Assembly (NCBI GenBank): GCA_030390025.1
Contig: JASTWF010000341.1
Coordinates: 186,001-248,000 of the forward strand
Length of the DNA: 62,000 nucleotides
Origin: Squalus acanthias
Lineage: Eukaryota
Direction: 5' to 3'
Shown here: positions 1-62,000 of the stretch, one piece after another
Position numbering within the stretch: position 1 is the stretch's first letter
How the letters are laid out: every line of letters starts with the position of its first letter
Program-made: the position numbers and the translations under genes
Notes under the pieces: generated by a model
Seen by the model: the letters and a program-made list of their open reading frames with translations, nothing else
The model's database searches: none
Told to the model about the DNA's origin: nothing

Positions 1-3000
1 TTAGTTTTACTGTCGATCCTCAGCATTAGTTTTACTGTCCATCCTCAGCATTAATTTTACTGTCGATCCTCAGCATTAATTTTACTGTCGATCCTCAGCA
101 TTAATTTTACTGTCGATCCTCAGCGTTAGTTTTACTGTCGATCCTCAGCGTTAGTTTTACTGTCGATCCTCAGCGTTAGTTTTACTGTCGATCCTCAGCG
201 TTAGTTTAACTGTCGATCCTCAGCGTTAGTTTTACTGTCGATCGTCAGCGTTAGTTTTACTGACGATCCTCAGCGTTAGTTTTACTGTCGATCCTCAGCG
301 TTAGTTTTACTGTCGATCCACAGCATTAGTTTTACTGTCGATCCGCAGCGTTAGTTTTACTGTCGATCCTCAGCTTTAGTTTTACTGTCGGTCCGCAGAA
401 TTCTGTCTTCCTGTCGATCCTCAGGATTAATTTTACTCTCGATCCTCAGAATTAATTTTACTGTCGATCCTCAGCATTAATTTTAAAGTCGATCCGCAGG
501 ATTCGTTTTACTGTCGATCCGCAGCATTAATTTTACTGTCGATCCTCAGCATTAGTTTTACTGTCGATCCTCAGCATTCATTTTACTGTCGATCCTCAGC
601 GTTAGTTTTACTGTCGATCCTCAGCATTAGTTTTACTGTCGATCCTCAGCATTAGTTTTACTGTCGATCCGCAGCATTAGTTTTACTGTCGATCCTCAGC
701 ATTAGTTTTACTGTCGATCTCAGCACTCGTTTTACTATCGATCCTCAGCATTAGTTTTACTGTCGATCCGCAGCGTTAGTTTTACTGTCGATCCTCAGCT
801 TTAGTTTTACTGTCGGTCCGCAGAATTATGTTTTCCTGTCGATCCTCAGGATTAATTTTACTCTCGATCCTCAGAATTAGTTTTACTGTCGATCCTCAGC
901 ATTAAGTTTTAAAGTCGATCCTCAGGATTAGTTTTACTGTCGATCCTTAGCATTAATTTTACTGTCGATCCTCAGCATTAGTTTTACTGTCGATCCTCAG
1001 CATTAGTTTTACTGTCGATCCTCAGCGTTAGTTTTACTGTCGATCCTCAGCATTAGTTTTACTGTCGATCCTCAGCATTAGTTTTACTGTCGATCCTCAG
1101 CATTAGTTTTACTGTCGATCCTCAGCATTAGTTTTACTGTCGATCCTCAGCATTAGTTTTACTGTCGATCCTCAGCATTAGTTTTACTGTCGATCCTCAG
1201 CATTAGTTTTACTGTCGATCCTCAGCATTAGTTTTACTGTCGATCCTCAGCATTAGTTTTACTGTCGATCCTCAGCATTAGTTTTACTGTCGATCCTCAG
1301 CATTAGTTTTACTGTCGATCCTCAGCATTAGTTTTACTGTCGATCCTCAGCATTAGTTTTACTGTCGATCCTCAGCATTAGTTTTACTGTCGATCCTCAG
1401 CATTAGTTTTACTGTCGATCCTCAGCATTAGTTTTACTGTCGATCCTCAGCATTAGTTTTACTGTCGATCCTCAGCATTAGTTTTACTGTCGATCCTCAG
1501 CATTAGTTTTACTGTCGATCCTCAGCATTAGTTTTACTGTCGATCCTCAGCATTAGTTTTACTGTCGATCCTCAGCGTTAGTTTTACTGTCGATCCTCAG
1601 CATTAGTTTTACTGTCGATCCTCAGCATTAGTTTACTGTCGATCCTCAGCTTTAGTTTTACTGTCGATCCTCAGCATTAGTTTTACTGTCGATCCTCAGA
1701 ATTAGTTTTACTGTCGATCCTCAGAATTAGTTTTACTGTCGATCCTCAGCATTAGTTTTACTGTCGATCCTCAGCGTTAGTTTTACTGTCGATCCTCAGC
1801 GTTAGTTTTACTGTCGATCCTCAGCGTTAGTTTTACTGTCGATCCTCAGCATTAGTTTTACTGTCGATCCTCAGCATTAGTTTTACTGTCGATCCTCAGC
1901 ATTAGTTTTACTGTCGATCCTCAGCATTAGTTTTACTGTCGATCCTCAGCATTAGTTTTACTGTCGATCCTCAGCATTAGTTTTACTGTCGATCCTCAGC
2001 ATTAGTTTTACTGTCGATCCTCAGCATTAGTTTTACTGTCGATCCTCAGCATTAGTTTTACTGTCGATCCTCAGCTTAGTTTTACTGTCGATCCTCAGCA
2101 TTAGTTTTACTGTCGATCCTCAGGATTAGTTTTACTGTCGATCCTCAGAATTAGTTTTACTGTCGATCCTCAGCATTAGTTTTACTGTCGATCCTCAGGA
2201 TTAGTTTTACTGTCGATCCTCAGCATTAGTTTTACTGTCGATCCTCAGCATTAGTTTTACTGTCGATCCTCAGCATTAGTTTTACTGTCTATCCTCAGCA
2301 TTAGTTTTACTGTCGATCCTCAGCATTAGTTTTACTGTCGATCCTCAGCATTAGTTTTACTGTCGATCCTCAGCATTAGTTTTACTGTCGATCCTCAGCG
2401 TTAGTTTTACTGTCGATCATCAGCGTTAGTTTTACTGTCGATCCTCAGCATTAGTTTTACTGTCGATCCTCAGCGTTAGTTTTACTGTCGATCCTCAGCA
2501 TTAGTTTTACTGTCGATCCTCAGCATTAGTTTTACTGTCGATCCTCAGCATTAGTTTTACTGTCGATCCTCAGCGTTAGTTTTACTGTCGATCCTCAGCG
2601 TTAGTTTTACTGTCGATCCTCAGCGTTAGTTTTACTGTCGATCCTCAGCATTAGTTTTACTGTCGATCCTCAGCGTTAGTTTTACTGTCGATCCTCAGCA
2701 TTACGTTTTACTGTCGATCCGCAGCATCAGTTTTACTGTCGATCCTCAGCATTAGTTTTACTGTCGATCCTCAGCATTAGTTTTACTGTCGATCCTCAGC
2801 GTTAGTTTTACTGTCGATCCTCAGCATTAGTTTTACTGTCGATCCTCAGCATTAGTTTTACTGTCGATCCTCAGCAATAGTTTTACTGTCTATCCTCAGC
2901 AATAGTTTTACTGTCGATCCGCAGCAATAGTTTTACTGTCGATCCGCAGCATTAGTTTTACTGTCGATCCGCAGCATTAGTTTTACTGTCGATCCGCAGC

Positions 3001-6000
3001 ATTAGTTTTACTGTCGATCCTCAGCATCAGTTTTACTGTCGATCCTCAGCATTAGTTTTACTGTCGATCCGCAGCTTTAGTTTTACTGTCGATCGTCAGC
3101 AATAGTTTTACTGTCGATCCGCAGCAATAGTTTTACTGTCGATCCTCAGCATTAGTTTTACTGTCGATCCTCAGCATTAGTTTTACTGTCGATCCTCAGC
3201 ATTAGTTTTACTGTCGATCCTCAGCATTAGTTTTACTGTCGATCCACAGCATTAGTTTTACTGTCGATCCTCAGCATTAGTTTTACTGTCGATCCGCAGC
3301 ATTAGTTTTACTGTCGATCCTCAGCATTAGTTTTACTGTCGATCCTCAGCATTAGTTTTACTGTCGATCCTCAGCATTAGTTTTACTGTCGATCCGCAGC
3401 ATTAGTTTTACTGTCGATCTCAGCATTAGTTTTACTGTCGATCCTCAGCATTAGTTTTACTGTCGATCCTCAGCATTAGTTTTACTGTCGATCCTCAGCA
3501 TTAGTTTTACTGTCGATCCTCAGCATTAGTTTTACTGTCGATCCTCAGCATTAGTTTTACTGTCGATCCTCAGCATTAGTTTTACTGTCGATCCTCAGCA
3601 TTAGTTTTACTGTCGATCCTCAGCATTAGTTTTACTGTCGATCCTCAGCATTAATTTTACTGTCGATCCTCAGCATTAGTTTTACTGTCGATCCTCAGCA
3701 TTAGTTTTACTGTCGATCCGCAGCATTAGTTTTACTGTCGATCCTCAGCTTTAGTTTTACTGTCGATCCGCAGAATTAGTTTTACTGTCGATCCTCAGAT
3801 TAATTTTACTCGTCGATCCTCAGATTAGTCTTACTGTCGATCCTCAGCATTAATTTTACTGTCGATCCTCAGATTAGTTTTACTGTCGATCCTCAGCATT
3901 AATTTTACTGTCGATCCTCAGTATTAGTTTTACTGTCGATCCTCAGCATTAGTTTCACTGTCGATCCTCAGCATTAGTTTTACTGTCGATCCTCAGCGTT
4001 AGTTTCACTGTCGATCCTCAGCATTAGTTTTACTGTCGATCCTCAGCGTTAGTTTCACTGTCGATCCTCAGCATTAGATTTACTGTCGATCCTCAGCGTT
4101 AGTTTTACTGTCGATCCTCAGCGTAAGTATTACTGTCGATCCTCAGCATTAGTTTTGCTGTCGATCCTCAGCATTAGTTTTACTGCCGATCCTCAGCGTT
4201 AGTTTTACTGTCGATCCTCAGCGTTAGTTTTACCGACAATTTTCAGCGTTAATTTTACTGTCGATCCTCAGGATTAGTTTTACTGTCGATCCTCAGGATT
4301 AGTTTTACTGTCAATCCTCAGCATTAATTTTACTGTCGATCCTCAGCATTAATTTTACTGTCGATCCTCAAGATTAGTTTTACTGTCGATCCTCAGGATT
4401 AGTTTTACTGAAGTTTCTCAGAATTAGTTTTACCGACGATCCTCAGAATTAGTTTTACTGCCGATCCTCAGCATTAGTTTTACTGTCGATCCGCAGCAGC
4501 AGTTATACTGTCGATCCGCAGCATTAGTTTTACTGTCGATCCTCAGCATTAGTTTTACTGTCGATCCTCAGCATTAGTTTTACTGTCGATCCTCAGCGTT
4601 AGGTTTACTGTCGATCCGTAGCATTAATTTTGCGTTCGATCCTCAGCATTAATTTTACTGTCGATCAGCAGCATTAGTTTTACTGTCGATCCTCAGCATA
4701 GTTTTACTGTCGATCCTCAGCATTAGTTTTACTGTCGATCCTCAGCATTAGTTTTACTGTCGATCCTTAGCAATAGTTTTACTGTCGATCCTCAGGATTA
4801 GTTTTACTGTCGATCCTCAGCGATTAGTTTTACTGTCGATCCTCAGCGTTAGTTTTACTGTCGATCCTCAGCATTAGTTTTACTGTCGATCCTCAGCATT
4901 AGTTTTACTGTCGATCCTCAGCATTAGTTTTACTGTCGATCCGCAGCAATAGTTTTACTGTCAGATCCGCAGCATAGTTTTACTGTCGATCCTCAGCATT
5001 AGTTTTACTGTCGATCCTCAGCATTAGTTTTACTGTCGATCCTCAGCATTAGTTTTACTGTCGATCCTCAGCATTACTTTTACTGTCGATCCTCAGCGTT
5101 AGTTTTACTGTCGATCCTCAGCATTAGTTTTACTGACGATCCTCAGCATTAGTTTTACTGTCAAACCTCAGCATCAGTTTTACTGTCGATCCTCAGCATT
5201 ACTTTTACTGTCTATCCTCAGGATTAGTTTTACCGATGATATTCAGCATTAATTTTACTGTCGATCCTCAGAATTAGTTTTACTGTCGATCCTCAGCGTT
5301 AGTTTTACTGTCGATCCTCAGCATTAGATTTACTGTCGATCCTCAGCGTTAGTTTTACTGTCGATCCTCAGCGTTAGTTTTACTGTCGATCCTCAGCGTT
5401 AGGTTTACTGTCGATCCTCAGGATTAGTTTTACTGTCGATCCGCAGCATTAGTTTTACTGTCGATCCTTAGCAATAGTTTTACTGTCGATCCTCAGATTA
5501 GTTTTACAGTCGATCCTCAGATTAGTTTTACTGTCGATCCTCAGCGTTAGTTTACCGACGATATTCAGCATTAGTTTTACTGTCGATCCTCAGCATTAGT
5601 TTTACTGTCGATCGTCAGCAATAGTTTTACTGTCGATCCGCAGCATTAGTTTTACTGTCGATCCTCAGCATCAGTTTTACTGTCTATCCTCAGGATTAGT
5701 TTTACTGTCGATCCGCAGCATTAGTTTTACTGTCTATCCTCAGGATTAGTTTTACTGTCGATCGTCAGCAATAGTTTTACTGTCGATCCGCAGCAATAGT
5801 TTTACTGTCGATCCGCAGCTTTAGTTTTACTGTCGATCGTCAGCAATAGTTTTACTGTCGATCCGCAGCATTAGTTTTACTGTCGATCCTCAGCATCAGT
5901 TTTACTGTCTATCCTCAGCATTAGTTTTACTGTTGATCCTCAGCATTAATTTTACTGTCGATCCTCAGCATTAATTTTACTGTCGATCCTCAGCGTTAGT

Positions 6001-9000
6001 TTTACTGTCTATCCTCAGCGTTAGATTTACTGTCGATCCTCAGCATTAGTTTTACTGTCGAACCGCAGCGTTAGTTTTACTGTCGATCCTCAGCTTTAGT
6101 TTTACTGTCGGTCCGCAGAATTCTGTCTTCCTGTCGATCCTCAGGATTAATTTTACTCTCGATCCTCAGAATTAGTTTTACTGTCGATCCTCAGCATTAA
6201 TTTTAAAGTCGATCCTCAGGATTAGTTTTACTGTCAATCCTCAGCATTAATTTTACTGTCGATCCTCAGCATTAGTTTTACTGTCGATCCTCAGCATTAG
6301 TTTTACTGTCGATCCTCAGCATTAGTTTTACTGTCGATCCGCAGCATTAGTTTTATTGTCGATCCTCAGCATTAGTTTTACTGTCGATCTGCAGCACTCG
6401 TTTTACTGTCGATCCTCAGCATTAGTTTTACTGTCGATCCGCAGCGTTAGTTTTACTGTCGATCCTCAGCTATAGTTTTACTGTCGGTCCGCAGAATTAT
6501 GTTTTCCTGTCGATCCTCAGGATTAATTTTACTCTCGATCCTCAGAATTAGTTTTACTGTCGATCCTCAGCATTAATTTTAAAGTCGATCCTCAGGATTA
6601 GTTTTACTGTCGATCCTCAGCATTAATTTTACTGTCGATCCTCAGCATTAGTTTTACTGTCGATCCTCAGCATTCGTTTTACTGTCTTTCCTCAGCGTTA
6701 GTTTTACTGTCGATCCTCAGCATTAGTTTTACTGTCGATCCTCAGCATTAGTTTTACTGTCGATCCTCAGCATTGGTTTTACTGTCGATCCTCAGCGTAA
6801 GTTTTACTGTCGATCCTCAGCGTAAGTTTAACTGTCGATCCTCAGCGTTAGTTTTACTGTCGATCCTCAGCGTTAGTTTTACTGTCGATCCTCAGCGTTA
6901 GTTTAACTGTCGATCCTCAGCGTTAGTTTTACTGTCGATCGTCAGCGTTAGTTTTACTGACGATCCTCAGCATTAGTTTTACTGTCGATCCTCAGCTTTC
7001 GTTTTACTGTCGATCCTCAGCATTAGTTTTACTGTCGATCCTCAGCATTAGTTTTACTGTCGATCCGCAGCATTAGTTTTACTGTCGATCCTCAGCATTA
7101 GTTTTACTGTCAATCCTCAGCATTAATTTTACTGTCGATCCTCAGCATTAATTTTACTGTCGATCCTCAGCATTAATTTTACTGTCGATCCTCAGCGTTA
7201 GTTTAACTGTCGATCCTCAGCGTTAGTTTTACTGTCGATCGTCAGCGTTAGTTTTACTGACGATCCTCAGCGTTAGTTTTACTGTCGATCCTCAGCATTA
7301 GTTTTACTGTCGATCCTCAGCATTAGTTTTACTGTCGATCCGCAGCATTAGTTTTACTGTCGATCCTCAGCATTAGTTTTACTGTCGATCTGCAGCACTC
7401 GTTTTACTATCGATCCTCAGCATTAGTTTTACTGTCGATCCGCAGCGTTAGTTTTACTGTCGATCCTCAGCTTTAGTTTTACTGTCGGTCCGCAGAATTA
7501 TGTTTTCCTGTCGATCCTCAGGATTAATTTTACTCTCGATCCTCAGAATTAGTTTTACTGTCGATCCTCAGCATTAATTTTAAAGTCGATCCTCAGGATT
7601 AGTTTTACTGTCGATCCTTAGCATTAATTTTACTGTCGATCCTCAGCATTAGTTTTACTGTCGATCCTCAGCATTCGTTTTACTGTCTTTCCTCAGCGTT
7701 AGTTTTACTGTCGATCCTCAGCATTAGTTTTACTGTCGATCCTCAGCATTAGTTTTACTGTCGATCCTCAGCATTGGTTTTACTGTCGATCCTCAGCGTA
7801 AGTTTTACTGTCGATCCTCAGCGTAAGTTTAACTGTCGATCCTCAGCGTTAGTTTAACTGTCGATCCTCAGCGTTAGTTTTACTGTCGATCGTCAGCGTT
7901 AGTTTTACTGACGATCCTCAGCATTAGTTTTACTGTCGATCCTCAGCTTTAGTTTTACTGTCGATCCTCAGCATTAGTTTTACTGTCGATCCTCAGCATT
8001 AGTTTTACTGTCGATCCGCAGCATTAGTTTTACTGTCGATCCTCAGCATTAGTTTTACTGTCAATCCTCAGCATTAATTTTACTGTCGATCCTCAGCATT
8101 AATTTTACTGTCGATCCTCAGCATTAGTTTTACTGTCGATCCTCAGCATTAGTTTTACTGTCGATCCAAAGCGTTAGTTTTACTGTAGATCCGCAGCAAT
8201 ATTTTTACTGTCAATCCGCAGCAATGGTTTTACTGTCGATCCTCAGCATTAGTTTTACTGTCGATCCTCAGCATTAGTTTTACTGTCGATCCTCAGCATT
8301 ACTTTTACTGTCGATCCTCAGCGTTAGTTTTACTGTCGATCCTCAGCATTAGTTTTACTGACGATCCTCAGCATTAGTTTTACTGTCAAACCTCAGCATC
8401 AGTTTTACTGTCGATCCTCAGCATTACTTTTACTGTCTATCCTCAGGATTAGTTTTACCGATGATATTCAGCATTAATTTTACTGTCGATCCTCAGAATT
8501 AGTTTTACTGTCGATCCTCAGCGTTAGTTTTACTGTCGATCCTCAGCATTAGATTTACTGTCGATCCTCAGCGTTAGTTTTACTGTCGATCCTCAGCGTT
8601 AGTTTTACTGTCGATCCTCAGCGTTAGGTTTACTGTCGATCCTCAGGATTAGTTTTACTGTCGATCCGCAGCATTAGTTTTACTGTCGATCCTTAGCAAT
8701 AGTTTTACTGTCGATCCTCAGGATTAGTTTTACAGTCGATCCTCAGCATTAGTTTTACTGTCGATCCTCAGGATTAGTTTTACTGTCGATCCTCAGCGTT
8801 AGTTTTACCGACGATATTCAGCATTAGTTTTACTGTCGATCCTCAGCATTAGTTTTACTGTCGATCGTCAGCAATAGTTTTACTGTCGATCCGCAGCATT
8901 AGTTTTACTGTCGATCCTCAGCATCAGTTTTACTGTCTATCCTCAGGATAAGTTTTACTGTCGATCCGCAGCATTAGTTTTACTGTCTATCCTCAGGATT

Positions 9001-12000
9001 AGTTTTACTGTCGATCGTCAGCAATAGTTTTACTGTCGATCCGCAGCAATAGTTTTACTGTCGATCCGCAGCTTTAGTTTTACTGTCGATCGTCAGCAAT
9101 AGTTTTACTGTCGATCCGCAGCATTAGTTTTACTGTCGATCCTCAGCATCAGTTTTACTGTCTATCCTCAGCATTAGTTTTACTGTTGATCCTCAGCATT
9201 AATTTTACTGTCGATCCTCAGCATTAATTTTACTGTCGATCCTCAGCGTTAGTTTTACTGTCTATCCTCAGCGTTAGATTTACTGTCGATCCTCAGCATT
9301 AATTTTACTGTCGATCCACAGCATTAGTTTTACTGTCGAACCGCAGCGTTAGTTTTACTGTCGATCCTCAGCTTTAGTTTTACTGTCGGTCCGCAGAATT
9401 CTGTCTTCCTGTCGATCCTCAGGATTAATTTTACTCTCGATCCTCAGAATTAGTTTTACTGTCGATCCTCAGCATTAATTTTAAAGTCGATCCTCAGGAT
9501 TAGTTTTACTGTCAATCCTCAGCATTAATTTTACTGTCGATCCTCAGCATTAGTTTTACTGTCGATCCTCAGCATTAGTTTTACTGTCGATCCTCAGCAT
9601 TAGTTTTACTGTCGATCCGCAGCATTAGTTTTATTGTCGATCCTCAGCATTAGTTTTACTGTCGATCTGCAGCACTCGTTTTACTGTCGATCCTCAGCAT
9701 TAGTTTTACTGTCGATCCGCAGCGTTAGTTTTACTGTCGATCCTCAGCTTTAGTTTTACTGTCGGTCCGCAGAATTATGTTTTCCTGTCGATCCTCAGGA
9801 TTAATTTTACTCTCGATCCTCAGAATTAGTTTTACTGTCGATCCTCAGCATTAATTTTAAAGTCGATCCTCAGGATTAGTTTTACTGTCGATCCTCAGCA
9901 TTAATTTTACTGTCGATCCTCAGCATTAGTTTTACTGTCGATCCTCAGCATTCGTTTTACTGTCTTTCCTCAGCGTTAGTTTTACTGTCGATCCTCAGCA
10001 TTAGTTTTACTGTCGATCCTCAGCATTAGTTTTACTGTCGATCCTCAGCATTGGTTTTACTGTCGATCCTCAGCGTAAGTTTTACTGTCGATCCTCAGCG
10101 TAAGTTTAACTGTCGATCCTCAGCGTTAGTTTTACTGTCGATCCTCAGCGTTAGTTTTACTGTCGATCCTCAGCGTTAGTTTAACTGTCGATCCTCAGCG
10201 TTAGTTTTACTGTCGATCGTCAGCATTAGTTTTACTGACGATCCTCAGCATTAGTTTTACTGTCGATCCTCAGCTTTCGTTTTACTGTCGATCCTCAGCA
10301 TTAGTTTTACTGTCGATCCTCAGCATTAGTTTTACTGTCGATCCGCAGCATTAGTTTTACTGTCGATCCTCAGCATTAGTTTTACTGTCAATCCTCAGCA
10401 TTAATTTTACTGTCGATCCTCAGCATTAATTTTACTGTCGATCCTCAGCATTAATTTTACTGTCGATCCTCAGCGTTAGTTTAACTGTCGATCCTCAGCG
10501 TTAGTTTTACTGTCGATCGTCAGCGTTAGTTTTACTGACGATCCTCAGCGTTAGTTTTACTGTCGATCCTCAGCGTTAGTTTTACTGTCGATCCACAGCA
10601 TTAATTTTACTGTCGATCCGCAGCGTTAGTTTTACTGTCGATCCTCAGCTTTAGTTTTACTGTCGGTCCGCAGAATTCTGTCTTCCTGTCGATCCTCAGG
10701 ATTAATTTTACTCTCGATCCTCAGAATTAGTTTTACTGTCGATCCTCAGCATTAATTTTAAAGTCGATCCGCAGGATTCGTTTTACTGTCGATCCTCAGC
10801 ATTAATTTTACTGTCGATCCTCAGCATTAGTTTTACTGTCGATCCTCAGCATTCATTTTACTGTCGATCCTCAGCGTTAGTTTTACTGTCGATCCTCAGC
10901 ATTAGTTTTACTGTCGATCCTCAGCATTAGTTTTACTGTCGATCCGCAGCATTAGTTTTACTGTCGATCCTCAGCATTAGTTTTACTGTCGATCTGCAGC
11001 ACTCGTTTTACTATCGATCCTCAGCATTAGTTTTACTGTCGATCCGCAGCGTTAGTTTTACTGTCGATCCTCAGCTTTAGTTTTACTGTCGGTCCGCAGA
11101 ATTATGTTTTCCTGTCGATCCTCAGGATTAATTTTACTCTCGATCCTCAGAATTAGTTTTACTGTCGATCCTCAGCATTAATTTTAAAGTCGATCCTCAG
11201 GATTAGTTTTACTGTCGATCCTTAGCATTAATTTTACTGTCGATCCTCAGCATTAGTTTTACTGTCGATCCTCAGCATTCGTTTTACTGTCTTTCCTCAG
11301 CGTTAGTTTTACTGTCGATCCTCAGCATTAGTTTTACTGTCGATCCTCAGCATTAGTTTTACTGTCGATCCTCAGCATTGGTTTTACTGTCGATCCTCAG
11401 CGTAAGTTTTACTGTCGATCCTCAGCGTAAGTTTAACTGTCGATCCTCAGCGTTAGTTTAACTGTCGATCCTCAGCGTTAGTTTTACTGTCGATCGTCAG
11501 CGTTAGTTTTACTGACGATCCTCAGCATTAGTTTTACTGTCGATCCTCAGCTTTAGTTTTACTGTCGATCCTCAGCATTAGTTTTACTGTCGATCCTCAG
11601 CATTAGTTTTACTGTCGATCCGCAGCATTAGTTTTACTGTCGATCCTCAGCATTAGTTTTACTGTCAATCCTCAGCATTAATTTTACTGTCGATCCTCAG
11701 CATTAATTTTACTGTCGATCCTCAGCATTAGTTTTACTGTCGATCCTCAGCATTAGTTTTACCGTTGATCCTCAGCATTAATTTTACTGTCGATCCTCAG
11801 CATTAATTTTACTGTCGATCCTCAGCGTTAGTTTTACTGTCTATCCTCAGCATTAGATTTACTGTCGATCCTCAGCATTAATTTTACTGTCGATCCTCAG
11901 CATTAATTTTACTGTCGATCCTCAGCGTTAGTTTTACTGTCGATCCTCAGCGTTAGTTTTACTGTCGATCCACAGCATTAGTTTTACTGTCGATCCGCAG

Positions 12001-13932
12001 CGTTAGTTTTACTGTCGATCCTCAGCTTTAGTTTTACTGTCGGTCCGCAGAATTCTGTCTTCCTGTCGATCCTCAGGATTAATTTTACTCTCGATCCTCA
12101 GAATTAGTTTTACTGTCGATCCTCAGAATTAGTTTTACTGTCGATCCTCAGCATTAGTTTTACTGTCGATCCTCAGCATTCGTTTTACTGTCTTTCCTCA
12201 GCGTTAGTTTTACTGTCGATCCTCAGCATTAGTTTTTCTGTCGATCCTCAGCATTAGTTTTACTGTCGACCCTCAGCGTTAGTTTTACTGTCGATCATCA
12301 GCGCTAGTTTTACTGTCGATCATCAGCGTTAGTTTTATTATCGATCCGCAGCATTAGTTTTACTGTCGATTCTCAGCGTTAGTTTTACTGTCGATCCTCA
12401 GCATTAGTTTTACTGTCGATCCTCAGCATTACTTTTATTGTCGATCCTCAGCATTAGTTTTACTGTCGACCCTCAGCGTTAGTTTTACTGTCGATCCTCA
12501 GCGTTAGTTTTACTGTCGATCCGCAGCATTAGTTTTACTGTCGATCCTCGGCGTTCGTTTTACTGTCGATCCTCAGCATTACTTTTACTGTCGATCCGCA
12601 GCATCAGTTTTACTGTCGTTCCTCAGCATTAGTTTTACTGTCGATCCTCAGCATTAGTTTTACTGTCGATCCTCAGCGTTTGTTTTACTGTTGATCCTCA
12701 GCATTAGTTTTACTGTCGATCCTCAGCATCAGTTTTACTGTCGTTCCTCAGCAATAGTTTTACTGTCTATCCACAGCAAAAGTTTTAATGTCGATCCGCA
12801 GCAATAGTTTTACTGTCGATCCGCAGCTTTAGTTTTACTGTCGATCGTCAGCAATAGTTTTACTGTCGATCCGCAGCATTAGTTTTACTGTCGATCCTCA
12901 GCATCAGTTTTACTGTCTATCCTCAGGATTAGTTTTACTGTCGATCCGCAGCTTTAGTTTTACTGTCGATCATCAGCAATAGTTTTACTGTCGATCCGCA
13001 GCAATAGTTTTACTGTCGATCCTCAGCATTAGATTTACTGTCGATCCTCAGCATTAGTTTTACTGTCGATCCTCACCCTTAGTTTTACTGACGATCCTCA
13101 GCATTAGTTTTACTGTCGATCCTCAGCATTAGTTTTACTGTCGATCCGCAGCATTAGTTTTACTGTCGATCCGCAGCATTAGTTTTACTGTCGATCCTCA
13201 GCATTAGTGTTACTGTCGATCCTCAGCATCAGTTTTACTGTCTATCCTCAGGATTAGTTTTACCAACGATCCTCAGCGTTAGTTTTACTGTCAATCCTCT
13301 GCATTCGTTTTACTGTCGATCCTCAGCATTCGTTTTACTGTCGATCCTCAGCGTTAGTTTTATTATCGATCCTCAGCGTTAGTTTTACTGTCGATCCGCA
13401 GCATTAGTTTTACTGTCGATTCTCAGCGTTAGTTTTACTGTCGATCCTCAGCATTAGTTTTACTGTCGATCCTCAGCATTAGTTTTACTGTCGATCCTCA
13501 GCATTGGTTTTATTGTCGATCCTCAGCATTAGTTTTACTGTCGATCCTCAGCGTTAGTTTAACTGTCGATCCTCAGCGTTAGTTTTACTGTCGATCGTCA
13601 GCATTAGTTTTACTGACGATCCTCAGCATTAGTTTTACTGTCGATCCTCAGCTTTAGTTTTACTGTCGATCCTCAGCATTAGTTTTACTGTCGATCCTCA
13701 GCATTAGTTTTACTGTCGATCCGCAGCATTAGTTTTACTGTCGATCCTCAGCATTAGTTTTACTGTCAATCCTCAGCATTAATTTTACTGTCAATCCTCA
13801 GCATTAATTTTACTGTCGATCCTCAGCATTAGTTTTACTGTCGATCCTCAGCGTTAGTTTTACTGTCTATCCTCAGCATTAGATTTACTGTCGATCCTCA
13901 GCATTAATTTTACTGTCGATCCTCAGCATTAA

Positions 13933-16900
13933 TTTTACTGTCGATCCTCAGCGTTAGTTTTACTGTCGATCCTCAGGATTAGTTTTACTGTCGATCCTCA
14001 GCGTTAGTTTTACTGTCGATCCGCAGCTTTAGTTTTACTGTCGATCCTCAGCATTAGATTTACTGTCGATCCTCAGCATTAATTTTACTGTCTATCCTCA
14101 GCATTAGATTTACTGTCGATCCTCAGCATTAGTTTTACTGTCGATCCTCAGCGTTAGTTTTACTGTCGATCCTCAGCGTTAGTTTTACTGTCGATCCGCA
14201 GCTTTAGTTTTACTGTCGGTCCGCAGAATTCTGTCTTCCTGTCGATCCTCAGGATTAATTTTACTCTCGATCCTCAGAATTAGTTTTACTGTCGATCCTC
14301 AGCATTAGTTTTACTGTCGATCATCAGCGTTAGTTTTACTGTCGATCCTCAGCGTTAGTTTTACTGTCGATCCGCAGCATTAGTTTTACTGTCGATCCTC
14401 GGCGTTCGTTTTACTGTCGATCCTCAGCATTACTTTTACTGTCGATCCGCAGCATCAGTTTTACTGTCGTTCCTCAGCATTAGTTTTACTGTCGATCCTC
14501 AGCATTAGTTTTACTGTCGATCCTCAGCGTTAGTTTTACTGTCGATCCTCAGCATTAGTTTTACTGTCGATCCTCAGCATCAGTTTTACTGTCGTTCCTC
14601 AGCGTTAGTTTTACTGCCGATCCTCAGCTTTAGTTTTACTGTCGGTCCGCAGAATTATGTTTTCCTGTCGATCCTCAGGATTAATTTTACTCTCGATCCT
14701 CAGAATTAGTTTTACTGTCGATCCTCAGCATTAATTTTAAAGTCGATCCTCAGGATTAGTTTTACTGTCGATCCTCAGCATTAATTTTACTGTCGATCCT
14801 CAGCATTAGTTTTACTGTCGATCCTCAGCATTCGTTTTACTGTCTTTCCTCAGCGTTAGTTTTACTGTCGATCCTCAGCATTAGTTTTTCTGTCGATCCT
14901 CAGCATTAGTTTTACTGTCGACCCTCAGCGTTAGTTTTACTGTCGATCATCAGCGCTAGTTTTACTGTCGATCATCAGCGTTAGTTTTATTATCGATCCG
15001 CAGCATTAGTTTTACTGTCGATTCTGAGCGTTAGTTTTACTGTCGATCCTCAGCATTAGTTTTACTGTCGATCCTCAGCATTACTTTTACTGTCGATCCT
15101 CAGCATTAGTTTTACTGTCGACCCTCAGCGTTAGTTTTACTGTCGATCATCAGCGTTAGTTTTACTGTCGATCCTCAGCGTTAGTTTTACTGTCGATCCG
15201 CAGCATTAGTTTTACTGTCGATCCTCGGCGTTCGTTTTACTGTCGATCCTCAGCATTACTTTTACTGTCGATCCGCAGCATCAGTTTTACTGTCGTTCCT
15301 CAGCATTAGTTTTACTGTCGATCCTCAGCATTAGTTTTACTGTCGATCCTCAGCGTTAGTTTTACTGTCGATCCTCAGCATTAGTTTTACTGTCGATCCT
15401 CAGCATCAGTTTTACTGTCGTTCCTCAGCAATAGTTTTACTGTCTATCCACAGCAAAAGTTTTAATGTCGATCCGCAGCAATAGTTTTACTGTCGATCCG
15501 CAGCTTTAGTTTTACTGTCGATCGTCAGCAATAGTTTTACTGTCGATCCGCAGCATTAGTTTTACTGTCGATCCTCAGCATCAGTTTTACTGTCTATCCT
15601 CAGGATTAGTTTTACTGTCGATCCGCAGCTTTAGTTTTACTGTCGATCGTCAGCAATAGTTTTACTGTCGATCCGCAGCAATAGTTTTACTGTCGATCCT
15701 CAGCATTAGATTTACTGTCGATCCTCAGCATTAGTTTTACTGTCGATCCTCACCCTTAGTTTTACTGACGATCCTCAGCATTAGTTTTACTGTCGATCCT
15801 CAGCATTAGTTTTACTGTCGATCCGCAGCATTAGTTTTACTGTCGATCCGCAGCATTAGTTTTACTGTCGATCCTCAGCATTAGTGTTACTGTCGATCCT
15901 CAGCATCAGTTTTACTGTCTATCCTCAGGATTAGTTTTACCAACGATCCTCAGCGTTAGTTTTACTGTCAATCCTCTGCATTCGTTTTACTGTCGATCCT
16001 CAGCATTCGTTTTACTGTCGATCCTCAGCGTTAGTTTTATTATCGATCCTCAGCGTTAGTTTTACTGTCGATCCGCAGCATTAGTTTTACTGTCGATTCT
16101 CAGCGTTAGTTTTACTGTCGATCCTCAGCATTAGTTTTACTGTCGATCATCAGCGTTAGTTTTACTGTCGATCCTCAGCGTTAGTTTTACTGTCGATCCG
16201 CAGCATTAGTTTTACTGTCGATCCTCGGCGTTCGTTTTACTGTCGATCCTCAGCATTACTTTTACTGTCGATCCGCAGCATCAGTTTTACTGTCGTTCCT
16301 CAGCATTAGTTTTACTGTCGATCCTCAGCATTAGTTTTACTGTCGATCCTCAGCGTTAGTTTTACTGTCGATCCTCAGCATTAGTTTTACTGTCGATCCT
16401 CAGCATCAGTTTTACTGTCGTTCCTCAGCGTTAGTTTTACTGCCGATCCTCAGCTTTAGTTTTACTGTCGGTCCGCAGAATTATGTTTTCCTGTCGATCC
16501 TCAGGATTAATTTTACTCTCGATCCTCAGAATTAGTTTTACTGTCGATCCTCAGCATTAATTTTAAAGTCGATCCTCAGGATTAGTTTTACTGTCGATCC
16601 TCAGCATTAATTTTACTGTCGATCCTCAGCATTAGTTTTACTGTCGATCCTCAGCATTCGTTTTACTGTCTTTCCTCAGCGTTAGTTTTACTGTCGATCC
16701 TCAGCATTAGTTTTTCTGTCGATCCTCAGCATTAGTTTTACTGTCGACCCTCAGCGTTAGTTTTACTGTCGATCATCAGCGCTAGTTTTACTGTCGATCA
16801 TCAGCGTTAGTTTTATTATCGATCCGCAGCATTAGTTTTACTGTCGATTCTGAGCGTTAGTTTTACTGTCGATCCTCAGCATTAGTTTTACTGTCGATCC

Positions 16901-19900
16901 TCAGCATTACTTTTACTGTCGATCCTCAGCATTAGTTTTACTGTCGACCCTCAGCGTTAGTTTTACTGTCGATCATCAGCGTTAGTTTTACTGTCGATCC
17001 TCAGCGTTAGTTTTACTGTCGATCCGCAGCATTAGTTTTACTGTCGATCCTCGGCGTTCGTTTTACTGTCGATCCTCAGCATTACTTTTACTGTCGATCC
17101 GCAGCATCAGTTTTACTGTCGTTCCTCAGCATTAGTTTTACTGTCGATCCTCAGCATTAGTTTTACTGTCGATCCTCAGCGTTAGTTTTACTGTCGATCC
17201 TCAGCATTAGTTTTACTGTCGATCCTCAGCATCAGTTTTACTGTCGTTCCTCAGCAATAGTTTTACTGTCTATCCACAGCAAAAGTTTTAATGTCGATCC
17301 GCAGCAATAGTTTTACTGTCGATCCGCAGCTTTAGTTTTACTGTCGATCGTCAGCAATAGTTTTACTGTCGATCCGCAGCATTAGTTTTACTGTCGATCC
17401 TCAGCATCAGTTTTACTGTCTATCCTCAGGATTAGTTTTACTGTCGATCCGCAGCTTTAGTTTTACTGTCGATCGTCAGCAATAGTTTTACTGTCGATCC
17501 GCAGCAATAGTTTTACTGTCGATCCTCAGCATTAGATTTACTGTCGATCCTCAGCATTAGTTTTACTGTCGATCCTCACCCTTAGTTTTACTGACGATCC
17601 TCAGCATTAGTTTTACTGTCGATCCTCAGCATTAGTTTTACTGTCGATCCGCAGCATTAGTTTTACTGTCGATCCGCAGCATTAGTTTTACTGTCGATCC
17701 TCAGCATTAGTGTTACTGTCGATCCTCAGCATCAGTTTTACTGTCTATCCTCAGGATTAGTTTTACCAACGATCCTCAGCGTTAGTTTTACTGTCAATCC
17801 TCTGCATTCGTTTTACTGTCGATCCTCAGCATTCGTTTTACTGTCGATCCTCAGCGTTAGTTTTATTATCGATCCTCAGCGTTAGTTTTACTGTCGATCC
17901 GCAGCATTAGTTTTACTGTCGATTCTCAGCGTTAGTTTTACTGTCGATCCTCAGCATTAGTTTTACTGTCGATCCTCAGCATTAGTTTTACTGTCGATCC
18001 GCAGCATTAGTTTTACTGTCGAACCTCAGCGTTAGTTTTACTGTCGATCCTCACCATTAGTTTTACTGTCGATCCTCAGCGTTAGTTTTACTGTCGATCA
18101 TCAGCGTTAGTTTTACTGTCGATCCACGGCAATAGTTTTACTGTCGATCATCAGCGTTAGTTTTACTGTCGATCCGCAGCCATACTTTTACTGTCGATCC
18201 TCAGCATTAGATTTACTGTCGATCCTCAGCGTTAGTTTTACTGTCGATCCTCAGCATTAGTTTTACTGTCGATCCGCAGCATTAGTTTTACTGTCGATCC
18301 TCAACGTTAGTTTTACTGACGATACTCAGCATTAGTTTTACTGTCGATCCGCAACATTAGTTTTACTGTCAATCCTCAGCATTAGTTTTACTGTCGATCC
18401 GCAGCATTAGTTTTATTGTCGATCCGCAGCATTAGTTTTACCAACGATCCTCGGCTTTAGTTTTACTGTCGATCCTCAGCGTTAGTTTTATTATCGATCC
18501 TCAGCGTTAGTTTTACTGTCGATCCGCAGCATTAGTTTTACTGTCGATTCTCAGCGTTAGTTTTACTGTCTATCCTCAGCATTAGTTTTACTGTCGATCC
18601 TCAGCATTAATTTTACTGTCGATCCTCAGCATTAATTTTACTGTCGATCCTCAGCGTTAGTTTTACTGTCGATCCTCAGCGTTAGTTTTACTGTCGATCC
18701 ACAGCATTAGTTTTACTGTCGATCCGCAGCGTTAGTTTTACTGTCGATCCTCAGCATTAGTTTAACTGTCGACCATCAGCGTTAGTTTTACTGTCGATCA
18801 TCAGCGCTACTTTTACTGTCGATCATCAGCGTTAGTTTTATTATCGATCCGCAGCATTAGTTTTACTGTCGATTCTCAGCGTTAGTTTTACTGTCGATCC
18901 TCAGCATTAGTTTTACTGACGATCTGCAGCATTAGTTTTACTGTCGATCCTCAGCATTACTTTTACTGTCGATCCTCAGCATTAGTTTTACTGTCGACCC
19001 TCAGCGTTAGTTTTACTGTCGATCATCAGCGTTAGTTTTATTATCGATCCTCAGCGTTAGTTTTACTGTCGATCCGCAGCATTAGTTTTACTGTCGATTC
19101 TCAGCGTTAGTTTTACTGTCGATCCTCAGCATTAGTTTTACTGTCGATCCTCAGCATTAGTTTTACTGTCGATCCGCAGCATTAGTTTTACTGTCGAACC
19201 TCAGCGCTAGTTTTACTGTCGATCCTCACCATTAGTTTTACTGTCGATCCTCAGCGTTAGTTTTACTGTCGATCATCAGCGTTAGTTTTACTGTCGATCC
19301 ACGGCAATAGTTTTACTGTCGATCATCAGCGTAAGTTTTACTGTCGATCCTCAGCGTTAGTTTTACTATCGATCCTCAGCATTAGTTTTACTGTCGATCC
19401 TCAGCATTAGTTTTACTGTCGATCCTCACCCTTAGTTTTACGATCGGTCCGCAGAATTATGTTTTCCTGTCGATCCTCAGGATTAATTTTACTCTCGATC
19501 CTCAGAATTAGTTTTACTGTCGATCCTCAGCATTAATTTTAAAGTCGATCCTCAGGATTAGTTTTACTGTCGATCCTCAGCATTAATTTTACTGTCGATC
19601 CTCAGCATTAGTTTTACTGTCGATCCTCAGCATTAGTTTTACTGTCGATCCTCAGCGTTAGTTTTACTGTCGATCCTCAGAATTAGTTTTACTGTCGATC
19701 CTCAGCATTAATTTTAAAGTCGATCCTCAGGATTAGTTTTACTGTCGATCCTCAGCATTAATTTTACTGTCGATCCTCAGCATTAGTTTTACTGTCGATC
19801 CTCAGCATTCGTTTTACTGTCTTTCCTCAGCGTTAGTTTTACTGTCGATCCACAGCATTAGTTTTACTGTCGATCCTCAGTGTTAGTTTTACTGTCGATC

Positions 19901-22900
19901 CTCAGCATTAGTTTTACTGTCGATCCTCAGCATTAGTTTTACTGTCGATCCTCAGTATTAGATTTACTGTCGATCCTCAGCATTAGATTTACTGTCGATC
20001 CTCAGCATTAGTTTTACTGTCGATCCTCAGCATTAGTTTTACTGTCGATCCTCAGCATTAGTTTTACTGACGATCTTCAGCATTAGTTTTACTGTCGATC
20101 CTCAGCGTTAGTTTTACTGTCGATGCACAGCATTAGTTTTACTGTCGATCCTCAGCATTAGTTTTACTGTCGATGCACAGCATTAGTTTTATTGTCGATC
20201 CTCAGCATTAGTTTTACTGTCGATCCTCAGCTTCAGTTTTACTGTCGATCCTCAGCGTTAGTTTTACTGACGATCCTCAGCATTAGTTTTACTGTCGATC
20301 CTCAGCGTTAGTTTTACTGTCGATCCGCAGCATTAGTTTTACTGTCGATCCGCAGCGTTAGTTTTACTGTCGATCCTCAGCTTTAGTTTTACTGTCGGTC
20401 CGCAGAATTAGTTTTACTGTCGATCCGCAGCGTTAGTTTTACTGTCGATCCTCAGCTTTAGTTTTACTGTCGGTCCGCAGAATTATGTTTTCCTGTCGAT
20501 CCTCAGGTTAATTTTACTCTCGATCCTCAGAATTAGTTTTACTGTCGATCCTCAGCATTAATTTTAAAGTCGATCCTCAGCGTTAGTTTTACTGTCGATC
20601 CTCAGCGTTAGTTTTACTGTCGATCCTCAGCATTAATTTTACTGTCGATCCTCAGCGTTAGTTTTACTGTCGATGCACAGCATTAGTTTTACTGTCGATC
20701 CTCAGCATTAGTTTTACTGTCGATGCACAGCATTAGTTTTACTGTCGATCCTCAGTATTAATTTTACAGTCGATCCTCAGCATTAATTTTACTGTCGATC
20801 CTCAGCATTAGTTTTACTGTCCATCCTCAGCATTAGTTTTACTGTCGATCCTCAGCATTAATTTTACTGTCGATCCTCAGCATTAATTTTACTGTCGAGC
20901 CTCAGCATTAATTTTCCTGTCGATCCTCAGCATTAGTTTTACTGTCGATCCTCAGCGTTAGTTTTACTGTCGATCCGCAGCATTAGTTTTACTGTCGATC
21001 CGCAGCGTTAGTTTTACTGTCGATCCTCAGCTTTAGTTTTACTGTCGGTCCGCAGAATTAGTTTTACTGTCGATCCGCAGCGTTAGTTTTACTGTCGATC
21101 CTCAGCTTTAGTTTTACTGTCGGTCCGCAGAATTATGTTTTCCTGTCGAACCTCAGGATAAATTTTACTCTCGATCCTCAGAATTAGTTTTACTGTCGAT
21201 CCTCAGCATTAATTTTAAAGTCGATGCGTAGGATTAGTTTTACTGTCGATCCTCAGCATTAATTTTACTGTCGATCCTCAGCATTAGTTTTACTGTCGAT
21301 CCTCAGCATTCGTTTTACTGTCGATCCTCAGCGTTAGTTTTACTGTCGATCCTCAGCATTAGTTTTACTGTCGATCCTCAGCATTAGTTTTACTGTCGAT
21401 CCGCAGCATTAGTTTTACTGTCGATCATCAGCGTTAGTTTTACTGTCGATCATCAGCGTTAGTTTTATTATCGATTCGCAGCATTAGTTTTACTGTCGAT
21501 TCTCAGCGTTAGTTTTACTCTCGATCCTCAGCATTAGTTTTACTGTCGATCTGCAGCATTAGTTTTACTGTCGATCCTCAGTTTTACTGTCGATCCTCAG
21601 CGTTAATTTTACTGTCGGTCCTCAGCGTTTGTTTTACTGTCGATCCGCAGTATTAGTTTAACTGTCGATCCTCAGCATAAGTTTTACTGTCAGTCGTCAG
21701 CATTAGTTTTACTGTCGATCCCCAGCTTTAGTTTCACTGTCGATCCTCAGCATTAGTTTTACTGTCGATGCGCAGCTTTAGTTTTAATGTCGATCCTCAG
21801 CGTTAGTTTCACTGTCGATCCTCAGCATTAGTTTCACTGTCGATCCTCAGCATTAGTTTTACTGTCGATGCGCAGCTTTAGTTTTACTGTCGATCCTCAG
21901 CGTTAGTTTTACTGTCGATTCTCAGCATTAGTTTTACCGTCGATCCTCAGGATTAGTTTTATTGTCGATCCTCAGCGTTAGTTTTACTGACGATCCTCAG
22001 CGTTAGTTTTACTGTCGATCCTCAGCTTCAGTTTTACTGTCGATCCTCAGCGTTAATTTTACTGTCGATCCTCAGCATTAGTTTTACTGTCGATCCACAG
22101 CATTAGTTTTACTGTCGATCCGCAGCGTTAGTTTTACTGTCGATCCTCAGCTTTAGTTTTACTGTCGGTCCGCAGAATTAGTTTTACTGTCGATCCGCAG
22201 CGTTAGTTTTACTGTCGATCCTCAGCTTTAGTTTTACTGTCGGTCCGCAGAATTATGTTTTCCTGTCGATCCTCAGATTAATTTTACTCTCGATCCTCAG
22301 AATTAGTTTTACTGTCGATCCTCAGCATTAATTTTAAAGTCGATCCTCAGCGTTAGTTTTACTGTCGATCCTCAGCGTTAGTTTTACTGTCGATCCTCAG
22401 CGTTAGTTTTACTGTCGATCCTCAGCATTAATTTTACTGTCGATCCTCAGCATTAGTTTTACTGTCGATCCTCAGTATTAATTTTACAGTCGATCCTCAG
22501 CATTAATTTTACTGTCGATCCTCAGCATTAGTTTTACTGTCCATCCTCAGCATTAGTTTTACTGTCGATCCTCAGCATTAATTTTACTGTCGATCCTCAG
22601 CATTAATTTTACTGTCGAGCCTCAGCATTAATTTTCCTGTCGATCCTCAGCATTAGTTTTACTGTCGATCCTCAGCGTTAGTTTTACTGTCGATCCACAG
22701 CATTAGTTTTACTGTCGATCCGCAGCGTTAGTTTTACTGTCGATCCTCAGCTTTAGTTTTACTGTCGGTCCGCAGAATTAGTTTTACTGTCGATCCGCAG
22801 CGTTAGTTTTACTGTCGATCCTCAGCTTTAGTTTTACTGTCGGTCCGCAGAATTAGTTTTACTGTCGATCTGCAGCGTTAGTTTTACTGTCGATCCTCAG

Positions 22901-25900
22901 CTTCAGTTTTACTGTCGGTCCGCAGAATTATGTTTTCCTGTCGAACCTCAGGATAAATTTTACTCTCGATCCTCAGAATTAGTTTTACTGTCGATCCTCA
23001 GCATTAATTTTCAAGTCGATGCGCAGGATTAGTTTTACTGTCGATCCTCAGCATTAATTTTACTGTCGATCCTCAGCATTAGTTTTACTGTCGATCCTCA
23101 GCATTCGTTTTACTGTCGATCCTCAGCGTTAGTTTTACTGTCGATCCTCAGCATTAGTTTTACTGTCGATCCTCAGCATTAGTTTTACTGTCGATCCGCA
23201 GCATTAGTTTTACTGTCGATCATCAGCGTTAGTTTTATTATCGATCCGCAGCATTAGTTTTACTGTCGATTCTCAGCGTTAGTTTTACTCTCGATCCTCA
23301 GCATTAGTTTTACTGTCGATCTGCAGCATTAGTTTTACTGTCGATCTTCAGTTTTACTGTCGATCCTCAGCGTTAATTTTACTGTCGGTCCTCAGCGTTT
23401 GTTTTACTGTCGATCCGCAGTATTAGTTTAACTGTCGATCCTCAGCATAAGTTTTACTGTCAGTCGTCAGCATTAGTTTTACTGTCGATCCCCAGCTTTA
23501 GTTTCACTGTCGATCCTCAGCATTAGTTTTACTGTCGATGCGCAGCTTTAGTTTTAATGTCGATCCTCAGCGTTAGTTTCACTGTCGATCCTCAGCGTTA
23601 GTTTCACTGTCGATCCTCAGCATTAGTTTCACTGTCGATCCTCAGCATTAGTTTTACTGTCGATGCGCAGCTTTAGTTTTAATGTCGATCCTCAGCGTTA
23701 GTTTCACTGTCGATCCTCAGCGTTAGTTTCACTGTCGATCCTCAGCATTAGTTTCACTGTCGATCCTCAGCATTAGTTTTACTGTCGATGCGCAGCTTTA
23801 GTTTTACTGTCGATCCTCAGCGTTAGTTTTACTGTCGATTCTCAGCATTAGTTTTACCGTCGATCCTCAGCATTAGTTTTACTGTCGATCCTCAGCATTA
23901 GTTTTACTGTCGATCCTCAGCATTAGTTTTACTGTCGATCCGTAGCATTCGTTTTACTGTCGATCCTCAGCATTAGTTTTACTGTCGATCCGCAGCATTA
24001 GTTTTACTGTCGATCCTCAGCATTAGTTTTACTGACGTTCCTCAACATTAGTTTTACTGACGTTCCTCAGCATTAGTTTTACTGTCGATCCTCAGCGTTA
24101 GTTTTACTCTCGTTCCTCAGCATTCGTTTTACTCTCGATCCTCAGCGTTAGTTTTACTGTCGATCCTCAGCGTTAGTTTTACTGTCGTTCCTCAGCATTA
24201 GTTTTACTGACATTCCTCAGCATTAGTTTTACTGTCGATCCTCAGCATTAGTTTTACTGTCGATCCGAAGCATTAGTTTTACTGTCGATCCGTAGCATTA
24301 GTTTTACTGTCGATCCTCAGCATCAGTTTTACTGTCGATCCACAGCATTCGTTTTACTGTCGATCCTCAGCACCAGTTTTACTGTCGATCCACAGCGTCA
24401 GTTTTACTGTCGATCCACAGCATTAGTTTTACTGTCGATCCACAGCATTAGTTTTACTGTCGATCCTCAGCATTAGTTTTACTGTCGATTCTCAGCATTC
24501 GTTTTACTGTCGATCCTCAGCATTAGTTTTACTGTCGATCCGCAGCATTAGTTTTACTGTCGATCCTCAGCTTTAGTTTTACTGACGATCCTCAGCATTA
24601 GTTTTACTGTCGATCCTCAGCATTAGTTTTACTGTCGATCCGCAGCATTAGTTTTACTGTCGATCCTCAGCGTTAGTTTTACTGTCGATCCTCAGGATTA
24701 GTTTTACTGTCGATCCTCAGCGTTAGTTTTACTGTCGATCCGCAGCTTTAGTTTTACTGTCGATCCTCAGCATTAGATTTACTGTCGATCCTCAGCATTA
24801 ATTTTACTGTCTATCCTCAGCATTAGATTTACTGTCGATCCTCAGCATTAGTTTTACTGTCGATCCTCAGCGTTAGTTTTACTGTCGATCCTCAGCGTTA
24901 GTTTTACTGTCGATCCGCAGCTTTAGTTTTACTGTCGGTCCGCAGAATTCTGTCTTCCTGTCGATCCTCAGGATTAATTTTACTCTCGATCCTCAGAATT
25001 AGTTTTACTGTCGATCCTCAGCATTAGTTTTACTGTCGATCATCAGCGTTAGTTTTACTGTCGATCCTCAGCGTTAGTTTTACTGTCGATCCGCAGCATT
25101 AGTTTTACTGTCGATCCTCGGCGTTCGTTTTACTGTCGATCCTCAGCATTACTTTTACTGTCGATCCGCAGCATCAGTTTTACTGTCGTTCCTCAGCATT
25201 AGTTTTACTGTCGATCCTCAGCATTAGTTTTACTGTCGATCCTCAGCGTTAGTTTTACTGTCGATCCTCAGCATTAGTTTTACTGTCGATCCTCAGCATC
25301 AGTTTTACTGTCGTTCCTCAGCGTTAGTTTTACTGCCGATCCTCAGCTTTAGTTTTACTGTCGGTCCGCAGAATTATGTTTTCCTGTCGATCCTCAGGAT
25401 TAATTTTACTCTCGATCCTCAGAATTAGTTTTACTGTCGATCCTCAGCATTAATTTTAAAGTCGATCCTCAGGATTAGTTTTACTGTCGATCCTCAGCAT
25501 TAATTTTACTGTCGATCCTCAGCATTAGTTTTACTGTCGATCCTCAGCATTCGTTTTACTGTCTTTCCTCAGCGTTAGTTTTACTGTCGATCCTCAGCAT
25601 TAGTTTTTCTGTCGATCCTCAGCATTAGTTTTACTGTCGACCCTCAGCGTTAGTTTTACTGTCGATCATCAGCGCTAGTTTTACTGTCGATCATCAGCGT
25701 TAGTTTTATTATCGATCCGCAGCATTAGTTTTACTGTCGATTCTGAGCGTTAGTTTTACTGTCGATCCTCAGCATTAGTTTTACTGTCGATCCTCAGCAT
25801 TACTTTTACTGTCGATCCTCAGCATTAGTTTTACTGTCGACCCTCAGCGTTAGTTTTACTGTCGATCATCAGCGTTAGTTTTACTGTCGATCCTCAGCGT

Positions 25901-28900
25901 TAGTTTTACTGTCGATCCGCAGCATTAGTTTTACTGTCGATCCTCGGCGTTCGTTTTACTGTCGATCCTCAGCATTACTTTTACTGTCGATCCGCAGCAT
26001 CAGTTTTACTGTCGTTCCTCAGCATTAGTTTTACTGTCGATCCTCAGCATTAGTTTTACTGTCGATCCTCAGCGTTAGTTTTACTGTCGATCCTCAGCAT
26101 TAGTTTTACTGTCGATCCTCAGCATCAGTTTTACTGTCGTTCCTCAGCAATAGTTTTACTGTCTATCCACAGCAAAAGTTTTAATGTCGATCCGCAGCAA
26201 TAGTTTTACTGTCGATCCGCAGCTTTAGTTTTACTGTCGATCGTCAGCAATAGTTTTACTGTCGATCCGCAGCATTAGTTTTACTGTCGATCCTCAGCAT
26301 CAGTTTTACTGTCTATCCTCAGGATTAGTTTTACTGTCGATCCGCAGCTTTAGTTTTACTGTCGATCGTCAGCAATAGTTTTACTGTCGATCCGCAGCAA
26401 TAGTTTTACTGTCGATCCTCAGCATTAGATTTACTGTCGATCCTCAGCATTAGTTTTACTGTCGATCCTCACCCTTAGTTTTACTGACGATCCTCAGCAT
26501 TAGTTTTACTGTCGATCCTCAGCATTAGTTTTACTGTCGATCCGCAGCATTAGTTTTACTGTCGATCCGCAGCATTAGTTTTACTGTCGATCCTCAGCAT
26601 TAGTGTTACTGTCGATCCTCAGCATCAGTTTTACTGTCTATCCTCAGGATTAGTTTTACCAACGATCCTCAGCGTTAGTTTTACTGTCAATCCTCTGCAT
26701 TCGTTTTACTGTCGATCCTCAGCATTCGTTTTACTGTCGATCCTCAGCGTTAGTTTTATTATCGATCCTCAGCGTTAGTTTTACTGTCGATCCGCAGCAT
26801 TAGTTTTACTGTCGATTCTCAGCGTTAGTTTTACTGTCGATCCTCAGCATTAGTTTTACTGTCGATCATCAGCGTTAGTTTTACTGTCGATCCTCAGCGT
26901 TAGTTTTACTGTCGATCCGCAGCATTAGTTTTACTGTCGATCCTCGGCGTTCGTTTTACTGTCGATCCTCAGCATTACTTTTACTGTCGATCCGCAGCAT
27001 CAGTTTTACTGTCGTTCCTCAGCATTAGTTTTACTGTCGATCCTCAGCATTAGTTTTACTGTCGATCCTCAGCGTTAGTTTTACTGTCGATCCTCAGCAT
27101 TAGTTTTACTGTCGATCCTCAGCATCAGTTTTACTGTCGTTCCTCAGCGTTAGTTTTACTGCCGATCCTCAGCTTTAGTTTTACTGTCGGTCCGCAGAAT
27201 TATGTTTTCCTGTCGATCCTCAGGATTAATTTTACTCTCGATCCTCAGAATTAGTTTTACTGTCGATCCTCAGCATTAATTTTAAAGTCGATCCTCAGGA
27301 TTAGTTTTACTGTCGATCCTCAGCATTAATTTTACTGTCGATCCTCAGCATTAGTTTTACTGTCGATCCTCAGCATTCGTTTTACTGTCTTTCCTCAGCG
27401 TTAGTTTTACTGTCGATCCTCAGCATTAGTTTTTCTGTCGATCCTCAGCATTAGTTTTACTGTCGACCCTCAGCGTTAGTTTTACTGTCGATCATCAGCG
27501 CTAGTTTTACTGTCGATCATCAGCGTTAGTTTTATTATCGATCCGCAGCATTAGTTTTACTGTCGATTCTGAGCGTTAGTTTTACTGTCGATCCTCAGCA
27601 TTAGTTTTACTGTCGATCCTCAGCATTACTTTTACTGTCGATCCTCAGCATTAGTTTTACTGTCGACCCTCAGCGTTAGTTTTACTGTCGATCATCAGCG
27701 TTAGTTTTACTGTCGATCCTCAGCGTTAGTTTTACTGTCGATCCGCAGCATTAGTTTTACTGTCGATCCTCGGCGTTCGTTTTACTGTCGATCCTCAGCA
27801 TTACTTTTACTGTCGATCCGCAGCATCAGTTTTACTGTCGTTCCTCAGCATTAGTTTTACTGTCGATCCTCAGCATTAGTTTTACTGTCGATCCTCAGCG
27901 TTAGTTTTACTGTCGATCCTCAGCATTAGTTTTACTGTCGATCCTCAGCATCAGTTTTACTGTCGTTCCTCAGCAATAGTTTTACTGTCTATCCACAGCA
28001 AAAGTTTTAATGTCGATCCGCAGCAATAGTTTTACTGTCGATCCGCAGCTTTAGTTTTACTGTCGATCGTCAGCAATAGTTTTACTGTCGATCCGCAGCA
28101 TTAGTTTTACTGTCGATCCTCAGCATCAGTTTTACTGTCTATCCTCAGGATTAGTTTTACTGTCGATCCGCAGCTTTAGTTTTACTGTCGATCGTCAGCA
28201 ATAGTTTTACTGTCGATCCGCAGCAATAGTTTTACTGTCGATCCTCAGCATTAGATTTACTGTCGATCCTCAGCATTAGTTTTACTGTCGATCCTCACCC
28301 TTAGTTTTACTGACGATCCTCAGCATTAGTTTTACTGTCGATCCTCAGCATTAGTTTTACTGTCGATCCGCAGCATTAGTTTTACTGTCGATCCGCAGCA
28401 TTAGTTTTACTGTCGATCCTCAGCATTAGTGTTACTGTCGATCCTCAGCATCAGTTTTACTGTCTATCCTCAGGATTAGTTTTACCAACGATCCTCAGCG
28501 TTAGTTTTACTGTCAATCCTCTGCATTCGTTTTACTGTCGATCCTCAGCATTCGTTTTACTGTCGATCCTCAGCGTTAGTTTTATTATCGATCCTCAGCG
28601 TTAGTTTTACTGTCGATCCGCAGCATTAGTTTTACTGTCGATTCTCAGCGTTAGTTTTACTGTCGATCCTCAGCATTAGTTTTACTGTCGATCCTCAGCA
28701 TTAGTTTTACTGTCGATCCGCAGCATTAGTTTTACTGTCGAACCTCAGCGTTAGTTTTACTGTCGATCCTCACCATTAGTTTTACTGTCGATCCTCAGCG
28801 TTAGTTTTACTGTCGATCATCAGCGTTAGTTTTACTGTCGATCCACGGCAATAGTTTTACTGTCGATCATCAGCGTTAGTTTTACTGTCGATCCGCAGCC

Positions 28901-31900
28901 ATACTTTTACTGTCGATCCTCAGCATTAGATTTACTGTCGATCCTCAGCGTTAGTTTTACTGTCGATCCTCAGCATTAGTTTTACTGTCGATCCGCAGCA
29001 TTAGTTTTACTGTCGATCCTCAACGTTAGTTTTACTGACGATACTCAGCATTAGTTTTACTGTCGATCCGCAACATTAGTTTTACTGTCAATCCTCAGCA
29101 TTAGTTTTACTGTCGATCCGCAGCATTAGTTTTATTGTCGATCCGCAGCATTAGTTTTACCAACGATCCTCGGCTTTAGTTTTACTGTCGATCCTCAGCG
29201 TTAGTTTTATTATCGATCCTCAGCGTTAGTTTTACTGTCGATCCGCAGCATTAGTTTTACTGTCGATTCTCAGCGTTAGTTTTACTGTCTATCCTCAGCA
29301 TTAGTTTTACTGTCGATCCTCAGCATTAATTTTACTGTCGATCCTCAGCATTAATTTTACTGTCGATCCTCAGCGTTAGTTTTACTGTCGATCCTCAGCG
29401 TTAGTTTTACTGTCGATCCACAGCATTAGTTTTACTGTCGATCCGCAGCGTTAGTTTTACTGTCGATCCTCAGCATTAGTTTAACTGTCGACCATCAGCG
29501 TTAGTTTTACTGTCGATCATCAGCGCTACTTTTACTGTCGATCATCAGCGTTAGTTTTATTATCGATCCGCAGCATTAGTTTTACTGTCGATTCTCAGCG
29601 TTAGTTTTACTGTCGATCCTCAGCATTAGTTTTACTGACGATCTGCAGCATTAGTTTTACTGTCGATCCTCAGCATTACTTTTACTGTCGATCCTCAGCA
29701 TTAGTTTTACTGTCGACCCTCAGCGTTAGTTTTACTGTCGATCATCAGCGTTAGTTTTATTATCGATCCTCAGCGTTAGTTTTACTGTCGATCCGCAGCA
29801 TTAGTTTTACTGTCGATTCTCAGCGTTAGTTTTACTGTCGATCCTCAGCATTAGTTTTACTGTCGATCCTCAGCATTAGTTTTACTGTCGATCCGCAGCA
29901 TTAGTTTTACTGTCGAACCTCAGCGCTAGTTTTACTGTCGATCCTCACCATTAGTTTTACTGTCGATCCTCAGCGTTAGTTTTACTGTCGATCATCAGCG
30001 TTAGTTTTACTGTCGATCCACGGCAATAGTTTTACTGTCGATCATCAGCGTAAGTTTTACTGTCGATCCTCAGCGTTAGTTTTACTATCGATCCTCAGCA
30101 TTAGTTTTACTGTCGATCCTCAGCATTAGTTTTACTGTCGATCCTCACCCTTAGTTTTACGATCGGTCCGCAGAATTATGTTTTCCTGTCGATCCTCAGG
30201 ATTAATTTTACTCTCGATCCTCAGAATTAGTTTTACTGTCGATCCTCAGCATTAATTTTAAAGTCGATCCTCAGGATTAGTTTTACTGTCGATCCTCAGC
30301 ATTAATTTTACTGTCGATCCTCAGCATTAGTTTTACTGTCGATCCTCAGCATTAGTTTTACTGTCGATCCTCAGCGTTAGTTTTACTGTCGATCCTCAGA
30401 ATTAGTTTTACTGTCGATCCTCAGCATTAATTTTAAAGTCGATCCTCAGGATTAGTTTTACTGTCGATCCTCAGCATTAATTTTACTGTCGATCCTCAGC
30501 ATTAGTTTTACTGTCGATCCTCAGCATTCGTTTTACTGTCTTTCCTCAGCGTTAGTTTTACTGTCGATCCACAGCATTAGTTTTACTGTCGATCCTCAGT
30601 GTTAGTTTTACTGTCGATCCTCAGCATTAGTTTTACTGTCGATCCTCAGCATTAGTTTTACTGTCGATCCTCAGTATTAGATTTACTGTCGATCCTCAGC
30701 ATTAGATTTACTGTCGATCCTCAGCATTAGTTTTACTGTCGATCCTCAGCATTAGTTTTACTGTCGATCCTCAGCATTAGTTTTACTGACGATCTTCAGC
30801 ATTAGTTTTACTGTCGATCCTCAGCGTTAGTTTTACTGTCGATGCACAGCATTAGTTTTACTGTCGATCCTCAGCATTAGTTTTACTGTCGATGCACAGC
30901 ATTAGTTTTATTGTCGATCCTCAGCATTAGTTTTACTGTCGATCCTCAGCTTCAGTTTTACTGTCGATCCTCAGCGTTAGTTTTACTGACGATCCTCAGC
31001 ATTAGTTTTACTGTCGATCCTCAGCGTTAGTTTTACTGTCGATCCGCAGCATTAGTTTTACTGTCGATCCGCAGCGTTAGTTTTACTGTCGATCCTCAGC
31101 TTTAGTTTTACTGTCGGTCCGCAGAATTAGTTTTACTGTCGATCCGCAGCGTTAGTTTTACTGTCGATCCTCAGCTTTAGTTTTACTGTCGGTCCGCAGA
31201 ATTATGTTTTCCTGTCGATCCTCAGGTTAATTTTACTCTCGATCCTCAGAATTAGTTTTACTGTCGATCCTCAGCATTAATTTTAAAGTCGATCCTCAGC
31301 GTTAGTTTTACTGTCGATCCTCAGCGTTAGTTTTACTGTCGATCCTCAGCATTAATTTTACTGTCGATCCTCAGCGTTAGTTTTACTGTCGATGCACAGC
31401 ATTAGTTTTACTGTCGATCCTCAGCATTAGTTTTACTGTCGATGCACAGCATTAGTTTTACTGTCGATCCTCAGTATTAATTTTACAGTCGATCCTCAGC
31501 ATTAATTTTACTGTCGATCCTCAGCATTAGTTTTACTGTCCATCCTCAGCATTAGTTTTACTGTCGATCCTCAGCATTAATTTTACTGTCGATCCTCAGC
31601 ATTAATTTTACTGTCGAGCCTCAGCATTAATTTTCCTGTCGATCCTCAGCATTAGTTTTACTGTCGATCCTCAGCGTTAGTTTTACTGTCGATCCGCAGC
31701 ATTAGTTTTACTGTCGATCCGCAGCGTTAGTTTTACTGTCGATCCTCAGCTTTAGTTTTACTGTCGGTCCGCAGAATTAGTTTTACTGTCGATCCGCAGC
31801 GTTAGTTTTACTGTCGATCCTCAGCTTTAGTTTTACTGTCGGTCCGCAGAATTATGTTTTCCTGTCGAACCTCAGGATAAATTTTACTCTCGATCCTCAG

Positions 31901-34900
31901 AATTAGTTTTACTGTCGATCCTCAGCATTAATTTTAAAGTCGATGCGTAGGATTAGTTTTACTGTCGATCCTCAGCATTAATTTTACTGTCGATCCTCAG
32001 CATTAGTTTTACTGTCGATCCTCAGCATTCGTTTTACTGTCGATCCTCAGCGTTAGTTTTACTGTCGATCCTCAGCATTAGTTTTACTGTCGATCCTCAG
32101 CATTAGTTTTACTGTCGATCCGCAGCATTAGTTTTACTGTCGATCATCAGCGTTAGTTTTACTGTCGATCATCAGCGTTAGTTTTATTATCGATTCGCAG
32201 CATTAGTTTTACTGTCGATTCTCAGCGTTAGTTTTACTCTCGATCCTCAGCATTAGTTTTACTGTCGATCTGCAGCATTAGTTTTACTGTCGATCCTCAG
32301 TTTTACTGTCGATCCTCAGCGTTAATTTTACTGTCGGTCCTCAGCGTTTGTTTTACTGTCGATCCGCAGTATTAGTTTAACTGTCGATCCTCAGCATAAG
32401 TTTTACTGTCAGTCGTCAGCATTAGTTTTACTGTCGATCCCCAGCTTTAGTTTCACTGTCGATCCTCAGCATTAGTTTTACTGTCGATGCGCAGCTTTAG
32501 TTTTAATGTCGATCCTCAGCGTTAGTTTCACTGTCGATCCTCAGCATTAGTTTCACTGTCGATCCTCAGCATTAGTTTTACTGTCGATGCGCAGCTTTAG
32601 TTTTACTGTCGATCCTCAGCGTTAGTTTTACTGTCGATTCTCAGCATTAGTTTTACCGTCGATCCTCAGGATTAGTTTTATTGTCGATCCTCAGCGTTAG
32701 TTTTACTGACGATCCTCAGCGTTAGTTTTACTGTCGATCCTCAGCTTCAGTTTTACTGTCGATCCTCAGCGTTAATTTTACTGTCGATCCTCAGCATTAG
32801 TTTTACTGTCGATCCACAGCATTAGTTTTACTGTCGATCCGCAGCGTTAGTTTTACTGTCGATCCTCAGCTTTAGTTTTACTGTCGGTCCGCAGAATTAG
32901 TTTTACTGTCGATCCGCAGCGTTAGTTTTACTGTCGATCCTCAGCTTTAGTTTTACTGTCGGTCCGCAGAATTATGTTTTCCTGTCGATCCTCAGATTAA
33001 TTTTACTCTCGATCCTCAGAATTAGTTTTACTGTCGATCCTCAGCATTAATTTTAAAGTCGATCCTCAGCGTTAGTTTTACTGTCGATCCTCAGCGTTAG
33101 TTTTACTGTCGATCCTCAGCGTTAGTTTTACTGTCGATCCTCAGCATTAATTTTACTGTCGATCCTCAGCATTAGTTTTACTGTCGATCCTCAGTATTAA
33201 TTTTACAGTCGATCCTCAGCATTAATTTTACTGTCGATCCTCAGCATTAGTTTTACTGTCCATCCTCAGCATTAGTTTTACTGTCGATCCTCAGCATTAA
33301 TTTTACTGTCGATCCTCAGCATTAATTTTACTGTCGAGCCTCAGCATTAATTTTCCTGTCGATCCTCAGCATTAGTTTTACTGTCGATCCTCAGCGTTAG
33401 TTTTACTGTCGATCCACAGCATTAGTTTTACTGTCGATCCGCAGCGTTAGTTTTACTGTCGATCCTCAGCTTTAGTTTTACTGTCGGTCCGCAGAATTAG
33501 TTTTACTGTCGATCCGCAGCGTTAGTTTTACTGTCGATCCTCAGCTTTAGTTTTACTGTCGGTCCGCAGAATTAGTTTTACTGTCGATCTGCAGCGTTAG
33601 TTTTACTGTCGATCCTCAGCTTCAGTTTTACTGTCGGTCCGCAGAATTATGTTTTCCTGTCGAACCTCAGGATAAATTTTACTCTCGATCCTCAGAATTA
33701 GTTTTACTGTCGATCCTCAGCATTAATTTTCAAGTCGATGCGCAGGATTAGTTTTACTGTCGATCCTCAGCATTAATTTTACTGTCGATCCTCAGCATTA
33801 GTTTTACTGTCGATCCTCAGCATTCGTTTTACTGTCGATCCTCAGCGTTAGTTTTACTGTCGATCCTCAGCATTAGTTTTACTGTCGATCCTCAGCATTA
33901 GTTTTACTGTCGATCCGCAGCATTAGTTTTACTGTCGATCATCAGCGTTAGTTTTATTATCGATCCGCAGCATTAGTTTTACTGTCGATTCTCAGCGTTA
34001 GTTTTACTCTCGATCCTCAGCATTAGTTTTACTGTCGATCTGCAGCATTAGTTTTACTGTCGATCTTCAGTTTTACTGTCGATCCTCAGCGTTAATTTTA
34101 CTGTCGGTCCTCAGCGTTTGTTTTACTGTCGATCCGCAGTATTAGTTTAACTGTCGATCCTCAGCATAAGTTTTACTGTCAGTCGTCAGCATTAGTTTTA
34201 CTGTCGATCCCCAGCTTTAGTTTCACTGTCGATCCTCAGCATTAGTTTTACTGTCGATGCGCAGCTTTAGTTTTAATGTCGATCCTCAGCGTTAGTTTCA
34301 CTGTCGATCCTCAGCGTTAGTTTCACTGTCGATCCTCAGCATTAGTTTCACTGTCGATCCTCAGCATTAGTTTTACTGTCGATGCGCAGCTTTAGTTTTA
34401 ATGTCGATCCTCAGCGTTAGTTTCACTGTCGATCCTCAGCGTTAGTTTCACTGTCGATCCTCAGCATTAGTTTCACTGTCGATCCTCAGCATTAGTTTTA
34501 CTGTCGATGCGCAGCTTTAGTTTTACTGTCGATCCTCAGCGTTAGTTTTACTGTCGATTCTCAGCATTAGTTTTACCGTCGATCCTCAGCATTAGTTTTA
34601 CTGTCGATCCTCAGCATTAGTTTTACTGTCGATCCTCAGCATTAGTTTTACTGTCGATCCGTAGCATTCGTTTTACTGTCGATCCTCAGCATTAGTTTTA
34701 CTGTCGATCCGCAGCATTAGTTTTACTGTCGATCCTCAGCATTAGTTTTACTGACGTTCCTCAACATTAGTTTTACTGACGTTCCTCAGCATTAGTTTTA
34801 CTGTCGATCCTCAGCGTTAGTTTTACTCTCGTTCCTCAGCATTCGTTTTACTCTCGATCCTCAGCGTTAGTTTTACTGTCGATCCTCAGCGTTAGTTTTA

Positions 34901-35390
34901 CTGTCGTTCCTCAGCATTAGTTTTACTGACATTCCTCAGCATTAGTTTTACTGTCGATCCTCAGCATTAGTTTTACTGTCGATCCGAAGCATTAGTTTTA
35001 CTGTCGATCCGTAGCATTAGTTTTACTGTCGATCCTCAGCATCAGTTTTACTGTCGATCCACAGCATTCGTTTTACTGTCGATCCTCAGCACCAGTTTTA
35101 CTGTCGATCCACAGCGTCAGTTTTACTGTCGATCCACAGCATTAGTTTTACTGTCGATCCACAGCATTAGTTTTACTGTCGATCCTCAGCATTAGTTTTA
35201 CTGTCGATTCTCAGCATTCGTTTTACTGTCGATCCTCAGCATTAGTTTTACTGTCGATCCGCAGCATTAGTTTTACTGTCGATCCTCAGCTTTAGTTTTA
35301 CTGACGATCCTCAGCATTAGTTTTACTGTCGATCCTCAGCATTAGTTTTACTGTCGATCCGCAGCATTAGTTTTACTGTCGATCCTCAGC
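13933..35390. repeat. 10,719-bp tandem duplication within the satellite (copy 1 ~13933-24651, copy 2 ~24652-35370)
   Basis: Rare markers recur at a constant offset of 10,719: CGATCGGTCC at 19441/30160, CAGTCGTCAG at 21691/32410, CATTCCTCAG at 24211/34930. Confidence 0.9.
14290..17960. repeat. 1,826-bp higher-order tandem duplication within the satellite (repeated again inside the second 10.7-kb copy)
   Basis: Markers TGCCGAT at 14615/16441 and CAGCAAAAGTTTTAATG at 15451/17277 share an offset of 1,826 (73 units + 1 bp). Confidence 0.85.
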
Positions 35391-35925
35391 ATTAGTTTTA
35401 CTGTCGATCCTCAGCATTAGTTTTACTGTCGATCCGTAGCATTAGTTTTACTGTCGATCCGCAGCATTAGTTTTACTGTCGATCCACAGCGTCAGTTTTA
35501 CTGTCGATCCGCAGCATTAATTTTACTGTCGATCCTCAGCGTTAGTTTTACTGACGATCCTCAGCATTAGTTTTACTGTCGATCCTCAGCATTAATTTTA
35601 CTGACGATCCTCAGCATTCGTTTTACTGTCGATCCTCAGCATTAGTTTTACTGTCGATCCGCAGCATTAGTTTTACTGTCGATCCTCAGCTTTAGTTTTA
35701 CTGTCAATCCTCAGCATTAGTTTTACTGACAATCCACAGCATTAATTTTACTGTCGAACCGCAGCATTAGTTTTACTGTCGATCCTCAGCATTAGTTTTA
35801 CTGTCGATCCTCAGCATTAGTTTTACTGACGATCCTCAGCATTAGTTTTTCTGTCGATCCTCAGCATTAGTTTTACTGACGATCCTCAGCATTAGTTTTA
35901 CTGTCGATCCTCAGCGCCAGTTTTA

Positions 35926-36088
35926 TGGCTGGGTGGCCAGTTTAAAATCTGCATCATTTTGTCAATGGATGAAATTACTTTAAACTCATATTATCATCAT
36001 CGGTAATAATGTTATGTTTTGCAACAGCCATTTCCGTTTTTGCCAAAGTAACATATCTCCTCTAGAAAGGTTAATGTCGAGACAAAGC
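35926..36088 (-). pseudogene. Pseudo-exon ALSRH*PF*RRYVTLAKTEMAVAKHNIITDDDNMSLK*FHPLTK*CRF*TGHPAI, continuing into the satellite as KLALRIDSKTN
   Basis: tcttctttcag acceptor after a putative 72-nt intron; no donor before the array begins. Confidence 0.55.
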
Positions 36089-36160
36089 CTGAAAGAAGAT
36101 GCATTTGGCAGAGAGTGTTCGTGGAACAATAGGTCTTGTAGAAAAGCCAAGGTGCTCCAC

Positions 36161-36391
36161 CTGAAGCAATTTTTCGTTGACCAGCACTCCGTCTAAAAAC
36201 AGTCTTTGCTTCACGGCCATTCTTGCAGCATGATAAGGATCAAACTCCGAGGTAGTCATCTACAACAATGTCTTCAATGCTTGACATTTCCTGTTTCGAG
36301 CTTTTGCTTTGCTTATCCACATCTCCAGCAGCTTTTTTTTTAATCTAGGCTCATCATCAGAGAAGCACAGGGCACACTGTATCCCTACTAC
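36161..36391 (-). pseudogene. Pseudo-exon VVGIQCALCFSDDEPRLKKKLLEMWISKAKARNRKCQALKTLL*MTTSEFDPYHAARMAVKQRLFLDGVLVNEKLLQ
   Basis: Pyrimidine tract with a mutated acceptor (ctcctg), gtggag donor; overlaps ORF 36071..36259. Confidence 0.7.
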
Positions 36392-36720
36392 CAGGAGAGA
36401 AAAATTGGCTTGAAAATTGGCTGTGATTCTGATCTCATTGTTACCCTTTGTTGTGGTCTGAATTCAGTGATTACACCATTAGAGGGGATGTGTGCTTTTG
36501 AAAAGCCCACGCAAATCTGCTTAATTTAATACACATAATGACAACAATATTGTTTCTATTTAGATGGAGTGTAATTTATCTCTTTAGCTTAAACTAATGA
36601 TTCCACATTTTGAAAATCCCTTGAAAAATCAAAGAGCAATTCCCTTTCAACATCCCAGGGAAGGGCTTACAGAGAAAAGCATTAGTGCTAAAACTTAAAT
36701 GGCAACAAGAAAACCCTTAT

Positions 36721-36875
36721 CTGTTCTTCCACTAGTACAAGAGTACTGCTTTGTGTCTGCAAAAGATTTCTGGCACAGTGGGAAAACCTGGTCAATCTCA
36801 TATTCTTCCCTGGGACCTGTCCAAAGCGCCAACAGCAGCTAAGCTCGATATTAATACACTCTCAACCATCAAAAG
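36721..36875 (-). pseudogene. Pseudo-exon FDG*ECINIELSCCWRFGQVPGKNMRLTRFSHCARNLLQTQSSTLVLVEEQ
   Basis: ctgacag acceptor, donor mutated to ataagg, phase 1->0. Confidence 0.7.
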
Positions 36876-37007
36876 CTGTCAGATATATAAGGGCTGTGAG
36901 CCATTTTAATCAGTTTTAGCTTTTCCCCTAACAAGCTCAGTAGTGGTGCACACATCTTAAATGACACTAGTCTCGACAATGATTGGTCAACTTCATTTCG
37001 CATTTAA

Positions 37008-37226
37008 CTTTTTCTGCGAGTCGTAATAGATAATCATGATAGTTCTGATGACTCCATATTCTCTGTGACCTCAAAATATGGCTATTAACTGGAGAATTAA
37101 ACAATAGAAGTCGGCCGTATGCAATGGTTTGCTCTGATGCCTTTACAGATATTGTCATCAATGTATTCTCAGTAGGATAGTATTCAACACCCCCGTCTGG
37201 AGGTCCAAAGCTGCAGACTACAGCAG
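37008..37226 (-). pseudogene. Pseudo-exon AVVCSFGPPDGGVEYYPTENTLMTISVKASEQTIAYGRLLLFNSPVNSHILRSQRIWSHQNYHDYLLRLAEK
   Basis: ccttaag acceptor, donor mutated (g|ttaaat), 219 nt, stop-free; overlaps ORF 36967..37161. Confidence 0.75.
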
Positions 37227-37299
37227 CTTAAGGAGACAAGTATTCACTTTTCTATTTCTCTTAAAGCAGATGTGTTTGAAATGATGATGTTTGCACTTC

Positions 37300-37467
37300 T
37301 CTCCTTGTTTATTCTTGTTGCACTCAGTCAGACATTTTCCAAATTGCGTCTTCCTGCCCGATTGTAGAAACACTCCGCAGAGGCTCTGCTAATATAATTG
37401 TGAATGTCGCTCACTTGCTGCTTTTTTGCTTGCCTCTCATTCAGTGACTGAGTGAATATTACTTTAA
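37300..37467 (-). pseudogene. Pseudo-exon VKVIFTQSLNERQAKKQQVSDIHNYISRASAECFYNRAGRRNLENV*LSATRINKE
   Basis: acacag acceptor, phase-1 start matching the previous exon; donor degraded, so the 3' end is approximate. Confidence 0.7.
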
Positions 37468-37985
37468 CTGTGTGTACAGGAGACATTACCAGCAGCAAAG
37501 ATGGAAGTAGCTATTATTAGTCAAAATACCTCATAAGACTGAAATTAAACTAAATATACCAATGTTAATTATGCAGTAGTTACACACTGTAAAATGGAGC
37601 AGGAAATCAAAAGCTTTCTATTCTTTGATCCTTATGAACAAATAAGTGTTAACAGAGCTCCTTAACAAACTGTCGGAGTATGCAACAGTACTTCAACACT
37701 AAATATTTAAATATGTTATATTTAATTTTTTGTTAAACTGGTTTCTGCTCAATACATGCAAAATATTTAACTTGGATTTCATTATGATTTTTTTTTTTAC
37801 AGACACAAAAGTTGCTTTTAGGCTGCGTCTGCAGATTTTATCCATTTTGCAGCGGATATGAATTTTAGTTGGCTTTAGGTTTGCATGATTTCAGACCCTA
37901 GGAGACGGGTTGCTATCCTATGCATCTAGGAACAGCCACAGCAAGTCTCAATCATCTCACAAGAGATTCTGGCTTTTTATGTTAC

Positions 37986-38100
37986 CTCCTTTACTCAGAA
38001 AGCAAAGCTTGTATAGGTTCTTTTGAAAGGTAACTGTATCTTTGAATGGTGTTGACGGCTATCTTAATCTCACACCTGATAATGCTTCAATCTCAGATGC
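37986..38100 (-). pseudogene. Pseudo-exon ASEIEALSGVRLR*PSTPFKDTVTFQKNLYKLCFLSKG
   Basis: aaag acceptor, gtaaca donor, phase 0->1. Confidence 0.7.
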
Positions 38101-38433
38101 CTTTTATGAAACACAAACATTTACTTAACCTTCATCTTTCAATAAATGCATCATTCATCTAATAGCTCATCATTTCATAGGGTAATATTTTGCAAAAATG
38201 CTTGATGCTTTATCTGGATGTCATTTTAATGGAAGGTTCAACATTTACATCACAACAGTGAAAACTGTGGGGTGAAACTGTCCACAGGGAGATAAAATGC
38301 CAGGAATAAATAGTGCCATTAGAATATGGTAAATATAAAAGATCTACTCTTGACTTGCACTTTCAAGAACCATGGCACCTTGAAATTAGAAATTTAATAA
38401 TAATTTTCTCCCAAACAAATAGTTGAAACCTAT

Positions 38434-38527
38434 CTGCAAATCACAGGACTTTTTTCTACAACCATTCGGTTGCATTTTTCTAGTTAAGTTGGTTTGAATA
38501 TATACATCATACTGATAGCAATGAAAT
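38434..38527 (-). pseudogene. Pseudo-exon FHCYQYDVYIQTNLTRKMQPNGCRKKSCDLQ
   Basis: gacag acceptor, donor mutated to ataggt, phase 2->0, stop-free. Confidence 0.65.
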
Positions 38528-38652
38528 CTGTCCCCAAAATATAGTCAATGCAATGACAATCAGATAATTTAAATTGTATCGTTTTATAAAAAAGTTTTTA
38601 AGATGCTAGTGTGACCTAAACATTATTAAAGAACTGTTTTCTTTGTTATTGC

Positions 38653-38839
38653 CTTGGAAATTTCCTTTATAATGAGTCTCATAATATTTCCTGCCCTATC
38701 CAGACTTGGTAACGTTTGGGATATGGGCTCCTAGTCATAGGCCCAGAAAACAGGTAATGCTCAATGTTGCTTGTTTTCTGAGTTTAGCAGTAGAATCTCT
38801 AGACTGTCCTGTGCAATTTAAATATCCATTCCAAACCCT
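38653..38839 (-). pseudogene. Pseudo-exon GLEWIFKLHRTV*RFYC*TQKTSNIEHYLFSGPMTRSPYPKRYQVWIGQEIL*DSL*RKFP
   Basis: ttttaaag acceptor, gcaata donor (GC), phase 1->2. Confidence 0.75.
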
Positions 38840-39140
38840 CTTTAAAAAGATTTAAGGTGTTGCAATTGAAAAGCTCGTCAAAAAATAGCAGCCAGAGTAC
38901 ATAGTAAAATTTATTTGATATTTTTTCTTCAAACTGTGCACAAAAATCATGAGGCATCCCAAGAATGTATTTTTGAAGAAATGCAATTAGCTTTAGGGAG
39001 TAGGGAATTGTTGACTAAATTTATTGGTACTTTATTTAAAATTATATTCTGATATTCTGAAATGTAGTTGAGATTGGCCAATAAAACGGGAAAAAAAACT
39101 GTCTCATTAACTCAGGGGTACTACAGTAACATTTCTGCAC

Positions 39141-39241
39141 CATTTTCAGGATCAGACATGCTCTATTTTTGTAATTCGGCTACAGAATACTGTTGAAATT
39201 CTCCCTGATATTTGGCACTGCAGTGTATCAAATACTGTTCC
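39141..39241 (-). pseudogene. Pseudo-exon EQYLIHCSAKYQGEFQQYSVAELQK*SMSDPEN
   Basis: atcttag acceptor, gtgcag donor, phase 2->1. Confidence 0.75.
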
Positions 39242-39327
39242 CTAAGATGTTATGTGACAGAAAACAGGTTTGCGTTCAGCAAAATGTCAAGAAAATTCAG
39301 AATTCAAAGGGTAAGTGAGAGACACAC

Positions 39328-39629
39328 CGTGTAGGACTGGTGAGGCTGAGGTACATGCCCATCACTTTCCCAGCATTCCATAGGAAATTGCTTCTCACTC
39401 CTGAAGGACTTTGTGCAATTTTTTAAAAATCATTTCAATGCAAGAAAGCAATTTCTCATACATGTATAAGATAGCACGTGATTTGTCACAGTAAAACCTG
39501 CTTTTTACCCAACCTTTTTATATCTTAATCCCTTTATTATCATAGAATTTGAAAATGCTTTCTATTCATTTCAGCACCACTGATCATGTTTTATGTCATA
39601 ATGCAATCTGCTTTGTGCAGTGTATATTT
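39328..39629 (-). pseudogene. Pseudo-exon NIHCTKQIAL*...KGWVKSRFYCDKSRAILYMYEKLLSCIEMIFKK/IAQSPSGVRSNFLWNAGKVMGMYLSLTSPT
   Basis: aacctag acceptor, gtgtgt donor; 4 stops and a 1-nt deletion in a minus-strand A-run near 39420. Confidence 0.7.
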
Positions 39630-39840
39630 CTAGGTTAAAAGTGCCCCAACTATCCACAATTAATCTGAGTTAAACATAAATGTATATACCTATACCTTTC
39701 ATATCCAGCCAAGTCAAATCATGGTAGCAGCACTATTTCTCTTTACTCACTTGATTGCCAATATTTTTACAGCCATCTTTTTCTAATTTCCTATTTTACC
39801 CCCTTAATTTCCCTCTTTTCATTTTTAAATATACATAAAC

Positions 39841-39963
39841 CTGTTCAGCTACAGCTGCTTAATATTGTACGTGCTGGCTGGCAAAGACCAGCTGCCATCA
39901 TTGTACTGTTGGATATGATAATAAGAGGGCTTCACTCTGCAAAACTGACTTTACTGAAGTAAC
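39841..39963 (-). pseudogene. Pseudo-exon LLQ*SQFCRVKPSYYHIQQYNDGSWSLPASTYNIKQL*LN
   Basis: attgtag acceptor, gtttat donor, phase 2->2. Confidence 0.7.
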
Positions 39964-40090
39964 CTACAATACCGCACAAAAATTGTAAGGAGGCTGCGAC
40001 ATGAGAAACAGGAGTGTGTAAATTTGATTGATGATGGTTTTAAAAATTCAGCAAATGTAGGTCAACAAAAGAGATGGTGAACTTTTAAAC

Positions 40091-40319
40091 CTTTCCTGTA
40101 GCACAGAAAGAAGAAAAGCATGTAAAGCAGCATGTGGCTATCATACAGCAGTTCGCTGGATTAGCATAATGGCTTCTTCTAATGAATGTGTGCTTAAAAG
40201 CACCAAATGCTTGTGAAACAGCCAAACCCAATATAGAGCTCTGCACGGGAACTGTACCTTAAAGCCCCAGTGTCATCTCATTGGTTGTTTGAGGGCATGT
40301 CCACAATCCTTGCAGCACT
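40091..40319 (-). pseudogene. Pseudo-exon CCKDCGHALKQPMR*HWGFKVQFPCRALYWVWLFHKHLVLLSTHSLEEAIMLIQRTAV**PHAALHAFLLSVLQE
   Basis: gccttag acceptor, gtttaa donor, 229 nt, phase 1->2. Confidence 0.75.
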
Positions 40320-40550
40320 CTAAGGCAAACTAGCAAGTGTGGCAGCTAACGTGATAACACTGGCAGTCAACACATCAACCTGCTTAGACCCAAAAGTGTT
40401 CTTTTAAGAAGTGAGTCTCATCAGTGGTATATCTTAAAAAAAAAAGTTGGAGGATTCTGATTGACTCTGTCATGTTTTTGCTTCTCCCTTACTCTTGCTT
40501 TTTTTTTAAAAAGAGTGTTTTTGTTTAAATAGTGATTCTTATGATCTCAC

Positions 40551-40760
40551 CAGAAGGCTTGGCATGGAGGAGGTACTCAGGCTGACAGTGTGAGGGAGCT
40601 GAATTAATAAACTGCAGGGGAACTCATTAACCCTTTGTATCCTTTCAATTAAACTCCCTCAACACTGTCAGCGACAGGGACTCTTCCAACCCAGTTCCTC
40701 TAATTATGTCGTCATCAGAAACTAATGCCCAAAGAATTAATTTTTCTTTTAGAAAGGCAG
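40551..40760 (-). pseudogene. Pseudo-exon AFLKEKLILWALVSDDDIIRGTGLEESLSLTVLREFN*KDTKG**VPLQFINSAPSHCQPEYLLHAKPS
   Basis: tttatttcag acceptor, gtgaga donor, 210 nt, phase 1->1. Confidence 0.75.
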
Positions 40761-40914
40761 CTGAAATAAAAAACAAGTTAGGTTAATGATGATTCTTGAT
40801 AGCTTTGATTTTTCAGGAAGTAAAACAGATGGTGTGTATTTGGACATTTAATCTTAGGATGATGCAGTATGATTTTTCATCAAGAATAATAAGCATCATA
40901 ATATGGAATCTCAC

Positions 40915-41144
40915 CTAACACGGTGTGCACTATACATCCTACAGGGATACTGCTCATATGACTGCTATTGTAAATCGTCCCTAAACATCTCTGGTAATAA
41001 AGCATTGCACAGTTTTCTCTTCCGCCTTTCCTATGCTACTGTGTCATCCAATTTTGCAGGAAAAATAATTGTTTGGACCGACTGCCCATTGGAATGGGAA
41101 CCTAACTACATTTATAATCAGTCTTACAAACTCCAAGCAAGGAC
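40915..41144 (-). pseudogene. Pseudo-exon SLLGVCKTDYKCS*VPIPMGSRSKQLFFLQNWMTQ*HRKGGRENCAMLYYQRCLGTIYNSSHMSSIPVGCIVHTVL
   Basis: ttagcag acceptor, gtgaga donor, 230 nt, phase 2->1. Confidence 0.75.
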
Positions 41145-41355
41145 CTGCTAATAAACTCTTGGTGTTGGGGAAATTACTGTGGAATTACTTGAAGACTTGT
41201 AAAAGAAATGTGATTTTATTTTTATACCTATGACAGTAATACTAAATTAGTGGTGAAAATGCTATTAATGATACCATTTAAATTATTTAAAATGAGTGCT
41301 TTAGGGCAAATTATATTGCATGCAAGGCTCCACATTTTGTTTATGCAAAGCAAAC

Positions 41356-41479
41356 CAGAACTTTAGCAATCGCAAAGCAAATGTACAAATATAAATTAAA
41401 ATATCGACATCGCACTCCTGTCTGTTTGCACAGGGTTGCTGCAGATAATCTTTTATACATTAAATGTAGACTTTTCAAA
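41356..41479 (-). pseudogene. Pseudo-exon *KVYI*CIKDYLQQPCANRQECDVDILIYICTFALRLLKF(W)
   Basis: ctttaag acceptor, gtttgc donor, phase 1->2. Confidence 0.65.
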
Positions 41480-42107
41480 CTTAAAGTCAAGAAAACATTA
41501 ACCTGCTTTGACACAGTGAGCATTTTTATTGTTGGAGGTACGTGGATGTTGCCCTCTAATTCCCCTCACAGTCCTCCCCTGCTCTGGTCCCAACGGCCGA
41601 CACACCTTCTATAGCTGAGAAGACAGACAGGCTACCTGCTGCCAGGCCTTTGGTAATGCCGGTATTAAGCTGGCTGCAAGAATGCATGCCACATCAGCCT
41701 AGGGATGGCGCTCTCTCTCTCTCTGATTTATTTCCTCCCTTCTTCTGAAGAAGCTCCCAGTGCTTCTCCACACAGTGCAACTGAGATCAGACAGTGGGGG
41801 GATTGAAGCTCTATCCCATCATTCTATCGTACCATGGTGCTCCAACCTGCAATGCCATCTCTACAAATCAGTTTCTTGACAGCATAGTGGGTGTATCAGA
41901 AAAATCAGAATGATTTACTTGCCAGCACATTGGAGAAAATGTCAATAAAATATTTTGAAATTAAAAACAAGTTGTAAAAAAATGTAAAATAAATTATGAA
42001 TGTTTCAGGATTCGCACTGAGGCACAATAATAAACAGACCACCCTGGCACACAGTACTGTATAGACACACGCATTGATGACAGTAACTACAGATTTTGCT
42101 CAAGTAC

Positions 42108-42159
42108 TTTCTCTTCAATCACTTTTTGAATATTGGCCTATTTTGTTTGAGTTTAAAAT
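42108..42159 (-). pseudogene. Pseudo-exon ILNSNKIGQYSKSD*RE
   Basis: ctcattcag acceptor, gtactt donor, phase 0->1. Confidence 0.55.
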
Positions 42160-42220
42160 CTGAATGAGAAACTTGAATTTTTTTAAATCCTAATAATTAA
42201 ATCTGCATTCCCAGTCTGAC

Positions 42221-42596
42221 CTGAATGCAGATATTTATGAGACTTTTTGGAGCCAGAGTATCTGTTACGCATGTTACGAGTTTCATATGAATGAACTGGA
42301 CGTATTTGTTATTAAAATTGAGCCAATATTTCCCTCTACATCTCGATAATATTTTACTTTTATTAAAACCTACTTCTGTCAGTCAAGTTAACTATTTGAT
42401 TTATTGCACAAATTAGGTTCCCAGTAAATGGGCGTCCATGTGCAAGTGTGAGTAAGGCCTTTTTCAAATGATAGGTCACAATCTCCTGTTGTTAAATGGC
42501 GCGAATTACTTTCCTGGTATCTGGCTGCTGTGACTCCAGTGTACTGCTGGTGCAATAGTGCCCTCTGCTGTTTTAATTTTGCAACTACGCTGGCCA
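42221..42596 (-). pseudogene. Pseudo-exon VASVVAKLKQQRALL...WTPIYWEPNL.../KYWLNFNNKYVQFIHMKLVTCVTDTLAPKSLINICIQ
   Basis: cctgcag acceptor, gtcaga donor; overlaps ORF 42388..42597; 3 stops and a 1-nt deletion near 42330. Confidence 0.65.
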
Positions 42597-42814
42597 CTGC
42601 AGGTGACTTAAGAATGCAAAATGGCTGAGCCCAGGTCCCTCACTTAGCAAGACTTTACTCCAGTCTCAGCCTATGGGTGCCAAGGTGACAGGGTCTGTTA
42701 ATTACTGCCATTTGAGGATTTTTGAAAAAAATGTAATTGCTACATTAAGTTCTGACCAATGTGTTAGATGTATAAAAGCAGTGAACTAACAATTAAATGA
42801 GAATCATATATTGC

Positions 42815-43033
42815 CTTCATCTGAGATTTTTTATCCAAGTTCTTATGATTGTTGAAAAGTATCATCCAGGGAGGTCTGTTGACACCATCCTGTCATGTGG
42901 CTCTGTCGTAGCAATTGCAAAAAGATGGGCTTCAAAAGGACTTTATTCTTACATTTTGATGCTTAGCTCCATTTTCAATGTGTTTTTACAGTTTTAACCA
43001 TAGAAATAATCCATAGCTGTCAGAGGCACCAGT
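42815..43033 (-). pseudogene. Pseudo-exon with an inferred frameshift (...LKPIFLQLLRQSHMTGWCQQTSLDDTFQQS*ELG*KISDE)
   Basis: ggttcag acceptor, gcaata donor; a frameshift is needed to join the next exon. Confidence 0.5.
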
Positions 43034-43156
43034 CTGAACCAAACACTACTTTTATTTTGAGTAAAGTTATAGAGGAAGGAGCACATTGGTTAACAAGGCA
43101 TCATTCACCATCCACAGCTCAATGTTGGACCCAGTGAGATACAATGAATTACATAC

Positions 43157-43276
43157 CATTTGCTCCATCTCTCTCCAAGAGCTCTCCAGCACAGCCATTG
43201 GTCCAAACCACCAGTCACTCTCCTTTGCAGAACGTTTCCCTTGAAACCAGAATTGTCGCAACCACTCAAACTCCAC
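43157..43276 (-). pseudogene. Pseudo-exon [40 protein letters not shown]
   Basis: ttgatgcag acceptor, gtatgt donor, 120 nt, phase 0->0, stop-free and Trp-rich; lies inside ORF 43067..43345. Confidence 0.8.
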
Positions 43277-43460
43277 CTGCATCAAGAAAGCATAGTTCCA
43301 TTTCAAACAAGAGATCTCCAACCACATGGACACTAAAGGCTGCATTCTTTTAAATGAAGCTGAATATTACCCATCAACACTAAGCAAACTTGTCTAGTAC
43401 CATCAACATTAGTCTCAATAACCTGCACCTCAATGTTCTAAATAACAAGACCTTAATATT

Positions 43461-43648
43461 AAGAAAAAGCTGGAAATCTGAAATAATAAGGTACATCAGC
43501 ATCTGTAAAGAAAAAATACAGGTTAACATTCTGGGAGTAGACTCTTCAGGTAGTCTGACAAAGGGTCTATACTTGAAACATAAACCATTTTTTTTCATTT
43601 TCACAGATGCTGACAGACACGTGTGCATTTCCAGCACTTTCTGTTTTT
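43461..43648. mobile_element. Degenerate palindromic (fold-back) interspersed element of a type common in shark genomes
   Basis: Arms CAGCATCTGTAAAG...GGTTAACATT and AAACATAAACC...CACAGATGCTG...TTTCCAGCACTTTCTG are imperfect reverse complements; family recognised from memory. Confidence 0.6.
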
Positions 43649-43764
43649 AATTTAAAATCTTAAAACTGATATCACTAGAGCCAATCCTGTGGGTAAGTTA
43701 CCTACTATTTTTGGTTGTTTTGTTAGAAATCTTGCCAGTGTAGGTCACACTCCCATATTTTGTT

Positions 43765-43892
43765 AGGAAAGGGCATCAAAGGGTATGGATCAAAGGTGGG
43801 TAAATGTAGTTGAGGTACAGATCAGCCATGATCGGATTGAATGGTGGAATGGGCTCGAGGGGCTGAATGGTCGACTCCTTTTCCTATGTTCC
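43765..43892 (+). mobile_element. Short CR1 LINE 3'-end fragment
   Basis: ATCAAAGGGTATGG...GATCAGCCATGAT...GAATGGTGG...GGCTCGAGGGGCTGAATGG...CCTATGTT matches the 3' ends of the CR1 copies at 51.6 and 60.8 kb. Confidence 0.85.
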
Positions 43893-44456
43893 ATACTTGT
43901 TGTTATGGTTACAGTTTTATTAACAATGGCCCTCATGTGTTCCAATTAATGTCTGATTAAGACAACAAAAACAAATAAAATGTTCAGTTTTGGACAAGTG
44001 TTCCCTTGGTACAGTGTATAAGTCAGACCCAGTCCGTGCAAGGTCCACAAATAGATGTGAAAATGCAACATATACACTGTATTTTATGGTATTTTTTTCC
44101 CACTATATAAGAAAGAAATGTCATGGTTTTGCTAATTAGGTGCCTCTGGAATAAATTCAACATATCTCACAAATGATTTAATTTTGTCCATATGAGCATA
44201 TGGTTACGAGTTTAGAAAAGAAACTAAAATATACGACTGCAGTTTGTGTATGGAGATTCAAAATTCTAACAAATGGAGCAGTTTTTAATAATCATTCACA
44301 TATCGTCTTGCAGAACTGTTTAGGGAAAATCATAAAGCAAATACTAAAGATGTTTAGATTATAATTTTTGTGTGCTTTTAGCGAATGTTACGGGCATCAT
44401 CTCCTATGTGGTTTGAACAGAGAACATTAGCACAACCAAAATAAGTAGAAGTGGGA

Positions 44457-44555
44457 AATAAAAACAGAAAATGCTGGAGATACTCAGCAGGTCAGGCAGC
44501 ATCTGTTTTTCTGATGTTTTTCTGTTTTTATTTCAGATTTCCAGCATCTGCAGTA
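44457..44555. mobile_element. Internally deleted copy of the same palindromic element
   Basis: AAAACAGAAAATGCTGGAGATACTCAGCAGGTCAGGCAGCATCTG followed by TTTCTGTTTTTATTTCAGATTTCCAGCATCTGCAG. Confidence 0.65.
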
Positions 44556-44692
44556 TTTTCTTTTTGTATAAGTAGAAATGGGTTCTATTTTCTGAATAGC
44601 ATCAGAACTGAAAAACTTGGAAGTATGAAACTCTGTCTTGGAGCCACACTGTTCATCGCTGCATATTGTACACATATGGCGCCTGAATTTAC

Positions 44693-44779
44693 CACATATG
44701 CAGTCACTTTGTGCTGGATGTCCTGCGTTGTTTGAATGTGCATTAAGAATGGCTGCAAATAACGAAATGAAATGTGAAC
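44693..44779 (-). pseudogene. Pseudo-exon VHISFRYLQPFLMHIQTTQDIQHKVTAYV
   Basis: ttttctag acceptor, gtaaat donor, 87 nt, phase 0->0, stop-free. Confidence 0.7.
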
Positions 44780-45024
44780 CTAGAAAATTATATCTTCCTG
44801 TTATGCAGGTAACGATCACAAATGTATTTCACATTGCAAGGAACTCTCATTAACCAGTATTTTATTAACTCTTAGCGATCAAACGAACAACTTTGCTGGG
44901 AGAAAAACTGCCATGGGTTTTCTGTGGGTCACCCCAGATTTGCCTGTGAGAAAAAAGGAAAACATCAACAACTACTGTTTGTGCTTCAAGGAATTCGAAG
45001 AGGGGAGGAAGAAAATTTACAAAC

Positions 45025-45122
45025 CTGTATTTTCCTATTCAGCATTTGTATTTAACTTGGGGAATTACTGCCTCTTAAAATGTGAACTATATTGCCCTGT
45101 TTTGCCCCGGTTTCTCTGTAAC
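45025..45122 (-). pseudogene. Pseudo-exon YRETGAKQGNIVHILRGSNSPS*IQMLNRKIQ
   Basis: ttgcag acceptor, gtttgt donor, phase 1->0, compatible with both neighbours. Confidence 0.7.
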
Positions 45123-45373
45123 CTGCAATATAGTAAATACATGAGCTCCTTGTCACAGCGCAGCTGACACACTCATGCTCCGAGCTATAGTTGTCACATT
45201 AGCAGAAAGTAATCAGGATTTAAAGATCGATCAATGAGAGGCCAACACACAGTCTAACGTTGGCCTCCAGACCAGGAAACCCCAGTCTCTACTGACGTTT
45301 GCACCTGGGGATCTGCAGTCATCTGTTGGACGAAAGAGACAATGGCTCAGAGGTCCGATGCCTTGTCACTTAC

Positions 45374-45418
45374 TGCATCATGGAGATGTCTGCAAGCTCC
45401 ACAGTCTCATTCTTTTGA
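45374..45418 (-). pseudogene. Pseudo-exon (V)KRMRLWSLQTSP*C
   Basis: ctgtcag acceptor, gtaagt donor, phase 1->1; has a diverged inverted copy at ~46318-46370. Confidence 0.65.
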
Positions 45419-45496
45419 CTGACAGTGGAGAATAGGAGCTAATGGGGTCTTGGGAAAAAAAAAGAGAGGAATCAAAGACACAGAAGAGAACATAAC

Positions 45497-45587
45497 CAGA
45501 GCTCCAAACAATTCTAAATAATGGGATGTTATTGCACTGGGATGGGAATCTCGCTGGCAAACTACGGCCAGAATGCAAATTACAAAA
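45497..45587 (-). pseudogene. Pseudo-exon FCNLHSGRSLPARFPSQCNNIPLFRIVWSS
   Basis: ttttag acceptor, gttatg donor, phase 0->1; has a diverged inverted copy at ~46190-46255. Confidence 0.6.
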
Positions 45588-46065
45588 CTAAAATATTTAC
45601 TAGAATTTTCCTGTTTAACAGTGTTACGTTTGAACCCTGAATAAATACAGTGTCTCTTTAGCTTCACTATTGTAGCTTGTGATAAATAATTATCGGTTGG
45701 TTTTGGAAAAACAATGAAATTGAATCAATTGAATCTCTGAAAGCAAGACTGCTCAAGCAGCCTTCCCTGACCGAAACCCCAAAGAGATGATAAAAAAGAA
45801 CTCCTCCACAGCAGCTGCTGTGGTTTTACAATGTAAAATAGTATAGTGACGAAAAAGGGCTAACACATCCCGACATGCCCTCCCTCAAGTGAGATGGTTG
45901 AAAATAGCTACCTCTCTTCAACAAGAATGACCGTCACAAACAAACTCAGGATCCTATTGTTTTCAATGCAAGCCAATATTACTGTCATTCGCCCCCACTG
46001 TAACCTAGCTGCTCGAAAGTAATGAGCATCTGATTTAAATATACAAAATTAGCCTGCTCCAAGTC

Positions 46066-46178
46066 TGGGTGGCATTGTGAGTTAGCATAATATCCTTTCG
46101 CCTCTTTGGCCTGGGTTCAGATTCAGCCCTGATTGATGGGCTGAAAGTGTCCTCTTGGCTGGTTGTAAGATTCCTATC
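46066..46178 (+). mobile_element. Old tRNA-derived SINE head
   Basis: A-box-like TGGCATTGTGAGTTAG and B-box-like GGTTCAGATTC at tRNA-like spacing. Confidence 0.5.
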
Positions 46179-46189
46179 TGAAATTAGAT

Positions 46190-46376
46190 TTTTCCAGCAA
46201 GGTTCCAATTCCAATGCAGTAACATCCCATTATTTAGTATTTGTTTGGAACTCTGGTAATAATGATTTCTTCTATGTCTTAATGCCCCTCTTTTCCGACA
46301 GCCCCATTGGCCCTTAGTCAAGTGGAATAATGAGACTATGGTTCCCACAGACATCTCCACGCATGATGCGGTAAGT
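46190..46376 (+). pseudogene. Inverted, diverged copy of two exons of the minus-strand pseudogene (45374-45565)
   Basis: 46190-46256 is the reverse complement of 45496-45562 (AATAATGGGATGTTA core). 46318-46370 (ATGAGACTATGG...CAGACATCTCCA...TGATGC|GGTAAGT) matches exon 45374-45418. Confidence 0.75.
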
Positions 46377-46499
46377 GGTGACACATGGAACCTCTAAACC
46401 CTAGTCCCTTCCTCCCAGAGATTACTGGAGACACCAAATGTCAGCAGCATCTGGGGTGTCCTGACCTGGAGGTCAATGTTATACCTAACTTCTAGTGAG

Positions 46500-46695
46500 T
46501 GTGGGCCTACAGCATAGAACTGACAATTAGCTTAGCAATCTCAGAAGGATGGCTGGAAAAATGTCACACTGGTGTAGGATGGGATACATTTCTGAGGTTT
46601 TAGTTGAGATAAAATAAAGTGAGTTTTACTCTGTATGCTATACCAGACTTGAGAGTGATTTTGTCTACATTAGGTGTCTGCAATGGGAATCCCTT
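46500..46695 (+). mobile_element. Degenerate DeuSINE-like body/tail
   Basis: GAGTTTTACTCTGTATGCTATACCAGACTTGAGAGTG resembles the GAGCTTTACTCTG...GCTGTACCTG...GGGAGTG tract of Deu-type SINEs (from memory). Confidence 0.4.
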
Positions 46696-47087
46696 ATCTT
46701 AATAAGTACAACAATTCACCCCCCAAAAATTGCCTCTTCCAAGTGAATACTCTGTAAAACTCCATGTAAATCCAACAGGACCTGTCTTTTTACCTGTGAT
46801 CCACGCAGTTCTGAATATACATCGCAGTCAACAATCAATTGAGCTTTTCTACAGCCTATTGTAAACTCCAGATTTAATTGTGAATGAATTCCAAATGCAT
46901 TGCTATGTGGAATTGAAGTGCACAGTTAACAGCGTCAATGCATTTGCTCTACTGATTGGATTTCATTAAAGTCCTCCCAGTTTAAAATAAGCTGCAAATA
47001 TTTCCACAATGACCAGATGATCATGAATCTGACTCTAATGGCTGTGCTTGCAAATGGAAGCATCAGATGGGCAGTTTTACTTTGCCT

Positions 47088-47227
47088 GACAACAACAACT
47101 TGTATTTATATAGCGCCTTTAACGTAGTAAAACATCCCAAGGCGCTGCACAGGTGTATTTTAAGACAAAAAATTTGACACCGACCCACATAAGGATAAAT
47201 TAGGGCAGATGACCAAAAGCTTGGTTA
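47088..47227 (-). mobile_element. L2-type 3' tail (LINE or L2-dependent SINE)
   Basis: Reverse complement reads ...GCGCCTTGGGATGTTTTACTACGTTAAAGGCGCTATATAAATACAAGTTGTTGTTG. Confidence 0.8.
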
Positions 47228-47449
47228 CAGCACAGGTTACAAAAATTTACAGGTCCCTGCTCCAGGGCCCACCATATTTGACTGAGGACCTTCAGAAACC
47301 ATTTCCTTTGAGGCCTGCTGGACCCTTTATTCAGTTGCATTGTTAAAATTCCTTCGACTTTAAAATCATTATTGTGAAATGCATGACACTGCACTCAGAC
47401 ATAAAGAGTATTTAAATAGTTTGAGACATTACCCCTTCTGTGTTTCTAC

Positions 47450-47620
47450 CTGGGTCAGATTTCACTGCTCTTCCAACCACTGTGCTCCCATAATGAAAGC
47501 TGCAGTAAGGTATGAATAGAAATGATAGGTAATATCCCACAATGCTGCAATACCTTGTGTGCAGGATCCCTAGTCCACAGTTCAGCAAGCAGTTCCACTG
47601 GGTTTATAATCCATTGTTTA
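47450..47620 (-). pseudogene. Distant paralogous exon remnant KQWIINPVELLAELWTRDPAHK...LSLWEHSGWKSSEI*PR
   Basis: Inside ORF 47455..47649 with an ag|gtagaa donor at 47450; motif resembles QQW..N...RDK ITLQEPSGWSSSTIW at 48.2 kb. Confidence 0.45.
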
Positions 47621-47674
47621 AATAAAAATGAACAAATCAAAAGAACCAAAGATCACTGCATACGTTGCATAGTT

Positions 47675-48388
47675 AAACTGTTCCTGCAAACAGACTAATG
47701 CAGCTCTCAAGTATTAACAGATTTCAAACAGTTTGATATCTTACCTCAGAAATTCATTATTCTGTGCCAGATTGTGCTGCTGCTCCAACCACTGGGCTCC
47801 TGTAATGTTATTTATACCAGATTCTTTTTTAAAATGCACAATCTAGCAGAGTATTAAAGAACCACTGTTGTCAAGAGAGACATAGTGACATATGTAATTA
47901 TGCAATTAATCCAAATGAGTGGGACAGTAGTTGCCTACATTTTCTTTTAACAGAGCATTATCATTATGTTGGAGCAGAAATTGTGCCTGAAAATGGCTCT
48001 CACATTAGTTATTGGTGCAAGTTCATGCTGTATGAGACACTGCATATGACAGCAGAATTTTGTGATGCATTTTTACATTTGCTTAAAATGTATCGTGGTA
48101 GGCTGTGATTAGCGATACAGTATCATCTTGTCAGTATCAGCCTCATTGCAAACTCCTCTGTCTCCAAACCTGGTAAAGTGTGTCTCACAAGACAACAGTG
48201 GCGCTTTAATACTCGGCTAAATTTTGCATTCAAAAAAAGAATCCGGGATAAATAACATTACAGGAGCCCAGTGGTTGGAGCAGCAGTACAATCTGGCACA
48301 GAATAATGAATTTCTGAGGTAAGACATCAAACTGTTTGAAATCTGTTTATACTTGAGAGCTGCATTAGTCTGTTTGCAGGAACAGTTT
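47675..48388. repeat. Inverted repeat with ~208-bp arms (47675-47882 / 48181-48388) and a ~300-bp spacer
   Basis: Direct comparison: 3 mismatches over the outer ~140 bp and about 10 over the inner ~62 bp. Confidence 0.95.
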
Positions 48389-48732
48389 GGAAGCAGGAGC
48401 AGATTAACAACGCAGCTGCAAAAAATATGTGGTTGGCAGCAAGGCTAGCAGCCACTTGGTTGAAGATTACAGCAGAACGAGTTCTTTTACTTCAAGAATA
48501 TTGTTGGATTGGTGGAGCAGTTCAGCTGGACACATCCAGGGTATGGTCCAGTGTACCTTGTAAGGAATTATACACTCAGGGTCTGGTTCCAGGCCGTGGA
48601 GGCAGGCTGTTAACAGTGCAGAGACTGAAACCAAGTTGTATTAACGGAGTTTCCACTGTACCTGTGGATTATGTATACTTAGTTCCAGCTTTCCATTATT
48701 ATTTTCCCGAATACAAAAACAAATACAATTAA
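47954..48732 (+). pseudogene. Three-exon plus-strand cassette (47954-48097, ~48173-48318, 48380-48732) ending in a stop codon; unidentified protein C-terminus
   Basis: HYHYVGAEIVPENGSHISYWCKFMLYETLHMTAEFCDAFLHLLKMYR | GKVCLTRQQWRFNTRLNFAFKKRIRDK/ITLQEPSGWSSSTIWHRIMNF* | GTVWKQEQINNAAAKNMWLAARLAATW...FPEYKNKYN*. All junctions are phase 1, introns are 75 and 61 nt, and lesions are confined to the middle exon. Confidence 0.65.
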
Positions 48733-49809
48733 AATGCAACATAAAATGAAATTCTGAAATCAGACATGTTTTTGTGGTATAAATGATGTTGGTAATAATG
48801 GAAATTTAAGAAAGTAGACTTTTTACACCAGGCCTCTATGTGAACCACCTCTCACAATATGCTGAAAATAATTTAGCAGCAAAAGAGTAAATTGCACTGA
48901 ATTCCTGGTAGTGGTGAGCACACTTCAAAGTGAAACTAGCACTGATGGAGCATTGCTTTCACAATCTAACATTTTGTAAATGAGTGGGATATGTGCCATG
49001 GTCTCAAGATTACTGTAGTTGTTTTAGAAAAAGTTATTCACATAGACAACGGGCAAATAAGCATTAATATTATGGATCAATGGTATCTTTGTGCAGTAGG
49101 TTTAGTTAAATTTCATTATATGTTCAGTTTATTAGAAGATCTCAGGAATATACAGTATGCCGAAGGGTACACCTGCTGGATATTGCAATAACTGCACTGT
49201 CAATGGAGGTTTGCAATATTAAAAATACATGTTGGAGGAAGGTCAGAGAAAGTATAATGGTGTACAGTCGTGCAGTGCATGTGTGCACCAACAAGATGCA
49301 TCAAGCCAAAGGTTAGCATCTGCAGTTCACTGCCAACTGACGTCCCAATCTCAACAATGCCTCAAGTACCAAGAGGATGCCCAGCACTTCCCCCCACAGG
49401 GAGGGAGGGGATCCAGATGATAAATGACACCAGGAGTCTCAGGTACCTCCTACTAGACAATTCAAGAGTGCTACTGACAGCAGGTTGAGAGAGGGGTAGG
49501 ACTAACCCCCAAGCAGTCAGCTGCTGGAGTTGAGGGAAGAAAATAAAAACCAAATAGGGTGAAAAATATTATTTGTATATAATGATACTATTTGGATAAT
49601 TGTGAAAATATAGAGTGCATTTTCAAATCTTGGCTGGGATCTTCCACCCTCCCTCCACTGATTTCTAGGCAGAACTGGGGTAGATGGGACAAAAAATTGA
49701 ATGGGAACATGCTTCACCACCTCGCTGCCCACTGGATTTCCCATTCGTGACATTCAATACGCTTGCCCATATATGGAGGGATGTATTTCAATAAAGGAGG
49801 TCCAAGAAA

Positions 49810-51676
49810 TTGATAAAGAAAGGGAAAATAGAATGAGAGTAAACTAGCGAGAGACATAAAAACAGACTAAAAGCTTCTATAGGTATGTAAAAAGGAAAAG
49901 ATTAGCAAAAGTACATGTGGGTCCCTTACAGGTTGAGACAGGAGAAATTATAATGGGGAATAAGGAAATGGAAGAGAAATTAAACAAATACTTTGTGCCT
50001 GTCTTCACTAAAGAAGATGCAAAAAACTTGCCGGAAATAGTGGAGAACCAAGGGTCTAGTGAGAATGAGGAACTGAAAGAAATTAGTATTAGTAAAAAAA
50101 TAGTACTGGAGAAATTAATGGGACTGAAAGAAAATAAATCCCCTGGACCTGATGGCCTACGTCTAGGGTTTTGAAAGAGGTGGCTATAGAGATAGTGGAT
50201 GCATTGGTTGTCATTTTCTAAAATTCCACAGATTCTAGAATTGTTCCCGTGATTGGAAGGTAGCAAATGTAACCCCACTATTTAAGAAAGGAGGGAGAGA
50301 GACAACGGGGAACTACAGACCAGTTAGCCTGACATCAGTACTAGGGAAAATGCTAGAATCTATTATTAAGAACGTGGTAACAGGGCACTTAGAAAATAAT
50401 AATAGGATTGGGCAGAGTCAATACGGATTTATGAAAGGGAAATCGTGTTTGACAAATCTGTTAGAGTTTTTTGAGGTTGTAACTAGCAGAATAGATAAGG
50501 GGGAACCAGTGGGTGTATTTGGATTTTCAGAAGGCATTCAATAAGGTGCCAATAGGGCTCATGGGATTGGGGGTAATATACTAGCATGGATTGAGGATTG
50601 GTTAACGGACAGAAAACAGAGAGTAGGAATAAACGGGTCATTTCAGGTTGGCAGGCAGTAACTAGTGGGGATCAGTGCTTGGGCCTCAGCTATTCACAAT
50701 CTATATCAATGATTTGGATGAGGGGACCAAATGTAATATATCCAAGTTTGCTCATGATACAAAGCTGGGTGGGAATGTAAGTTGTGAGGAGGATGCAAAG
50801 AGGCTTCAAGGGGATATAGACAAGCTAAGTGAGTGGGCAAGAACATGGCAAATGGAATATGATGTGGAGAAATGTGAAGTTATCCACTTTGGTGGGAAAA
50901 ATAGAAAAGCAGAGTATTTTTTAAATGGTGAGAGATTGGGAAATGTTAGTGTTCAGAAGGACCTGGGTGTCCTTGTACACGAATCACTGAAAGTTAACAT
51001 GCAGGTACAGCAAGCAATTAGGAAAGCAAATGGTATGTTGGCCTTTATTACAAGAGGATTTGAGTTTAAGAGTAAAAACGTCTTACTGCAATTATATAGG
51101 GCCCTGGTGAGACCACACCTGGAGTATTGTGTACAGTTTTGGTCTCCTTACCTAAGGAAGGATATACTTGCCACAGAGGGAGTGCAACGAAGGTTCACCA
51201 GACTGATTCCTGGGATGGGGGGATTGTCCCATGAGGAGAGATTGAGTAGACTAGGCCTATATTCTCTAGAGTTTAGAAGAATGAGAGGTGATCTCATTGA
51301 AACATAAAAAATTCTTACAGGCCTTTACAGGGTAGATGCAGGTAGGATGTTTCCCCTGGCTGGGGAGTCTAGAACCAGGGGTCACAGTCTCAGAATAAGG
51401 GGTCGGCCGTTTAGGACTAGATGAGGAGAAATTTCTTCACTCAGAGGGTGGTGAATCTTTGGAATTCTCTACCCCACAGGGCTGTGGAGGCTCAGTCGTT
51501 GAGTATATTCAAGGCAGAGATCGATAGATTTTTGGATATTAAGGGAATCAAGGGATATGGGGATAGTGCAGGAAGGTGGAGGTTGAGGTAGAAGATCAGC
51601 CATGATCTTGTTGAATGGCGGAGCAGGATCGAGGGGCCAAATGGCCTACTCCTGCTCCTATTTCTTATGTTCTTAT
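49810..51676 (+). mobile_element. 5'-truncated CR1 LINE with disrupted ORF2 (reverse transcriptase)
   Basis: ORF fragments KSPGPDG, FMKGKSCLTNLLEFFE, SKFAHDTKL and LVRPHLEYCVQFWSP; frameshifts; 3' tail CCTACTCCTGCTCCTATTTCTTATGTTCTTAT. Confidence 0.95.
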
Positions 51677-54336
51677 AATTATGTAAATGAGGGAAATACT
51701 TCGGCTAACATATTTTCTGACATTTGCGCCACACTAAATGCCAGGATTTCTGTGTGTCCCTGGCATCCAGTTTTTCTGTGATAGTTGTGGGGAGGGGCAC
51801 TTAATTTTTTTAATTCAGAAGTCCTGTGCAACTGATCGCAGAGCAAGGCTTGCTACAGCAAATCTCTGCCTTAATCCAGCAGAACTCACTGGTGGTGGCT
51901 GTGGAGCCTGCCAAAAATATGTTAATGATCCCAAGACTAAACGATCAGCAAGGTTCAGGCACACTGCTTTGCGGAAGGCGGAAGTCCTGATGCACCAGAG
52001 ATGGGCCTCGATTCAATGGAAGGAGAAAACGTGGGCCACTGTGCCACAACCACTCAATTCTTCAACCTACGATCTGTTTGCTTTTGCCTCTTGAATGATT
52101 GACATTGTGGTTAAAGACTGTTTTGCTCTGCCTTCAGAATTCAGGAATCAGTTGCATAGTCTCCAAAATGTTTTAAAACATACATACTTATCATTTAGAC
52201 AAATGGTCGAGATTGGTAACTGACAGCAAAGGAATTTGACTCTACACGTGCTGGTGGATCAGGCTCAGTGACAGTAACTATGCACTTGAACACTGTAACT
52301 TGAATTTCCACCTGTCATCACAATGTATTTTGATGTTAACCATTGCCTGCAAGAAATGCTCCAACACCCCTTGAAAGGCTAATGATTGAAACTTGGAGAT
52401 TGTTAAAATCATTCGAAATGTGACTGATCTATTTTGGCATCGGTTTCCAATTTTCAAAGGGTTGTCCGCTTGCTATGTGATTGTGTGGCATGCTGGATTA
52501 CAAATGCCAGGCTGCAGGCAGGCGTGGATGCTATTGAAGATGTATACAGATGCACACGAAATGCTACTTACCCAGTTGGAGCTCTCAGTAATGAATTGTA
52601 AAACCCAGCACCCTTTTCTAAACACCCCCATCAGTTTGCACAACAGAAGTGATCACTGATTAAAGGCAGAAGCTCAGGTTCTTAGTCAGGACTAAATATC
52701 AAAGGTCAGATACAAGAGTGCTTGGTATTTAGTGCGCATGACATGCTGAGTAAATTATTTACAAATGCTGGTGAATGAAGGCCACCTGCTCAGGTAATCC
52801 ATATTTAATTTCCTTTATACCTGCCAAACTATCAACTGCATCGCCATTCTATTCCGACATGCTGAAACATACATTACCCTTGCTGTGACTGTTTGCAGAC
52901 CAATATTCTCCACAGCGACCCCAGAGTCAAACTACACTAACCCCTTTCAATTTAAGTAGCTGAGGTTTTTCTACATTGCACTGCTCACAGACTAAACTCA
53001 ATCAATTTTCAGAGGACCGCAAGGTGGTATCTGATGAGCAAAGAATCAATACCTAGCGTGCTCTTAGCTATACCCTAGAGCTGCAGGTTGGCTAGGACCA
53101 GAAAGCATGGTCCAGCTAGCTCAGAGGCCCACCAATCAATCAAGCCTGCCAGATCATATATTTTAGTGTAAATTATTACTGACCACACAATCACCTGCTA
53201 GCTGCATTGATAACTTAATTCATTCTGTAATAGTGCGTTAGTATGCCTTCGCAGCAACTATCTCAAGGCTGGCCAGGTAATTGCTTCAGCTTGCTGTATT
53301 TGAATGCTCACTCACACACACTAGGAGCTTTCTGTGCAAAGCCCATCAGCGGGATACATTGTAAAGTCAAGAAAAATATACTTAAGACAATGCCTAGTTA
53401 GCCGCCGAGAGTCAATAAATCAAGAATCAAGAAATGCGACTCTCATGGGTAACCCGCAGCCAACAGCTCAATCTGTCTTTTCCAACACTGCAGAAATAAC
53501 TGGTGACCTTTCAGTTCAAGTCTGCACTCTGTCATATTTCTAACCACTGTCCAAGGACCAACTTCAATTCAAGTTAAAGAGAGCAATATATAAAAAGGCT
53601 CATGATTTGAACAGTCGTAAGTGTGGCAGTTCAGACTCAAACGCTTTAGACAGAAATATTATTTGGCTTCACAGTTGTTCAAAAATGCTGTCATTTTATC
53701 GCAGTTGTGTCTGGGGCACACAGCCTTGCATGGAAAAAATGATCCTCACAGGAGACATCAGTCAGCAGGGTAGTTCATCGTTATCATGTTGAGACTTATC
53801 TACGAGAATGACTAACTTCTCTGCAAAACTTTTGCTATTTGATTGCAAGCAACAATGACAGTGGCCCTTGCTCCCTTCACATAATCATTTTTTGTTCCTT
53901 CACAACTTTCCAGACCTTGAGACAATGTAGTGCACTGAAGGTACTCAGTACTGCAATAGCTCCAACAAATATGAACAAATCTTTGCTCTGCCATGGTATT
54001 ATGCAGAGATTGCCCTTGACTCCATCAGAGAAAGCTATCATGCCACAAAGGACACTGCACTCAAAGTGACTTTGACACGCAGAATAACCAAACAGTCTTC
54101 ACAAATCAGCAGTGTAATACCAGAATTACATCGTAATATCCATATTCCCAACAATAATTATTATACGAGAGTTTCATTAGGTTTTAGACTAACATCAGAA
54201 GTCTCAATAGTAATAGAAGCGCTTTTATATCAAAGAGATTAAAAAAGGTAAAACGTATCCACCATTTATTGAAAAATTTCACATGCAGAAAGCTTCAGCT
54301 TAATTACCTTGGTAGGTAGTGTTTAAAATGTACTAA

Positions 54337-54916
54337 CCCTAATTTTAATCCTGCACACCTGGCGGGAACAGTGCATGTGTGGGGGTTTAAATCGAGTTTG
54401 TGAACGTACCACACCGTTCCTGAACTGTTTATACCAGCTGCCATTTTAACCTCCGATTATATTTTGCATTGGGACAGGGACCCACCCCAGGCAAGTGGGG
54501 GCCTAATTGCAATGTAAAAGGCATGCTCTGATGACATCATGTGGACCCGCACATGATTTTAACTGAACGTCGACGAAGCCCTGCTCAATCCTGGAGCCAC
54601 CAGTTAACCTGGCGGCAGACAGGATCGTGGCCAGAAGTAGTCCAGGTAAATTCTTTTTTTAAAAAAGGTTTCCTTGTGGCGCCTCACAGCCCCTCAGATC
54701 GACTTACCTCACTGCCGAAGACCGTCCCCTCAGGTTCCCAGCAGCGGTCTCCTGCTACCCGAAATCCTGTTCACGCCCTCCGACCTCCACATCCAATCAT
54801 TTAAATGAAACTTATGAGCTAAATTCTCCCAGGCCTCACGCTGCGGGGGTGGACGGAGAGATTGCCACATGCATTGGCCCCCACACACTGCACTTCCGCC
54901 CAGGTTAAAACCAGGC
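54337..54916. mobile_element. Non-autonomous DNA transposon (probably PIF/Harbinger-derived) with imperfect terminal inverted repeats
   Basis: Left end CCTAATTTTAATCCTG...GGCGGGAACAGTGCATGTGTGGGGG matches the reverse complement of the right end, CCTGGTTTTAACCTGGGCGGAAGTGCAGTGTGTGGGG; GC-richer than its flanks. Confidence 0.55.
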
Positions 54917-56182
54917 TGCTGTTTCTAAATTTAACTAGCTATTTGCAGATAAAGAGACTATCTATCTGGTCCTTCAGCCTCTAACACAGGACAGTATGTT
55001 AACCAATATAAGCCATCATAGCTTAAAATCATTTTAATTTCATGATTTACATCTGGCCTTAAGACAACCTTGTCTTATAGCCTGAAAGAAATGTTTTATT
55101 TTTTGTGAATTATCTGGACATGTTGCCAGACAACTGAGACACAACTATAGCCTAGTACATTTAACTCCAAACAATTTCAATTTTATTTTGTTGCAGGGAC
55201 AGTTAGTAATTAACATAACATTAATCATGGAAAAATGCAGTGAACTGTTTTTACCTCATTGTGAATCTCTTCTGTTTGTCTCACAAAAGCAAGTTCCAAT
55301 GAAGTCAGGGAGGAAATGCCCAACACTGGATCCTTTTGCAGGTTTTTCGTGGCTACGTCACAGCGTCCAAAAATATAGTCCAAGGTACCAAGTGAACACT
55401 GTAAAACACATAGTTTGAATGTATATTAACTAGGTAGCCACATACAACCTACTAGGGGTCTGAGAAAAACATGGAATTCATTTGTAATTTGGTTGTTCTG
55501 GTTCTCCTGATTTCAAAATGGATTACATTGTAGAATCATCATTTGTCCAGAAGACATTATTACTGCATACACAGAAATCATTATCTGGAAAAATATTACA
55601 TCAGAAAACCAAAACTTGGAAGACATGAAACATCTTCAAGAATAAAACCAGCATATGAACTCTGGCAATTTTTTTGTAATTCAGTATTATGTGTTATGCA
55701 CAAGTAATGTTATTTGTTCTGTTTGATCATGAGCATTAAAACTGTTCAGATCGAAACATTGCTATTTAATTTTAAATACTTACATTATTTTACAAACTTT
55801 TTTGTTCATGTACTAAGATGTGCTGCTGAATTCAGTTAAATATATAACTAGTATGTTATGAAATATTATCCCACTTGTGTGTCTGACATTAAATCGTGCA
55901 TGTGTAAATTTTCTCTTACTGAACATCGAGACCGAAGCCATTGTTTTCGGCCTCTGCCATAATTTCCTGTTTCCATCTACCTCTCTGACCATTTACTCAG
56001 CCTGAATCAGAAATTAAGGCTGTGCAAAACCCTGGCGTACTGTTTAATCCAGAGTTGAGTTTCAAATCTCACATCCTATCAATCACCAAAAAGGCTTAAT
56101 TTCATCCACTTCTGCAACATCACCCACCTCCAATCTCACCACAAAAACTCTTATCCACACTTTTGCCACCTTTAAACTTGAT

Positions 56183-56490
56183 GGGCTCAATTTTGCCAGG
56201 CCCGAGGAGGCGGGAATGGAGGCGTGTGGGGTGTTAAAATTGCAAAAAATGGCAGACGGGCCCGACCCCGCCTCCGAACAATTTTCCCAAATGCGTGGTT
56301 TCTGATCCCGTCTCCAAGAGGCAGGATAGGCCCTTAACAACCAATTAATTGCCTCTATAATCCCATTTTAAGAGGCCTTTCTGATTTTAACACTTTTCGG
56401 ACGTGATGCACGCCTCCTCTGAAACACGACGGTGAAACCTGGCGGGAGCACACTTGGCTTGCTGACTATCAGTTGCAGGTCCACCATTAA
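56183..56490. mobile_element. GC-rich DNA-transposon fragment (Harbinger-like end GGGCTCAATTTT) inserted in the L2
   Basis: Abrupt switch from L2 sequence to a GGGCTCAATTTTG...GGCGGG...GTTAAAAT...CCCGCC tract similar to 54.3 and 58.0 kb. Confidence 0.55.
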
Positions 56491-56721
56491 GAATGAGATT
56501 TGAATCTTCTTCTTCTTCCTCCTCCTCCCTCTCACAGCAAAGGCCAAAACCATCACAATGAATTTTAAATCCTCGCCCTCATCTACAAAACCCTTCATAC
56601 CTTTAACTCACACGATCTCTGCAGTCTTACACTCCCTCTCACACCTTCAGTCTTCAGACTCTGGACTTTTGTGCATCCCCTCTCCCCTTTGCCCAAACAT
56701 TCAAGAGCCTGCAAGCACTTT

Positions 56722-57593
56722 GACATAGGAAATGGAGTAGGCCATTGAGCCCCTCGAGCCTGTTCTGTCTGTGACCTAACTCCATATACCCGCCTTTGGC
56801 CCATATCCCTTAATAACTTTCGTTAACAAAAAGCTATCAATCTCGGATTTAAAATTAACAATTGATCTAGCATCAATTGCCATTTGTGGAAGAGAGTTCC
56901 AAACTTCTACCACCCTTTGTGTGTAGAAGTGTTTCCTAATTTCACTACTGAAAGGTCTGGCTCTAATTTTTAGACTATGCCCCCAGTCTTAGAATCCCCA
57001 CCCAGCGGACGTAGTTTCTCTTTATCTACCCTATCTGTTCCCCTTAATATCTTGAAAACTTCGATCAGATCACCCCTTAACCGTCTAAATTTTGGGAATA
57101 CAACCCAAATTTGTGTAATCTCTCCTTGTAACTTAACCCTTGGAGTCCGGGTATCATTCTGGTAAATCTACGCTGCACTCCCTCCAAGGCCGATACATCC
57201 TTCTTAAGGTGTGGTGCCCAGAACTGCTCACAGTACTCCAGGTGTGGTCTAACCATGGCTTTGTATAGCTGCAACATAACTTCTACCCCCTTGTATTCTA
57301 GTCCTCTAGATATAAAAGCCAGCATTCCATTAGTCTTTTTACTTATTTTCTGTATCTATTCATGACATTTTAATGATCTATGTACCTGAACCCCCAAGTC
57401 TTTTTGGACCGCCACTGTTTTTAGCTTTTCACCATTTAGAAAGTACCCTGTACTATCTTTTTTAGGTCCAAAGTGGATGACCTCACATTTGCCTACATTG
57501 AAATCCATTTGCCACAGTTTTGCCCATTCACTTAATTTGTCGATATCCCTTTGTAATTTTATGCTCTCATCTACACTTCCTGCAATACCACCT
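56722..57593 (-). mobile_element. 5'-truncated CR1 LINE, antisense, nested in the L2
   Basis: ORF 57077..57325 LAFISRGLEYK...VRPHLEYCEQFWAPHL; reverse-complement 3' end ATAGGAAATGGAGTAGGCCATTGAGCCCCTCGAGCC. Confidence 0.93.
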
Positions 57594-59418
57594 GCTCTCT
57601 GGAATGCCCTCTCTAAACCCCTCCACCTCTCTACTCTCCATACCTTTAAAAGTCTTCTTAAAACCCATTTATGTTAGCAAGGCTTTCAGTCACTTCTCCT
57701 AATTTTCCCATCATGGCTCGACTTCCGTTCCTTTTTATTTTTCCTTCTGTGAAGTGCCTTCGGAGACTTTTCTATGCTAGAGGTGCTATATAAATGCAAG
57801 CTGTTGGGTGGGGACAGCAGAATAATTATCAAGAATCTCATCCAATGACTGAGACTCAATTTAGGATGTTGGATCCTCATCTTTTTCGTACGTACCTCAC
57901 CATGATTTACCCGATTATTTGCAGATGCTGAATTTTTCAATGCATGGCAGAACAGCAAATGCATCAACTTGCATTTTTATAGTGCCTTTATCGTAGAACG
58001 CATACTAAGGTCGCGATTTTCTGATTGGAGGCGGGTTGGCATCGGGAACGGTAGTCGGCGGGTTCCGGTCCTGCTGCCGGCACCAGCTGGCCTGCTGACC
58101 CAAGTTTAGGTTAATTGGGCTAGTTAAGCCCGCTGTGTGGGTTACCTGCCCTGATCACAAAATACGTGTCTGTTGAGCTGATATGCTGATGCGTTTTCAG
58201 CCGGTGCATTTAAGGGGGCCATTTCACAATTAGATCTCAGGTCGTTTCTGGTGCTTCTGACTGCTGCTTCTCACCAAGACGTCTGCAGAGAAACAGAAGG
58301 CAGCTCCCTGCTTCAACGAAGACTCCCTCCATGTTCTTGTGGAGGGAGTCAGAGGACGTCGGGAGGTCCTATACCCAGGTGATGGAAGAAGGAAACCTCC
58401 TCAGCAGACAAAGGCGGCCTGGCTGCAAATAGCCGAGAAGGTCAGTGCCAGGTCTGTGTACAGACGCACCTGGGTCCAATGCAGGAAAAGGTTCAATGAT
58501 CTCCTGCACTCTGGAAAAGGTGAGTATAAAAGCACACTTACCTTAATTCTGCTGTGCCTGTCATCACATCCCCATCACTCTGCATTGCTAACCCTACTCC
58601 TGCACATCCTAACTCAACCCAATATCCCTTGCACCATCCCCTATCCTTCTTTCCCTTTGCACAAAATCACTTCCCCATCTTACTACGCGCCCCTCACACC
58701 CACCCTCAAGGTTATGCACTGACAACAACTTACAACTCAAAAGGAGGGAACTTCGTAATGGGAACCGACTCCATCACAGTCTCCCTCTAAACATCTATCC
58801 TATCCATTCTTTACACGCATTCCATCACTCTCACTGAAACTCCACTTCTTTCCCTCATTGCAGGAAAAGAGAGGCCACAATAAGAGGGAGAGGGAGAGAA
58901 CAGGAGGAGGACCACCATCCTTATCACAGCTGACCAACACTGAGGAGGCCGCTCTGGACATTGTGGGATCAGTGGAATAGGTCGAAGTGGGGGATGGAGA
59001 GATGGGCTCAGTTGAACAACCTGGTGACAGAATGCTTCTCCATCCATCTTATTTGGCTTTCATGAGTGACACATATGGCATCTGCTGTCAATAGAAATTG
59101 AATGCTCATCATGTGCACAATGGGATGTGTCTGCAATCTACATATCACATATCGAGCTCATGTCTTTACTCTCCCACAGGACCAGCAAGAGCCTCCCTCC
59201 CTACTGTCCAGGAGGAAGAGCAGGAGGACTCCTCAGAGAATGCTGCATCCTCTGAGGGAGCAGCGTCAACACAAATGCGTGCACCCAGCACCAGCGCAGA
59301 GACACAAACCTCGGTGGATTGTTTGCGAGATAGAGTAGTTTTGTCACCTGGTGTATCACAACACATGAGTGAGCAAGAGCAGATGGTGGAGACAGGGACA
59401 GCAGTGGAGAGTCCTCGT

Positions 59419-60908
59419 CTATAGACTCTGGAACAGTTCCCATGGATTGGAGGGTAGCTAATGTAACCCCACTATTTAAAAAAGGTGGTAGAGAGAAAAC
59501 GGGGGATTATAGACCGGTAAGCCTGACATCGGTAGTGGGGAAAATGCTAGAGTCCATTATAAAAGATGTAATAGCAGAGCACTTGGAAAACAGTGACAGG
59601 ATCGGACAAAGTCAACATAGATTTACAAAAGGTAAGTCATGCTTGACTAACCTACTGGAATTTTTTGAGGATGTAACTGGTAGAATAGATAAGGGAGAAC
59701 CAGTGGATGTGGTGTATTTGGACTTTCAGAAGGCTTTCGATAAGGTCCCGCATAAGAGATTAGCGTGCAAAGTTAAAGCACATAGGATTGGGGGTAAGGT
59801 ACTGACTTGGATAGAGAACTGGTTGGTAGACAGGAAGCAAAGAGTTGGAATAAACGGGTCTTTTTCCGAGTGGCAGGCAGTGACTAGTGGGGTACCGCAG
59901 GGATCGGTGCTAGGACCCCAGCTATTCACAATATATATTAATGATCTAGATGAGGGAACTAGATGTAATATCTCCAAGTTTGCAGACGACACAAAGCTGG
60001 GTGGGCGTGTGTGCTGTGAGGAGGATGCAGAGAAACTCCAGTATGATTTGGACAGGTTGGGTGATTGGGCAGATGCATGGCAGATGCAGTATAATGTGGA
60101 TAAATGCGAGGTTATCCACTTTGGTGGCAAAAACAGGAAGACAGATTATTATCTGAACGGCAATAGATTGGGAAAAGGGGAAGTGCAACAAGACCTGCGT
60201 GTCCTTGTGCACCAGTCGCTGAAGGTAAGCATGCAGGTGCAGCAGGCGGTTAAGAAGGCAAATGGTATGTTGGCCTTCATAGCGAGAGGATTCAAGTACA
60301 GGAGTAAGGATGTCTTGCTGCAGTTGTACAGGGCCTTGGTGAGACCACACCTTGAGTATTGTGTGCAGTTTTGGTCGCCTTATCTGAGGAAGGATGTTCT
60401 TGCCATGGAGGGAGTGCAGCGAAGATTCACCAGACTGATACCTGGGATGGCAGGAATGACGTATGAAGAGAGATTGGGTCGATTAGGCTTATATTCGCGA
60501 GAGTTTAGAAGAATAAGAGGAGATCTCATTGAAACTTATAAAATTCTAACAGGACTAGACAGACTAGATGCAGGAAGGATGTTCCCGATGGCGGGGGAGT
60601 CCAGAACCAGGGGTCTAATGATAAGGGGTAGGCCATTTAGGACTGAGATGAGAAGGAATTTCTTCACCCAGAGAGTGGTGAACCTGTGGAATTCTCTACC
60701 ACAGAAGGCAGTTGAGGCCAATTCATTAAATATATTCAAGGAGGGGTTAGATATATTTCTTAAGGCTAAAGGGATCAAGGGATATGAGGAGAAAGTAGGG
60801 ACAGGGTACTGAATTTGGATGATCAGCCGTGATCTCATTGAATGGCGGAAGAGGCTCGAGGGGCCAAGTGGCCTACTCCTGCTCCTATCTTCTATGTTTT
60901 TATGTTTC
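59419..60908 (+). mobile_element. Young 5'-truncated CR1 LINE inserted in the Myb/SANT gene
   Basis: Begins at SIDSGTVPMDWRVANVTP and ends with the tail TCTATGTTTTTATGTTTCTA; TCTA is present at both junctions. Confidence 0.95.
59442..60812 (+). CDS. CR1 ORF2 reverse transcriptase, C-terminal 456 aa, uninterrupted (endonuclease domain absent)
   Basis: YRPVSLTS, YLDFQKAFDKVPH, GVPQGSVLGP, SKFADDTKL; open to the natural stop. Confidence 0.85.
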   Translation: MDWRVANVTPLFKKGGREKTGDYRPVSLTSVVGKMLESIIKDVIAEHLENSDRIGQSQHRFTKGKSCLTNLLEFFEDVTGRIDKGEPVDVVYLDFQKAFDKVPHKRLACKVKAHRIGGKVLTWIENWLVDRKQRVGINGSFSEWQAVTSGVPQGSVLGPQLFTIYINDLDEGTRCNISKFADDTKLGGRVCCEEDAEKLQYDLDRLGDWADAWQMQYNVDKCEVIHFGGKNRKTDYYLNGNRLGKGEVQQDLRVLVHQSLKVSMQVQQAVKKANGMLAFIARGFKYRSKDVLLQLYRALVRPHLEYCVQFWSPYLRKDVLAMEGVQRRFTRLIPGMAGMTYEERLGRLGLYSREFRRIRGDLIETYKILTGLDRLDAGRMFPMAGESRTRGLMIRGRPFRTEMRRNFFTQRVVNLWNSLPQKAVEANSLNIFKEGLDIFLKAKGIKGYEEKVGTGY

Positions 60909-62000
60909 TAGGATGCTCCTAGCTCTGCTCAGCTGCATGTCGATGCTGAGCCTCAGGAGCCATCCAGAAAGAGAACAGTGCTGGAGTTTCAGGAAGAAGT
61001 GCAGGAGGCTCTAACTGGGTTTGCAACCACAGTGACTCCAAGTGTGCAGAGAATGGAGGAGTCCATCTCCAACATGAGCAATGCCGTGGTGCACGCAATG
61101 GCAAATGTAGGTCCCACCATGGAAAGGATGGCAACCTCCATGGAGGACATAAATCGGCAGACTCAAATGAACATGGTGACTCTTCTAAACAGATGGTCAG
61201 CTATGGAGGATAGATGGACATCTATCGTGGAGAGGAACCAGAGGTCCATGGACGTCCCCGTTATGAGGACTGTCAGTACAGAGACGGGTCCTCATGGCCC
61301 CACTGATGTGCAGCAAGGTGCTCTCTAGCTACTTGCTAGCAAAAAAGTTCGGGTGGCCCATGAGAGGGATGATGGTGGGAGGCAACATGCAAGTGGGGGC
61401 TCCTCTCCACGCACTCAAACTTCCATCCCCTTGCCAACCCCTCCGTCAGAGCCCCAGATGACTGCCTGAGTAGTGATGGCCGAGTCTGCCCCTGTGCAGG
61501 AGGAGCAGACTTTGGCGGGGCCTTCAAAGGCTCCAAAACCCAGAGGACAACCGTCAAAGGCGTAGCAGGGAAGTGAGCAGGCTGTCTCTACATTTGCTGA
61601 AGCCACAGGGGTAGCACAACGTAGAAGCACGCATAAGAGAAAGCTGACACATAAATGATCACAAGGGTACTCACTTGGGTGTTCTGATAGAATTCAATGT
61701 TAAGTTTCTGTTCTTTTATTATGTTGGAATAAATTAATGTTGTATGAACATTTGACATCGTTGCCATTTGTGTGCTCACAATTTGAGGTGGCACAGTGAT
61801 GGGTGAGGGCGCCTTTTATGTCCAGCAATGCAGATGACAGTGGATATAGAGTTAACACCACACACTTACAGCTTCAAGTCAGAATGTGTCTCCCAAATCA
61901 TTAAATCAGCAACCTCTGACATTTGAAATTGAGCAGATTTGAGAGTGCAGCTTTGAGACTCCAGTTGCAGCTGTGAAGTTTCCAGCTCGTTGGTCGTCCC

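Follow-up and report, generated by a model that had tools for sequence, protein, structure and literature searches.

We consider it very probable that the array of 25-bp units in the Squalus acanthias DNA studied here is a single-locus satellite, that one old MITE, now in two halves, flanks it in intron 7 of the FTO gene, and that it grew in place from the second arm of this element. The stretch analysed, here called the window, comprises 62,000 nucleotides and corresponds to positions 186,001-248,000 of contig C2683, and the genome searched was the 3.7 Gb assembly. The array extends from 137,065 to 221,906 of this contig and forms a long head-to-tail run of ~3,360 similar units over ~85 kb (84.8 kb), of which the right-hand ~36 kb falls within the window, ending at about 35,906-35,915. 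An earlier, sequence-only reading had given its length as more than 36 kb, which holds, as the array reaches contig position 137,065. Units deviate by 3-7% from the commonest unit, neighbouring units are 90% matches, and units beginning with C are evenly spread along the array.

At the right-hand edge the minus strand reads HPAIKLALRIDSKTNA straight into the array, with no linker between flank and array. The sequence-only reading had described this junction correctly, including the 7-mer TAAAACT at 35919-35925 and 35894-35900, the GCGCCAG of the junction unit and the junction-like variants at 35090, 35115 and 35490, and it had taken the flank for a coding exon in which the satellite was born. 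The junction letters proved instead to be an inverted MITE arm within FTO intron 7; those once read as HPAIKLALRI belong to its outer part, and at the far end of the array, where the rest of the exon was expected, the rest of the MITE is found (Table 1).

Evidence for the parent element was obtained in several steps. Before any profile was built, a 41-bp inverted repeat was seen to link contig positions 136,915-136,955 with window positions 35,912-35,952 (32 of 41 identical, E 0.002). A degenerate pattern of the arm gave at least 810 matches genome-wide and none for the reversed control. From these arms 30 copies were fetched; a second inverted arm was present within 330 nt in 19 of the 30, and copies with two arms measured 108-185 bp. 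The parent family, as judged from its copies, is a palindromic MITE of ~185 bp that is short, dispersed and present in high copy number, and carries terminal inverted repeats whose ends begin GGGGTAGA. A profile of the arm, built from copies that had been retrieved with a pattern based on the present locus, matched at contig 136,913-136,993 (plus strand), at contig 137,062-136,998 (minus strand) and at window 35,951-35,903 (minus strand), with E values of 2e-11, 5e-10 and 1.5e-9, respectively, in 42 kb of flank. When profile positions 36 onward, which are independent of the pattern, were used alone, the best match at the array was weak (E 0.03) and the right junction was unmatched. The order along the locus is first arm 1-81, second arm 83 to 18, array, and second arm 52 to 4.

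MITEs of the PIF/Harbinger type have GGG-type termini, duplicate 3 bp of their target and are matched by an autonomous partner. Of 15 copies of the present family with two intact ends, 3 show by eye an exact duplication of 3 bp at their ends and 5 more match at two of the three bases, which suggests a 3-bp target duplication for the family; none is visible at the FTO copy. A further decayed arm of the same family (E 2e-5) is located at contig 133,132-133,213, at a distance of 3.7 kb from the parent copy. What looked like short duplications at C3, C22 and C23 are ordinary single arms and were rejected.

Table 1. Coordinates of the satellite array, its parent MITE and exons of the host gene
Feature	Location	Strand	Remarks
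Array, right part	window 1..35906	.	25-bp units; monomer corresponds to MITE arm 29-53
Near-exact tandem duplication within array	window 13933..35391	.	10,719 bp; 9,551 exact 150-mers at this offset
Outer part of MITE second arm with terminal inverted repeat	window 35907..35954	-	profile 4-52 against 35,951-35,903
Rest of MITE (first arm, centre, duplicated 33-bp unit)	contig C2683 136,913-137,064		beyond window
Minor alternative FTO last exon	window 35955..36384	-	acceptor AG 36,386-36,385 after pyrimidine tract
FTO exon 7	window 43157..43276	-	PF12934, E 6e-13
FTO exon preceding exon 7, 3' end	window 55255..55286	-	mapped for this part only
FTO exon 8	contig C2683 124,525-124,644
FTO N-terminal exons	contig C2683 255-276 kb
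FTO last exon	on C6

The monomer is homologous to part of this dispersed element, with 19 of 25 bases identical to the arm, and the remnants at both ends are in register with it, as arm positions ~18-52 are present at either end of the array. Because the two flanks are the halves of one ~185-bp element and the monomer is confined to the locus, birth of the satellite in place, as the earlier reading had also proposed, is supported. Both array ends have a 33-bp unit with a common 21-bp core; the terminal 33-mers are identical at 24 of 33 positions, and six of the mismatches represent three CpG sites whose decay ran in opposite directions. Genome-wide, the exact 33-bp duplication junction has two matches, both at this locus, in its two haplotypes. 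Also, the monomer and both remnants have a C at arm position 41 that occurs in none of the 30 family arms, and an A at position 44 that is found in 5 of the 30. Position 44 has the family base in the first four far-end units but the derived base in both remnants, indicating that the order of events was not simple.

Column counts place the two copies of an 8-bp direct repeat in the arm at 18-25 and 51-58, 33 bp apart. We infer that slippage or unequal exchange between the copies of this repeat would have produced the 33-bp tandem duplication, perhaps with the aid of a hairpin formed by the palindrome, that a slip shorter by 8 bp would have given the 25-bp unit, in an order relative to the 33-bp step that is not fixed, and that repeated unequal crossing-over of kilobase blocks may then have extended the array to ~85 kb, its length still changing. 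As microhomology, the 8-bp direct repeat is likelier than the TAAAACT pair between which slippage had been postulated. That postulate is circular, since the parent arm has the 7-mer once and the second TAAAACT, being part of the last array unit, is a product of the array and not its cause. An enrichment of CACCAG/CGTCAG-type words near the edge, noticed earlier, is real in that three of six lie in the last 0.9 kb, but the events are few, and two further of the six are copies made by the 10,719-bp internal duplication.

This large duplication is due either to a recent unequal exchange or to an assembly artefact. The array also contains exact internal duplications of 1.2-15 kb, and offsets between the haplotypes rise stepwise to ~16 kb across 30 kb of array, one step having copied an 880-bp insertion. 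Exact internal duplications and stepwise-growing offsets together indicate that the array expanded by block exchange; assembly error may contribute, and it could account for part of the length difference between haplotypes. The C2683 copy of the array carries one such insertion (contig 142,308-143,185), an element of ~880 bp whose inverted ends are of the GGGGTA type and which probably has a target duplication of 3 bp, and the C6 haplotype has two copies after an array duplication of ~4.9 kb.

The earlier reading had proposed mapping the 25-mer genome-wide. All 4,264 one-mismatch matches of a 20-mer (2,795 + 1,469) are at this locus, on two haplotypes, so that with one mismatch allowed there is no array elsewhere, and all 946 exact 40-mer matches in the genome are at C2683 and C6:42.66-42.70 Mb. 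The C6 copy was considered as a second, separate array and rejected, being the other haplotype with 99-99.6% identity over ~33 kb of flank. In this haplotype, which C2683 overlaps over C6:42.66-42.74 Mb, the sequence stops at an N gap inside the array and the chromosome scaffold is broken there, while FTO exon 7 and the N-terminal exons are found only on the unplaced contig C2683. The array explains the local assembly break, with upstream FTO exons on an unplaced contig and a chromosome scaffold halting at the array gap. The suggestion that the satellite might be centromeric is not borne out: instead of several chromosomes or megabase arrays, all matches in this assembly, from which collapsed arrays may be missing, fall at a single intragenic locus with the open FTO exons 7 and 8 on either side, and nothing supports a centromere.

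An alternative origin would be that the tandem unit arose in another MITE copy or elsewhere and was imported by transposition, gene conversion or repair. A period search detected a 32-bp array at C5:67,232-113,826 (~930 core-word matches, interrupted and partly inverted) whose unit matches MITE arm positions ~23-53 (80 profile matches, E up to 1e-4) and differs, by eye, mostly at CpG-type positions. No ends of a parent MITE were found at the edges of this C5 array, showing that arm-derived repeats can stand apart from their parent, as import would have it. However, the 25-mer does not occur outside the FTO locus, the duplication junction is private to this locus, the monomer has the rare base common to both remnants, and the C5 unit differs in length and in its derived bases. 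Import is for these reasons highly improbable, and growth in place from the second arm remains the preferred explanation. A related family could be the source of the C5 32-mer. Ahead of this array, a 35-bp array of 16 kb occupies C5:50,814-66,797, and copies related to the ~880-bp element, which is thereby present in both satellites, are located at C5 ~76.3-77.1 kb and from 80.5 kb. Tentatively, and with a probability somewhat short of even, one 33-bp interval of a single shark MITE family may be a recurrent satellite nursery that gave rise independently to the 25-bp FTO array and to the 32-bp array near the start of another chromosome, the FTO array being a complete and datable birth record with whole parent, first duplication junction and array-free outgroup. 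If this is true, the first steps of satellite formation would be directly testable across sharks.

The host gene FTO is encoded on the minus strand, and its exon numbers presumably follow those of the human gene. Exon 7 in the window is 95% identical to the exons of Heptranchias and Pristiophorus. As exons 7 and 8, both open, are located on either side of the array, the array resides in intron 7. The length of this intron is 104.5 kb, and most likely the array stretched it from about 20 kb, which amounts to a fivefold intron expansion inside a conserved gene.

Near the array lies a minor alternative last exon whose start is at 36,384. In an X18 contig from organism G (34 substitutions in 439 letters) it is spliced to FTO exon 7 at this position with GT-AG borders. 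X18 is an RNA-type run, and none of the listed runs is recorded as RNA; contigs of run X1 cross the acceptor unspliced. One of 73 FTO isoforms, isoform X6 of the horn shark (P0010, XP_067905571.1), ends in the peptide of the alternative exon, with 30 of 30 aligned residues identical. In the window, the frame set by exon 7 reaches a stop at 36,342-36,340 after 14 codons, and the frame equivalent to that of the horn shark stops at 36,242-36,240. The exon starts ~470 bp from the array and its stops precede the junction by 320-420 nt, so the junction is likely 3' UTR in the minor isoform and intron in the main one. Positions 36,240-36,384 of the window match the horn shark X6 tail at 30 of 30 residues although they contain a stop and a one-base shift, a hint that the alternative exon is conserved as DNA rather than as protein.

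Other parts of the window show further features. Between 35,950 and 43,500 (~7.5 kb) there is no repeat match in the 370 kb compared, which is unusual next to LINE-rich flanks; a short repeat near 40,540-40,610 in aligned contigs is the sole exception. The stretches 49,793-51,685 and 56,723-61,819 presumably contain fragments of LINE reverse transcriptases, among them an open reading frame of 479 aa at 59,373-60,812, and a further open reading frame at 58,261-58,722 we take to be Myb/SANT-like, resembling Harbinger accessory proteins.

The existence of the spliced alternative exon, together with the RNA of a relative that continues from it toward the junction and a HPAIK frame that stays free of stops for 14 codons across the junction, would speak for the earlier proposal that a protein-coding exon gave birth to the satellite, the protein being one that contains GHPAIKLALRIG. 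The frame that exon 7 imposes on the alternative exon nevertheless ends 320-420 nt before the array, and 6 stops interrupt the HPAIKLALRI frame within 155-160 codons. In control windows of 469 bp from the flank, a frame with at most 6 stops was found in 21 of 59, and an ORF of at least 75 aa, the longest here, in 10 of 59. No family was found for the HPAIKLALRI frame in Pfam and no homologue by phmmer among 1.84 billion proteins; a protein word search confirmed none of 417 candidates, and a search for paralogues in the own genome returned only the query itself. Another frame of the same stretch gave a best E value of 3.3 against the PDB, and a 62-aa open piece reached at best 0.88 in a protein atlas, with no family. 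The words HPAIK, PAIKL and IKLAL are missing from all 73 FTO isoforms examined. The seed of the satellite is thus not found within the translated frame of a real protein, and its letters are those of a transposon arm, so a coding-exon origin is largely refuted and retains a minimal probability.

Contigs from related sharks, taken from 4 of the 24 listed runs, allow the array to be placed in time. In organisms A (1 change in 911), B (28 in 7,620) and C (106 in ~4,720), unique contigs run into array units at the junction. The spliced X18 contig of organism G contains the MITE terminal repeat and runs on unbroken for 709 letters past the junction, 30 of which were read; no satellite contig was placed from this run, a weak negative for an RNA-type run. 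Within the limit of the 30 of 709 letters read, this continuation and the lack of satellite contigs in G suggest that the element was there before the array. The birth of the array seems to be bracketed by relatives that are about 0.4%, 2% and 8% diverged.

Presence of the array at this junction in three organisms that are up to ~2% diverged, inside a conserved gene and in what is probably the 3' UTR of an alternative last exon, might be taken as a sign that it is retained for a function, be it as a centromere-like domain or by adjusting FTO splicing or neighbouring long-range enhancers. We regard retention for function as unlikely: the array is a single locus, its length differs between haplotypes, it has accepted an 880-bp insertion, and the frame of the alternative exon is not conserved, given the stop and one-base shift relative to the horn shark. 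Persistence over slow shark divergence presumably needs no selection. Most likely the array is a neutral passenger, removed from the main FTO transcript by splicing.

The earliest stages of a satellite can seldom be seen, because its parent decays or its arrays spread. At the FTO locus both parent halves are still present, as are the first duplication junction and bases specific to this copy. A literature search, with most subscription papers outside its scope, returned nothing on this shark element or array. Satellites of MITE origin are already published for other animals, and the shark array, whose kind of origin is thus known, is a well-preserved example. Such MITE-derived satellites, including Xstir from Xmix (Hikosaka and Kawahara 2004) and miDNA4 (Scalvenzi and Pollet) in Xenopus, as well as repeat expansion driven by microhomology, are described in the available portions of PMC12628747 and PMC9659126. 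As far as those portions go, the Xenopus cases resemble the shark case in that internal or inverted-repeat sequence of a vertebrate MITE became a tandem array, that short direct-repeat microhomologies are invoked and that the array can stay between the ends of the element. There, the repeat is present in many element copies or is a captured pre-existing repeat, whereas the shark array is found in one copy, was cut from the arm itself, measures 85 kb and lies inside a gene.

Single-locus minisatellite arrays born in retroelements are generally much shorter than the shark array. Single-locus minisatellites in transposons comprise mouse Ms6-hm and Hm-2 in MaLR LTRs, a B1-derived VNTR family and Alu-derived minisatellites (PMC9659126, in the sections available). 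In these, according to the same sections, a short stretch of a dispersed repeat likewise expanded at a specific locus with the parent still flanking it, but the parents are retroelements, whereas the shark parent is a palindromic DNA element with a readable two-step history from 33 to 25 bp. In the foldback transposon Tetris, the arms reportedly already contain tandem units. Tetris gave rise to the TIR-220 satellite of Drosophila virilis (PMC4079207, in the part available). As described there, Tetris and the shark element agree in that the satellite unit came from the inverted-repeat region of a DNA transposon, and they differ in that the arm of the shark MITE has the unit once.
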